Source: Clostridiales bacterium
GTDB lineage: Bacteria; Bacillota; Clostridia; Christensenellales; UBA1242
Assembly (NCBI GenBank): GCA_015055515.1
Contig: SVIC01000005.1
Location: 20,550 to 84,549 of the forward strand
Length of the DNA stretch: 64,000 bases
Direction: 5' to 3'
The notes under the pieces were generated by a model, which worked only from the letters and a program-made list of their open reading frames with translations, searched no databases and was not told where the DNA came from. Shown piece by piece: positions 1 to 64,000 of the stretch. The translations under genes were made by a program, and so were the position numbers. Each line of letters starts with the position of its first letter. Positions within the stretch are counted from its first letter, which is position 1.

Positions 1-1
1 C

Positions 2-3000
2 TCGTTCTATCAGAGACAAGATACTACATACACAGGAACATTCGAAGATTGTTATTATCTAGTAGATATTAGAAAGACTCAGTCTGCGATCAATGATCCT
101 GCTGCTCCTATAGAGGTAATATCTGGTGGCACAACTAGTACATTTGTAGATGCGAGATCATTTGTTAATTTCACATTTAGTGATGGAAATAGCGATGATG
201 ATAGTTCTGTATGGTACATGTCACCAAATGGACCAAGACTAATCAATACAATGACCTATACATTCTCACATAGAATATTAGAGGGTGTGTCAGAGAAGAC
301 TAGTGATGATATAGAGCCAGGACACTATACATTTATGGATTATGCAACCATTGTTATCTCAGATGAAGATGGCAAGTATGTACAACGTAAGATTTATATA
401 GCAGACAATGGGGATATGACTGATGATCTTGGTAGAGAGGTAAAAATAGATGAAAATGGTAAATTATCTATTGTAATAGATGCTAATACATCAATTAATA
501 CTAATATATCTTATGAGCAATTCAATGCATTGAATAGATATTCAGCACTAGTATATATCTCTACAGATGGTGATCATGTGTTAGATTTACTTAATATAGA
601 TGCATCTGAATACTTAAGATATACATTTAGTTACACTTACGCAGAAGGATATCAGTATGGATCTAAGATCAATCCATTACTTGTAGATACGGCTGATAGA
701 TTTGTTAACTATATCACTAATTATGCTAAGAGCGAGGATATAACCGATCCATTAGATCCATTAGGTGCAACTGTAAGTGCAAAAGTATTTGGTGGAGAGA
801 ACAAATATATTAGACAAATATCTCATCTGGAATTCGACAGCAGTGATACTAATGTAAATATATTACAAGAGAAGAAAAATGGTATATATCTAAAAGATGT
901 AATCTTCAATGGTGTGTACGATGGAAATAGTCTAAATATTAGCAACTTGAACTTGACAGAAGATGCAGAGACTAAGTTCCATGGATTGTTCAACCAAATG
1001 GGATTAATTGGTGCTACTTCTACTGCAGTAATGAAGAATGTATTTGTGACAACCAGAGAGTACTCTACTACTACTTCTGTGTCAAATGGAATACTTGCTG
1101 GTATTATGTATAATACAGCTATATTGAATGCAAATATTAGCACTCAGTTAAACGATAACAATGTAGTTAATGCTTCTAAGTTTGCTGGTGGTGTAGCAGG
1201 TATTATAGTAGATGGTAAGTTAGTGGATGTGACAGTATCTAATATAAGAGTTATGACAACTATAGAAGATATTATTGTTCCTACTAGTCTTATAAATACT
1301 AACGGGGATTATATGACTTGGACTGTTGCAAATGATGGCGGTACAAGTAATACTCCATCTTCATTTACATTAATTGAATTGGATTATAACAATAATATTG
1401 CTGCAGAGTTGGCTAGCATACTTGCTTCACAGAAGAGTTATTCTTATGCAGGAGCGGTTGCTGGTGTAGTAATCAATTCGGAAGTAAATAATTATACCGA
1501 TATATCTGAAATAAGGTCGGTTAATGACAAAGTAGACCACAGAGGCATAACAGTAGAAGGTGATATCATGATATCGGCCTATAATGCTGGTGGTGTATTC
1601 GGTTATGTGTCAGAGGGTACATATATATACGATGCAGAATTAATTGTACGTAATAATCCTATTGACAACAGTAATACGAATGAAATTCCTAGTTACTCGC
1701 AAATGATTAAGGGAACTAACTTCGTTGGAGGTATAGTTGCCGATAACCGTGGAATATTGAATAGGGCTCAGGTTAATTATCCTATCGCTGATCAGGATGT
1801 GATCGATAGAGCTATATATACTCATAATTCAGGTGGTGCGACAACTAATAAGACCGATACTATATTCTCTACTAATCAAGCAAACGATGGCATGGTGGTA
1901 TCTGTAGGTGGTATTGCTGGTTATAACAGGGGCGGATACATTATAGATAGCTATAATAAGGTAAATGTAACTAATGATAATGCATTAATTGCAGGAGGAA
2001 TTCTTGGTTATGCAGATGATGATACATTTATTAGTTATACATATACAACTGCTAATGTTATCGCTTCAGAGATTATTGGTGGCATTATAGGTTATGCGAG
2101 TGTAGAGAAGACTAATAGTATCACACTAGACAAAGTAATAGCGGTTAATTTATGGGATGATACGGTAAGCAAGATTAAGCTTGATACATTAAAGAAATCG
2201 GGCAAGTTCGGTACAGATAATATAATTATTAGATTACCGGAATTGGGTAATCAACCTATTAAGGATGCTTATGGTGTAACAAATTTGGTAGATGGTGTTG
2301 CTTATAATATACCGTTATCTGATGTTAATGCAAAATTGGATACTTATATAGGTACAGTCATCGGTTTTGCTGGTGTAAGTAGTAAATATGTAGATTATCC
2401 TACTATATTGAATACTAATAAGTATTATATAAACACTAATAAAGTATTTAATATATCTAATGTAATCAGTGCCACATATTCGTTGCTTAATATCAATAAT
2501 GATGTAATGTCATATGATGCGCATTATAATATTGCACATAGAGATTTGTATAAATCTGGTTTGCCAAGATATGATGTATCACAATTCTTTATCGAAGAGG
2601 CAGATCAAGAAAAAGCAACTCATGTATTTGTAGGTGAATATGTAGAGAAGGCCAATAAGCCAGCGAACTACTCTGGTAAATATTATTTACTACAAGCACC
2701 AGAGGGCTATAATATAAATAATGTTTATACAGATTATAATTATGCAGATGATATATTTATGACCAAGGCAAATGATGTAAAAAATACTACTCAGTTGAAT
2801 TTGCAGAACATCTTAGGTACATTCAATAATTTGGGTGAGGCAACCGATGATATTACAGACAAAGAGCAAGCTGAGAATACATCGCAGAACTTATTTGAGA
2901 ATAAATATGTAGAGTATTCGTATGATGGTGCAGGTATAAGAGGTGCTAAAACATGTGAGATAAATGCTGTATTCATTACCAGTACCCAAGATCTTTCCGA

Positions 3001-6000
3001 TCCTGTATGGAAGATGCAGAATAATGGTGTTCTTCCAGAATATGTTATAGGCAGTTATTCTAACTTCGAGATTATAGATTCATCTGCCAAATTAGAGAGT
3101 GCATTGTCTGATAGTAATACAACTAAGACTTATGCATTACTATACAACAAAGTAAATTCGAACAGTCCAATAGAGTACAAAATCTATATTAATGATGAGA
3201 ATTATACTTATAACTATGCTAAGTTCGATAGCGTATTCCGTGGCATACTTGCTGGATACTATTATGATGGCAATGCATTAACTGAAAGCAGTGGAACGAA
3301 TAATATTCCTACAATTAATATATACACTGGTAACTCTAAGGGTATATATTCATTAATTAGCAAGTTGGATTCAGCGATACTTAAGAATATTAACTTCAAT
3401 ATAGTAGTTACAAATGACTCTTCTGATTATATCGATGTATATGGATCGGATGGTGAGTCGTTCGGTTTACTAGCAACATCTATTACTAACTCGGAGATAA
3501 CTAATGTAAATATTACAGTTACTGGTAGTTCTAATAAGGCAATCAATATTAATCTTGTAGATGATGCTATTGGCGAAGGCATGAATAACGTTAAGAACTT
3601 CGGTCTAGTATTTGGTTCATCTATCAATACTACTATGAAGGGTATTTCGGTTAGCTTCGGTACTGATATTAATGTAACTTCCGGTATAGCAACTACAATA
3701 TCTGGAGCAATTGGTTACGCTAGTGGTAATATTATTGAGACAATGTCTGTAAGTGGAGCAAAATTATTTAATATCCAAATAGACAACAATAGAAAAGGCA
3801 ATAATACTGCACTTAATTATGCAACAGTTATTGCGAAGAACTATTACAATAGAATAGATAACTTAAGTAGTGATATAAATACTAAGATAAATTATTATAT
3901 TAATGTTGCTACGACCATTAATACATACGGATTGTATTTCGATGTGTATGGCGGAGGATTATTCGGTTATACATTATCTGGTACACTTGATGGCAGTGAA
4001 TATAAGGCAAGTAGTGCTGTAATAGATCTACCAAGGTCCACATCTAGTAGTCCTAGTAATGCAGTATATTATGGAGGCTTGTCGGGTTATGCTAGTTCAC
4101 ACAAGGTAACAGACACCAATTCTACATTGACTTCTATCACATTTACTGCAGATTATATGCATGCATATGTTGCAGGAATAATTGGTTATGGATTGTCTAT
4201 AGCAATGGGTGATGATAATAACGTAATTACATCCAAGACAGATATTAGTGTAAATCCAAAGGGATCTGGTAACTATTATGTTGCAGGAATAATTGGTTAT
4301 GACAGTGGCTCAATTATTAAGAATACTGTTAATCTGGGCACAATTAATATTGCTGATGATAGAGACAATGAGAGCATAGGTACAGCCAAGGTTTACGCTG
4401 GTGGTATATCAGCTATGGCTATTAATACAGAGTATGACAAGGTAACTTCTTATGCAGATGTTAAGACATTCCAAGCAGATGCCCACACTAGTCTTACTAG
4501 TGACCAAGCTTTGCTGGTTAAGGATGCTATATATTTTGTAGGTGGTATTATCGGTTATGCTAGAAATACCAAGATAAGTGATTTTGCAATGATGGGCGAT
4601 ATCTACTATGTGGTGGATGACGATTCTGCATTGTCAAACTTCTATGGTGGTATTATTGGTTATAGTAGACTTACTTCTATAACACTAAATGGTGGTCAGT
4701 CTTATGCTAGATTCTATGCATCAGATAGATCTCAAGATAAGCGTTATAATACTAATCTATATACTATTGCAGAAGGTTGTACTGCACAGAATACTACGAA
4801 TGTATATTATATCCAAGAATTCTATGCTAAGTACGCCGATCTGTCATATAGCAATAGCGATACATACGTTGATAGTAAGGGCGAGAATGTAAACTTTGCT
4901 CTTTACAATGGTACTCAGGTATTTGCATATCACGATATAGATAGCTTCAATGCCTTAGAGTATGGTAAATTACCAACATTAAACAATCAAGAATATGATA
5001 AAATTACAATAAATAACAATACTGAGGTTGACCTAAAAGACAACTTTGAAGAGTTTTATAACAAGATCAATGCAAAAGTTAATTATATAATTGTAGCAGA
5101 TACGACAACTGAAGTACCACAACCTCAAGAAAATAGTGTATTTGTAGTTAAGCCTAATATAGAAGTTGTATCTACTGGTGACATATTTATGAATACACTT
5201 GGTCCAGACGGAATTATTTCTGGCGTTAAGTTTAATGCATCAGAGGTTAATTGTATTACATCTGCTGATCGTAAGATAACTGGTTACATTCCATTTATGC
5301 ATACTAATAATGGTAGAATATTTAATTCTATTGCATATGGTGAGGTAGAACATGACTTCATAGCAAGTAGCGATAAGAAAGTGCAGATTAGCAGCTTTGT
5401 ATACAACAATAACGGTGATATTGTTCGTAGTGGATCAGTTATTACATATACAGGCAAGTTCGAATTTAATAACATACATACAGAGAAAGATGGTAAATTG
5501 GAGTCTATTACATCAAACTTAAATTTCTCAGGATTTGTATACAATAACAATGGTAGGATTGCAGATTGTTATTCTACTGCAAATATTGATCATATCAATA
5601 AGAACGAAGCTAAGAGAGATGATAATTTTGTAGTAAAAGGTGCTGGTAATACAGCATTGACAACATTTACTACATCTCGGATGAATTTCGCAGGATTGGT
5701 ATACAACCAATATACATCCGATCTAAATAAGTCAAATGATAATATTGGTATATCTGGCTCATTCCATTCGGGTAGATTGCATGATTATGAGACTAATCTG
5801 GTTAGATACTATACATTGAATAGTGAAACATCATTGTATTCGAAGGATACATATTCTAACTTCGGTAACAACAATTATGATAATGGTTATGCCGAGGCGT
5901 TGGAAGATGGTGATATGATGCACTTCATTGACAACGATGATACTGCATACAATATCTGGACAAAGTCTGGTAGTAGAGACATTAACTACAATATGTATTA

Positions 6001-9000
6001 TATTAATGATATTGCTATGACAAGAAAGGTAGAAATCAACGAAGTAAGTATTGTTAGAGCAAATAAATCATTATATGTTGCTACAGGAATTAAGGCAAGG
6101 TTTGACAACGTTGCTACATCAAAGCCTTTTGGTAATAACTATACAGCAGATGATTCAGAAATAACCTATGCTACAGATTCTCCAATTACTAATGGTAAAT
6201 ACTATACAGTGTATACTTTAGAGACAAAGTGGAATGATACAAATAGAAAATATAGTTTGTTCCAAGATGAGTCGGATGCAATAATTGTAGAGACTGCCAA
6301 AGATTTTGCAAGATTAATATTAGATTATTCAGCAACTGCTGTGGATAAGAATGTATACGTTCTAGCAGATGAATTGGATATGACAGGCCTTTGTGGTGGT
6401 AGCGGAATTTATTCTGTTGCTCTTGCAAAAGGCATATATGGTATTGGCGGCTCTGGCACAGGTGTTGTTATTAAGAATTTAACTTTGAATTCTCCACTTG
6501 TTCAGATTAATACTGGCGTAATATCTGGATTCGTATTTGATAATATTCAGGTATCAGATAGCAGTTCTGCTATTGTTGCTAAGAATAGCGGTACTATAGA
6601 ATGTATTACTATTAAAAATACAGCATTTACGGGCGAAGGTAAATACATTGGCCTTGTTGCTAGTACCAATGCTGGCACAATTAGTGGAGTATATGTTACA
6701 AATACATCATTGTCAGTGACAGAGAAAAACATTAATGGTGCAGTCGGAGGTCTTGTTGGTTACAACTCTTCAGGTGCAGTATCTTGCATTTATTATGGCA
6801 ATAGATCTGCTTCTAATAATTCTGGTTTGAGTATGTCAGTAACAGCACTTAGATATAACGTAGGTGGTTTAGTAGGTGAGAATGAAGCAACAATAAATCA
6901 TATTGCTATTGTTAACTCAACAATTTCTGCTCCATCTTCGGTATCTGTTGGTGGTGTTATAGGTTGGAATAAAGAATCATTAACAGGAGTAAGTTCAGCA
7001 GGAATATATGCATTAGTAAATAATACAACAATTGCAGGAGAGAACAATACAGGTGGATTTGTTGGTGAAAACGAAGAACAAATAAAAGGTTGTTCTACTA
7101 AGTTATTCTTAGATTCTGTATCTGTGTCTGGTGTATCAAAGGTTGGTGGATTTGCTGGTATTACTTCGGGAAGTATATCTAATTTATACATATATGATAT
7201 TAATGTAAATGCCACAAAAGATAATGTAGGTGGCGCAATAGGTACTACAACAGGTAATACTTCAGTGGAAATTTCGAATATTAACATTTATACATCCAAT
7301 CACGATATCAAGTCTAACAATGTAAATGCAGGTGGCGTAAACGTTGGTGGATTAGTGGGTAACTCCAGTGCATTGATAGAAGATGTCTTTGTTAGTGATA
7401 TCAATGTCAGGTCTACTAGTACATCTAAAAATGTCAATATTGGTGGTGTAGTAGGATACTCAATGGTAAGTATCGGTAACACAAATTCTTATGTAATAGC
7501 ACGTGGTATTTTGGTTAATGCTAGTGGTAATAATGTAGGTGGTATAGTAGGTTATATAACTGGTTGCGATATTGTCAATGCTATTGTTATGGCCAATGTT
7601 GGATCAAAGGCAAATGTACTTAATCAGATCACTTCAGTTCTTGGTGTCAATGTAGGAGGTATAGCAGGATTAGCAAATGATTCGGATATATCCAACTCAG
7701 TTGCAGAGAATATTACTTTATCTGGATATTATAAGGAGAATGAGAACAACGACAATGTATCTAATGTTGGTGGTATTGTAGGTAGTCTTAAGGATGGTAG
7801 TGTGAATAATGTATTAGTTACAGCCACATCTAGTGTGACCAACTCAATTACCACAACCGCAGGTTCTAATGATAATTCTAGATATATTGGCGGATTAGTA
7901 GGTTATCTTGATAATGCAACAAGTGGTACAAATGCAACTAGTGGCTCACTTAAAGATTGTTCTGTAGTTAATACTTATATCAATACTCCAAATAGTGATT
8001 ATGTAGGAGGATTGGTAGGTGGATATAATGGTCCATCATCTGTTACAGAGAATTCATTCAATAAATTCACTGGAATTAAAGAAGAAAATCTTAAGATAGA
8101 TTATTCGGCTACTAATACAACAATAGGTGTCAACATATCTGCTAGAAGTAATGTTGGCGGTGTTATTGGCTCTATTGTAAATGATACCAAGTGTACAATT
8201 ACAATTTCAAATATAACATTAAAAACAATAAACATAAATGCTTCTGGTACCTGTATAGGTGGTATCATTGGTGAGTTAATAAATGATAAGAGTTATATAT
8301 ACAAGGTTTCTATCACTGGTGGCGAAAATGAAGATTCTTATTCTAGAATATCTTCCTCATACAAGGTTTACGCTGGTATGGAATATAAAAATACTGGTGT
8401 GGGGGGTATTGTAGGCTATACTAAATCAACACTAATCCAGGGAGAGAATGCCAATAACGATTATCAAATCTCTGTATCAAATACCATTATAGATTCTGCA
8501 TTAATGTACACAGGCGGAATTGTTGGTCACGCAGTTGGCGGTTTAGCTTCTGGCGTAACAGTTGGCTTATCTGCTTCAGATGTAGAAAAAAAGACAGCTT
8601 TTGTTCTAAAGAATGTAACAATCAAATCATCTACTAGTTACATAGGTGGTGTGGCAGGATTTGTCAAAGGAGATGTAAATGGTACATATTATTCCAAGAA
8701 CGTAACTATCAATTCTACATCGGGATCTAAGAAAGTATCTAAGATAGGTGGATTATTTGGAGAACTCAATGGAACATTCCTAAATGGTAGTAGTGCATCC
8801 ACTTACTATGTGTTCTCTGATACCATAAAGATCACAGTAGACAATGGACAGTATAGTTTTGATGTTGAAAATCCTAGTACAATTACAAGAGGTATAGGTG
8901 GACTTATAGGTGTATTCAAAATGACAGACTCTATGGGCTCTATCGGTGCACAATCTATTAAGTTAGAAGAATTAACAATGGATGCGGCAGGCGAGAATAT

Positions 9001-12000
9001 TGGTGGCGTATATGGGTATATTGAGAAATCAGATAATACTGGAAAGGTTAATCTGACGTCTGGATATTTATATAATAGTACCATCAATGCTAGTGGAAAC
9101 AGTCAATATGTAGGTGGTGTAGCTGGTCATGTTATAGATGTAAATATGGTTAATTCGATTGTTAACTTAATTACAATTAATGTTTCTGGTAATATGGGCC
9201 ACTATGTTGGTGGTATTGTAGGATATACCAATGGCGATATTACATCTGCTAGTGTATCAGATTGGGGCAATGGTGTTAATATAACATCTCCTGGAATATA
9301 CTTAGGTGGTGTAGCTGGAAGATGCGATGGAACTATAAATGGTGCACATATGCTTAGTCCTGTCACTATAGTTTCTACATTCTCGGGCAAGTTTACTGTA
9401 TACAATGGTACACAAGGCGTAGGACAAACAGAAATATATGATGCTTATATAGGTGGTGTGGCTGGTTATGTAAACGCTATTGGAGAAAAAGACATAACAG
9501 TGCAAAATATTAAAATTACAGCTAGCAAAGGCTTAGTTGGTGGCGTAGCTGGTTATGTTGTAGGCGATTACAAAGCTATTACCAATGTGTATGGTGTAAA
9601 ACTATCTACATCAGGACACTCTGTGGGTGGTGTAGTAGGCTATCTTGGCGGAAATATGGTAAATGGCAGTCAAAGTAGCAAATCATCAATTCTTGTAGTT
9701 GGAGTAACAGAGTATGATACCATCTCTGGTGATAGCTATATTGGTGGTGTTGTAGGTGGTGGACAGGCATTAAGGTATTACGATGGTGGAGATTCTCATT
9801 ATATCCACAATAGGAACACTTCTCAGACATTTATGGCTGTATCCAACACTGATATGACATTTATTAATATTTACAAGGTAATGATGGGAGTTGCGACAGA
9901 TCCTACACCAAATGCTATGATTACTAATGAATATACATACAAATTTATGGATAAGTTCGAGGATGTAATTGCAGAAGTTAAATGTAGTGATATGACTGCA
10001 ACCAAATTCCAGACATACCTTAATATGAATGCAAAGTCGGTGCAGTTGGTTGCTAATGATAATAAGGTATATATGTTCGGTCAAGATTATAAATATAATA
10101 CAACTCACTTATATAACATGTATCTAAGCCTTGCCGAGAGATTGGGTGCTGATATTAGTATTAAATTCAAAGATGTAGATGCCAAAGATGGTACTAAATA
10201 TAAAGATGTAATGAAAGATATATCGGATCAAACAATAAAAAGAGATGATATAATATCTGTTACAATAGCAGAGCAATCATCTTTTGGTACTATAAATAGT
10301 GGTGGTACTTCTACATATTATATATCTGTGGATGATATGATTATCACTGGTGCAAATAATTATGTGGGTGGCGTCACAGGCTTTGCTACATCAGATCAGA
10401 TAATAGTAGATAACCAGGGTCACGTTATTAATACCAAGGTTACTGGTAAGAACTATGTAGGTGGCGTCATAGGTTATGCTAATAATGCTAGTGCTTTAGC
10501 ACAAGGAACAGTAAAATCTATTTCAGTAGAAGGAACGAATTATGTTGGAGGTTTTGTAGGTTACAATAATGGATCAGTCAATGCTTCTCCATATTCAACA
10601 AAGATTGTTGTCACAGGTAATGACTATGTTGGTGGTTTGGTTGGATTGAACAAGACAGTATTAAATGGAACTATGCAGGATAGTTCTATATCTGGCAATA
10701 ATTATGTTGGTGGATTGGCTGGGTATCAGCTAAACAATATAGCTACTAATAACTTAACAGCTGGTATAATTAATTCTACAGTAATAGGAAGGTCAAATGT
10801 AGGAGGAATTGTAGGAAAACTGTATAGTGAGAATCAATCCATCACTATCGGTAGTATGTTTGCAAAATATACAGCAGTTAAAGGATCTTCTAATGTTGGT
10901 GGTCTAATCGGAGAAGCTGATGTGTATCATTTATACAATAGTGAAGGTTACTATGTTGGTGTATATGAGAGTACAGTAAAATCTGAAGAAAATATTACAA
11001 ATGATTATTCAGCTGTAGGTGGAATTATCGGACACGCCAAGATAAACACAAGCGAATCAAATAAAGCAATTTTCATAAAGCATGCAGATGTTGTAAAAAC
11101 TGCAGTATCTGGAATGTCTGGTGTGGGGGGCATAATTGGAGTAATGGAAGGATATTATGCTATTGAACAAAGTAATATTGTTGGAGATAAACTTGGAGAA
11201 TCTCAGATATTGGGCAACACTGCAGTGGGTGGTGCAATAGGAGTATTACAAGATTCTGCGGGTTGTTCACCTGCGAAGTTATATCACTTAAGTATTATAA
11301 ATGTAATGGATTATGGAATAGGCAATGCGAATACCAATAATGTTGGTGGCGCAATAGGTTATATGAATAGTGATACAAATATGGCTCAGTTACAAGGTTC
11401 ATTTAATATTGTTAATGGTGTCCATACCTCACCAATAGCGCTAGGTTCTGCTGAAATAAATAACAACGCAATAGGTACAGAATATGATAAATATACTTAT
11501 TCATCTTTTGGATCTAATACGAAATTAGCTATCATAGGAAACTCTAACGTAGGTGGAGTTGTAGGAGCAATGGGTAAAATTGTTGAAGAAGATGATATAG
11601 ACGAAGATTTGTCAAACAATACTATTGAGGTAAATAATGCAGGATTTAACATAACAAATATCTCAATCAATGGAACAACCAATGTAGGTGGATTATTTGG
11701 ATCTCTAGATTGTATAGATGTGTCAGAATTGATTATTGATTATAAGACAGAAGGTAAGACAACTAATTTAATGGACGCTGTTAGCATTACTTGTAATGGA
11801 GAGAATGCTGGTGGTATTGCAGGCAAGGTTTCTAATTCGATCTTTAGATCTGGTCACATTAAGACTTATTCTGTAATAGTTAATGCCCAGGGCAATAATG
11901 CTGGTGGCGTTATAGGTGTGTTAGAAAACAGCAGATATTATATAGAGACGGCTGTATTGCCACGTATTAATAGTATTGCCGATAATGTAGGAGGTATTAT

Positions 12001-17709: not shown

Positions 17710-17905
17710 TTAAATTTTGGTAAAAATTTCCAAATAAATGGAATAATATCCCAAATCTTACACATTCTAGACTTAAACAGGAGAGTTCTTTTGTAGCCTC
17801 GTATTTATCGCTATGAAGATAGATAAGCATTTACTTGTATTTTAAGCTTGGTTGACGCCTCATTTAGAAAAATTTACAAAATGGCTTCATATCGATGAAA
17901 TATAG

Positions 17906-17932
17906 TTGACATTTTTTCTATTAAAGTATAAA
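17906..17932 (+). promoter_or_regulatory. putative sigma-A-type promoter of the Ig-repeat surface protein gene
   Basis: TTGACA (17906-17911), then TATAAA (17927-17932). The spacer is only 15 nt, which is short. Confidence 0.4.
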
Positions 17933-17982
17933 CTCTACTTGTTACAAATTATAAACACAATTAAGGAGAAAAGATTACTATT

Positions 17983-20900
17983 ATGAAAGGCAACAATATT
18001 ATTAAGCAATTATCAAAAGTTTTAACATTAGTAGTTTTGGTTTTTGCATTCCTTTGCTCTCCTATCACAAAGTTGATTACTAAAGTTGGCAAAGTATTTG
18101 CTGACAATTCTAGCAGTCAATTGGACGACGTGGAAGGCGCAAATATCCAAGTAGAAGGATTTAACAATACAGGAGAGGTTGGCAAACCTGTGTATTTGCC
18201 AAGAGTTTTTGTGGCTGGTAGTGAATACGGTCCAAAGACAAATGCCGATGCTGGTGTAATATACGAGGTATGGGATTCGGCTAATAAGACAAAACTTACA
18301 GAAGAGATCGATGGTGACTCAACAAATGGTTACTATTTCACACCGGAGAAATCTGGAGTGTATACTCTTAAGATCTATTCTAATGTAGATGGCAAATTGA
18401 GTACAGTGGTAGAGGATTTGCAAATCAATGTATCTAAGTCCGATGTAACAATGACTGTAGCTAGTTCTGCAGTAGTAAAATATGGCGATGATGCATATGC
18501 GTTACCATCTAGATTGGCTTTGTCTAGTATTACAGACCCAGCAGAAGGTGAGATTTTTGCTGTTCCTGGTCCAACAGTGGAAGGTGAAGCAGAAGGAAAC
18601 GTTATTGTTACTTGTATTCCTGCGGGATCTACTGGTGATGGATCAACTGGCAATCCAGCATATACTATGAAGAGAAATGAGATAAAGAATGCTGCTAACG
18701 AGGTAGTAGGCTCTTTCTATACATTTAATGAAGCAGATATAATTGCTATTAGAGGTGCTGCAAAATACGGTACTTATACATTCAAGTACACTTATGTATC
18801 TAATGGCATAAAGCTAGGCGATTCTGTAATCAAGACTTGTGAAGTTACTAGCGACGCAAGCTTTGCAGATGATATTAAGTTAGAGATTTCTTCATTAGTT
18901 TCATCTACTGAGCTTACTTATGGCGAGATTGGCACATGGTATACTTTGCCTACAGCAACTGTTGTAGATGCTAATTCTGGTTCTAGCGATGCAGTTCCAT
19001 CTATACTTGAAATCAAGGTTACACCTAGCACATCTATAACTGGTGCTACTATAGAGCAAGATGGATATAAGTTCAAGGCAGACAAACTAGGCACATATAT
19101 GATTACTTATGTGGCTACTATTCCATATACAGATAAGACTGTAGAGAAGAACTTCCTAGTAGAATTAAAAGATGAGACAGCTCCTACAATTATGTTTGTA
19201 GATAGTTATGTTAAGGCAGATATTATGACAAATGAGAGCCTTGATTCAGAGGATGAATTTGTTGAGTATTTGAAGGAAAATAAAGATGCGACTGACACAA
19301 TTAAGTCAGTATATGTATTAGGTGCAGATGGTGTAAATATTGATATTCCAGCAATATATGCTAGCGACAATTCTGCAACTGGCGAGTATACACTTACTAG
19401 AAAGATTACTTATGCTTCTAATAGCCAAAGTACTACATTTAACGAAGAATTGAATAAAGTAAAACAACATAAGGTTACTGAACCTGGTGTGTATACTATT
19501 ACATTCGAGGCTACAGATGGTAATGAGCGTAAAGCAGTAGCAAGTAAGACAATTGCTGTTGTTAGTGAAGACATTCTTAAGAACTGTGCTAGTACTTTAC
19601 AAGGTACAACTGTTGCAGATCTAGAAGATGTTGATAAGCCAAGCATTGTTATTGGCTCTGTTCCTAGAAGTATTGCATCAAATGAGACTCTTACTTTTGC
19701 TATGCCTACTACAGCAGACTCTATTGCTAAGGCATTAAGTGATGTGACAGGATTCGGTAGATTGAAGACATCTACTACTTGGTCAAGCAATGTTGATCTT
19801 ACTGCTAAGTTGGTAGCTTACAATGCTAGTACAAATGCTTTTGTTGCTGAACATCCATTAAAAGATGAGGATATTACATCTGATAATAAGTATTCTATAG
19901 ATATGTCAGATGCTAAGTTGGATGCATTCAAGACAGCAATTGGTAACACAGCGGTATATTTCAGAGTAGAATATTCTGCTATGACAGATTGGATGACAGC
20001 GTTATCACTTGCTCCTGCTACTGATAGATCTACTAAGATTGAATATGTAGACGTAGAGGATACTACTGCTGCAACAATTGCAATAGCTGAGGCTAACGGA
20101 TTATTTGTTGCATTAGAGAATGATAACTTTGCAGCAATTAAGGCTACATTGGCTAAATATGGTATTACAGCAGATGATGTGGATGATTTTGTACTAGAAG
20201 ACAATGGTATGATCAAGATTACTACTGCAGGTGGCGACAAGTATATCGCTCCATTCAACCAATATTCATCTGATAATAAGATGATGGTGAAGTTGCCACA
20301 ATTGTTAATTCAAGATGCTGAAGATATGACATCATTATCTATTACAGCTTCTATTGCAGATGAATTGGGTAATAGTAAAACATTGGTTGCTAGTTATGAT
20401 AGCGTATTGAATGGTGTATACAAGGTGTCACTAGGTGAGGTAGAACTTGCTAATGCTGGTCAATATACAGTTACAGTAAAAGCAGTGGATAAGGGCGGTA
20501 ATATATCTGTATATTCTTATGCAATTATGGTAAATGACACTACTGCTCCATCAGACGTAGTGTTGGATGCAGAGATTGCTGGCGAGAGTACTATTACTAC
20601 AACTTACTACACTGGTCCATTTATTGAATTCCCTAGTGCTAAGGTTATAGACAATACTAATCCAGATAGCAAATATACAGTAGAATTAGTATCTTATCCA
20701 AAGAATGCTAGAATTACTCAAAATATCTATAACAAGGGTTTTGCTACACTTACAGCAGGTACTTATGAGATTAAGTATACATGTGATGATGGCAATGGCA
20801 ATGATCCTCTTGTAAAGACTTATACTCTAGAAGTAAAAGAAAAAGATTATACTAAGATCGAAGTGAACGAAGATTTATTTAATGCAAACTTCAGCTATGA

Positions 20901-21576
20901 TTTCGTTGCTGATACTGGTAGCACAACAATGAAGGTTGTTATACCATTTGGTCTTGCTATGAATGAATATGATTCTGAGATCAATAATACAGAGATCACT
21001 CCAGTAGTTAAGAATAAGAACAATGTTACTCAGACTGTTACTGCAGAGAATGGTAACTTTATATTCAAGGCAACTCAAGGTAAATATACTGTAGAGTACA
21101 AGCAAGGTACAGTAACTAAGTCTTATACTCTATATATTGGTGATACTGATGCTCCTACACTTACTTGGACAACTACTCCTCCTACAACATTAAAGGTTGG
21201 TGATACTTGGGGTAAAGGTATCAAGGATACTTTCGAGATTTATGATATCAATAAGGGCGCAAGAACAGAGATTACTGATTGTACTATAACTATTGTAAAT
21301 CCTAGCGATGAGAGCACAGTTTATGACGGAATTTCTGATTATAAGTTCGACAAAGAAGGAACTTATAAGGTTAAGATTACGTTCGAGGATGAGGCTGGTA
21401 ACAAGGTTACAGAGACAAAGTCTATCGAAGTAAAATCTAATGATGTTGATAAGACAAATAATCCTACAAATGTTGTTGGAACAATTCTATTAATTGCATC
21501 TATACTGGTTGTAGGTGGTGTTGTGGCATACTTAATTCTATCTTCTAAGAAGAAGGGGAAGAAGTCTGATAAATAA
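17983..21576 (+). CDS. large surface protein with tandem Ig-like (HYR/DUF5011-like) domains and a C-terminal transmembrane anchor
   Basis: N-terminal signal/TM segment (VLTLVVLVFAFLCSP). Recurrent domain-boundary motifs ETAPTIMFVD, DTTAPSDVVLD, DTDAPTLTWT and DVDKPSIVIG. C-terminal TM plus basic tail (ILLIASILVVGGVVAYLILSSKKKGKKSDK). No LPXTG. Confidence 0.75.
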   Translation: MKGNNIIKQLSKVLTLVVLVFAFLCSPITKLITKVGKVFADNSSSQLDDVEGANIQVEGFNNTGEVGKPVYLPRVFVAGSEYGPKTNADAGVIYEVWDSANKTKLTEEIDGDSTNGYYFTPEKSGVYTLKIYSNVDGKLSTVVEDLQINVSKSDVTMTVASSAVVKYGDDAYALPSRLALSSITDPAEGEIFAVPGPTVEGEAEGNVIVTCIPAGSTGDGSTGNPAYTMKRNEIKNAANEVVGSFYTFNEADIIAIRGAAKYGTYTFKYTYVSNGIKLGDSVIKTCEVTSDASFADDIKLEISSLVSSTELTYGEIGTWYTLPTATVVDANSGSSDAVPSILEIKVTPSTSITGATIEQDGYKFKADKLGTYMITYVATIPYTDKTVEKNFLVELKDETAPTIMFVDSYVKADIMTNESLDSEDEFVEYLKENKDATDTIKSVYVLGADGVNIDIPAIYASDNSATGEYTLTRKITYASNSQSTTFNEELNKVKQHKVTEPGVYTITFEATDGNERKAVASKTIAVVSEDILKNCASTLQGTTVADLEDVDKPSIVIGSVPRSIASNETLTFAMPTTADSIAKALSDVTGFGRLKTSTTWSSNVDLTAKLVAYNASTNAFVAEHPLKDEDITSDNKYSIDMSDAKLDAFKTAIGNTAVYFRVEYSAMTDWMTALSLAPATDRSTKIEYVDVEDTTAATIAIAEANGLFVALENDNFAAIKATLAKYGITADDVDDFVLEDNGMIKITTAGGDKYIAPFNQYSSDNKMMVKLPQLLIQDAEDMTSLSITASIADELGNSKTLVASYDSVLNGVYKVSLGEVELANAGQYTVTVKAVDKGGNISVYSYAIMVNDTTAPSDVVLDAEIAGESTITTTYYTGPFIEFPSAKVIDNTNPDSKYTVELVSYPKNARITQNIYNKGFATLTAGTYEIKYTCDDGNGNDPLVKTYTLEVKEKDYTKIEVNEDLFNANFSYDFVADTGSTTMKVVIPFGLAMNEYDSEINNTEITPVVKNKNNVTQTVTAENGNFIFKATQGKYTVEYKQGTVTKSYTLYIGDTDAPTLTWTTTPPTTLKVGDTWGKGIKDTFEIYDINKGARTEITDCTITIVNPSDESTVYDGISDYKFDKEGTYKVKITFEDEAGNKVTETKSIEVKSNDVDKTNNPTNVVGTILLIASILVVGGVVAYLILSSKKKGKKSDK

Positions 21577-21582
21577 TGATAA

Positions 21583-21616
21583 ATAAGTACTGAAATATTT
21601 CAGTACTTATTTTTTT
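21583..21616 (+). terminator. intrinsic terminator after the surface protein gene
   Basis: Perfect 28-nt palindrome ATAAGTACTGAAAT/ATTTCAGTACTTAT followed by T6. Confidence 0.8.
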
Positions 21617-21773
21617 GCATAATATGCTTATTTTTTAGCATGTTTGTAATAAATATGTTCTAGTTTGTTATATTTTTGATTTATTTTATATTTGTAATAC
21701 TTGTGTTTTATAGTCTAGCAAAAAGTGTTATTTGTCAAATGCGGTCAAATAGTTTGCTATCATATATATTTTA

Positions 21774-21802
21774 TTGTAAAATACATAATATAAATGTATA
21801 AT
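21774..21802 (+). promoter_or_regulatory. putative sigma-A-type promoter of the three-gene orphan operon
   Basis: TTGTAA, 17-nt spacer, TATAAT. Confidence 0.5.
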
Positions 21803-21864
21803 TGTGTCTATTTGTAGACAGTTGGCAGATGTTTATAGCCATATACACTTGGAGGATGGAGAAT

Positions 21865-24483
21865 ATGGTAGCATTTCTTATAGGTGCTCTTGCGGTAATA
21901 GTAACTGGTGTGTGTGTAATAGGTATTAACAACCTAGTTGTACTATTTTATAGATTTTTATATTTTATTGGATCATGGTTGTTAAGATTAATAGAATATG
22001 TTCAAAGATTATTTAGAAAATTGTGTGGTCTTGACTCTGCAGGGATAGATGGAAATTTGGAGTCAGATCCGTTGTGGGCATTAGTAAATAATAGTGCGGT
22101 ACAAACTGCATTTTTGTCTATCCTGTTTTTATCAATTGTATTAGTATTTATCTTTGCAATGATTCAGATTATTAGGCTAGAATATACTACCGAGGGATCT
22201 AAGAATGCAAAGGGCCCAATTATTAAGTCTGCTATAAAATCAGTATTTTTCTTTGCGTTTATACCAATTGTTAGTCTTATTGGTATAGGAGTTAGTAATG
22301 TATTAATAGGTCTGGTAGAGCAAGTTACCAATCAGGGTCAGGCAACATCTGTTGCAGGACTCGTCTTTACAGTGGCTGTTGAGAATAATGACTCCAACCC
22401 ATATAGGGCTTGTCAAAATAACAGAGGTAAAAAGTCTGTGGAATGGAGTTATAATGCTGAAAGCATTTGGGATGTAATAAGTGCTTCTATAAGTTCTGTT
22501 GGTCAGGTTTTTGGGGAATCTCTTGGTTATGACGATATATCAGGAATTAAAGGTGATGTAAATGCTGCTGATGGAGGGGATTCAACAGCAGGTAGAAAAA
22601 AAGTTTATTATTATGGTGATAAAATATACGGTGCACAATTTGTCGGTCATGATGACTGGGATGAACTATTTAATAATGACCCTGGTCAATTAGATGCATA
22701 TTTTTCTAGACTAAGTTTTACAAAGGATGAGGGGTTATCTGCATTTACCGTAGAATCAAAGTCTACAGATGGTAAAGCTGTAGAACTAGAAGTCGGAGAT
22801 ATATTAAATTATACAAACTCGGAAGCTGTATATTATTTCTATAATGTAAGTAAGATAGACTATATAATGTTGTTTTTAGGTGGATGGTTTGTTCTTAAGG
22901 CGCTTATTACCTCCGCTTTTGGTGTGGCCATGCGTGTATATAAGGTTGTTATATTATTTATAATATCTCCATATCCGGTCTCTTTGTCTGTTCTCGATGG
23001 GGGTAGTGCATTAAATAAATGGAAGAGTTCATTCTTAAAAGAATTGTTCTCTGCTTATGGTGTAGTTGTTGGCTTAAATTTATTTTTAATTTTGTTTGCG
23101 GAGATATCTGAGAATAAAATATTTGAATTCTTTACAGGTGAGCCGCTAGGTGGAATATTTAATAGTTTGACTAGACTTGTAATGCTATTGATAGGTTGCT
23201 TAATGATAGGAGATATTGTAGGTATTATTTCTGATTATATTGGCGGTGGCAATGTAATGAAGGAAGGACAAGGCATGCAGAAGCAGGTCACCGATATGGC
23301 AAAGAAGGCTGGCTCTGCTGCAATTGGTGGTCTTACCCTTGCCGCAGCCGGAGCTACAGCGATTGGTGGTGGCATTGGTGCTCTTAAGGGCATGCGTTCT
23401 CTAAATAAAATAGCAAAGGCAAATAAGAAAGATGAAGAAATTATAAATAGTGAGAATCCTGAAGTTACGGAGGAGGAGAAGAAAGAGGCACAAGAGAGAA
23501 TTAATGCCAGAAAAGAAAAGACTGAACGAGTAACACAGAAGTTAGCGCAAAATCAACGTCATTCATTAAGAGGGGCGATGATTTATAAGAATGCAATGAA
23601 GTCAACAAAGGCTTTTCAATATGTCAATAAAGGTGCTTTTGGATTATTAGAGAGTGAAAATGTAGCAAAAATAGATAAAGCAATAGCTGGCAAAGGAGAT
23701 GAATTCGAAAGCGTTATTAAGTCTGCTGGAGCAGCAGATAAGGCAAAAGCAGCAAGAAAAGAAAGTAGGCGTGATGATCTGCGTAAAGAAATTAAAGATA
23801 ATGGTGGTAGTGCTAGAGGCCTTAATCAGTTGCTTGTCAAAGCGCATGATAAGTACTCTATGTCAACGGAAAATGTTTCCCGTGTTAGAACTGAAAACGA
23901 AACTAGGATAAAGCAGGGCGATGAGGCAGCTGCATTTATGAAGAAAAACAAGGAAAAGTATAAAGAAGCTTCCCAAACATCACAAAATGCTACTATACAG
24001 ATTATGAATGCGAATTTAGACCTAAAAGAAACCAGGAATTTGTCCGATTTTAACAAAGATTTAATAGTAAAAGGTGCAGAAGACCAAGAAAAAGCAAAAC
24101 AATCACTTGATATACTTAAAAATGTTGATACAATGGCGGAAGGTAAAGAAAGAGATGAAGCTATTTTGAAAGCTGCTAGTTTAATGCGAGAAGCATATGG
24201 TCTTAATGATAAGGATTCTGATAGCGATGTGAAGACAAAAGTTGAAGGTAAGTTGAGTTTCGATGAAGGCACATACGATAAGATGACAAAAGCCGTTAAA
24301 GATGGCGTGTCTGCTGATAGTGTGGCAAAAATGGCAGGAGCAGACCAAAGAGAATACTTTGGAAAAATTTTAAATGATTCGTTTGCTCATGCTATAGAGA
24401 AATTGGAAAATATTAAAGCAGATGCTAAGACAGAAAATGGATTACAAGAATTGCTAAGGGCTATATTATCAAAGATGAAATAG
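21865..24483 (+). CDS. polytopic membrane protein (about 7 TM segments plus a Gly/Ala-rich segment) with a ~360-aa Lys/Glu-rich helical C-terminal tail; possibly VirB6/TrbL-like
   Basis: GGAGGA lies 8 nt before the ATG at 21865 (MVAFLIGALAV...); the track start at 21802 lacks an RBS. Hydrophobic segments are read by eye. The core VVILFIISPYPVSLSVLDGGSALNKWKSSF resembles the TrbL/VirB6 loop pattern. The tail runs from about 23390. Confidence 0.7.
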   Translation: MVAFLIGALAVIVTGVCVIGINNLVVLFYRFLYFIGSWLLRLIEYVQRLFRKLCGLDSAGIDGNLESDPLWALVNNSAVQTAFLSILFLSIVLVFIFAMIQIIRLEYTTEGSKNAKGPIIKSAIKSVFFFAFIPIVSLIGIGVSNVLIGLVEQVTNQGQATSVAGLVFTVAVENNDSNPYRACQNNRGKKSVEWSYNAESIWDVISASISSVGQVFGESLGYDDISGIKGDVNAADGGDSTAGRKKVYYYGDKIYGAQFVGHDDWDELFNNDPGQLDAYFSRLSFTKDEGLSAFTVESKSTDGKAVELEVGDILNYTNSEAVYYFYNVSKIDYIMLFLGGWFVLKALITSAFGVAMRVYKVVILFIISPYPVSLSVLDGGSALNKWKSSFLKELFSAYGVVVGLNLFLILFAEISENKIFEFFTGEPLGGIFNSLTRLVMLLIGCLMIGDIVGIISDYIGGGNVMKEGQGMQKQVTDMAKKAGSAAIGGLTLAAAGATAIGGGIGALKGMRSLNKIAKANKKDEEIINSENPEVTEEEKKEAQERINARKEKTERVTQKLAQNQRHSLRGAMIYKNAMKSTKAFQYVNKGAFGLLESENVAKIDKAIAGKGDEFESVIKSAGAADKAKAARKESRRDDLRKEIKDNGGSARGLNQLLVKAHDKYSMSTENVSRVRTENETRIKQGDEAAAFMKKNKEKYKEASQTSQNATIQIMNANLDLKETRNLSDFNKDLIVKGAEDQEKAKQSLDILKNVDTMAEGKERDEAILKAASLMREAYGLNDKDSDSDVKTKVEGKLSFDEGTYDKMTKAVKDGVSADSVAKMAGADQREYFGKILNDSFAHAIEKLENIKADAKTENGLQELLRAILSKMK

Positions 24484-24492
24484 GAGAAGATT

Positions 24493-25332
24493 ATGTTAAC
24501 AGATAGTATAAGAATGCGGAAAATTCGTTATGATGTATTAAGATATCTTGAAGAGTTTAAGTTAACTTCTCGAATAGAAAAATATCTGGAAATAGAAAAT
24601 AAAGAGTTGGAAATTGGCAAAGAATTAATTGCAGAAGCAAAATTAAACTATTGTGAAAATATAGCAGATGTTGAAGCATCTTTAAGAAAATATCTATCGA
24701 ATGTTTCTAATTATAATTCAGTAGAACACTCTATTTTGCTGGATTATATAATGCCGCTAGAATCTGCAACTGATAATTATCAAAGTTTGTATGATGAGTT
24801 GTATAATTTTATGTTTCAATTAGTGCAAATACAGAAGATTCAAGCTAAATTGTTAGAGACTTTTATGGATACCGTATACATAGGTGAAGATAACAATATT
24901 TATAGTGTTGTTGATAATAAAGTATTAATAAATAAAAGTGATATTATTGGTAAGGCAGATGTTGATGATGATTACGAATATCAAGTTATAGACTATGTTT
25001 CTGATAAAATATTAAGTACAAAAAATGAAATTATATTACAATTCGAATACAGTGATGACGGATATTACATATCTGGAAATGGTGTTGAATATTTCAATGA
25101 TAATGATAAAGAATCTATTATATCAGAAGTGGAGTCAAGGTTGTCAATATTGTTTAGTGATATTGATACTACATCTAATGAAGATAATATAGAAAATAAT
25201 GAACAAATAGATGATTTTATAGATGATGTAACAGCTGTAAAAAAGAAAACGATAACTAAAGAATCTGAAGAGAGAATTAATAATCTTAATAAGTCATTAA
25301 AAGAATCTGCAACAAAAATTAAAGGAAAATAA
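24493..25332 (+). CDS. hypothetical acidic soluble protein
   Basis: RBS GGAGAAG, 9 nt after the upstream stop. No TM segment and no motif I recognise. D/E/N-rich. Confidence 0.65.
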   Translation: MLTDSIRMRKIRYDVLRYLEEFKLTSRIEKYLEIENKELEIGKELIAEAKLNYCENIADVEASLRKYLSNVSNYNSVEHSILLDYIMPLESATDNYQSLYDELYNFMFQLVQIQKIQAKLLETFMDTVYIGEDNNIYSVVDNKVLINKSDIIGKADVDDDYEYQVIDYVSDKILSTKNEIILQFEYSDDGYYISGNGVEYFNDNDKESIISEVESRLSILFSDIDTTSNEDNIENNEQIDDFIDDVTAVKKKTITKESEERINNLNKSLKESATKIKGK

Positions 25333-25334
25333 AT

Positions 25335-26972
25335 ATGTCAGAAAGTATAAAAGATGTTGGGTTGTTGGCTACATCATGGAAGAAAAGGATTTCCGATCCG
25401 TTATTCCTAGATATGATGTTAGAAATAATGCTTAGTGAGCTGGATGCGCTTAAAAAATATCTTGCCTCTGTTGCTAGTCAGAAAAAACTAGAACAAGCAT
25501 CAAAGAAACAAATAAAAGATGAAAGTGTAATAAATTCTGAACAGAGTGTATTAAGAAGATTAAAAGAACATGGAATAGATCCAAACAATGCGACAGATGA
25601 GCAAAAAAAGTTTTATGCTAAATATATTAATCCAGAAGGACAATCAATATTTGATGAATTTACAAAAATAGCAGATTCTAAATATATTGGTAAAGGTATT
25701 AGTATGGAAGCTATGGCCTCTATAGATGTTCTAAAATCTGTTTTTGATAAGGCTCTAGAGGGCGAATCTGTATTGGCATTAGAGTTTGTGTCGCGTATGA
25801 TAGAATCTCCTACGCTCATGTATGATCTTGTGCCATCTTCACAATTACAATTATTATTGGATAGAGTGCCTAAAAAGAACGGAAAAAAAGGACATCTGGA
25901 ATCAAAGAAAGAGTTGGTGAAAGATGGAAGTGATGACTCTGTTAAGCTAATAGCTAAAGCTGACTTGTCGCTATTTGGTCTAGATGGTGAGGCTATTTTC
26001 GCTGCAAGATGCATGATTGAGAGCTTAGGTCTTGATTTGACTAAGCCTATACAAAAGGATAAACTAAAGTCTTTAGTGGAGACATTTAACAAATTTTATG
26101 ATATTTGCAAAGAGAGATCTCAAGTCTCTATTAATGAGGGAGAAAAAGATATTAAAGAGAAGTCTGCAGATGCAAAAAAAGTAAAAGAAAGTGGCAGAGT
26201 ATTTACTGAAGAAGGAAAAAATGTTATAAAAAGTGCAATTAATGCAAAAGATGATTACAATGTCGAAATGAAAAATGCAAAGACTATTGTTAAACAATTA
26301 GAAGAAAAAATACTTTCTGGAAAAAGTTTGACAGATGAGGAAAAAACTCAAAAGAGTAAACTAGACAAATTGATAGCTCAGGATAGTATTCCTAGATATA
26401 AGGGCAATTCAGATGTTCAACAATCTGTATTGAACGATGTGTATGCTAGATTAAATATAAATGCAGAGAATGTTAGTGCTACAGAAAAAGATATTATAGA
26501 AGACTGTGTAACAAAAACAGCTCAAGAGTTATCCGAATACTTAGTTTCTATAATCAAGAAATCAGATTCAAAGGTGGATAGTAAAGTATTTGACCAAATA
26601 GCTAATTATGTAAAATTATGCGGAGATAATATGTATTCACAAGTTGAAAATGCTGATCTGGCAGAAGCATTGAAAAATGGTTCGGTCTCCTCAAATATGT
26701 TAATAAATGAGCATGTTGATAATCTAAAGAATTTCTATAAGAGTGATGAAAATATACAAGCATTATTGCAAACTAATAATGTGCTTAATGAAGGAGAAAA
26801 AGGTTTTGTTGAGTTTGCGGTTTGGCAGATTGCTGAAAAGGTGTATTCTATAGACGAACGAGAAAATAATATAGGTATAGAGACTAAGACCTTTGCTCAA
26901 TATATGCAACCAGTCTTAGATGCTGCAAAAGAAAAGGGACTATATTCTACCGAAACAGAAAAAATAATGTAA
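25335..26972 (+). CDS. hypothetical Lys/Glu-rich, predominantly helical soluble protein
   Basis: Starts 2 nt after the upstream stop (coupled). No TM segment and no recognisable catalytic motif. Confidence 0.65.
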   Translation: MSESIKDVGLLATSWKKRISDPLFLDMMLEIMLSELDALKKYLASVASQKKLEQASKKQIKDESVINSEQSVLRRLKEHGIDPNNATDEQKKFYAKYINPEGQSIFDEFTKIADSKYIGKGISMEAMASIDVLKSVFDKALEGESVLALEFVSRMIESPTLMYDLVPSSQLQLLLDRVPKKNGKKGHLESKKELVKDGSDDSVKLIAKADLSLFGLDGEAIFAARCMIESLGLDLTKPIQKDKLKSLVETFNKFYDICKERSQVSINEGEKDIKEKSADAKKVKESGRVFTEEGKNVIKSAINAKDDYNVEMKNAKTIVKQLEEKILSGKSLTDEEKTQKSKLDKLIAQDSIPRYKGNSDVQQSVLNDVYARLNINAENVSATEKDIIEDCVTKTAQELSEYLVSIIKKSDSKVDSKVFDQIANYVKLCGDNMYSQVENADLAEALKNGSVSSNMLINEHVDNLKNFYKSDENIQALLQTNNVLNEGEKGFVEFAVWQIAEKVYSIDERENNIGIETKTFAQYMQPVLDAAKEKGLYSTETEKIM

Positions 26973-26996
26973 AAAGGCTGAGAAAGCCTTTTTTTG
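26973..26996 (+). terminator. intrinsic terminator ending the orphan operon
   Basis: AAAAAGGCT-gagaa-AGCCTTTTTT. Confidence 0.7.
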
Positions 26997-27080
26997 TTGT
27001 GTGTATAAAAATGTTTTGAAATATAGCCAATTTTTGTTATACTCTTATATTCAGAGAATTGTGTGCATTGGAGAAGATAT

Positions 27081-28097
27081 ATGGTAAAAGTTTTAGTAGA
27101 TGTATTTGGTGGCGATCATAGTCCAGAGGAGATATTAAAGGGTTGTAAGTTGGCGCTAGATGCAAATAGTGATTTGTGCTTAATATTAGCGGGCGATGAG
27201 GATGTTATAGGTCCAAAGATAACCGAATATGGTATTGATTCAAATAGGATAGAGATATTAGATGCCAAGGAGGTTATATCAAATGATGAATCTCCAACCG
27301 AAGCTATTAGAAGAAAAAAAGACAGCACAATTGTAAAGGGGTTTGAGGCGTTAAGGCAAAGAGAAGATATCGCAGGATTTGTTAGTGCGGGTTCAACTGG
27401 TGCAGTATTGACGGGTGCTTTCCTAAAGCTTGGTAGAACTCCAGGTGTATCAAGACCAGCGCTTTGTCCAATGTTACCTACAGTCACAGGTGGCATTGTA
27501 GGAATAGTGGATTGTGGTGCCAATGTTGACACTAAGCCAGAGAATCTAGTACACTTTGCATTAATGGGAAATGCTTATATGAAGAGTGTATTTGGGGTAG
27601 AAAATCCAAGAGTAGCACTACTTAGTGTGGGGGTAGAGGATCATAAAGGCAATGAGTTAACAAAGACTACATTCCATATGCTAAAAGATATGCCTCAGAT
27701 TAATTTTGTAGGAAACATGGAAGCAAGGGATCTACTTAGTGGTGAGTATGACCTTGTGGTATGTGATGGATTTGCTGGTAATGTGTTGTTAAAGTCTACA
27801 GAGGGCGCAGTGATGTCTTTCATGAAAATGATGAAAGAGAATATAATGAGTCATACAAGTAGCAAGATAGGCGCAATGTTCATGAAAAAGACATTTAAGG
27901 AACTTAAAAATACGCTAGATTTTAACAAAAAGGGCGGATCTGTACTACTTGGATGCAAGAAAATTGTAGTTAAGTGTCATGGTGCAAGCAAGGCATTTAG
28001 TATTAAATGTGGAATAGAACAAGTTGTTGAGGCAGAGCGAAATAACGTATGTGGTATCATTGCAGATGCTGTAGCAGAGGCAAACGATGCTGAATAA
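27081..28097 (+). CDS. plsX: phosphate acyltransferase PlsX
   Basis: MVKVLVDVFGGDHSPEEI N-terminus with family-typical length and motifs. GGAGAAG RBS sits upstream of the ATG at 27081. Confidence 0.9.
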   Translation: MVKVLVDVFGGDHSPEEILKGCKLALDANSDLCLILAGDEDVIGPKITEYGIDSNRIEILDAKEVISNDESPTEAIRRKKDSTIVKGFEALRQREDIAGFVSAGSTGAVLTGAFLKLGRTPGVSRPALCPMLPTVTGGIVGIVDCGANVDTKPENLVHFALMGNAYMKSVFGVENPRVALLSVGVEDHKGNELTKTTFHMLKDMPQINFVGNMEARDLLSGEYDLVVCDGFAGNVLLKSTEGAVMSFMKMMKENIMSHTSSKIGAMFMKKTFKELKNTLDFNKKGGSVLLGCKKIVVKCHGASKAFSIKCGIEQVVEAERNNVCGIIADAVAEANDAE

Positions 28098-28764
28098 TAT
28101 GCAAAAAATAGAAGAGATCATCGGTCATAGATACACAAAGCAAGAGTTAATAATGCGAGCATTTACTCACTCATCATATGCACATGAGCACGGCGGAGAA
28201 AACTATGAGAGGTTAGAGTTCTTAGGGGATAGTTTGCTGGAGACTATTACTACATTATATCTGTATAGTAATTTTTCCAATGATGAAGGTACTTTGTCAA
28301 AGATGAGGGCAAAGGTTGTGTCAGCAAAATGTCTTGCTCGTGTAATGAAAGAATTGAAGCTGGATGCCCATATATTAGTTGGTGGCAGTATAAATAGCAA
28401 GGATATTCCAGATAATGTGGTAGCAGATGTATATGAGAGTATTGTTGCAAGTTTGTTGATAGATGGCGGAACCAAATGTGCAAGAGATTTCGTAATGCGA
28501 ACTCTTCTGATATCAAAAGAAAATGTATTAGATATATGTGCAAGCATGGTGGATTATAAGACAGTATTGCAAGAAAAGTTGCAGAGTGTGGGTAGTCATG
28601 CTACGTATGATAGCGAGGACATAATTGAAGATAATAAAACTATGTACAGAGTATCGTTATTGATTGATGGCGTAGTAGTAGATACAGCTACAGATGTATC
28701 TAAAAAAGGCGGGCAAGAAGCTGTTGCCAAGAAGTATTTAGAAAGAAATGGAGGCATATCGTGA
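28087..28764 (+). CDS. rnc: ribonuclease III
   Basis: ERLEFLGDSLLE signature and a C-terminal dsRBD-like region. Overlaps the plsX stop by 11 nt. Confidence 0.92.
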   Translation: MLNNMQKIEEIIGHRYTKQELIMRAFTHSSYAHEHGGENYERLEFLGDSLLETITTLYLYSNFSNDEGTLSKMRAKVVSAKCLARVMKELKLDAHILVGGSINSKDIPDNVVADVYESIVASLLIDGGTKCARDFVMRTLLISKENVLDICASMVDYKTVLQEKLQSVGSHATYDSEDIIEDNKTMYRVSLLIDGVVVDTATDVSKKGGQEAVAKKYLERNGGIS

Positions 28765-31700
28765 ATTTCAAGCAAATAGAAATGGTAGGATTTAAGTCTT
28801 TTGCTGATCCTATTAAGATTGTGTTACAACCTGGAATTAATGCAATAGTTGGCCCCAACGGCTGTGGTAAAAGTAATGTTGCAGATGCTATAAAATGGGT
28901 GCTGGGTGAGCAGAGTAGTAAGAATATGCGTGGTACCTCCATGCAAGATGTAATATTCAAAGGTACCGAAAAAAGAAAAGGTACTAGTTATTGCGAAGTA
29001 TCTATATGTTTTGATAACTCAAATAAGATTTTTAATACACCGTTTGAGGAATTTACTATCACTAGAAAATTATACAAGAATGGTGATAGCGAATACATGT
29101 TAAACAATAACCCATGCCTACTTAGACAAATAGTAGAAATACTGCGTAATACCGGAATAGGTAAAGGCGGGTATTCTATCATTAGTCAAGGTATGGTCAG
29201 CAAGATATTAGAAAGCAAGCCAGAAGAAAGGCGTGTAATATTCGAGGAAGCAGCGGGTATTGCGGGATTTAAGTCTAAGAAGGATGAGGCAGAAAGAAAC
29301 CTAGAAAAGACTAGAGCCAATCTAGATAATATACATAATATTTTGGCAGAGATTGATAGACAACTAACTCCTCTTAAGAAGCAATCGGAGACTGCTAAGA
29401 TATACTTGCAGTTAAAGGAAGAGTTAAAACTATTAGAAGTAAATGCCTATATCTACCAGTATGATTATGCAAGTGAAAACAAAGAGATTATTAATGCAAA
29501 GATAGATGCTATTGTAAAAGACTTAAATAGTAAGCAATCAGAACTGGAGAAGGTTGTAGATAGATACAATAGTGATTTCGATAAGCTTAATAATCTTGAT
29601 GGTGATGTCAAGGCTGTGCATGATAGAATATTGGACTTAACAGTAAGGCTGGAAAAACAATTTGGCCAAAGCAGTCTTGTTCAAGAAAAGATTAAGAACC
29701 TAGTGACAGAGGTTAATAGGCTAGAAGAATTGATTTCTGACAATAATGATAAGTTAGAAAGATTGAATGGCAATATATATAGTCTTAAGAATTCCAAAGC
29801 AACTAAAGAGCAGAATATTATGATTGCTAAGACAAAACTTAGCGATAATGAATCAATGTATACAGATGTCTGCAATGAGTTAAAGATTGGTGAAGATGAG
29901 GCTATGGGGCTAAAACAAGACCTGCTAGATTCTCTTAACAAACTGTCTGATGCAAAAGCAAAGGCTAGTGCACTAAAAGTAGAGAAAGAAAACTATACTA
30001 ATTTACTGCAATCTACATTGACTGAGAAGAATGAACTGAATAAGAAATTAGCAAATGTAAAATTAAGTGAAGAAGATAGTCTTAATAAGTTGCAAGAGAT
30101 GTCTGCAAAGAAAAAATCTCTAGAATTGTCCGTATCCAATGTGAAAACAAAGAATAATAATATTTTGGGAGAAATCAAGATATTAGAGGGAAGGTTAGCA
30201 GAATGCAACACCAATAGGGTAGCAATGCGTCAGCATTTGTCAATATATCAGAATATGCAAAAAGAGTATGAAGGTTTTGCTGGAGCGGTAAAGAAGTTGC
30301 TACGCGATGCAGAGACAAATGCGGAATTGAAGTCAAAAATAGTAGGAGTATTAGCAAACCTAATATCTGTACCACAAGACTACCAAGTAGCAATAGAGAT
30401 GGCTCTTGGCAATGCTGTGCAGAATATAGTCACTCAGTCGGATGAATATGCTAAATATCTAATAAGATACTTAAAGCAAAAAGATTATGGCAGAGTTACA
30501 TTTCTGCCAATTAATTCGGTGAAGACAAGATCAATAGATAGTAGATTTGCCAATTATTTGAAAGATCCTAGCGTGTGTGGTGTTGCAGATGGTTTGATAT
30601 CATATGATAAGTCTATAGCACCAGTAATTAGTAGTTTGCTTGGTGGAACAGTAGTTGTCAAAGATGAGAATTCTGCAGTAACACTTGCTAGAAATACAGC
30701 TTATTCTTTCCGTATTGTTACACTAGATGGCGATATAATATCCACACAAGGTAGTATTACAGGTGGTAGCAAGAAGGCACAGGGTACTAATATCCTTAGT
30801 AGAGAAACAGAGATTGCAGAAACCGAGAAAATGATAGAGAAATTGGATGCTGAATATGACACCATAAGTGCAAAATTATTGCAGAAACAAGAAGAGCACA
30901 AGACAATTTCTGAAGAATTGAAGGATGCTACAGATGATATTCATAATATAGATATCGAATATGCCAAGGATAATGAAATCTATTCGAACTTAAATGCAAC
31001 AAAAGTATCGATGGAAAACGATATATATAAGTATGATAGTAACATAGGCAAGTATAATCAAATGTTACAAAGCATAAATGAAGAATTGGCAAAATTGGAT
31101 AGTATAGATAGTGATATTGCTCCTCTAAATACTTCAAATCAGAGTGATTTTGCAATATTGAAATCTAGGCGTGATGAATATATATCGGCAATAACAGAGT
31201 TGAAGATATTGATTGCGGGTACAGAGAGTGAAATTAACTCTATTGATCAAGAACTAGATAGGTTAAATGAGGAAGTAGGCGCTATTACAGAGGCTAATTT
31301 GGAACTATCTAAGCAACTTAATTTAAGCAAAACTATGCTAAGTGAATACGAGAAGTCTAGTGATGTTGTGGCAATAAACGCACAGAGCACTGCTATGCAG
31401 GCTGAATTAAGAGGGGAGAAAGAGCGATTAGAGTTGTTGGAAAATTCTAAGACAACATTGTCATCAGATCTTAGGTTCTATGATGAAGAGCGACTAAGAC
31501 TTATGGAAGAAGTGAATAAGCTTCAAGATAAGAAGTATCAACAAGAATTAAATCTGACAAAAGTCGACACTGATATAGAGGCTATGCAAGAGCGAGTATG
31601 GGAAGAATATGAATTGACTTATGCAAGTGCTCTGCAGTATAAGCAAGATATATTTGATGTTAAGTCTGCATTGACAGAGATTAATAGGATAAAGAAGCAA

Positions 31701-32330
31701 ATCCAAGGTCTAGGAAACGTAAATGTTAACGCTATAGAAGATTATAAGTTGCTTGAAGCTAGACATGGTAACATGTACGAACAGGCACAAGATTTGCTTA
31801 AGGCAGAGGCGGATATTAAGGATATAATCAAGTCTTTGTCGGATGAAATGACAACTATATTTACAGAGAAATTTAACCAAATCAATGAGAACTTTGGATT
31901 AATATTCAAAGAGTTGTTCCAAGGTGGACATGCTAGCTTGAAGCTAATTGATTCTGATAACGTATTAGAGGCTGGTGTAGAGATAGTTGCTGTACCACCA
32001 GAGAAGAAGTTGAATAGTACTAAGTTGTTGTCAGGTGGAGAACAAGCATTAGTAGCCATTGCTATACTATTTGCAATACTTAAGTTAAGACCAATGCCAT
32101 TCTGTCTACTAGATGAGATAGAAGCGCCTTTGGATGAAGCCAATGTGTATAGATTTGTACAGTACTTAAAAAGGTATGCAGGTGAAACACAGTTTATAGT
32201 TATTACCCACAAGAAGCCAACTATGGAGTATTCCGATTGCTTGTTTGGAATAACTATGGAAGAGAAGGGTGTTAGTAAAGTTGTGTCTGTTAAATTAAAT
32301 GAAGCAGTGAAGATGGCGGAGGTAAAATAA
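28761..32330 (+). CDS. smc: chromosome segregation protein SMC
   Basis: GPNGCGKSN Walker A, long coiled coils, a hinge, LSGGE signature and a LLDEIEAPLD Walker B. GTG start overlaps the rnc stop. Confidence 0.95.
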   Translation: MNFKQIEMVGFKSFADPIKIVLQPGINAIVGPNGCGKSNVADAIKWVLGEQSSKNMRGTSMQDVIFKGTEKRKGTSYCEVSICFDNSNKIFNTPFEEFTITRKLYKNGDSEYMLNNNPCLLRQIVEILRNTGIGKGGYSIISQGMVSKILESKPEERRVIFEEAAGIAGFKSKKDEAERNLEKTRANLDNIHNILAEIDRQLTPLKKQSETAKIYLQLKEELKLLEVNAYIYQYDYASENKEIINAKIDAIVKDLNSKQSELEKVVDRYNSDFDKLNNLDGDVKAVHDRILDLTVRLEKQFGQSSLVQEKIKNLVTEVNRLEELISDNNDKLERLNGNIYSLKNSKATKEQNIMIAKTKLSDNESMYTDVCNELKIGEDEAMGLKQDLLDSLNKLSDAKAKASALKVEKENYTNLLQSTLTEKNELNKKLANVKLSEEDSLNKLQEMSAKKKSLELSVSNVKTKNNNILGEIKILEGRLAECNTNRVAMRQHLSIYQNMQKEYEGFAGAVKKLLRDAETNAELKSKIVGVLANLISVPQDYQVAIEMALGNAVQNIVTQSDEYAKYLIRYLKQKDYGRVTFLPINSVKTRSIDSRFANYLKDPSVCGVADGLISYDKSIAPVISSLLGGTVVVKDENSAVTLARNTAYSFRIVTLDGDIISTQGSITGGSKKAQGTNILSRETEIAETEKMIEKLDAEYDTISAKLLQKQEEHKTISEELKDATDDIHNIDIEYAKDNEIYSNLNATKVSMENDIYKYDSNIGKYNQMLQSINEELAKLDSIDSDIAPLNTSNQSDFAILKSRRDEYISAITELKILIAGTESEINSIDQELDRLNEEVGAITEANLELSKQLNLSKTMLSEYEKSSDVVAINAQSTAMQAELRGEKERLELLENSKTTLSSDLRFYDEERLRLMEEVNKLQDKKYQQELNLTKVDTDIEAMQERVWEEYELTYASALQYKQDIFDVKSALTEINRIKKQIQGLGNVNVNAIEDYKLLEARHGNMYEQAQDLLKAEADIKDIIKSLSDEMTTIFTEKFNQINENFGLIFKELFQGGHASLKLIDSDNVLEAGVEIVAVPPEKKLNSTKLLSGGEQALVAIAILFAILKLRPMPFCLLDEIEAPLDEANVYRFVQYLKRYAGETQFIVITHKKPTMEYSDCLFGITMEEKGVSKVVSVKLNEAVKMAEVK

Positions 32331-33220
32331 TGGGATTTTTTAGTAAAATTTTCTCAGGGCTAAAGAAGACAAAAGATGCACTGTTTAGTAAGATTAGTTC
32401 AATATTCCACGGTGAATTGGATGACGAATTCTTTGAGGATTTGGAATACTCATTAATTTCTTCCGATATTAGCGTTGAGGCAACAGAGGATATTATAGAG
32501 AATGTTAGGTCAATATCTAAGAAGCAAAAGATTAAGACTATAGATGAGTTCAAGGAAGTTCTTCGTTCTGCAATGATACAAATATTTGATGGTGTGGAAG
32601 ACGATAATGATGAGTATCCAGTTGCTATAACCGTTGTAGGAGTCAATGGCGTGGGTAAGACCACCGCCATTGGCAAAATGGCACATAGTTACAAAAGTAA
32701 TAAAAAAAGTGTGTTGTTAGTTGCTGGTGATACATTCCGTGCAGCTGCTTCCGATCAGTTGACAGAGTGGTCTAAGAGGGCAGGAGTGCGAATTGTAAAA
32801 TATGGCGAGGGTGCCGATCCTGGTGCCGTAGTGTATGATGGCTTAGAGAGTGCTACTGCGAAGAAGGATGATGTGGTGCTAATAGATACAGCGGGCAGAC
32901 TACAGAATAAGTCTAACTTAATGGAAGAATTAAGAAAAATAAGCCGTGTAGTTGATAAGGCATGGTCAGGTGCAAGGCGCAACTATATAGTTCTAGATGC
33001 CACAACTGGTCAGAATGCTCTGTCGCAAGTAGAGATATTTAACGATATCATACCGTTGGATGGAATTATATTGACTAAGTTGGATGGAACTGCTAAGGGT
33101 GGAGTAGTGTTCTCCATTGTCAAAGACTATGGCATTCCTGTAAAATATATTGGAGTGGGAGAAGGAATAGATGATCTTCAACCATTTAATGCAAAAGAAT
33201 TTGTAGATTCTATTATTTAA
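32330..33220 (+). CDS. ftsY: signal recognition particle receptor FtsY
   Basis: GVNGVGKTT, DTAGR and TKLDG GTPase motifs. Confidence 0.95.
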   Translation: MGFFSKIFSGLKKTKDALFSKISSIFHGELDDEFFEDLEYSLISSDISVEATEDIIENVRSISKKQKIKTIDEFKEVLRSAMIQIFDGVEDDNDEYPVAITVVGVNGVGKTTAIGKMAHSYKSNKKSVLLVAGDTFRAAASDQLTEWSKRAGVRIVKYGEGADPGAVVYDGLESATAKKDDVVLIDTAGRLQNKSNLMEELRKISRVVDKAWSGARRNYIVLDATTGQNALSQVEIFNDIIPLDGIILTKLDGTAKGGVVFSIVKDYGIPVKYIGVGEGIDDLQPFNAKEFVDSII

Positions 33221-33233
33221 TTTATAAAAGGTG

Positions 33234-33263
33234 TTGACAAAAATATGTGTTTTTTGCTATACC
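33234..33263 (+). promoter_or_regulatory. putative extended -10 promoter
   Basis: TTGACA (33234-33239), then TGcTATACC (33255-33263). Confidence 0.4.
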
Positions 33264-33313
33264 TTTTTAAGTTAATCTGTTAAAATAACATTAGATTATA
33301 AAAAGGAGAAGTT

Positions 33314-33631
33314 ATGTTTAATTATTTATTGAATGCTGGAACACTTCCTGTATGGATAGAGAGATCATTCCCAATTATCCAAATTGTACTACTTGCACTT
33401 ATTGCTATTAGTTCAGTCATTGTGATTATCGCTGTACTACGTAAGCCAGCCAATCCAGAGAGTGGTACTAACTCTATTACTGGTATTAGTGATAGCTATT
33501 ATATGCAGAACAAGTCTAGTACAAAAGAAGGTAGATTGCAGAAGTTAATTATTATTGCAATGTCTTGCATATTTGCATTCACAGTTGTGTATTTCATATT
33601 GCAGGCTATACTTAATTCATTTATTGGTTAA
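33314..33631 (+). CDS. small two-TM membrane protein, possibly a divergent SecG
   Basis: RBS AAGGAG. The pattern of TM1, polar G/S/T-rich loop and TM2 resembles SecG by eye, without conserved residues to rely on. Confidence 0.45.
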   Translation: MFNYLLNAGTLPVWIERSFPIIQIVLLALIAISSVIVIIAVLRKPANPESGTNSITGISDSYYMQNKSSTKEGRLQKLIIIAMSCIFAFTVVYFILQAILNSFIG

Positions 33632-33645
33632 TAAGAAGGTTATAA

Positions 33646-34071
33646 ATGGACAATAATTATTATAAGATAATGGCTCTGGATTTCGGCGATGTGAGGATTG
33701 GTGTAGCTCTAAGTGATATGACTAGGACAATTGCTAGTGGATACGAGAACTATACCAGATGTAATGATGAGGATAAAGATATATCTCACATTATGGATAT
33801 TGCAAAGTCTAACAATGTTAAGTTGATAGTTATGGGCATTCCATATAATATGGATGGAACAGAGAGTAACCAGACATTGAAGACCAAGGCGTTTGCTGAG
33901 AAATTAAGTGCCATATCGGGTATTGAGATTAAGTTCCAAGACGAGAGGTTGACATCAAAACTGGCAGAAAGGATGTTGATCAATGCTGATGTGTCTAGAA
34001 TGAAGAGAAAAAATGTGCTAGACAAGCTTTCTGCTACGATAATCTTACAAGATTATCTTAATCAAATATAA
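33646..34071 (+). CDS. ruvX: Holliday junction resolvase-like / pre-16S rRNA nuclease RuvX (YqgF)
   Basis: MALDFGDVRIGVALSD N-terminal motif, ~140 aa. Confidence 0.9.
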   Translation: MDNNYYKIMALDFGDVRIGVALSDMTRTIASGYENYTRCNDEDKDISHIMDIAKSNNVKLIVMGIPYNMDGTESNQTLKTKAFAEKLSAISGIEIKFQDERLTSKLAERMLINADVSRMKRKNVLDKLSATIILQDYLNQI

Positions 34072-34084
34072 AGGAGAGTGAATT

Positions 34085-34399
34085 ATGGCAGAAGATAGAT
34101 CACCAGTAGAGTTGTTATTAGATGAGAAGAACAACGACAATATCAAATTATATGATGAGAAAAATGAGTGTGTGGAGTTCGAACAAATAGCAACAATCCC
34201 TATGGATGAGAGAATATTTGTTATATTGAAGCCAGTTACTGCTATGGAGAATGTAGCAGAAGATGAAGCAATAGTGTTCGAGATTCAAGAGATCGATGAA
34301 GAGGATTGCTTGGTTGTGGTTACCGAAGACAAGATTATCGATAAGGTATTCGATGAATACTATGAGATGTTGAAGTCTGAAGGTATAGATGTAGAATAA
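34085..34399 (+). CDS. DUF1292 family protein (YrzB-like)
   Basis: Acidic ~100-aa protein with the pattern ...VEFEQIATIPMDERIFVILKPV... It follows ruvX, as in Bacillus. Confidence 0.8.
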   Translation: MAEDRSPVELLLDEKNNDNIKLYDEKNECVEFEQIATIPMDERIFVILKPVTAMENVAEDEAIVFEIQEIDEEDCLVVVTEDKIIDKVFDEYYEMLKSEGIDVE

Positions 34400-34403
34400 G
34401 AAA

Positions 34404-34430
34404 GAAGTGCATTTCGCATTTCTTTTTTTT
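34404..34430 (+). terminator. intrinsic terminator
   Basis: GAAGTGC-atttc-GCATTTC followed by T8. Confidence 0.65.
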
Positions 34431-34526
34431 ATTTGAATTAATTGTGTGATTTTTGCTTTAATGGTATTAGACAACCTTTTTTCTATCATATTAATAATCA
34501 ATTTTTGATTTGACTTCTTAATTTGT

Positions 34527-34556
34527 TTGACATGAAGATGGTGGGTATTCTATACT
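34527..34556 (+). promoter_or_regulatory. putative sigma-A-type promoter of the LRR surface protein gene
   Basis: TTGACA, 18-nt spacer, TATACT. Confidence 0.45.
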
Positions 34557-34594
34557 AGTACATAGAATGAGAAATATGCATTATGGGGTAAATT

Positions 34595-36586
34595 ATGCAA
34601 AATAAAAGTAAGATAATATTTATAAGCATTATATCTGTTATGCTTCTATGTATAATGGGTCTAACCATAGGTATTGTATTGGTTGCAAGTAATGCTGAGC
34701 AAGATAACAATATAACTATTAGTTATGAGGCCAATAATGTAGATGCAACCATTACTGCATCTGGTATCAACTATGCATCTTCAGAAGATACAACTGGTGA
34801 AAATATTCTCTTATCAGATGGAAAACAGTCTGGACTAACGACAGGTACACTTACATTCAAGGCAAGTCAGTCGGAGGTGAGCGGTACACTCTCTTTTGAT
34901 TATGCTCTTCTTACTGCTACAGGCAGAGCGGTATATACATTTAAGATTAAGAACACAGCAGATGTGTCGAATACTAGATCATTGAAATTAATGGCATCAG
35001 TACAAGATACTTCTAATTTAGACAATATCGAAGTCAAGTTCGGCGGTAGCGAGGCCAGTGCAATAGAGTCAACGGTAGGATATGTAGAGATTGGTGGAGG
35101 CCAGAATACCAATACACTTGTAATGATGGTAACTGTAGATAATACTACTCTAGATGTAACTAATGCAACGGTGGATATACACTTACAATTATCATGCGAC
35201 CTAGATGTGTCTGTGTCTGGTACTACAGCAGTTGCACCTGCAATACAGCCTGTAGCTAAACAATATTTCGAAGGTTGGTATTTGGATGAGGCCTTAACTA
35301 CTAAGGCAACATTTCCACTGCAATCAAATACTAGTGTAACATTGTATCCTAAATATATGGAAAGTACATCAGGTATGACATATTCCTATAGTAGCACAAC
35401 CAAAAGTTATTTATTAACAAAAGGTTTAGATCAAGCAAATGTTGTTATTCCAAATTCATATAATGATGGAACTCATGGTGTTGCTCCGGTAAGCAAGGTT
35501 GCAAGATCAGCATTTAATGGTTTTACTAATCTTAATAGTGTAGTAATTCCTAATAGCGTCACAAGTATAGAGACCTATGCATTCTATCAATGTTCTGCTC
35601 TTAGTAATGTTGTCATCCCATATAGTGTAAATAGTATAGGTAATGCAGCATTCTATGCATGTAGTAGCCTCGGTAGTATTGTGATTCCAGAAGGTGTTAT
35701 CAGTATTGGCAACAACACATTTGCTTATTGTTCTAGTCTTAGTAGCGTTTCTATTCCGGATAGTGTAACCAATATAGGACAATATGCTTTCAGTAATTGT
35801 AGCGGTCTTTCTGAAATAACAATACCGGGTAATGTTACCAGTATTGGTGCGAACGCTTTTGCTTATTGTTCTGCTTTAACAGATATAACAATTCCATCTA
35901 GTGTAACAAACATGGGCAACTATGTATTTTATCAATGTGAGAATTTAATTAATGTAACACTAGAAGAAGGTATTAAGTCTATACCAAATTGTGCTTTTGG
36001 TGGATGCATAAACTTGTTAAATATAAATATCCCAGATAGTATAACAAGTATTAGTCCATACGCTTTCCATAGTTGTAATAGTCTTACTAGTATAACTATA
36101 CCGGATAGTGTTACTAGTATTGGGAATAATGCTTTCTATTCTTGTTCTGCACTAACAAGTATAACAATTCCAGATAGTGTAAAAAATATTGGATCTAATT
36201 TGTTTTATGATTGTGGATCCCTAAGTAATGTAACGTTGTCTAATAATATTACTAGTATAGGAGAGTCAACATTCTTTGGTTGTACTAAACTAACGGAAAT
36301 AATTATTCCAGCTAGCGTGACTAGTATAGGCACATATGCTTTTTATGAATGCAAAGCTTTAGAAAGTGTAACTATTCCTAGTAATGTAGCTAGCATTGGT
36401 TCAGTGGTGTTCTTTGGATGTTCCAATCTCACAACTCTATCATTCGATGAGCCATCAGGATGGTATAAGTATGATAGTGAGAATGACACATATTCCGATA
36501 GTTATACTTTGTCTAGTGCTAGCGATAATGCAACTAACTTTACATCAAATCAAAATTATTATAATTATAGCTGGGAGAGAAAATAA
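34595..36586 (+). CDS. surface protein: N-terminal signal anchor, shared ~215-aa module, Listeria-Bacteroides (Flg_new) repeat, BspA-type leucine-rich repeats
   Basis: About 13 consecutive ~23-aa units of the type IP(D/N)SVTSIG.(Y/N)AF..C..L..(I/V)TIP (LRR_5/BspA type). FEGWYLDEALTTKATFPL is a Flg_new-like motif. The N-terminus is paralogous to the gene at 58715-59824. Confidence 0.85.
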   Translation: MQNKSKIIFISIISVMLLCIMGLTIGIVLVASNAEQDNNITISYEANNVDATITASGINYASSEDTTGENILLSDGKQSGLTTGTLTFKASQSEVSGTLSFDYALLTATGRAVYTFKIKNTADVSNTRSLKLMASVQDTSNLDNIEVKFGGSEASAIESTVGYVEIGGGQNTNTLVMMVTVDNTTLDVTNATVDIHLQLSCDLDVSVSGTTAVAPAIQPVAKQYFEGWYLDEALTTKATFPLQSNTSVTLYPKYMESTSGMTYSYSSTTKSYLLTKGLDQANVVIPNSYNDGTHGVAPVSKVARSAFNGFTNLNSVVIPNSVTSIETYAFYQCSALSNVVIPYSVNSIGNAAFYACSSLGSIVIPEGVISIGNNTFAYCSSLSSVSIPDSVTNIGQYAFSNCSGLSEITIPGNVTSIGANAFAYCSALTDITIPSSVTNMGNYVFYQCENLINVTLEEGIKSIPNCAFGGCINLLNINIPDSITSISPYAFHSCNSLTSITIPDSVTSIGNNAFYSCSALTSITIPDSVKNIGSNLFYDCGSLSNVTLSNNITSIGESTFFGCTKLTEIIIPASVTSIGTYAFYECKALESVTIPSNVASIGSVVFFGCSNLTTLSFDEPSGWYKYDSENDTYSDSYTLSSASDNATNFTSNQNYYNYSWERK

Positions 36587-36598
36587 CAAAGTATATAA

Positions 36599-36626
36599 AG
36601 TAACTAAGAAATTAGTTACTTTTTTT
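36599..36626 (+). terminator. intrinsic terminator
   Basis: AGTAACTAA-gaaa-TTAGTTACT followed by T6. Confidence 0.8.
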
Positions 36627-36649
36627 GTATATAATCTGTTGTAATTCTT

Positions 36650-36678
36650 TTGGTAAAATTGCAATTATTTAGTAATAT
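36650..36678 (+). promoter_or_regulatory. putative promoter upstream of frr
   Basis: TTGGTA, 17-nt spacer, TAATAT. Confidence 0.35.
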
Positions 36679-36711
36679 ATATCTAGTAATAAATATTTAG
36701 GAGTAAATACA

Positions 36712-37281
36712 ATGAATATAGAAGAAGTAAATATGTATATTGATTCGTACAAGGAAGATTTGGATAAGGCGTACGATCACTTAATAGATGAGATGTCTAC
36801 AATACGTGCTGGTCGTGCTAATCCGAAGATTGTAGAGAGGATAATGGTGGACTACTATGGTACGCCTACGCCAATTAACCAGATGGCAACAATCTCTGTA
36901 CCAGAGGCTAGAATGCTAGTTGTATCATTGTGGGATCTTAGTATGCTTAAGGCTACAGTAAAGGCTATAACAGATGCCAATATAGGTGTAAATCCTAGTG
37001 ATGATGGTAAGGTGATAAGACTTGTATTCCCACAACTAACAGAGGAGAGAAGAAAGGAGTTTGCTAAGGATATATCTAAGATGACAGAAGCATGCAAGGT
37101 AGTGTGCAGAAATGCTAGGCGTGATGTGTTGGATGAATTCAAGAGAATGAAGAAAGACAATGAGATAACCGAGGATGAATTGGCAAAACTAGAGAAGGAT
37201 GTACAGAAGATATTAGATGATATATCTGCAAAAATCGACAAATCTAGCGAACAAAAGCAAAAAGAAATAATGACTACTTAG
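36712..37281 (+). CDS. frr: ribosome recycling factor
   Basis: LIDEMSTIRAGRANPKIVERIMVDYYGTPTPINQMA is typical of Frr. ~185 aa. Confidence 0.95.
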   Translation: MNIEEVNMYIDSYKEDLDKAYDHLIDEMSTIRAGRANPKIVERIMVDYYGTPTPINQMATISVPEARMLVVSLWDLSMLKATVKAITDANIGVNPSDDGKVIRLVFPQLTEERRKEFAKDISKMTEACKVVCRNARRDVLDEFKRMKKDNEITEDELAKLEKDVQKILDDISAKIDKSSEQKQKEIMTT

Positions 37282-37504
37282 GCAAAAATAATTATTTTTG
37301 TTACCAAATATTATCCCTTTGTAGTACAATATATTATCTGAAGTTAGACAAAAGCAGTACAAAGCAATGTTTTCGTATAACTGATATTTATTCAATCTAT
37401 GTGTCTACGCTTTATCGTAGGTTTGCAGTAGCAAACATGATTTGAAGCATAGTGAATAAATCATCATCGCATAGATTATTATTTAATTTAAGGGGTAACT
37501 TGTA

Positions 37505-38215
37505 TTGAGTAATTATTCATTAAATGCAGTGCCTACCCATATAGCCTTTATTATAGATGGCAATGGTAGATGGGCAAAAAGAAGGGGTTTAAGTAGATCA
37601 TTGGGGCACAAGGCAGGATTTAATAATCTGAAGAAGATTGTTAAGCTGTGCTTCGAGATAGGTATAAGATATGTATCTATATACGCATTCTCTACTGAGA
37701 ACTGGAATAGGCCAGAGAAAGAGATTGAGGGATTAAAAGAGATATTTTTGCAATATTTCAATGCCGATAAGTTTATAGAAGACTATCCCGATGTAAAAGT
37801 TAATATAATGGGAGAATATTCTAAGTTCGGCGAAGATTTTAAGGCAATTGCCGATGATGTCATTGCTAGAACTAATGATAGGGATAAGTATATATTAAAT
37901 GTAGGCGTTAATTATAGTGGCAAGGATGAGATTGTATATGCAGTAAATAGAATGATTGGCGACGGAGTGACAAGAGTTGACAGATCCACCATAGACAATT
38001 ATATATACACTAGCGGACAGCCTGAGCCCGATCTTATAATTAGAACAAGTGGCGAACAAAGGTTAAGCAATTTTATGTTATGGCAGTGTGCCTATTCAGA
38101 GTTGTATTTTCCTAAGACACTGTGGCCCGACTTTAAGAAAAAGGAATTATTAAAAGCATTAGATGTGTATTCTAAGCGAAATAGGCGATTTGGACAAATA
38201 AAAGAGGAAGAATAG
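37505..38215 (+). CDS. uppS: undecaprenyl diphosphate synthase
   Basis: HIAFIIDGNGRWA and RTSGEQRLSNFMLWQ motifs. TTG start with an AAGGGG RBS. Confidence 0.93.
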   Translation: MSNYSLNAVPTHIAFIIDGNGRWAKRRGLSRSLGHKAGFNNLKKIVKLCFEIGIRYVSIYAFSTENWNRPEKEIEGLKEIFLQYFNADKFIEDYPDVKVNIMGEYSKFGEDFKAIADDVIARTNDRDKYILNVGVNYSGKDEIVYAVNRMIGDGVTRVDRSTIDNYIYTSGQPEPDLIIRTSGEQRLSNFMLWQCAYSELYFPKTLWPDFKKKELLKALDVYSKRNRRFGQIKEEE

Positions 38216-38219
38216 ACAA

Positions 38220-39164
38220 ATGAAAAAGAGAGTAATATCTGCAACATTCGTGTTCGTAGTAATGGCTATTATGATAGCATCAAGACTACTTACACCATAC
38301 GTATTTGATGTATGTGTGCTAATTGCAGGAACTATAGGAATATTAGAGATAGTAAAAGCTTTGGCGAACAAAGGCAAAGTCGTAAATGAGAATATGGCAA
38401 GCACATATATGTTTGTATTATATGTGGGCATTATATATGCAATACTAAGCAAGGGTACATTGCTACAATTATTATTATATTTTGCATGTGTACTAGTTGC
38501 TTATTTTATATTAAATATTTTGTTGTCTCTTAGCTTTAAGGATGCAACAAAGACAGAGATGTTAAGATCCAATTATACGGGAACTTATAGAAGATATGTA
38601 GTTCTAAAGGCATTTAGGAGTGTAGGGCTATTAATATATCCAGCACTACTATTTGCACTACTTATATTAATCAATCATATGGATGCATTCTTTGTGTCCA
38701 AGACTATTAGTAGCGTTGCTGTTCTAATTGACTTTATAATAATAGCAACTTTTGTATGTGCTACATTTACAGATACATTTGCTATGCTGATAGGATCAAA
38801 GGTAAGAGGTCCAAAGTTGTGTCCAACTATTAGTCCTAACAAGACTATATCAGGTGCAATTGGCGGACTAGTTATGGGTATAATAGGAGTATTGGGTGTG
38901 TACATGTTATATAGTCTAAATGCGGGCTTTGTAGAAGTGATAGAGTTATTAGGTGTTACATGGGTACCTATTGTAGTATTTGGCATATTTGCTCCTATCT
39001 TAACTCAGGTGGGTGATATCGTGGCTAGTATGATAAAAAGAAAGTGTGGTATCAAAGATTTCAGCAATCTTATTCCTGGCCATGGCGGAATAATGGACAG
39101 AGTGGATGGACTAATTTTTGCGAATTTATGTGCATTCATAGTGACATTAATTTGTTTGTTTTAA
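38220..39164 (+). CDS. cdsA: phosphatidate cytidylyltransferase
   Basis: SPNKTISGAIGG and IKRKCGIKDFSNLIPGHGGIMDRVDG signature. Polytopic. Confidence 0.92.
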   Translation: MKKRVISATFVFVVMAIMIASRLLTPYVFDVCVLIAGTIGILEIVKALANKGKVVNENMASTYMFVLYVGIIYAILSKGTLLQLLLYFACVLVAYFILNILLSLSFKDATKTEMLRSNYTGTYRRYVVLKAFRSVGLLIYPALLFALLILINHMDAFFVSKTISSVAVLIDFIIIATFVCATFTDTFAMLIGSKVRGPKLCPTISPNKTISGAIGGLVMGIIGVLGVYMLYSLNAGFVEVIELLGVTWVPIVVFGIFAPILTQVGDIVASMIKRKCGIKDFSNLIPGHGGIMDRVDGLIFANLCAFIVTLICLF

Positions 39165-39249
39165 TCATTAATTAAGATATATTGCAATATATATAAGTGT
39201 CGGCTTTTATATATTGCATTTTTGAATATAGATATATTTAGGAGAATAT

Positions 39250-40344
39250 ATGATATATAATTTGTCTAGTTTTGTAAATGTATTGTCTACAATAGGTGGT
39301 ATATTGTTGGCGATAATACTATTTGCTGTATTGATATTTATACACGAATTGGGTCACTATACTGCCGGAAAAATATTCAAGTTCAAGATTAATGAGTTTT
39401 CGCTTGGATTTGGCAAGGCATTGTATACTAAGAAAAAAGCAAATGGAGAGGTTTTCTCTATTAGGCTTGTTCCATTAGGAGGATACTGTGCTTTTGAAGG
39501 AGAAGAAGGCGGTAGCGATGTCGAGGGTGCATTCAATAAGCAAGCGTGGTGGAAGAGATTAATAGTCTTATTCTCTGGTGTCTTGTTTAATTTCATATCG
39601 GCTATTATTGTATCAATACCACTATTAATGATTATGGGTGAGGCTACACCTATTATCACGTCATTTGCTGATAATACACCTAACCATATAGAGTATAATA
39701 TGGAGACACTGCAAGAAGGCGACATAATAATGGCTATAGATGGTGTTAGGCCTAGTTATACCAACGGTGGCATGTCATTGCTTCCAAGACGTCAAGGCGA
39801 CACTCCATATACCATTACAGTAGACAGAGATGGTGTGTTGGTTGATATAAATGTTACTAATATTGTTGTGGGAACTGATGAAGATGGTAACGATATATAT
39901 GGTATTGGAATTAATGGGTATGAGAATAAGAAATTAGGATTTTTCCATAGTGTCGCTCGTAGTGTACCATTTTGCTTCGAGATGTCAGTGGATTGTATAA
40001 GAATACTGGGCGAATTATTTACAGGGCAGACGCGTGTATCTGACCTGGGTGGTCCAATAGCCACAATAGGTGCAATATCCACATCGGTATCATCTCCTAA
40101 TGGGATAGGATTGCAGGCGTTACTATTATTATTTCCAGTGATTGCTGTTAATCTAGCGGTATTTAACTTTTTGCCATTACCAGCACTAGATGGAGGAAGG
40201 GCGGTATTTGTTATCATTGAGGGAATTAGGCGAAAACCGATTAATCCTAAGATAGAGAATGCGATACATTCTGTAGGAATAATGGTGCTGTTTGCATTTG
40301 TTATTTTTGTAGACTTTTTACAGATATTTAAGATAAGGTTATGA
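39250..40344 (+). CDS. rseP: RIP site-2 metalloprotease RseP/RasP (M50)
   Basis: HELGHY zinc motif, central PDZ-like region and a NFLPLPALDGG motif. Confidence 0.92.
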   Translation: MIYNLSSFVNVLSTIGGILLAIILFAVLIFIHELGHYTAGKIFKFKINEFSLGFGKALYTKKKANGEVFSIRLVPLGGYCAFEGEEGGSDVEGAFNKQAWWKRLIVLFSGVLFNFISAIIVSIPLLMIMGEATPIITSFADNTPNHIEYNMETLQEGDIIMAIDGVRPSYTNGGMSLLPRRQGDTPYTITVDRDGVLVDINVTNIVVGTDEDGNDIYGIGINGYENKKLGFFHSVARSVPFCFEMSVDCIRILGELFTGQTRVSDLGGPIATIGAISTSVSSPNGIGLQALLLLFPVIAVNLAVFNFLPLPALDGGRAVFVIIEGIRRKPINPKIENAIHSVGIMVLFAFVIFVDFLQIFKIRL

Positions 40345-41930
40345 GAAAGTTTTTAGATTATTTACGTAATACTAATGATAAATATAATGATATTTTAATT
40401 ACAAATATAGAGTACTGTGTGGATGATAATGTTTTAGAATTCAAGGTGCAATACGTTTGTGATAATTTTTCCGATGCTGATAAGTTGGCTCTTGAAAAAG
40501 ACATCCGATCTTATATAGATGCAGACACTACTATTGATATAAAATGTAGAAAGTATTTTATAGACAAAGACATAATAAAGGATTATGTTGTAAGATATAT
40601 CCAAGATAAATATCCAAGTGTGAGCAATGATGAGTTGGAGAAGAATGTTGCTATAAACCTAACTGAAGATAATGTATATCAAATCTCATTAGTCTTAGGG
40701 GTAGAGAGTTTGGCTCATTTAACAAAGAATGATTTTGAAAATGAAATAGTTGACTATTTGCAAATGGTGACTATGGAGGAGTATGAGATAATCCTGATTG
40801 CAGATACATCTGAGAGTGCTGATGCGCAATCCATACTAGATGAGAGGTATTCTCTTCTTAATAACTCAGATATGCTTAAGAGAATAGATTATGAGCCTAT
40901 AGAGGTCTCTGGACTGGAGAAGATAATAGGGGATATAGATATAGATTATGTGTATCCTATTGCAACGCTATCTGAGGGTAAAGTTGCGTGCGTGGGCGAA
41001 GTTGCATTCTACAAAGTGTCGGAATATGAGAGTAGATTCAAAAACAAAGATGGTAGTGCGAAGATTGGCAAGAGAGTAACTTTTGTATTAAGAGATGGTA
41101 GTGATAAGATATCTTGTACATATTTTCCTACTTTTGCAGATTCAGAAAAGGTAGATGCTATAAATAATGGTGATAAGATTGCGGTCGTTGGAGAATTATC
41201 TGATGATGAGAATAGAGGGCGGAACTTAAGAGTAAGATCTATAGCGAAATGTGATTTTATCGCATTCAAGGAGCCAGAGAAGGTCATAGAATTGAAAACG
41301 GTTAATGCTGAATATAAGCATATATTTCCTAAAAGTTATGAACACAAGACTCAGTCCGACTTTCTAAAAGAAGCAGAGAATATTGATACATATCTTATGG
41401 ATAATACCGTTGTAGTATTTGATCTAGAGACAACGGGATTAAATGTAAATGAATGTGAGATAATAGAGATTGGCGCAGTTAAGATGGTTGCAGGTCAGAT
41501 TGTAGAGACTTTTGATACATTGATAAAGCCAAAAGAGCCAATACCTGAAGATGCAACGAAGGTAAATAATATTACCAATGAGATGGTGGCAAATTGCATG
41601 AGTATTGATCAAGTATTCCCTGATTTTTATAAATTCATAGATGGTGCTGTAATTGTGGCGTATAATATAGAGTATGATTACAATGTATTAAAGGCATATG
41701 GCGATAGAAATGGTTATGTTATTTCCAATAGGCAGGTGGATGCGTTGAAGCTAGCAAAGCGTGCATTGCCACAATATAAGAGCCATAAATTAGGCAAGGT
41801 GGTAAAGGTCTTAGGTATACAATTAGACAATGCTCATAGGGCGCTATTTGACACTATAGCCACTGCAGAGGTACTGAAATCTTGTCTTAATATGTTGTCA
41901 GATGAAGATAAAAAACAGTTGTTGTCATAA
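40341..41930 (+). CDS. PolC-like N-terminal/OB-fold/3'-5' exonuclease protein lacking PHP and polymerase domains
   Basis: Exo I VVVFDLETTGL, Exo II VAYNIEYDYNVL and Exo III HRALFDTIATAEVL (epsilon/PolC type). Preceded by an OB-like block (VACVGEVAFYKV...KIAVVGELSDDENRGRNLRV). ATGA-coupled to rseP and directly upstream of rimP, where polC sits in Bacillus. Confidence 0.75.
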   Translation: MRKFLDYLRNTNDKYNDILITNIEYCVDDNVLEFKVQYVCDNFSDADKLALEKDIRSYIDADTTIDIKCRKYFIDKDIIKDYVVRYIQDKYPSVSNDELEKNVAINLTEDNVYQISLVLGVESLAHLTKNDFENEIVDYLQMVTMEEYEIILIADTSESADAQSILDERYSLLNNSDMLKRIDYEPIEVSGLEKIIGDIDIDYVYPIATLSEGKVACVGEVAFYKVSEYESRFKNKDGSAKIGKRVTFVLRDGSDKISCTYFPTFADSEKVDAINNGDKIAVVGELSDDENRGRNLRVRSIAKCDFIAFKEPEKVIELKTVNAEYKHIFPKSYEHKTQSDFLKEAENIDTYLMDNTVVVFDLETTGLNVNECEIIEIGAVKMVAGQIVETFDTLIKPKEPIPEDATKVNNITNEMVANCMSIDQVFPDFYKFIDGAVIVAYNIEYDYNVLKAYGDRNGYVISNRQVDALKLAKRALPQYKSHKLGKVVKVLGIQLDNAHRALFDTIATAEVLKSCLNMLSDEDKKQLLS

Positions 41931-41983
41931 TCATTAGTTGTGACAAAACTATGTAAAATATGGACAAATTGGGTTAAAAACTA

Positions 41984-42012
41984 TTGCATAATCCTATAAT
42001 ATGTGATAGAAT
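41984..42012 (+). promoter_or_regulatory. putative sigma-A promoter of the rimP-nusA-infB operon
   Basis: TTGCAT, 17-nt spacer, TAGAAT. Confidence 0.55.
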
Positions 42013-42035
42013 AACATAGAGTTTAATAGTTAGGC

Positions 42036-42071
42036 TTAAAGTGGGTTTCAGGTAAACTCACTTTAATTTTT
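42036..42071 (+). promoter_or_regulatory. leader terminator/attenuator hairpin between the promoter and rimP
   Basis: 13-bp stem TTAAAGTGGGTTT/AAACTCACTTTAA with one G-U pair and a 5-nt loop, followed by TTTTT, 16 nt before the rimP ATG. Confidence 0.55.
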
Positions 42072-42087
42072 GAAAAAAGGATAGAGT

Positions 42088-42549
42088 ATGAAAGAAAGTG
42101 TTGTAGATAGGGCATATGAAGTTATAGAGCCAATATGTGTAGAATTAGGCTATCACTTGGTCGAGGTTACATACAAGAAAGAAGTGGGTGGCATGACACT
42201 ATGGGTATGTATAGACAAGGATGGTGGCATAGATATTAATGATTGCGAGAGATTGTCAAGGGCGTTGGATGAACCACTGGATGATAAAGATATCACGAAC
42301 GGGTCTGCTTATAATCTGAATATTACATCATATGGACTAGATAGAGCATTCAAGACCGATTATGATTTCAATAAACACTTGATGCAAGAGATCGTAATAA
42401 AGTTCTACAAGCCATGGATGGGCAAAAAAGAAATAAGAGCCATCTTATTGAAGTATAATAAAGATGCTATAACCATTAAGTACAATGATACAGATTACGA
42501 TTTGCAGATCAAGGATACTGCACTAATACAAAAATATATAGAGTTTTAA
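42088..42549 (+). CDS. rimP: ribosome maturation factor RimP
   Basis: Size, position upstream of nusA, and an N-terminal EPI...LG..LV.V pattern. Confidence 0.88.
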   Translation: MKESVVDRAYEVIEPICVELGYHLVEVTYKKEVGGMTLWVCIDKDGGIDINDCERLSRALDEPLDDKDITNGSAYNLNITSYGLDRAFKTDYDFNKHLMQEIVIKFYKPWMGKKEIRAILLKYNKDAITIKYNDTDYDLQIKDTALIQKYIEF

Positions 42550-42566
42550 TTTAAGGAGAAAATAAC

Positions 42567-43700
42567 ATGATTAATAAGGATTTCTTTCTAGCATTAGAGG
42601 AATTAGAAGCACAAAAAGGAATAAATAAAGAATATTTTATAGATGCACTAGAGTCTGCATTGACTAGCGCTTATAAGAAGAATTTTGGAGAGGGCAGAAA
42701 TGCACTAGTAAAATTGAATCCTGATAACAATAGTATTAAGGTGTATTCATATAAATTAGTTGTAGAGGAAGTGACAGATCCAGATAAGGAGATAAGCCTA
42801 GCAGACGCTAAGTTAATTAAGAAATCTGCAAAGATTGGTGATGAGATAGATAGAACAGAGGTTACTCCTAAGAACTTTGGTAGAATTGCTGCTCAGACTG
42901 CGAAGCAAGTAGTAATGCAGAGGTTGCGTGAGGCAGAGCGTGTTAAGATCATGGGCGAGATAAATACAAAGCAAGATGAATTAATCACCGTAGTTGTAAG
43001 AAGAATAGAGGGCGACAATGTGTATTGCGATCTTGGTATTACAGAGTGTGAAGGTGTCTTGGGACCAAAGGATCGTATACCTAACGAGAAGTTCGTACTA
43101 AATTCTAGAATAAAAGTATATGTTAAGACTATTAGAGAGTCATTCAATATGCCTTATGTGCAGTTGTCTAGGACAAATGTGGGTTTTGTAAAGAAGTTGT
43201 TCGAGCTAGAAGTTCCAGAGATAGCCAATGGCGAAGTTGTTATTCATAATATGGTTAGAGAGGCTGGTTATAGAACTAAGCTTGCAGTATCTTCTCCTAA
43301 TCCAACATTAGATGCAGTAGGTGCATGTGTAGGTAACAAGGGTATGAGAGTGGCATCTATCATATCAGAGTTAAAGGGAGAGAAAGTGGATATTGTTCCA
43401 TATTCAGAGAATCCAGCAGAATTTATAGCAGGAGCATTATCTCCAGCAACTATACTTCATATTGAATTGAATTATAATGACAAGACATCTTTAGTAATAG
43501 TTCCAGATGATAAGTTGTCTTTGGCAATTGGTAAGAGTGGTCAGAATGTAAGACTTGCAGCAAGACTTACTGGTTGGAAGATAGATGTTAAGGCAAAGTC
43601 TGCAGTTCCATCATTGAACTTCGATGATGTAGAAGGTGCAGATGAATCAGATGTTAAGGATTTGTTCGAAGATAATAGTGCTTTTGAGGACTTGGAATAG
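42567..43700 (+). CDS. nusA: transcription termination/antitermination factor NusA
   Basis: S1 and KH domain motifs (GRIAAQTAKQVV; VGACVGNKGMRV; IGKSGQNVRLA). Confidence 0.95.
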   Translation: MINKDFFLALEELEAQKGINKEYFIDALESALTSAYKKNFGEGRNALVKLNPDNNSIKVYSYKLVVEEVTDPDKEISLADAKLIKKSAKIGDEIDRTEVTPKNFGRIAAQTAKQVVMQRLREAERVKIMGEINTKQDELITVVVRRIEGDNVYCDLGITECEGVLGPKDRIPNEKFVLNSRIKVYVKTIRESFNMPYVQLSRTNVGFVKKLFELEVPEIANGEVVIHNMVREAGYRTKLAVSSPNPTLDAVGACVGNKGMRVASIISELKGEKVDIVPYSENPAEFIAGALSPATILHIELNYNDKTSLVIVPDDKLSLAIGKSGQNVRLAARLTGWKIDVKAKSAVPSLNFDDVEGADESDVKDLFEDNSAFEDLE

Positions 43701-43714
43701 GCGAGGAATAGGCA

Positions 43715-43975
43715 TTGATAAGAGAAGTAACAAGAATGTGTGTTGCTTGCAGAGAGAGAAAAAGCAAGCAAGAATTGGTTAGAATAGTATTCAATAGTGA
43801 TTATACTAATGCCATGATTGATGCGCCAAAGGCTGATGGTAGAGGCGTGTATGTATGTAGAAATAGCGAGTGTATATCAAAGTGTATTAAGACAAAGGCG
43901 TTAAATAAAGCATTGAAGAGAAATCTCCCAGATAATATTTATGCGGAGTTAAGTAGGGTAGAAATAAATGGTTAA
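43715..43975 (+). CDS. ylxR: YlxR/RnpM family (DUF448) RNA-binding protein
   Basis: RMCVACRERKSKQELVRIV and GRGVYVC motifs. TTG start 6 nt after GAGGAA; the alternative ATG at 43736 is possible. Confidence 0.85.
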   Translation: MIREVTRMCVACRERKSKQELVRIVFNSDYTNAMIDAPKADGRGVYVCRNSECISKCIKTKALNKALKRNLPDNIYAELSRVEING

Positions 43976-44273
43976 AAAATTAAATGCGTATCTGGGCTTT
44001 GCTCAGAGGAGCGGTAATCTGGTGTATGGCGTAGATAATATTGAGGCAAAGGAGAAAAAGGTAATAATAGCAATTTGTGATGACTCCTTATCCAATAATA
44101 GTTATAACAAATTATCCAATATTGCTAGAAGGTCGAATATTACTATTTACCATTCAGATATTAGTATTGCAGAGTTGCTGGGCAAGACAAATTGTAAGGC
44201 GATAGGAATTATGTCAAAGGATTTAGCAAAAGCAATAATAGAACTAAATTTATTAAAAGAGGTACAGATTTGA
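43968..44273 (+). CDS. ylxQ: L7Ae-family RNA-binding protein YlxQ
   Basis: LGFAQRSGNLVYG...AICDDSLSNNS pattern. Conserved position between ylxR and infB. Confidence 0.85.
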   Translation: MVKKLNAYLGFAQRSGNLVYGVDNIEAKEKKVIIAICDDSLSNNSYNKLSNIARRSNITIYHSDISIAELLGKTNCKAIGIMSKDLAKAIIELNLLKEVQI

Positions 44274-46738
44274 ATAATCAGAAATTACAGCAGAATAGTG
44301 CACAACAAAGTCAGTTTGAGAACTTAAAGACTCTACAAGGATATCTTGCCAAAGGAGGAGATATTCAGAATTTTGCTATCTCTATTGCAAAGTCTAAAAA
44401 AGCATTGGAAACATTTTGCAAGGCGTTAAAAGATAAAGATATTGCATTGTCTAAAATGGAGCAGGTAGCAAAGAAGGAAGTTAAGCCCGAGCCTAGTGTT
44501 GTAGAGCCTACAGCAAAAGCGGTTGAGAATAAGCCGGTTAGAGAAGATGTTGGAAGACAAGATTCTCTTAAGCCTAATTATAATAAGGATAGGCAGGCTA
44601 CTGGATACCAAGGAAAGAATACTCAGCAAGACGGCAAGTTTGCAAGAAAGCCATTCGATGGCCCTAGACAAAACGATGATAAGAAACAATTCAATAGAAA
44701 TGATAAGCCAACATTCAATGGTCAGAAGCCAAGAACATCTGGGTTGCTACCTAAATCTGATGTGTCAGATACTATTATTGTTGCTAAGCCAGAGAGAAAC
44801 TTCGGTAACAAAAATAAGACAAAGCAGATAGATACTGATAGAAAAGAGTTGTCCAAGAAGGCAAAGATTAAGATGGGCTATGTAGACATAGATGACCATT
44901 ATGATATGGATGATGATACAAGGGTTATTGGTAGATTGAAGCAAAAGAAGGCAAAGAAGGAAGCCCCTAAGCCAGAGAAGATAGTTATAGAGAAGGCTAC
45001 AATAACTACAGAGAATTTGACTGTAAAGCTACTTAGCGAGAAGTTAGGTAAACCTGCTAGTGAATTAATTAAGAAGTTCATGATGCTAGGAATGATGCCA
45101 AATATTAACTCAGTTGTAGATTTTGAGACAGCAGAATTGGTTGCAAATGAATTCGGTATTGAATTAGAGAAGAAGCTGGAAAAAAACTACGAAGAGAAGT
45201 TAGAGGAAATGTTCAAAAGCCAAGGCTCTACTGCAGCTAATAGGCCTCCTATTGTAACAGTAATGGGTCACGTTGACCATGGTAAAACAATGCTACTAGA
45301 TACTATTAAGCAGACTAATGTGGTGTCTAGCGAGGCGGGTGGTATAACTCAGCATATAGGTGCGTACTCAATTGAGGTAAAGGGTAGCAAGATAACATTT
45401 ATAGATACCCCTGGACACGAGGCGTTCACATCAATGCGTGCTAGAGGAGCACAGATTACTGACGTAGCTATTCTTGTAGTTGCTGCAGATGATGGTATCA
45501 TGCCACAGACAGTAGAGGCGATTAATCATATCAAGGCTGCAAAAGTTCCAATGATAGTAGCCATTAATAAAGTAGACAAGCCAGAAGCAAATATTGATAG
45601 GGTAAAGCAACAGTTAACAGAGTATGATATCCTTCCAGAAGAATGGGGAGGAGATACAATTTGTGTACCTATTTCTGCTAAATTTAATCAAAATATAGAT
45701 AAATTATTAGAGATGGTATTGTTGGTATCTGAGATGGCTGATTTAAGAGCGGACGAGAGCGTGTCTGCTAGTGGTCATATTCTTGAGAGTAAGATTGATA
45801 GAGGTCGTGGAATTGTAGCAACTATTATAGTTAAGAATGGAACTTTGCACATAGGAGACTTCGTTGTGTCTGGTGTGGCAAGTGGTAGGATCAGGGCTAT
45901 GATGGACTACACTGGTAGAAACGTAGTTAAGGCAACTCCTAGCATGGCGGTATCTGTACTTGGCTTCAATGTTGTGCCAGAGGCTGGTGATATGGTTCAT
46001 GCCGTAGATGAGAAAATGGCAAAGAATATTATCGAAGAGCGTAGTGCTAAGTTGCAGATTGCAAAGACAAAGCAAACTACTGGTATTACTCTAGAAGATT
46101 TCTTGCAACAGAGCGCCGACAACGAAATTAAGACACTTAATATTATTGTTAAAGCGGATGTTAAGGGTACAGCCGAGGCGTTGAAGCAGACATTAGAGAA
46201 GATAGAGAACGAGGAAGTTAAGGTAAAGGTAATACACAATGCAGTAGGTGGTATTAACGAAAGTGATGTCTTGTTGGCTCAGGCTAGTAGTGCTATCATA
46301 ATTGGTTTCAATGTTAGACCAGAGGCTAAGGCAAAACAAATGGCCGATAAGGAAGGCATAGACATCAAGTTGTATAGAGTAATATATGATGCAGTGGATG
46401 ATGTTACTGCAGCGATCAAGGGTATGCTTACTGTTAGATACGAAGAGAAGATTATAGGTCATGTTGAAGTTAGACAGACATTCAAGATTTCTAGTGTGGG
46501 TACTATTGCTGGTAGTTATGTTCAAGATGGTGTAGTTAATAACAAGTCAAAAGTTAGATTATTACGTAGCAATATTGTTATAGCCGAGACTGATATTGAT
46601 ACTTTGCAACAGGGTAAGAACGAGGCTAAGTCTGTAAGGGCTGGATACGAGTGTGGTATAAAATTACGTAATTATAATGATATAAAAGTAGGCGACATTA
46701 TCGAAGTGTATGAAATGCAAGAAGTGGAAAGAAAATAA
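44270..46738 (+). CDS. infB: translation initiation factor IF-2
   Basis: [27 protein letters not shown] and NKVD GTPase motifs. TTG start overlaps the ylxQ stop. Confidence 0.95.
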
Positions 46739-46754
46739 TATTAAAGGATAATAA

Positions 46755-47120
46755 ATGGGTAGAAGAATCTTAAAAGTTAATGCAGAGATACAAAAATACG
46801 TTGGTATGATTATCAAAGACTTAAATAATCCTGTTATTCATAACACTATCGTGTGTGTTAATGATGTAAAGACAACAGAGGATTTGGAAATAAGTAAAAT
46901 ATATATCAGTGTATTTGATAAAGATTTGCAAGACGAGGTGCTTAATCAAGTTAAGCATTCGGCTAATTATATTAGAAAAGAGTTGGCTCAGAGATTAGAC
47001 ATAAGAAAGGTGCCATATCTAGAGTTCTATATTGATTATAGTGTAGAGTATGGCTCTAAGATTGATGCTGTCTTAGACAGGATCAATGAAGAAAGAAAGG
47101 ATATTACAGATGAAGATTAG
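46755..47120 (+). CDS. rbfA: ribosome-binding factor A
   Basis: Size, position after infB, and a RKVPYLEF motif. Confidence 0.9.
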   Translation: MGRRILKVNAEIQKYVGMIIKDLNNPVIHNTIVCVNDVKTTEDLEISKIYISVFDKDLQDEVLNQVKHSANYIRKELAQRLDIRKVPYLEFYIDYSVEYGSKIDAVLDRINEERKDITDED

Positions 47121-48066
47121 TGAAAAAATATTTGAGGCTATTCATAATAGCAAGAAGATAGCAATCTTCACACACATAAGGCCCGATGCAGATGCGTTGG
47201 GCTCATCTTGTGCAATGAAGATGTATCTAGAGAAGATGGGCAAATCTGCAGATATATATGTTGATGCAGAAGAGATATCTTTGAATTATAATTTTATAAA
47301 AGGTGTAAGCAAGATCAATTATCCAGCATTAAGAGAATATGATACTGCTATATCTCTAGATTGTGCCGATTTCACAAGGCTTGGCAAATATGGCACAATG
47401 TACCAATCTATAGAGACAAGATTGAATATAGATCATCATATAACTAATGATAATTTCGGTACATATAACTGTGTTGCACCTACTAGCAGTACGGGTGAGA
47501 TAGTGTACGCAATATTCAAATCATTGCATGTATCACCTAATAGAGATATTGCTACGGCGTTGTATTCGGCAATTGCTTCCGATACAGGTTGCTTCCAACA
47601 CGGTAATACAACGGCCAATACACATAAGGTTGTAGGTCAGTTGTTAAAATATAAGGTGGATATTAATAAGGCAAATTATTTCCTATTTAAGCGTAGATCC
47701 TGGGGTCAAGTGATGTTAATGCAGACTGGACTAAAGAATCTAAAGTTATTTTTGGATGGAAGGCTATCTATAATGTTCTTGAAGGCAAATAATTTCAAGG
47801 AATGTGGAGTAGGTACTAATGAGAGCTTTGGCTTAGTTGATTATTGTGTAAATATAGAAAAGGTAGAAGTCGGTATACTAATTAGTGAGATAAAGCCAAA
47901 TCTATATGCTGTGTCTATAAGAGGTAAAGGTAATATTGATTGTAGCAAATTGGCTATAGAGTTCGGGGGCGGTGGACATCCAGATGCCGCTGGATGCAAC
48001 ATATTTGGTAGTTGCAATAGTGTCATTGGTAAGTTAGTTAAGACTGCTAAGAAGTATCTATGCTAG
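47110..48066 (+). CDS. nrnA: DHH/DHHA1 phosphoesterase NrnA-like (oligoribonuclease/pAp phosphatase)
   Basis: HIRPDADALGS, DHHITN and GGGGHPDAAG motifs. I prefer the ATG at 47110 (MKISEKIF...) over 47086. Confidence 0.85.
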   Translation: MKISEKIFEAIHNSKKIAIFTHIRPDADALGSSCAMKMYLEKMGKSADIYVDAEEISLNYNFIKGVSKINYPALREYDTAISLDCADFTRLGKYGTMYQSIETRLNIDHHITNDNFGTYNCVAPTSSTGEIVYAIFKSLHVSPNRDIATALYSAIASDTGCFQHGNTTANTHKVVGQLLKYKVDINKANYFLFKRRSWGQVMLMQTGLKNLKLFLDGRLSIMFLKANNFKECGVGTNESFGLVDYCVNIEKVEVGILISEIKPNLYAVSIRGKGNIDCSKLAIEFGGGGHPDAAGCNIFGSCNSVIGKLVKTAKKYLC

Positions 48067-48917
48067 GATTTATTAATGTATATAAGCCACGAGGCATGAC
48101 ATCTAGTAATGTGGTGGTAAAGATAAGGAAAAAATTCCATATTGACAAAATTGGGCATATGGGAACGCTTGATCCGTTGGCATCGGGGGTTTTGCCTATT
48201 GCTGTAGGTAAGGCAACAAGAATGTTTGATTATTTTTTGGATAAATATAAATCATATGTTGCCGAATTTGAATTTGGTTATGAGACAGACACTCTAGATA
48301 TAGAGGGTGTTAAGACAGAAGAGGGAAGTAAAATTCCATCGCTAGATGAATTGCAAGATGTTTTGCATGGATTTGTGGGTAAATATAATCAAATACCGCC
48401 AAAATATAGTGCAAAATCGGTAAATGGTATCAAGGCTTATAAATTGGCCAGAGATGGTGTTAATGTGGAATTAAAGCCTAAAGAGATCGAAATAAAGTGT
48501 CTTAAATTGTTGTCCTATAATGATGGCAAGGTTAGGTTAGAGGTAGAATGCTCTAGTGGAACATATATTAGGGCTCTTGGCAGAGATATTGCGTATACAT
48601 TGAATACACTTGCTACGATGACTAATCTAGAAAGGGTGCAGTCTGGGATGTTCTGTACACAGAATGCTGTTCGCTTAGAAGAATTGCTGGATAGCGATGA
48701 TTGTGAGAAATATTTATTTTCTATTCCAAGTGTTTTTGGTAAAATACCTCAGATTCAATTATCTGATGAGGCTGTATTCAAAATTAGGAATGGAATAGCA
48801 ATATTGAACGAATATAATATTGAAAAATATTGTTTTGTTATTAATAATAATGAACTAATTTGCGTGGCAGAGAATGTCGATGGCAAATTGAAGATGAAGA
48901 CGTATTTGGCGGAGTGA
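48060..48917 (+). CDS. truB: tRNA pseudouridine-55 synthase
   Basis: GHMGTLDPLASGVLPI catalytic motif. Confidence 0.95.
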   Translation: MLGFINVYKPRGMTSSNVVVKIRKKFHIDKIGHMGTLDPLASGVLPIAVGKATRMFDYFLDKYKSYVAEFEFGYETDTLDIEGVKTEEGSKIPSLDELQDVLHGFVGKYNQIPPKYSAKSVNGIKAYKLARDGVNVELKPKEIEIKCLKLLSYNDGKVRLEVECSSGTYIRALGRDIAYTLNTLATMTNLERVQSGMFCTQNAVRLEELLDSDDCEKYLFSIPSVFGKIPQIQLSDEAVFKIRNGIAILNEYNIEKYCFVINNNELICVAENVDGKLKMKTYLAE

Positions 48918-48921
48918 AATT

Positions 48922-49767
48922 ATGGTAAAATTTGGACCAGCAGGTAACTGCAAGAGTTTCTATGAATCGGGGCACAAGAGGTCAATAGAGGCTGGAAAAT
49001 GGCTATATGATATGGGATTGCATCACTATGAGTATTCTTTTGGTAAAGGCATACTACTGGGTGATGACATGGCAAAGGAAATGGGAGAAGAGTTTGCCAA
49101 ATATGGTATAACAATATCTATCCATGCGCCATACTATATTAACTTTGCTACTCCCACTGATGAAATGGCAGAAAAGAGCTATGGATATGTGTTAAATAGT
49201 ATTAAGAAGTTGCGCTTGTTGGGTGGTAATAGGCTAGTTGTTCATCCTGCATCTATGGGTAAGATGACCAGGGATGAAGCGGTACAGTTGACCAAAGAAC
49301 GATTAACTCATCTTGCATCTATACTTAAAGAGAATGGCGATAGCGATATATTGATTTGCCTAGAGACTATGGGTAAGCAGGCGCAAATCGGTACATATGA
49401 AGAAATTATAGATTTCTGTACAATAGCACCTAATTATATTCCTGCGTTTGATTTTGGTCATATTAATGCGTTAACTCAAGGTTCATTAAAGACAAAAGAG
49501 GATTACTTGCATATCTTTAAATTGGCTATAGATAAGTTGGGGTATGACAAGGTAAATAATTGCCACATTCATTTTAGCAAGATTGAGTTTGGGACTAAGG
49601 GTGAAATCAAACACTTGACATTGGAAGATGATGTATATGGTCCGGAATTTGAACCACTTGCACAAGCAATAAAAGAGTTAAATCTCAATCCTGTTATTGT
49701 GTGCGAAAGTAAAGAGATCATGGCAATAGATGCTATGAAGATGAGAGATATCTATAATAATATTTAG
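48922..49767 (+). CDS. endonuclease IV-like (AP endonuclease family 2) TIM-barrel protein
   Basis: The ordered motifs SIHAPYYINF, LVVHPAS, CLETMGK, FDFGHINA and HIHFSKIE...KH parallel the Nfo metal-ligand blocks. Confidence 0.6.
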   Translation: MVKFGPAGNCKSFYESGHKRSIEAGKWLYDMGLHHYEYSFGKGILLGDDMAKEMGEEFAKYGITISIHAPYYINFATPTDEMAEKSYGYVLNSIKKLRLLGGNRLVVHPASMGKMTRDEAVQLTKERLTHLASILKENGDSDILICLETMGKQAQIGTYEEIIDFCTIAPNYIPAFDFGHINALTQGSLKTKEDYLHIFKLAIDKLGYDKVNNCHIHFSKIEFGTKGEIKHLTLEDDVYGPEFEPLAQAIKELNLNPVIVCESKEIMAIDAMKMRDIYNNI

Positions 49768-49777
49768 TTTTAATAAT

Positions 49778-49813
49778 ACACATTCTTTTCATATTAAAAG
49801 GATGTGTTTTTTT
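49778..49813 (+). terminator. intrinsic terminator
   Basis: ACACATTCTTTT/AAAAGGATGTGT stem with one G-U pair and a 6-nt loop, then T6. Confidence 0.8.
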
Positions 49814-49920
49814 GTTGTATTGTGTCATTTCGTGTAGAGATGCTAGAGGTATCTTTAGATCCAATTCATTATTCACTGCTCTTAACAATATGATATTGCA
49901 AACATATATGGGAGGGTTGT

Positions 49921-50829
49921 ATGTTATTGTCTCTTCTACCAGATCGTATAGTGTCTGCTGTTAGCAGAATAGATGTATCAAAATTGCAAGAAATAAGATT
50001 AAGACTGAATGCTCCTATCATGATTAATATGATGGGAGAATATTATTATCTTAGTGCTTATGGAGCAGAGATATATAGTAGCAATGCATTGGTATGTACT
50101 AGGCCAGATATTGATTATGTTATATCTAAGGCTAGCAATAACTCTATACATACAATTAATGATCAACTTGTAAATGGTTATATTACATATACTGGTGGTA
50201 TTAGAATAGGTGTTGCTGGTGAAATAGTATCGGTGGGGGATAGGGTAAAGACTATTAAGAATATTCAGTCTCTGATGATAAGGGTGCCGCATGAGGTAAA
50301 TAATTGTGCTCTTCCTGCACTTAGGTTTGTGCAGTATGGTACTAGTATATATAATACTTTAGTTTTGTCTCCTGCGGGAGCGGGTAAGACTACTTTTGTA
50401 AGGGATTTAGCAAAGCAGATATTACGCATAAATAGTAAGATAAATATATTGATAGTAGATGAGCGATCAGAAATTACAGGTATTAGTGGAGGAGTGGCAT
50501 TATTTAATAATGCAAATTGTGATATACTCTCTAATTGCAAGAAAGGATATGCATTCGATAATGGTATAAGGAGTATGCGTCCAGATGTTATCATTACAGA
50601 TGAATTGTCCATAAGTGATTTTGCATCTATTGAGAATGCAATGACTTGTGGTGTGAAGGTTATAGCGACTATCCACGCAAATAGTATATTTGATCTGAAG
50701 AATAAGCCCGATTTGTGTGCTATTATAGACAAAAAGATGTTCGATAGATACATACTCTTAGGATCTTCTAATAAGCCAGGAGAAATAGTTAATATATATG
50801 ATGCTAATCTAGAGAGTATAGGACAATGA
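49921..50829 (+). CDS. spoIIIAA: stage III sporulation protein AA (ATPase)
   Basis: Walker A SPAGAGKTT, a Walker B-like ILIVDE, and first position in the spoIIIA operon. Confidence 0.9.
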   Translation: MLLSLLPDRIVSAVSRIDVSKLQEIRLRLNAPIMINMMGEYYYLSAYGAEIYSSNALVCTRPDIDYVISKASNNSIHTINDQLVNGYITYTGGIRIGVAGEIVSVGDRVKTIKNIQSLMIRVPHEVNNCALPALRFVQYGTSIYNTLVLSPAGAGKTTFVRDLAKQILRINSKINILIVDERSEITGISGGVALFNNANCDILSNCKKGYAFDNGIRSMRPDVIITDELSISDFASIENAMTCGVKVIATIHANSIFDLKNKPDLCAIIDKKMFDRYILLGSSNKPGEIVNIYDANLESIGQ

Positions 50830-50874
50830 AATTCGTTATTATGCACTCTCTTTATTGCAATTATTGGCATATCT

Positions 50875-51282
50875 ATGCTTAATTTATTGTACTATAAATC
50901 AAGGTCAAGAATAATTGTAGAGTTAATAGATCTATTTAGAGCGTATTTCAGCGAAATCTCATTTAATAAGAATACTCTTGATTACGTAATTTCAAAGAGA
51001 CTTGGCATGTATTCCAAGAACACACAGTTGCTATTAAATAATTACAAAGATATATCGAGATATCCTGCCGTAATGTCACAAAAAGATAAAAGTGAAATCA
51101 ATTCAATCTTCTGTGGGGTAGGCAAATTAGATGTGGAAAATGAATTAGAGTATGTAACTAATTGTATAGATAGACTTAACCTAATGCTAGGCAAGGCAAA
51201 AGATGACACCATCTATAAGGGTGAATTAAGATCAAAATTAATACTTATATTTGGGTTGATATTAATAATCATGTTGTTGTAG
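50875..51282 (+). CDS. spoIIIAB: stage III sporulation protein AB; 5' end unresolved, see frameshift finding
   Basis: Position, size and a C-terminal TM segment. The same frame is open back to 50830 and encodes the expected N-terminal TM (LLCTLFIAIIGIS) but has no start codon there. Confidence 0.7.
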   Translation: MLNLLYYKSRSRIIVELIDLFRAYFSEISFNKNTLDYVISKRLGMYSKNTQLLLNNYKDISRYPAVMSQKDKSEINSIFCGVGKLDVENELEYVTNCIDRLNLMLGKAKDDTIYKGELRSKLILIFGLILIIMLL

Positions 51283-51289
51283 GTGTCGT

Positions 51290-51484
51290 ATGGGTATAGA
51301 TATAATTTTTAAGATAGCGGGGGTGGGGATTATAACTGCGGTCACTACTCAGATATTGAAGCATTCCGGCAAAGATGAGATTGCTATGCTTAGCACCTTA
51401 GCAGGTGTGGTTATAGTGCTATTCATGGTTATAAATATGATAAGTGAATTGTTTGATACTATTAAAACATTGTTTAGTTTTTGA
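51290..51484 (+). CDS. spoIIIAC: stage III sporulation protein AC
   Basis: MGIDIIFKIAGVGIITAV... closely parallels the B. subtilis SpoIIIAC N-terminus. 64 aa, two TM segments. Confidence 0.9.
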   Translation: MGIDIIFKIAGVGIITAVTTQILKHSGKDEIAMLSTLAGVVIVLFMVINMISELFDTIKTLFSF

Positions 51485-51497
51485 TAAAGGTGGAGTT

Positions 51498-51881
51498 ATG
51501 GATATTGTAAAGGTATCACTTCTAGCCATTGCAATAGTGTTTGCTATTACTTTTACTAAACAGATTAAACCAGAGATGTCTGTAATTATAACTGTGGCTG
51601 GATCTGTGGTTATGCTGATATATATTCTGGGGTATTTCAATGATATCGTAGTTTTTTATAATCAACTAGTTGTGTCCACTGGTGTTAATCAAAAGTATTT
51701 TACGATTTTATTAAAAGCAATAGGAATAGGTTACTTGGTGGAATTTGCAAGTGGTGTGTGTAGGGATAGTGGCAATACCAGTATTGCGGACAAGGTTGTC
51801 TTTGTTGGAAAATTATCCATTCTGTCTCTTGCAATACCAGTTATCCAGTCAATATTTGAAATTATTAGCGATATATTATGA
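51498..51881 (+). CDS. spoIIIAD: stage III sporulation protein AD
   Basis: AAGGTGGAG RBS before the ATG at 51498. GIGYLVEFASGVCRDSGNTSIADKV matches the conserved SpoIIIAD block. Confidence 0.9.
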   Translation: MDIVKVSLLAIAIVFAITFTKQIKPEMSVIITVAGSVVMLIYILGYFNDIVVFYNQLVVSTGVNQKYFTILLKAIGIGYLVEFASGVCRDSGNTSIADKVVFVGKLSILSLAIPVIQSIFEIISDIL

Positions 51882-53071
51882 AGATAAAGATAATAAAGAA
51901 ATATGCAATACTATTGTTTGTAATTGGCACTTTGCTTTTTGTTGGTCTAAGTCCTAGTCTTGTCATAGCGGATGATACTAGTATGGACTATATAAAAGAT
52001 CTGTACAATAGCACTTCTGATCAACTTAATGATATTGATTATTCTAAATTGGAGGATATTCTTGACAGCCTAGAAGATGATGCATTATTCAATGGATCCT
52101 TTTATAATACTGTGAAGGGTATATTATCTGGTGAGTATGATTTAGATGCAAATAACTTTATAGAGTATATATTACATGTAATAGGAATTAATGTTAAGGC
52201 ACTGTTGCCTTTGGCTATAATTATAATATGTATAGCCATAATCATGCGCTTGTTGAAATCTTTTACGCCATCATCTATGAAGGGTGGTATAGTAGAGATA
52301 ATTAATTTTGTGGCTATTGGTGTGGTTATAATATACATAAGCAAGTATATATTGGATATTAATTCGGTAGTGTTTTCTACTATTTCTCTGATGCAAGATA
52401 CAATGAATGTACTATTTCCAATATTAATGACACTGATGGGTGTTATGGGTGCTACTAGTAGTGTAGCAATATATACGCCTATTACATCTATTCTTAATAC
52501 AGGTATTAGTTCTGTTATGACTAATTTCTTGTATCCTATTTATCTTATTTCATTTGGACTTGTTATTATCTCGGTTATTAGTCCTAAGGTGAGGGTGGAC
52601 AAGTTTATTACTTTTCTCTCTAGCCTGTTTAAGACTAGTATTGCATTTGTATTCGGTATATTTTCTACGATATTTGTTATCAAAGGAATATCTGCTGGCA
52701 AATTCGATAGCGTGTCTATATATACGACCAAGTTCGCTGTAAAGAACTATATTCCTCTTATAGGCTCCTATATATCAGAAGGATTTAACTACATAATGTT
52801 AAGCACAATGCTAATTAAGAATGCGGTAGGGTTGGCTGGCATTATTCTTATTCTAGGAGTAGTATTAAGTCCACTTATCTACCTGTTGCTTATTAGACTA
52901 TTCTTTCACTTCACATCATCTGTTGTAGATGTAATAGGTAGCAAAGAAATTAGTGATACATTGGATAAAGTCGCCAAAATTACGGTGTATCCTATAGCAA
53001 TATTGCTTGGAGTTGCATTTATGTTTATTATGTCGATATCGCTGGTTGTGTGTACAGCAAATCTTATTTAG
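51878..53071 (+). CDS. spoIIIAE: stage III sporulation protein AE
   Basis: Signal sequence plus a polytopic ~400-aa protein, ATGA-coupled, at the expected operon position. Confidence 0.88.
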   Translation: MKIKIIKKYAILLFVIGTLLFVGLSPSLVIADDTSMDYIKDLYNSTSDQLNDIDYSKLEDILDSLEDDALFNGSFYNTVKGILSGEYDLDANNFIEYILHVIGINVKALLPLAIIIICIAIIMRLLKSFTPSSMKGGIVEIINFVAIGVVIIYISKYILDINSVVFSTISLMQDTMNVLFPILMTLMGVMGATSSVAIYTPITSILNTGISSVMTNFLYPIYLISFGLVIISVISPKVRVDKFITFLSSLFKTSIAFVFGIFSTIFVIKGISAGKFDSVSIYTTKFAVKNYIPLIGSYISEGFNYIMLSTMLIKNAVGLAGIILILGVVLSPLIYLLLIRLFFHFTSSVVDVIGSKEISDTLDKVAKITVYPIAILLGVAFMFIMSISLVVCTANLI

Positions 53072-53084
53072 AGGAGAGGGATGA

Positions 53085-53252
53085 GTGAATACGTTACTTA
53101 TATCGTTATTTGGAGTATCTGTGCTGGGGATATTGGTGGATATTGTTGCTACAGATAATAATAGATATTTAGGATTTGTCTTTGATTTGGTTGTATTATT
53201 GGTTGTTGTATCGGGTGTTGTTAGATTATTGTCGGATATTGGCCTCATATAA
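53085..53252 (+). CDS. spoIIIAF: SpoIIIAF-like mini-protein (two TM segments only, 55 aa)
   Basis: Too short for the ORF track. GTG start 8 nt after GAGGAG. My translation: MNTLLISLFGVSVLGILVDIVATDNNRYLGFVFDLVVLLVVVSGVVRLLSDIGLI. It resembles only the SpoIIIAF N-terminal membrane hairpin. Confidence 0.55.
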   Translation: MNTLLISLFGVSVLGILVDIVATDNNRYLGFVFDLVVLLVVVSGVVRLLSDIGLI

Positions 53253-53400
53253 GGGATATATGTAATATATTGTAAGTATTTGGATTGTGCACAATAATAT
53301 TTGAATTTCTAAGTTCTAAAATTAGTTCATGAACTAATAAGATATGGTAACAAAACCAAGGAAGACTTGAGTTTGTGATAGAAAGGGGACAAGGTAATGT

Positions 53401-53985
53401 TTGATGGATGAAAAGATTGATAACAAAGGTGAATCGATACTAAATACTATCAGAGAAAAACTATCTAATATGTCTATTTCAACTAAGGTAAAGTGGTTGC
53501 TAGTTATTGTGGTTATGGGTGTTATATTGGTGGTAGCAAGTAATTACTCTGCTGAAAAAAATATAATGTCTACTGCAAAAGACACTGTTAGTAATTATAC
53601 ATACTATGTGTCTAGTCTTGACTACTGTGCTAGGTTAGAAGAAAAGCTAGAGAAGGTGCTATCTAATATAGATGGCGTAAGCGGTGTAGAAGTAATGATA
53701 AGTCTAGATAGTAGCTTAGAGTTAGTGTTGGCAGAAAGTAGCAGTAATGATAAGGAAGATTTGCTGGGTAATAACTATTCGGTAGATGTGTCATCGCCCA
53801 TCATCATTGACAATGGTGATAAGGAAGAGCCACTTATTATAAAAGAGATTTTGCCAAAGGTAAAAGGTGTATTAGTAGTGTTGTCTGGACAGCAAAGCGT
53901 TGCTACAAAATTAAGCATAATTCAGGCAGTTCAGTCTTTGTTAGATATCAATGTATCAAATATTCAAGTATTGTCGGGTAGTTAA
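53401..53985 (+). CDS. spoIIIAG: stage III sporulation protein AG
   Basis: N-terminal TM segment. The C-terminal block KVKGVLVVLSGQQSVATKLSIIQAVQSLLDI parallels B. subtilis SpoIIIAG. The start may be the ATG at 53404. Confidence 0.85.
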   Translation: MMDEKIDNKGESILNTIREKLSNMSISTKVKWLLVIVVMGVILVVASNYSAEKNIMSTAKDTVSNYTYYVSSLDYCARLEEKLEKVLSNIDGVSGVEVMISLDSSLELVLAESSSNDKEDLLGNNYSVDVSSPIIIDNGDKEEPLIIKEILPKVKGVLVVLSGQQSVATKLSIIQAVQSLLDINVSNIQVLSGS

Positions 53986-54011
53986 AATATATATAAGGAG
54001 ATAATAAGGTT

Positions 54012-54497
54012 ATGTCAAAGAAAAAAAGATTTTTTATAATTTCAGCGTTCTGTTTGTTGCTTCTTGCGACAGGAACAATCAATGTGTTGGTGAATAACTC
54101 TATTATAGAGACACAGCAGACAGGTCAGACCAATAATACAGTTACAGCAGGAAATTTCTTCACTAATTATAGAGCAAATAGAACAGATACAAGAAACGAA
54201 GAATTAATGTATCTAGAGGCAATTATCGCTAGTACTACATCATCTCAAGAGGCTATAGCGAGTGCCGAGGCAGAGAAGATTAGAATAGTGTCTGCAATGG
54301 AGAGTGAGATGGCGCTTGAGGGGCTTATTAAGGCAAAAGGTTTCGAGGACGTAATCATATCTGACCTTAATAATAGTCTTACAGTGATAGTGAAGAGTGC
54401 AGAACTAGATAAGGCAGAAGTAGCAAAAATAGTAGAGGTGGTGCAGGGCCAGACTAGTTATGACATTGAGAATATCAAGATAATCCCTGTAGAATAA
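54012..54497 (+). CDS. spoIIIAH: stage III sporulation protein AH
   Basis: N-terminal TM segment, FFTNYRANRTDTRNEEL motif and a C-terminal YscJ/RBM-like block. Confidence 0.85.
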   Translation: MSKKKRFFIISAFCLLLLATGTINVLVNNSIIETQQTGQTNNTVTAGNFFTNYRANRTDTRNEELMYLEAIIASTTSSQEAIASAEAEKIRIVSAMESEMALEGLIKAKGFEDVIISDLNNSLTVIVKSAELDKAEVAKIVEVVQGQTSYDIENIKIIPVE

Positions 54498-54502
54498 AAT
54501 AA

Positions 54503-54536
54503 ATAGGTGCTAGGTAAAATAGCACCTATATTTTTT
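54503..54536 (+). terminator. intrinsic terminator ending the spoIIIA operon
   Basis: ATAGGTGCTA-ggtaaaa-TAGCACCTAT followed by aTTTTTT. Confidence 0.85.
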
Positions 54537-54637
54537 GTCTAAATATATTAATAATATCAAATTTTATATTTTTTGTAATTGCATTATTTTATTTTATGTG
54601 ATATTATCATAATATGAAATATATTTAGAGGTGTACT

Positions 54638-55015
54638 ATGTCTAATAACGAGATTAAGTTAAGGCCCACAAAAGGTAATATTACATTTAATGACCACATC
54701 ATACTTTCGGTTATTAATTTAGCGACCAAAGAGATTGCGGGTGTTAGTTCGCTTGATACGAAGCACATGTTTGCACTAAAGAGATGGTTTAATAAGAATT
54801 ATTCTAATGGCGTAAAGATATCATACTTAAATAATTCTATGATTGTAGATGTGTATATCAATGTGTTCTTCGGATACAATGTGTCAGAGATAGCATATAG
54901 GGTACAAGAGAATATCAAGAATAGTATTGCATCTATGATAGATATCAATATAGATAATATCAATGTCCATGTTATAGGTGTTGATTTTTCTAAGTCAGAG
55001 GATTCTGATATTTAA
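54638..55015 (+). CDS. Asp23/Gls24 family envelope stress protein
   Basis: ITFNDHIILSVINLATKEIAGVSSL N-terminal pattern. Position before nusB matches B. subtilis yqhY. Confidence 0.85.
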   Translation: MSNNEIKLRPTKGNITFNDHIILSVINLATKEIAGVSSLDTKHMFALKRWFNKNYSNGVKISYLNNSMIVDVYINVFFGYNVSEIAYRVQENIKNSIASMIDINIDNINVHVIGVDFSKSEDSDI

Positions 55016-55021
55016 TCAATC

Positions 55022-55074
55022 TCACTCCTTTTAGGTGCGGTCTTTGTGCTGGGCGGTATTAGGAGTGATTTTTT
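55022..55074 (+). terminator. terminator-like hairpin with an unusually large GC-rich loop
   Basis: TCACTCCT/AGGAGTGA stem enclosing 31 nt (ttttaggtgcggtctttgtgctgggcggtatt), then T6. Confidence 0.4.
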
Positions 55075-55105
55075 GTCTAATGAAAATATTTATTTGGAGT
55101 AAATA

Positions 55106-55549
55106 ATGGGAAGAAAGGTAGCAAGAGATATATTATTTAAGTTGGTTTTCGAGAATATGTTTGTAGAGGCTGAGGATACAGTCACATACGATGAATTTGT
55201 AAATGGTGAGACGCTAGACCTTGATACAGGCAAGGTGACTATATCAGATATTAGTGATGAGAATGTAGAGTATCTGAAGACTAATTATACAACGCTTCTT
55301 AAGAATAAGACTGATATACTTAATGTTGTCGCAAAGTATATCACAGGATACACTATAGATAGTATGTTCAAGGTAGACTTGGCAATACTAGTGCTTGCTG
55401 TTAGTGAGATGGTGTATTATAAGAATACTCCTGTCAAGGTAGTAGTTAACGAAGCGGTAGAGTTGGCTAAGAAATATTCTACCGAGAAGAGTGCTTCATT
55501 TGTTAATGGAATACTTGCTGTTATTATAAAGGAATTAGATATCAAATAA
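55106..55549 (+). CDS. nusB: transcription antitermination factor NusB
   Basis: ARDILFKLVFE start and a VVVNEAVELAKKYSTEKSASFVNGILA block. Confidence 0.92.
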   Translation: MGRKVARDILFKLVFENMFVEAEDTVTYDEFVNGETLDLDTGKVTISDISDENVEYLKTNYTTLLKNKTDILNVVAKYITGYTIDSMFKVDLAILVLAVSEMVYYKNTPVKVVVNEAVELAKKYSTEKSASFVNGILAVIIKELDIK

Positions 55550-56733
55550 TGGAAAATGCCATATCGGTTACACAAGTTAATAGTTATATTAAGAGTATCT
55601 TTGATGCAGAATATATGTTGCAAAATATTTTTGTATATGGCGAGATAGGTGCATACAAGGTTACTAATGGGATAGCGTATTTTAATCTTAAGGATGAGAA
55701 TTCGCTTATTTCTTGTGTGCTGTTTGGGGCAAATAATTATCCTAATTTCGAGGTTGGCGATCAAGTAGTTGTTCGTGGTAGCGTAGGGTATTATTCTAAG
55801 GGTGGCAAGCTTAATTTCAATGCTGTTAGTATAGAGAGATTTGGTGTAGGATTACTATATCAGAAGTTCTTGGAATTAAAGGCAGAATTGGAGGCGCTTG
55901 GTTATTTTGATACTGCTAGGAAGAAGTCTATTCCCGATAGGGTAAGAAGAATTGGCGTGGTTACCAGCGAGACTGGTGCTGTTATTAGAGATATTATAGA
56001 TGTTACGACTAGGCGTAATAATAGTATAGATATTGTTCTGTATCCTGTGAAGGTGCAAGGACTAGGTGCAGAGAAAGAAATTGCTAGTGGCATTGACTTT
56101 TTCTCAAAATATGATAATATAGATGTGATAATAGTTGGTCGTGGCGGAGGAAGCCTAGAGGATTTGCAACCGTACAATACTAGGGTTGTGGCAGATGCTG
56201 TATTTAGATGTGAGAAGCCTTTGGTTAGTGCAGTAGGTCATGAGACTGACTATACCATTATAGATTTTATATCCGATCTTAGAGCACCTACTCCGTCTGC
56301 TGCTGCAGAATTGGTGGCAAATAAGAAGAGTGATGATGTAGAGATGTTGCAAAGTTATATGTATACCATGTATAATCAGTTAGATAGGTGCATTCGCAGA
56401 AATACTGGTTACATAGAGCAAGTCGCAGTTGGTGTATCGAATAGGATAAATAATGCTATAAATACCAAAGTATCGCAAATATATAGATTACATCAAGATA
56501 TGGATCGCAAGGTAAGCAATATAATAAATAATGCTGAGATGTGGTTACAGAAGACAAAGGCGTTGGTAGATGGCTATGATATAGAAGGTATGGCAAAGCG
56601 TGGCTATACTAGGGTGTATAATGGCGATAAGGTTGTGAAAAATGCGTCAGATATAAGCATTGGCGATAATATCACATTTGCGTTGCAAGATGGCGTAGTA
56701 GGCGCTGTGGTAGATAGAAAGGAGACAAAATAA
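55549..56733 (+). CDS. xseA: exodeoxyribonuclease VII large subunit
   Basis: N-terminal OB fold (VYGEI...NGIAYFNLKDE). RIGVVTSETGAVIRDI and VGRGGGSLEDL motifs. Confidence 0.93.
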   Translation: MENAISVTQVNSYIKSIFDAEYMLQNIFVYGEIGAYKVTNGIAYFNLKDENSLISCVLFGANNYPNFEVGDQVVVRGSVGYYSKGGKLNFNAVSIERFGVGLLYQKFLELKAELEALGYFDTARKKSIPDRVRRIGVVTSETGAVIRDIIDVTTRRNNSIDIVLYPVKVQGLGAEKEIASGIDFFSKYDNIDVIIVGRGGGSLEDLQPYNTRVVADAVFRCEKPLVSAVGHETDYTIIDFISDLRAPTPSAAAELVANKKSDDVEMLQSYMYTMYNQLDRCIRRNTGYIEQVAVGVSNRINNAINTKVSQIYRLHQDMDRKVSNIINNAEMWLQKTKALVDGYDIEGMAKRGYTRVYNGDKVVKNASDISIGDNITFALQDGVVGAVVDRKETK

Positions 56734-56939
56734 TGGAATTGGATAAAGAATTTAATAAGTTAAAAGAATTGTCTGTAGAGATGGAAAGGGATGATATTAC
56801 ACTTGATGATAGTGTGAAGAAATATTACGAAGCGTGTGATATTATAGAGAAGTGTGTTAAGGAACTGTCAGAGGTGAAGGGCAAGGTGACAGTACTTAGA
56901 TCTAAGATAGATAATATGATAGAAGAGAATTTTGATTAA
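56733..56939 (+). CDS. xseB: exodeoxyribonuclease VII small subunit
   Basis: 68-aa helical protein coupled (TAATG) to xseA. Confidence 0.88.
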   Translation: MELDKEFNKLKELSVEMERDDITLDDSVKKYYEACDIIEKCVKELSEVKGKVTVLRSKIDNMIEENFD

Positions 56940-56970
56940 AATAAAAGGGAATACTATTAGGAGAAAATAA

Positions 56971-64000: not shown

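Follow-up and report, generated by a model that had tools for sequence, protein, structure and literature searches.

Gene layout and conservation of the locus

The window, by which we mean the whole 64-kb stretch of DNA that was analysed, contains four plus-strand ORFs ahead of plsX, which we call g1 to g4. A sequence-only reading of the DNA had taken them for an orphan envelope gene cluster, and its coordinates for the four ORFs were confirmed. The features of the region are:

2..14962, + strand: 3′ part of a giant gene, whose frame is already open at window position 2 and extends past the window edge
15068..16153, − strand: lipoprotein gene (361 aa; lipobox LLSSC; acidic, with an internal duplication)
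17906..17982, + strand: g1 promoter and 5′ UTR with RBS (TTGACA-17-TAAACT/TATAAA; promoter scan)
17983..21576, + strand: g1, 1197 aa (ORF list)
21581..21612, + strand: terminator-like hairpin 3′ of g1 (14-bp stem, then a T-run)
21754..21782, + strand: promoter of g2-g3-g4 (TTGCTA-17-TAAAAT, TG before it; kept across species)
21865..24483, + strand: g2, 872 aa (probable ATG start)
24493..25332, + strand: g3, 279 aa, acidic soluble protein
25335..26972, + strand: g4, 545 aa, K/E-rich soluble protein
26971..26993, + strand: terminator-like hairpin 3′ of g4 (hairpin scan)

The listed ORF for g2 begins at a TTG codon (21802; 893 aa). Its likely start is the ATG at 21865, which has GGAGGA ahead of it and gives a product of 872 aa, in agreement with the length of the public gene call. 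Gaps of 9 nt (g2-g3) and 2 nt (g3-g4), each with an RBS, and the one terminator after g4 bear out the tight coupling that had been proposed; g2-g3-g4 is an apparent operon and a separate unit from g1, from whose promoter its own differs in sequence. When the spacers between dacA and g1 were aligned for 6 species, ~75 nt were almost identical, whereas the proteins are merely 42–61% identical. In this alignment, the sequence of the GC-rich hairpin that precedes g1 is not conserved between species, and an Rfam search of the window for an RNA element returned no family.

Neighborhood comparison revealed that the four-gene set co-occurs elsewhere in the same order: the arrangement giant gene-dacA-g1-g2-g3-g4-plsX-rnc-smc-ftsY is found in at least six related Clostridia MAG species. 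The order of g1 to g4 between dacA and plsX is kept in loci L007/L012/L113, L008/L016, L013, and L015, while L014, L023, and L114 offer partial views of the same arrangement. Identity between species is 72–84% for plsX, smc, and ftsY, 61–72% for dacA, and 47–53% for rnc; within the cluster, it is 42–61% for g1, 33–51% for g2, 30–33% for g3, and 24–27% for g4. No relatives of g2 were found on mobile DNA, i.e., among PLSDB plasmids, INPHARED phages, or IMG/VR, and we rejected a mobile element on this basis. Given the synteny in at least six species, these identity ranges, and a g2 lacking plasmid, phage, or viral relatives, the cluster is, to judge from sequence comparison, inherited vertically and chromosomally fixed.

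Within the window, the giant gene accounts for more than 4980 aa; in relatives, it encodes 9219–9461 aa. Its product is acidic, has no known domains, and is taken to be a surface protein; its C-terminal domain is possibly papain-like, with Cys/His/Asp, and the gene is possibly associated functionally with the cluster. Giant surface proteins or lipoproteins of other kinds also flank T4SS genes in related loci. We considered whether g1 or the giant might be homologous to the giants beside other T4SS loci and rejected the idea, having found two marginal BLAST matches only. L023 has a homologue of the 361-aa lipoprotein in the corresponding place (57% identity).

Relationships of the four proteins

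As had been described, g2 encodes a polytopic protein with a long, charged, helical tail. Hydropathy indicates ~7–8 hydrophobic helices, located in residues 1–165 and 321–460 with an acidic insert (166–320) between them. The tail (501–872, ~370 aa) is K/E/A-rich, helical, and basic, and we infer from its charge alone that it lies on the cytoplasmic side. The protein scored above the cut-offs of two NCBIfam families, NF045848 (MMCAP2_0566 family conjugal transfer protein; 120.4 bits, cut-off 90) and NF045889 (Mbov_0396 ICE TM protein; 78.8 bits, cut-off 70), against which a sister-type homologue from L017 scored 119.7 and 68.5, respectively. In Pfam terms the family is DUF8208. No Pfam VirB6-type family was matched by g2 in a scan at E up to 1, the sole return being a weak and unrelated one to MerT (E 0.39). 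One g2 homologue matched the pLS20_p028 TM family weakly, at E 1.8e-5 and below the cut-off, and a profile search with g2 for deeper homologues yielded the same 16 proteins again. Based on the consecutive numbering of Mbov_0395-0397 and of CDS15-17, the NCBIfam family presumably corresponds to CDS16 of the Mycoplasma ICE, an 8-TM, likely VirB6-like protein (PMC12857230), the disruption of which abolishes ICE transfer (PMC6030558).

The AF2 model of g2 is mediocre overall (pLDDT 64), with core helices at pLDDT 70–86. When it was compared with known structures using Foldseek, a check that the sequence-only reading had recommended, the top matches were TrwI/VirB6: eight such chains were listed, including ranks 1–5, at E values of 1.2–8.7, which are not significant. 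Against this model of pLDDT 64, the top five TrwI chains had E 1.2–2.4, a probability of 0.38–0.87, and a TM-score of ~0.3, and the fold alignment spans ~140 columns at 13–14% identity. TrwI/VirB6 of the R388 T4SS (PDB 7o3v, 8rtd) is the best structural neighbor of the model, at E values (at least 1.2) short of significance. Two further features of g2 are a conserved C-terminal helix (D-x-K-x-x-N...LLRxL) and the retention of 24 of the 24 residues that are invariant across three locus types, among them a QIIRxEYTTEGSKN loop. Because these invariant residues are kept, and because the promoters upstream of g1 and g2 are conserved, g2 looks functional. We presume that it is an extended, polytopic T4SS subunit in the VirB6 role.

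The description of g1 as a membrane-anchored Ig-like protein with its own terminator also held. Its hydrophobic segments are residues 14–32, within a signal-like N-terminus, and a C-terminal TM segment (1168–1186); the C-terminus reads ...NNPTNVVG-TM-KKKGKKSDK, ending in the basic tail KKKGKKSDK, and contains no LPXTG sorting signal. The Ig-strand signature "G-x-Y-x-V/I...D-x-x-G-N" occurs eight times, and ~8 Ig-like domains lie on either side of a ~260-aa central region. Pfam and NCBIfam gave sub-threshold Ig/PKD/Big matches throughout (PKD 23.4, cut-off 23.5; Big_13 22, cut-off 27; OmpL47-type domain 25, cut-off 40), and no fold or family match above threshold was found. The family is colinear, of constant length (1180–1205 aa) and, among the loci fetched, confined to those of the window type; in L015, g1 is split into two ORFs.

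Both g3 and g4 are presumably cytoplasmic. The g3 protein has a net charge of −25, and its relatives amount to just 14 clusters among 1.84 billion representatives, with no matches in a family search. Its AF2 model is a confidently predicted fold (pLDDT 81, pTM 0.70) that has no match in PDB or BFVD. The g4 protein contains 12.7% K and 9.4% E, and no family or PDB match was found for it; five aligned orthologues of 446–730 aa share a conserved N-domain of ~260 aa, followed by a variable, low-complexity C-terminal part. Sequence searches returned no relatives of solved structure for g2, g3, g4, or the C-terminus of the giant. The view of all four genes as orphans thus stands for g1, g3, and g4 and falls for g2, a member of a named T4SS/ICE family; by these searches, the true orphans of the cluster are g1, g3, and g4 only.

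Search for T4SS genes in sister loci and around the cluster

In sister lineages, homologues of g2 lie in chromosomal loci between VirB2-like pilin genes, VirD4, and a VirB4-like ATPase. These loci carry one to four PF18895 pilin genes together with VirD4, the VirB6-like gene, and VirB4. Their gene order, Mbov_0395 (pilin-like), Mbov_0396 (TM), and Mbov_0397, is that of the Mycoplasma ICE; the Mbov_0397 "VirB4_plasma" scored 589 bits (cut-off 590), and a CD1115-type VirD4 is present in a sister locus as well. For three sister-type loci, Pfam gene tables were available, and these show no relaxase. A third context for a g2 homologue is that of a solitary gene between secA and rubrerythrin. Based on the family membership of g2 and the location of its homologues inside VirD4-pilin-VirB4 clusters, we regard the cluster as a derivative of a T4SS, and the earlier suggestion of a wholly undescribed system had to be given up on the same grounds. 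No counterparts of g1, g3, and g4 were detected in the T4SS loci of sister lineages, which leaves adjacency and co-occurrence as the only ties of these three genes to secretion. We also considered whether g3 or g4 might be diverged forms of the large acidic protein that sister loci encode downstream of VirB4; HMM searches were empty, and these large acidic proteins align poorly among themselves.

We favor, by a narrow margin of confidence over doubt, an assignment of the cluster to a chromosomally fixed, vertically inherited branch of monoderm T4SS of the Mycoplasma ICE (MPF-FATA-like) kind. By analogy with the dispersal described below, the ATPases for the module of the window lineage are probably encoded elsewhere in the genome. 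Searches with HMMs and tblastn found no VirB4, VirD4, or pilin gene in the 64-kb window, and the statement that no recognizable ATPase lies nearby therefore stands as far as the VirB4/VirD4 type is concerned. Nor was any of the three found within 10 kb in any window-type locus, and neither a relaxase nor an integrase family is listed in the Pfam gene tables for the contig of the window or for window-type loci. Readings as type VII secretion, pili, or Tad were rejected, as the Pfam gene tables of the neighborhood contain no EssC/FtsK-type or secretion-ATPase domain. A phage or defense origin was likewise rejected, with nothing returned from PHROGs or PADLOC.

The local lack of VirB4, VirD4, and pilin genes would also suit an ATPase-independent exaptation, in which the VirB6-like g2 serves as a platform or anchor for the g1 fiber, and perhaps for the giant, with g3 and g4 as cytoplasmic scaffolds and no T4SS-type translocation. 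So would the lineage-specific partners that g2 has gained, which are missing from canonical loci, and the solitary homologue beside secA. Furthermore, the 1.08-Mb scaffold with the L007 cluster holds none of the best 120 VirB4 relatives, a set with identities of at least 63% that would miss a VirB4 of the 50–55% class. All of these 120, as well as five context look-ups, proved to be sister-type loci. What makes us rate exaptation as rather unlikely is, first, that dispersal is common. Roughly 25 of 80 metagenome loci, which represent related organisms and for which no link to the window organism was established, carry a solitary VirB4 among housekeeping genes (e.g., directly after rpoA-rplQ), so the T4SS genes of this group need not lie together. 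Second, none of the residues invariant in homologues beside VirB4 has been lost from g2, the loop included, which argues that the same partner contacts persist.

Comparison with known systems and possible role

Like the Mycoplasma ICE family, in which it scores above curated cut-offs, g2 is a polytopic membrane protein, and the sister Clostridia loci have the same neighboring families in the same order. In contrast, g2 itself lies off any ICE, with neither VirB4, VirD4, nor a pilin gene next to it. The family profile has ~320 positions compared with ~870 aa for g2, the extra length comprising the ~155-aa acidic insert and the ~370-aa tail. The host of g2 also differs in having a cell wall (dacA is present) and sporulation genes. 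Extended VirB6 proteins of Gram-positive MPF-FA systems, such as Orf15 of Tn916, are 700–900 aa long and have unstructured domains (PMC12857230). They resemble g2 in size class, in possessing several hydrophobic helices and large hydrophilic or poorly structured extensions, and in their presumed translocon role, a likeness that comes with no sequence-level match. Their genes reside on mobile elements along with those for VirB4, VirD4, VirB8, a hydrolase, and a relaxase, unlike g2.

The T4SS of Patescibacteria (Southlakia epibionticum; PMC12102498, PMC12857230) is chromosomal and relaxase-less and has arrays of VirB2-like pilins. The sister-lineage loci share with it a chromosomal location, the lack of a relaxase (three loci), PF18895 pilins, and a monoderm, MPF-FATA-like type, whereas the window cluster lacks pilins and ATPases, and its host is a Clostridia lineage with sporulation genes. 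As for g1, large surface proteins are also encoded beside channel genes in Gram-positive conjugation, namely, the adhesins PrgB of pCF10 and the lipoprotein CDS14 of ICEA, and CDS14 is essential for mating (PMC6030558). By analogy, a cell-contact role of g1 is plausible. Nevertheless, g1 has no homology to either protein, is anchored by a C-terminal TM segment rather than by LPXTG or a lipobox, and is of fixed length.

In the window lineage, g2 has become separated from the pilin, VirD4, and VirB4 genes and stands with the lineage-specific g3 and g4. Under the T4SS-branch reading that we favor, g2 may oligomerize in the membrane, by analogy with the pentameric TrwI/VirB6, with its acidic insert (166–320) facing the cell wall and perhaps contacting g1, which would provide a structure for spanning the wall or for cell contact. 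On the cytoplasmic side, the basic tail of g2 with its conserved C-terminal helix would dock g3 and g4, and the tail probably also docks VirB4/VirD4 ATPases encoded elsewhere. A trans-envelope role of the cluster is plausible, and it likely functions in contact-dependent transfer of macromolecules between cells or in their uptake. The fixed position, the lack of plasmid or phage relatives, and the lack of a relaxase in three sister-type loci argue against self-transmissible conjugation.

A bolder version of the same idea, which we put forward as speculation and think unlikely in full, is that this lineage and its sisters possess a chromosomal, non-conjugative, Mycoplasma-ICE-like T4SS (clustered or dispersed, with VirB2-like pilins and giants) that has been repurposed for obligate cell-cell interaction (uptake or delivery), as proposed for Patescibacteria. 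In that case, the cluster studied here would form the lineage-specific "envelope and adaptor" half: g3 and g4 would bind the VirB6 tail as novel adaptors or substrates in the cytoplasm, and g1 would be a novel wall-spanning stalk.

According to a recent review, nearly all known functions of Gram-positive T4SSs are limited to DNA transfer, and Patescibacteria are the only monoderm group known to have VirB2-like pilins, their chromosomal system being essential for growth (PMC12857230). Our analysis suggests that uncultured gut and rumen Clostridia also keep relaxase-less chromosomal T4SSs, with genes that may lie apart and that are associated with giant surface proteins, and that in one clade the VirB6-type subunit gained three new partners, including g3, whose confidently predicted fold is unmatched in the searched libraries. 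Provided that this machinery is functional, it would give access to non-conjugative roles of T4SSs in abundant gut Firmicutes and a context for four "hypothetical" gene families and Pfam DUF8208.

The functional unit could be smaller, comprising g2-g4 only, with g1 an independent adhesin or S-layer-like protein that is a mere neighbor. Consistent with this, a separate promoter and terminator serve g1, the promoter of the g2 unit differs from that of g1 in sequence, and the one sequence link of g1 to a T4SS locus is a weak C-terminal similarity to a 1121-aa protein encoded ~5 kb from a solitary VirB4. However, among the loci fetched, g1 is found solely with g2-g4, always directly upstream and at fixed length. 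In variable adhesins, the number of repeats usually changes. We regard an independent g1 as distinctly improbable.

Lastly, the idea that the cluster is a decaying remnant of an integrated conjugative element, with dead genes, would explain why a single T4SS family member is left while ATPases, pilins, and relaxase are missing locally, but it is strongly disfavored, and we assign it hardly any likelihood, given that most of the six or more species have all four ORFs intact despite divergence of g1-g4 to 24–61% identity, that gene order, flanks, promoters, and invariant residues are all kept, and that the GC content of the cluster is the same as that of its surroundings.

The g1–g4 locus and its inheritance

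Four forward-strand ORFs, numbered g1 to g4 from 5′ to 3′, lie between dacA and plsX, and were confirmed at the place where the sequence-only reading had put them. The gaps are 9 nt between g2 and g3 and 2 nt between g3 and g4, with a ribosome-binding site at each, and terminator-like hairpins follow g1 and g4.

Features of the g1–g4 locus and its upstream neighbours (window positions)
2-14962, +, giant ORF, open from window position 2
15068-16153, -, acidic 361-aa lipoprotein
17590-17710, extended GC-rich hairpin in the dacA–g1 spacer
17906-17982, g1 promoter and 5′ UTR, ~75 nt, nearly invariant between species
17983-21576, +, g1, 1197 aa
21581-21612, terminator-like hairpin after g1
21754-21782, g2 promoter/5′ sequence, nearly invariant between species
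21802/21865-24483, +, g2 (TTG 21802 in the ORF list; ATG 21865 gives 872 aa)
24493-25332, +, g3, 279 aa
25335-26972, +, g4, 545 aa
26971-26993, terminator-like hairpin after g4

The ATG of g2 is preceded by a GGAGGA site, and the resulting 872-aa product has the length given in public annotations, where it is identical to a protein annotated as hypothetical in a “Clostridiales bacterium” MAG (locus tag E7361_02360). The proposal that g1 forms its own transcription unit and g2–g4 another fits the separate conserved promoters before g1 and g2. These near-invariant upstream sequences contrast with the only 33-61% identity of the species' proteins, a contrast that points to a conserved leader or regulator-binding element upstream of both genes. 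The hairpin at 17590-17710, previously described as a structured element, had no Rfam match and its sequence is not conserved between species; different GC-rich hairpins occupy its place in other species, and it is possibly a terminator or REP-like element.

The order giant gene, (lipoprotein), dacA, g1, g2, g3, g4, plsX, rnc, smc, ftsY was found in the related loci L007/L012/L113, L008/L016, L013, and L015, so that g1–g4 do co-occur as a set within their own clade; the same window-type order was seen, within contig limits, in L014, L023, and L114. Identity to the window proteins is 72-84% for plsX, smc, and ftsY, 61-72% for dacA, and 47-53% for rnc, as against 42-61% for g1, 33-51% for g2, 30-33% for g3, and 24-27% for g4. 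Taken with the shared synteny, these values indicate that the cluster is vertically inherited and fast-evolving. The window also encodes dacA, plsX-rnc-smc-ftsY, ruvX, and the spoIIIA operon, and therefore represents core chromosome of a walled lineage with sporulation genes; its GC content is uniform (~34%). We conclude that g1–g4 form a set that is conserved, chromosomal, and specific to this lineage, and that comprises two transcription units. Relatives come from MAGs of uncultured Clostridia or “Christensenella sp.”, whose isolate or contig names indicate the human gut (Hadza) and ruminants, and contigs identical to the window's recur in several JGI metagenome samples.

Elsewhere in the window, the lineage has retained the sporulation-channel genes spoIIIAA-AH (~49900-54500, +), and a 663-aa BspA-type leucine-rich-repeat (LRR) surface protein is encoded at 34595-36586 (+; LRR_5, E 8.5e-110). 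The lipoprotein at 15068-16153 has the lipobox LLSSC and an internal duplication (THTLCPTCF occurs twice) and matched no family; L023 carries a homologue in the same position (57% identity).

g2 and the VirB6-role family

The product of g2 was previously regarded as an orphan, a status that does not survive comparison with curated families: it scores 120 bits against NCBIfam NF045848 (“MMCAP2_0566 family conjugal transfer protein”; cut-off 90) and 78.8 bits against NF045889 (“Mbov_0396 family ICE element transmembrane protein”; cut-off 70). DUF8208 appears to be the newest Pfam name of this family, judging from a weak match on a distant member. We infer from the consecutive numbering that the NCBIfam family corresponds to CDS16, an 8-TM, likely VirB6-like ICE subunit (2025 review, PMC12857230), in whose gene transposon insertions abolish ICEA transfer (PMC6030558). 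VirB6 homologues of the MPF-FA class are “extended VirB6” proteins of 700-900 aa with unstructured parts (PMC12857230). In g2, hydrophobic helices (residues 1-165 and 321-460) flank an acidic insert (166-320, net charge -13), and the K/E/A-rich helical tail (501-872, net +8) ends in a conserved helix.

A search of a 5.8-billion-protein index, profile search included, returned 16 relatives of g2, and all 24 of the residues invariant across its three genomic contexts are kept by g2. The AF2 model built from the 16 sequences has a pLDDT of 64 overall and 70-86 in the membrane core. Compared by Foldseek with 350,542 PDB chains, it gave no significant match; TrwI/VirB6 of R388 nevertheless took ranks 1-5, 8, 9, and 30 (E 1.2-8.7, TM-score ~0.3), a ranking that lends weak but convergent support to a VirB6 role. 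Altogether, g2 very probably belongs to the family filling the VirB6 role, the polytopic channel subunit of type IV secretion systems (T4SS).

Novel products around g2

The N-terminus of the g1 protein is hydrophobic, and a TM segment and a KKKGKKSDK tail make up its C-terminus; an Ig-strand signature (G-x-Y-x-V...D-x-x-G-N) occurs eight times around a central region of ~260 aa; every match to Ig, PKD, or Big families in Pfam and NCBIfam fell slightly under threshold. Its family is colinear and constant in length (1180-1205 aa). Among 1.84 billion representative proteins, no more than 14 clusters represent the acidic g3 protein (net charge -25); its confident model (pLDDT 81, pTM 0.70) combines helices with a small beta element and matched no fold from PDB or BFVD. 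The g4 protein (12.7% K, 9.4% E) consists of a conserved N-domain of ~260 aa (motifs REHG, FY..FI, and DLS..GLDG) and a variable, low-complexity remainder. Neither g3 nor g4, scanned singly or as families, fitted any Pfam, NCBIfam, PHROG, or PADLOC family; neither had a PDB relative by sequence, and their HMMs matched nothing in the other two types of g2 locus. Of the claim for an undescribed system, the part concerning g2 thus falls to a known T4SS family, and what stands is a conserved set with three new families, g1, g3, and g4.

The giant ORF is cut by the window edge, being open from position 2, and is therefore longer than its listed 4914 aa; its syntenic orthologues have 9219-9461 aa. 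The product is strongly acidic and has no Pfam or NCBIfam domain. Its last ~200 aa share a Cys...His...Asp pattern (GNAAC...SHYVVI...YDPG) with L013 and L023, and the L007 orthologue matches NlpC/P60 weakly (E 0.008, below cut-off), so this region may be a papain-like hydrolase domain.

Dispersed T4SS genes and the reading of the cluster

Scanning species-representative genomes revealed two contexts of g2 homologues beyond the window type. In a solitary context (L010/L011), the homologue stands alone between secA and rubrerythrin; a 4359-aa LRR protein is encoded near it in L010. In sister-type loci (L017-L022, L024, L026, L028, L029), a giant protein comes first, then one to four small two-TM proteins, a divergently transcribed protein of 670 aa, the g2 homologue, a protein of 884 aa, and lastly an acidic protein of 329-1850 aa; L027 is related, but has its VirD4 after the g2 homologue. 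PF18895 identifies the small proteins as T4SS pilins, and they match NF045849, the Mbov_0395 pilin-like family, as well; the protein of 670 aa is the VirD4 coupling protein (PF02534, PF12696, NF045973), and that of 884 aa a VirB4-like ATPase (589.3 bits against NF045975, “Mbov_0397 family ICE conjugal transfer ATPase”; cut-off 590). By these matches, the core genes (pilin, TM protein, VirB4) are arranged like Mbov_0395-0396-0397 in the Mycoplasma ICE. The sister loci are chromosomal, flanked by fba, thyX/tmk, gapdh/mnmA, or spoVA, and no relaxase or integrase family was found within 10 kb in L115, L116, or L119, the three covered by Pfam gene tables. They resemble in this the chromosomal, relaxase-less T4SS with pilin arrays of Patescibacteria (PMC12102498, PMC12857230), the only group for which such arrays have been reported in monoderm T4SS (review PMC12857230).

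No VirB4, VirD4, or pilin gene was detected in the 64-kb window by tblastn and HMM searches with sister-locus queries, which bears out the earlier remark that no ATPase is nearby as far as VirB4 and VirD4 are concerned, nor within 10 kb in any window-type locus. Every VirB4 context inspected apart from a metagenome scan was of the sister type. That scan, run with a VirB4 alignment, returned 80 loci, most of them ordered pilin, ~240 aa, g2-like, VirB4, the g2-like protein often being a short form (~465 aa) without the tail. VirB4 is solitary among housekeeping genes in ~25 of the 80, for example immediately downstream of a putative secY...rpoA-rplQ (assigned solely by gene size and number of TM segments) or immediately upstream of a lipoprotein of 2000-3339 aa; the C-terminus of g1 is marginally similar to a 1121-aa two-TM protein ~5 kb from one solitary VirB4. 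T4SS genes can therefore be dispersed in this group; that no ATPase gene adjoins the cluster in the window is no proof of a genome without one.

On balance we lean towards reading the whole cluster as a T4SS-derived envelope module with ATPases elsewhere and g1, g3, and g4 as partners. In such a module, g2 would oligomerise as a membrane translocon or platform, its acidic insert facing the wall and perhaps contacting g1. The g1 protein would reach across the wall or make contact with other cells, given its C-terminal anchor, ~8 Ig-like domains, and fixed length. The basic g2 tail, with its conserved terminal helix, would recruit VirB4/VirD4, whose genes would lie elsewhere in the genome, as well as g3 and g4. 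The activity would be contact-dependent exchange of macromolecules rather than self-transfer, since the loci are chromosomal and g2 relatives were absent from PLSDB plasmids, INPHARED phages, and IMG/VR contigs.

That a VirB6-like protein has instead been exapted for an ATPase-independent role is unlikely; the window-type loci without adjacent ATPases and the g2 homologues standing alone have to be set beside the dispersal of VirB4. We think it still less probable that g1 is functionally independent of g2–g4, a view compatible with either of these readings: g1 has its own transcription unit, and it keeps its place in the conserved set. A dead ICE remnant is highly improbable, contradicted as it is by the conserved order, promoters, and invariant g2 residues. 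What is new here is a VirB6-type subunit that has been separated from its ATPases, has become a fixture of the core chromosome, and is linked with three new protein families.

A wider lead, which we judge more interesting than the cluster itself, lies beyond the g1–g4 coordinates: gut and rumen Clostridia carry chromosomal, relaxase-less (relaxase checked in three loci), Mycoplasma-ICE-like T4SS genes, accompanied by VirB2-like pilins and by giant surface proteins. In Clostridia MAGs (L017-L029, L115, L116, L119), pilins, VirD4, a VirB6-like protein, Mycoplasma-ICE-type VirB4, and giant or acidic proteins adjoin one another. The metagenome loci with solitary VirB4 include L054, L059, L056, L050, L061, L063-L066, and L070, and one such setting is before what look like groES/groEL. 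L086, L093, and L099 have three g2-type genes each, and the g2-type domain there forms part of fusion proteins of 1800-2300 aa.

Follow-up and report, generated by a model that had tools for sequence, protein, structure and literature searches.

PolC is regarded as universal and essential in the low-GC Gram-positive bacteria, or Firmicutes, of which it is the hallmark replicase. Two broad polymerase surveys recognize only three systems, namely DnaE1 alone, PolC with DnaE1 (Clostridia), and PolC with DnaE3, and both surveys left out truncated sequences (PMC3919608; PMC12926913). The role of the N-terminal region in PolC itself is unknown, and one of its subdomains has been predicted to be KH-like (PMC3919608). 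The exonuclease of Bacillus subtilis PolC is able to correct DnaE errors in trans (PMC12926913). The DnaQ (epsilon) protein of the E. coli type is a separate DEDDh exonuclease polypeptide found beside a DnaE-type polymerase; in E. coli epsilon, a clamp-binding motif likewise adjoins the nuclease domain. In mycobacteria, a non-canonical DnaQ binds the clamp and proofreads together with the active PHP domain of the polymerase in a DnaE1-only replisome (PMC11348249).

The window that we analyzed is the whole stretch of 64,000 nucleotides spanning positions 20550 to 84549 of an 88.5-kb contig (C18) from an uncultured gut Clostridiales bacterium (Christensenellales; UBA1242). Well inside the contig it contains a truncated polC gene with the following features and neighbors.

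39250-40344, + strand: rseP, the upstream neighbor
40341-41930, + strand: truncated polC, whole gene (529 aa, ATG start, stop codon included)
40341-40865, + strand: PolC-type N-terminal domain (residues ~1-175, two alpha/beta subdomains)
40896-41255, + strand: OB fold (residues ~186-305), counterpart of the PolC OB domain
41256-41396, + strand: linker (residues 306-352), replacing the N-terminal half of the PolC PHP domain
41352-41366, + strand: candidate beta-clamp-binding motif QSDFL (Q338-L342; family consensus Q-x-[NDS]-L-F)
41397-41900, + strand: DEDDh 3'-5' exonuclease domain (residues ~353-520)
42036-42066, + strand: terminator-like hairpin (13-bp stem followed by a T run) between truncated polC and rimP
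42088-43700, + strand: rimP (beginning at 42088) and nusA, downstream neighbors conserved with polC

The product comprises, in this order, the N-terminal domain, the OB fold, the linker, and the exonuclease, and ends there. The TGA stop codon of rseP overlaps the ATG of truncated polC (ATGA at 40341-40344), and the gene is followed by rimP, nusA, ylxR, an L7Ae-like gene, and infB. The first-pass annotation, made without database searches, had reported a 529-aa PolC-like fragment in the place of polC, ATGA-coupled to rseP, located upstream from rimP, and devoid of PHP and polymerase domains. All of these claims held on analysis of the open reading frame, domains, and neighbors. It had also stated that proS had moved about 15 kb downstream. 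The distance was confirmed (proS is at 56971-58644), but the notion of a move is Bacillus-centered, as ispG is the gene located between rseP and polC in the Christensenellales-like order and has been lost in the source genus. An assembly break, which would have undermined the annotation, was excluded because the gene is located mid-contig and more than 100 homologues have a length of 500-540 aa. The gap separating truncated polC from rimP is only 157 nt and therefore cannot accommodate a downstream polC remnant.

By sequence, the C-terminal part of the protein is a complete DEDDh exonuclease, its 3'-5' nuclease activity being inferred. Pfam family RNase_T (PF00929) matched residues 358-512 (E = 2.5e-35; 122.9 bits for a cut-off of 24). 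The catalytic residues of motifs Exo I (DxE), Exo II (D), and Exo III (H-x4-D) were all present (D361, E363, D446, H499, and D504) and invariant in 35 sequences, and the exonuclease motifs initially quoted (VVVFDLETTGL, VAYNIEYDYNVL, and HRALFDTIATAEVL) were all found in the translation. The exonuclease of Thermotoga maritima PolC (2p1j) was matched with an E value of 2.8e-31, or 3.7e-60 using the family profile. The protein ends approximately 10-25 residues past Exo motif III. No other RNase_T-family (DEDDh) nuclease was detected in the source genome.

Pfam identified an OB fold (PF01336) at residues 242-301 (E = 2.3e-6), also matched in 31 of 35 family members, and none of the 35 matched the Pfam PolC N-terminal families at E <= 0.1. 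Homology of the N-terminus therefore rests on a controlled profile-profile comparison, on an NCBIfam match in one relative, G036 (model positions 58-324, E = 9e-9), and on whole-genome scans, in which the N-terminal profile matched the OB-fold part or the N-terminus of PolC ORFs. Comparison by hhalign of a profile of 35 family members with 10 full PolCs from the same order provided a collinear alignment of residues 22-529 with PolC residues 40-608 (probability 100%), the similarity spanning PolC residues ~22-608 overall. The N-terminal 340 residues alone were collinear with full PolCs (E = 2.2e-16), as were residues 1-195 (3-171 aligned with 22-192 of the 10 full PolCs, E = 1.1e-6, probability 91%) and the OB segment 196-310 (PolC 235-342, E = 1.2e-11). 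Controls for the N-terminal comparison (a reversed profile, 8 column-shuffled profiles, and DnaE) gave E values of 0.09-0.86. These results show that the N-terminal 340 residues are homologous to the N-terminus and OB fold of PolC, in the same order and position; the possibility that the N-terminal 330 residues were unrelated to PolC, which would have refuted the initial reading, was thus not borne out. With the N-terminal profile alone, 372 clusters at 50% identity were retrieved at E <= 1e-30.

The AF2 model of truncated PolC had a mean pLDDT of 88, and its top fold match in the PDB was full-length PolC (9qpc_A, E = 2.5e-18, 388 columns). The second N-terminal subdomain displayed an alpha-beta-beta-alpha-alpha-beta topology, consistent with the KH-like prediction. 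The E. coli structures 5fkv and 5m1s were among the structural matches. The OB region also resembled that of RNase YhaM/Cbf1 (9o7t, E = 5e-7).

Truncated PolC cannot act as a polymerase. The best NCBIfam models were two PolC equivalogs (NF001688 and TIGR01405), which matched the exonuclease part only (model positions ~413-595), with scores of 173.2 and 163.8 bits for cut-offs of 873 and 1043, so that a full-length match was not met. No PHP or polymerase region was present among the NCBIfam matches, and Pfam detected neither PHP (PF02811) nor the Pol III alpha core (PF07733) in the 529-aa protein. By hhalign, residues 303-352 displayed no PHP similarity. A possible PHP relic in the linker ('Y..V.PEPY' opposite 'VVQAFPDAY' of PolC in the full alignment) was considered too weak to be claimed. 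In comparison to PolC, the protein is the product of the same gene by position and descent, has the same N-terminal domain, OB fold, and DEDDh exonuclease in one order, and is encoded next to rimP-nusA, but lacks both PHP halves, the palm, thumb, and fingers, the HhH/clamp-binding domain, and the C-terminal QLSLF motif. It differs in addition by a new QxxLF motif in the linker ahead of the exonuclease.

The linker is mostly coil in the AF2 model (pLDDT 70-92), and Y325, P330, and Q338 are nearly invariant. It contains a sequence motif of the QL[SD]LF clamp-binding type; binding to the clamp is inferred, in the absence of binding data. The pattern Q-x-x-[LMIFV]-[FLM] was found in 110 of 112 homologues, with a median spacing of 24 residues to the first catalytic Asp downstream, for a background rate of 0.054 per 45-aa window. 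Full PolCs had no such motif at the linker position and harbored QLSLF-type motifs at the C-terminus instead; the DnaE motif is GQxS[LMF]F. The source protein itself has QSDFL rather than the consensus Q-x-x-L-F, and dnaN was found in the source genome (contig C16, 52811-53896). The conserved motif is possibly a clamp-binding site, which it suggests without proving.

In the slot rseP-(ispG)-X-rimP-nusA-L7Ae-infB, 10 families have full polC, and 6 have the short gene. Relatives had one or the other, never both, and occupation of the same genomic slot by full polC or the short gene in related families establishes orthology to polC. Among 301 Christensenellales-like genomes, all metagenome-assembled, about 146 had full PolC; the remainder, belonging to 17 of the 39 sampled families of the order, had only the short gene and a DnaE of ~1200 aa. 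Families were all-or-none, mixed families being absent. The same combination without PolC was found in all 24 genomes of the source genus, several of which are in 2-8 contigs at 95-99% completeness, and about 150 further short-gene genomes of the order are at least 90% complete. In each of the RpoB, DnaE, and short-gene trees, the two states were split by one branch with 100% support. A single origin of the truncation is thus supported, since each of the three trees requires one change only. Replacement of PolC by a pre-existing paralog was considered and rejected, as whole-genome scans detected no second copy of ~520 aa in full-PolC genomes. Together, these observations provide strong support for the conclusion that the gene is polC truncated in place.

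The long C-family ORFs of short-gene genomes had the DnaE architecture only (contiguous PHP and C-terminal OB), scored above the NCBIfam DnaE cut-offs, and were orthologous to the DnaE also found in full-PolC relatives. This DnaE is of the DnaE1 type, and all nine PHP metal ligands are intact, indicating that the PHP site is likely to be active. As the sole C-family polymerase, DnaE must copy both strands, and these bacteria probably replicate with DnaE alone. In most DnaX proteins of the source genus, the tau tail through which a polymerase would be bound is missing. Searching the source genome (91.7% complete, 23 contigs) revealed no polymerase part of polC and no dnaE. In the nearest relative, pyk is preceded at a distance of ~6.5 kb by dnaE-pfkA; in the source assembly, contig C10 begins inside pyk, just downstream of the expected dnaE site, and the six genes upstream in the relative are all missing. 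The absence of any C-family polymerase from this bacterium was therefore rejected, and dnaE, inferred and unobserved, was most probably lost to an assembly gap.

Truncated PolC resembles E. coli-type DnaQ as a DEDDh exonuclease polypeptide separate from a DnaE-type polymerase, but its origin is independent: it was carved from PolC and is not a dnaQ orthologue (75-78 bits with TIGR01406 and PRK05711 for cut-offs of 196-223). Its motif is N-terminal to the nuclease, whereas that of epsilon is C-terminal; it lacks the C-terminal alpha-binding peptide and has 340 additional N-terminal residues. In contrast to E. coli alpha, its partner DnaE keeps an apparently active PHP site. The closest functional model, by analogy, is the mycobacterial non-canonical DnaQ (PMC11348249), since a clamp-binding DEDDh co-proofreader in a DnaE1-only replisome is also what we propose here. 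The latter protein belongs to another lineage, has another architecture, without the PolC N-terminal or OB domains, and its function has been demonstrated, whereas that of truncated PolC is only inferred. Several Firmicutes DEDDh families (PRK06807/PRK08517, DinG-exonuclease, and PRK07883 DEDD-GIY-YIG) have a similar PolC-type exonuclease domain (E = 1e-34 to 1e-46), but truncated PolC met none of the family cut-offs, and these families lack the PolC N-terminal domain and OB fold and lie outside the polC slot.

On balance, we favor the view that PolC truncated in situ was kept as a clamp-tethered proofreader acting in trans beside DnaE1, although this function is inferred. In this scenario, an ancestor of about half of the Christensenellales-like order would have lost the PHP and polymerase parts of PolC by internal deletion of the PHP N-terminal half and loss of everything beyond the exonuclease. 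What remained, namely the N-terminal domain, the OB fold, and the DEDDh exonuclease, would have persisted as a ~520-aa protein, inherited vertically under purifying selection, with DnaE1-type DnaE copying both strands as the only C-family polymerase. Through the QxxLF motif acquired by the new linker, the stump would be anchored near DnaE on the beta sliding clamp. Its N-terminal domain and OB fold may help to hold DNA or replisome partners, and the DEDDh site would clip mismatched 3' ends in trans, alongside the PHP nuclease of DnaE. Homology, position, distribution, conservation, and the presence of the motif are established by the data; that the protein is an active nuclease, binds the clamp, and contributes to replication fidelity is inferred. 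Several observations count against a proofreader. There are no biochemical or expression data, and only metagenome-assembled genomes are available. The apparently active PHP site implies that a second proofreader is not strictly needed. In mycobacterial DnaQ, the clamp-binding motif is dispensable for the antimutator effect (PMC11348249). Finally, retention of the N-terminal domain and OB fold is unexplained. Of the three options offered by the first-pass annotation, a stand-alone proofreader derived from polC fits the evidence; a split PolC and a relic beside a relocated polC do not, the genomes being DnaE-only.

Among the alternatives, it remains possible that the protein serves more generally as a 3'-5' exonuclease, in DNA repair or recombination or in the turnover of RNA or oligonucleotides, and is kept as the sole DEDDh nuclease. 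In favor of this explanation, it is the only RNase_T-family protein of the genome, its OB region is similar to that of RNase YhaM/Cbf1, DnaE already has an apparently active PHP proofreader, and repair roles are common to many clamp-binding proteins. Against it, the ancestor was a replicative proofreader, the PolC-specific N-terminal and OB domains have been retained, the polC slot has been kept across 17 families, and the clamp-binding-type motif would place the protein at primer ends. It is unlikely that the N-terminal domain and OB fold are what selection retains, with a secondary nuclease; they might, for example, organize the replisome by binding DnaX, single-stranded DNA, or primase, a role that the N-terminus of PolC may also have. 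Hundreds of diverged homologues retain the N-terminal 340 residues, with pN lower than pS, and their role in PolC is not understood; however, conservation is by far the strongest in the exonuclease (pN of 0.065 versus 0.27 for the N-terminal domain), its catalytic residues are invariant, and the tau tail is missing from most DnaX of the genus. In every region, pN was far below pS, which was 0.77-0.98 against the two nearest sequences with DNA; a dN/dS ratio could not be computed because synonymous sites were saturated. That the gene is a decaying relic on its way to becoming a pseudogene, or an artefact of misassembly or of a frameshift, is very unlikely: the short gene is the remainder of a much larger one, and six-frame scans revealed stop codons near the match in some relatives (mostly the gene's own stop), but the frame is open over 500-540 aa in hundreds of lineages with saturated synonymous sites, no catalytic residue varies, a conserved motif has newly appeared, and the mid-contig location and short gap to rimP leave no space for a remnant. 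A split or relocated PolC, with its polymerase half or a full-length copy elsewhere, is all but ruled out since, although any single gene may be missed in an assembly of this completeness, no PolC polymerase part was found in the source genome, the 24 same-genus genomes, or the ~150 further short-gene genomes, and the only long C-family ORFs are DnaE by architecture, cut-offs, and orthology.

We found no description of a truncated PolC of this kind in the two polymerase surveys (PMC3919608; PMC12926913), and a literature search for PolC with Christensenellales retrieved nothing relevant. The bacteria possessing it represent a fourth situation, in which the PolC polymerase has been secondarily lost and the N-terminal domain, OB fold, and exonuclease kept; it is seen in over 150 nearly complete genomes, which belong to 17 families within a single order of Clostridia. 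These bacteria offer a natural experiment on the function that the N-terminal domain and OB fold of PolC have once the polymerase is gone, the QxxLF sequence is a concrete motif for clamp-binding tests, and the proposed trans role would illustrate a route from a cis proofreader to a trans subunit. In a bolder reading, which may as readily prove wrong as right, PolC was abandoned for a reversion to DnaE1 alone and its remnant became an epsilon-like clamp-bound proofreader, the alpha-epsilon-beta arrangement having been reinvented independently of E. coli. These abundant gut commensals are predicted to be naturally unaffected by drugs that inhibit PolC, among them ibezapolstat, whose class has been described previously (PMC12592400), because the target PolC polymerase is absent; if the bolder reading is true, a deep and species-rich clade of gut Clostridia would naturally lack the target of PolC-directed antibiotics.

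The gene lying between rseP and rimP encodes a protein of 529 residues, and the coordinates proposed for it in the first-pass annotation held exactly.

Features between rseP and rimP.
40341..41930, + strand: truncated polC (referred to below as the stump), 529 aa, ATG start
42036-42066, between truncated polC and rimP: terminator-like hairpin, 13-bp stem followed by a T run

The TGA of rseP (39250..40344) shares an ATGA with the ATG of the truncated polC, an overlap from which translational coupling of the two genes can be inferred as probable. A spacer of 157 nt separates the truncated polC from rimP, and the genes located 3' of the hairpin are, in order, rimP, nusA, ylxR, an L7Ae-like gene, and infB. 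The hairpin might terminate the rseP-polC transcript, attenuate the rimP-nusA leader, or both.

Pfam detected an RNase_T/DEDDh exonuclease (residues 358-512, E 2.5e-35) and an OB fold (residues 242-301, E 2.3e-6) in the protein, with no match to a PHP or Pol III alpha domain. The top NCBIfam models were two PolC equivalogs, covered only at model positions ~413-595, corresponding to the exonuclease, with a score of 173 bits versus a cut-off of 873. Lacking PHP and polymerase domains and scoring far under the cut-off, the stump does not qualify as a PolC; it also fails membership of the E. coli-type DnaQ proteins, and belongs to the DEDDh superfamily. The nearest solved structures were the Thermotoga PolC exonuclease (2p1j, E 2.8e-31) and a full-length PolC (9qpc). 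The latter was also the best PDB match (9qpc_A, E 2.5e-18, 388 columns) of the predicted AlphaFold2 model (mean pLDDT 88).

According to the first-pass annotation, an N-terminal part unrelated to PolC would have refuted its PolC-like reading of the gene. This was not the case, since profile comparisons revealed homology to PolC. An alignment of 35 short-gene homologues was compared with an alignment of 10 full-length PolCs (1416-1474 aa) taken from related families within the order, yielding a single collinear alignment of residues 22-529 with PolC 40-608 (probability 100%). Because the exonuclease accounted for most of the whole-length score, the profile-profile comparison with full PolC was repeated on cut pieces. 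Matches were obtained with piece 1-340 (E 2.2e-16, 3-319 versus PolC 22-354), with the N-terminal domain alone (piece 1-195, E 1.1e-6, 3-171 versus PolC 22-192), and with the OB fold (piece 196-310, E 1.2e-11, PolC 235-342). When the N-terminal domain alignment was reversed, column-shuffled (eight times), or run against DnaE as a control, E stayed within 0.09-0.86 and the score within 12-21, versus 55.9 for the real alignment. The same method detected no similarity between linker 303-352 and the PHP segment holding this position in PolC. A profile limited to the first 345 residues was scanned over five whole genomes with full PolC; in three, its top hit was the PolC ORF itself, at the N-terminal part, and no separate ~520-aa gene was seen. 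Homology of the N-terminal domain rests on these profile comparisons, since no curated Pfam model for the PolC N-terminus matched any member of the short-gene family. Descent of the stump from PolC is very likely.

The source genome (1.07 Mb, 23 contigs, 91.7% complete), in which the window spans C18:20550-84549, has close relatives among metagenome-assembled genomes of uncultured Christensenella, Christensenellaceae, Clostridia, and 'Candidatus Scatosoma' from the guts of human, ruminant, rabbit, and chicken. The order rseP-(ispG)-X-rimP-nusA-L7Ae-infB is kept in relatives, X being full-length polC in ten families and a ~510-540-aa gene in six; the identity of ispG, which separates rseP from X, was verified in a relative. 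Each of the 24 genomes sampled from the window's genus contained the short gene and a second ORF of ~1200 aa, and full PolC was not found in them. Among 301 genomes sampled across the order (completeness ≥ 90% and contamination ≤ 5%, with two exceptions), PolC scored above the family cut-off in 145 and was fragmented in one more, about 150 had only exonuclease-level and DnaE-level matches, and five had no match at E ≤ 1e-30. The PolC state was all-or-none per family; outside the six families with inspected gene structure, the short-form state was inferred from the E-value class.

PolC state of numbered families of the order.
Short form only (17 families): f1, 8, 11, 13, 16, 17, 19, 20, 22, 23, 25, 28, 30, 33, 34, 37, 39
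Full PolC: f2-7, 9, 10, 14, 15, 18, 21, 24, 26, 27, 29, 31, 32, 35, 36, 38; and f12 (from a separate genome scan)

Other families of the order harbor the cluster uppS-cdsA-(dxr-like)-rseP-ispG-polC (L019:7384-8427 and L019:9573-10769, in a relative). The dxr-like gene, identified by eye only in relatives, and ispG are both absent from these slots in the window's genus (window 38220-40344 for cdsA-rseP, and 40341). One full-PolC genome of f35 carries a second ORF of 1135 aa (G089:C1:1189615-1191750; PolC model positions 613-1361, 483 bits). It may encode an additional PolC-like polymerase paralog that lacks the N-terminus and exonuclease, approximately the converse of the stump.

A single branch (100% SH-aLRT) separated short-form from full-PolC genomes in each of three unrooted trees, based on RpoB as an independent marker, on DnaE, and on the N-terminus-to-exonuclease region. 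Elsewhere in Firmicutes PolC is the general rule (PMC3919608, PMC12926913), which makes the short form the derived state. One truncation event is enough to explain its distribution, with the reservation that the trees are unrooted, and truncation of PolC in situ followed by vertical inheritance is strongly favored. In the RpoB tree, a very long branch (0.99 changes per site) leads to the window's genus, compared with 0.02-0.14 for terminal branches within it; evolution was probably strongly accelerated at the base of this lineage of small genomes (0.8-1.4 Mb).

The ~1200-aa ORFs display the DnaE architecture, with contiguous PHP, Pol III alpha, fingers, HhH, and C-terminal OB fold, and the DnaE of the nearest relative scores above the NCBIfam DnaE equivalog cut-off (1450 versus 1260 bits). 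The full set of nine PHP metal ligands (HxH, D, H, E, H, C, DxH) is kept in the 12 DnaEs of the short-form clade and the 10 of the full-PolC clade that were aligned, a signature designating an 'active' PHP proofreader in a 2026 survey (PMC12926913). A clamp-binding motif, GQxS[LMF]F, is likewise conserved in the interior of DnaE, which is the sole C-family polymerase of the short-form clade. No dnaE was found in the source assembly by PF07733 search or by tblastn with the DnaEs of relatives. In the closest relative (71% identity for the short gene), a DnaE of 1235 aa is encoded in the order dnaE-pfkA-...-pyk. Contig C10 of the source genome begins (C10:1-477) within a pyruvate-kinase-like gene, the pyk orthologue, followed by the same downstream genes, and the six genes upstream of pyk in the relative, including dnaE and pfkA, are all missing from the assembly. 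We therefore infer from the gene order of the relative, without read-level data, that the apparent lack of dnaE and pfkA is an assembly gap rather than biology.

The source genome contains dnaN, polA, and dnaX, the latter outside the window (C13:19692-20756). DnaX is of gamma length (~383-418 aa) in most genomes of the genus, 497-505 aa in three, and 524-706 aa in full-PolC families; the tau C-terminal tail, which couples polymerase and helicase, may have been lost in the most reduced genomes. The source genome also encodes giant ORFs of 8428, 9072, 5359, 3999, and 3930 aa, the first of which (C18:10225-35508) extends into the start of the window (window 1-14959).

The DEDDh residues D361, E363, D446, H499, and D504 were invariant across 35 sequences sharing only 23-59% identity with the query. 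Comparison with the two nearest sequences showed saturation at synonymous sites (pS 0.77-0.98), whereas pN rose from 0.065-0.16 in the exonuclease to 0.19-0.26 in the OB fold and 0.27-0.40 in the N-terminal domain. Within the limits of this saturation, these values indicate purifying selection along the whole stump, strongest on the nuclease. Selection thus acts on an intact DEDDh site; nuclease activity itself is inferred. The N-terminal profile alone retrieved 1178 clusters (50% identity) at E ≤ 1e-3 and 372 at E ≤ 1e-30, the best 150 all being ~500-540 aa or fragments.

A motif of the form Q-x-x-[LMIFV]-[FLM], most commonly QSNLF, QENLF, QINFL, or QSDLF, was present ~24 residues ahead of the first catalytic Asp in 110 of 112 homologues (chance expectation, 0.054 per 45-aa window); the window's protein has QSDFL at 338-342. 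Bacterial β-clamp-binding pentapeptides, QL[SD]LF, have the same form. Conservation of a clamp-type motif in the stump family is established; binding is inferred. The motif was not found at the equivalent place in full-length PolCs of the order, which have QLSLF-type motifs at the extreme C-terminus, the part removed by truncation, and it lies in a linker predicted by AlphaFold2 to be mostly coil. Together, these observations suggest that the stump regained a route to the clamp, in the absence of binding data.

The best-surviving rival, a general repair or RNA-processing exonuclease, is unlikely; in its favor, the stump is the only RNase_T-family nuclease of the source genome, and against it, the stump's family carries the clamp-type motif. 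Selection mainly for the N-terminal and OB part is less likely still, pN being lowest in the exonuclease. A split or relocated PolC is all but excluded: the ~1200-aa ORF was considered as its detached half and rejected because full-PolC relatives carry an orthologous DnaE as well. A relic or artefact is virtually ruled out by the purifying selection.

Two comprehensive surveys recognize only DnaE1-only, PolC+DnaE1 (Clostridia), and PolC+DnaE3 replication systems (PMC3919608, PMC12926913). Both left out truncated sequences or fragments lacking the polymerase site, and the 2026 survey was built on complete genomes; the short-form clade is uncultured and without complete genomes. Our literature search for PolC in Christensenellales retrieved nothing relevant. 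In B. subtilis, DnaE errors can be corrected in trans by the PolC exonuclease (PMC12926913), and in mycobacteria a clamp-binding DnaQ shares proofreading with the PHP domain (PMC11348249). By analogy, the stump probably has a mode of action similar to that of epsilon or mycobacterial DnaQ. It would bind DnaN via QxxLF and, acting in trans beside the PHP nuclease of DnaE, clear the mismatched 3' ends that DnaE leaves; the retained N-terminal domain and OB fold could hold ssDNA or primer-template, or contact the replisome. With both activity and clamp binding inferred, this clamp-tethered role is only marginally favored. For the statement as a whole, we lean towards a PolC that was truncated in place and would now serve DnaE as a clamp-tethered proofreader in trans.
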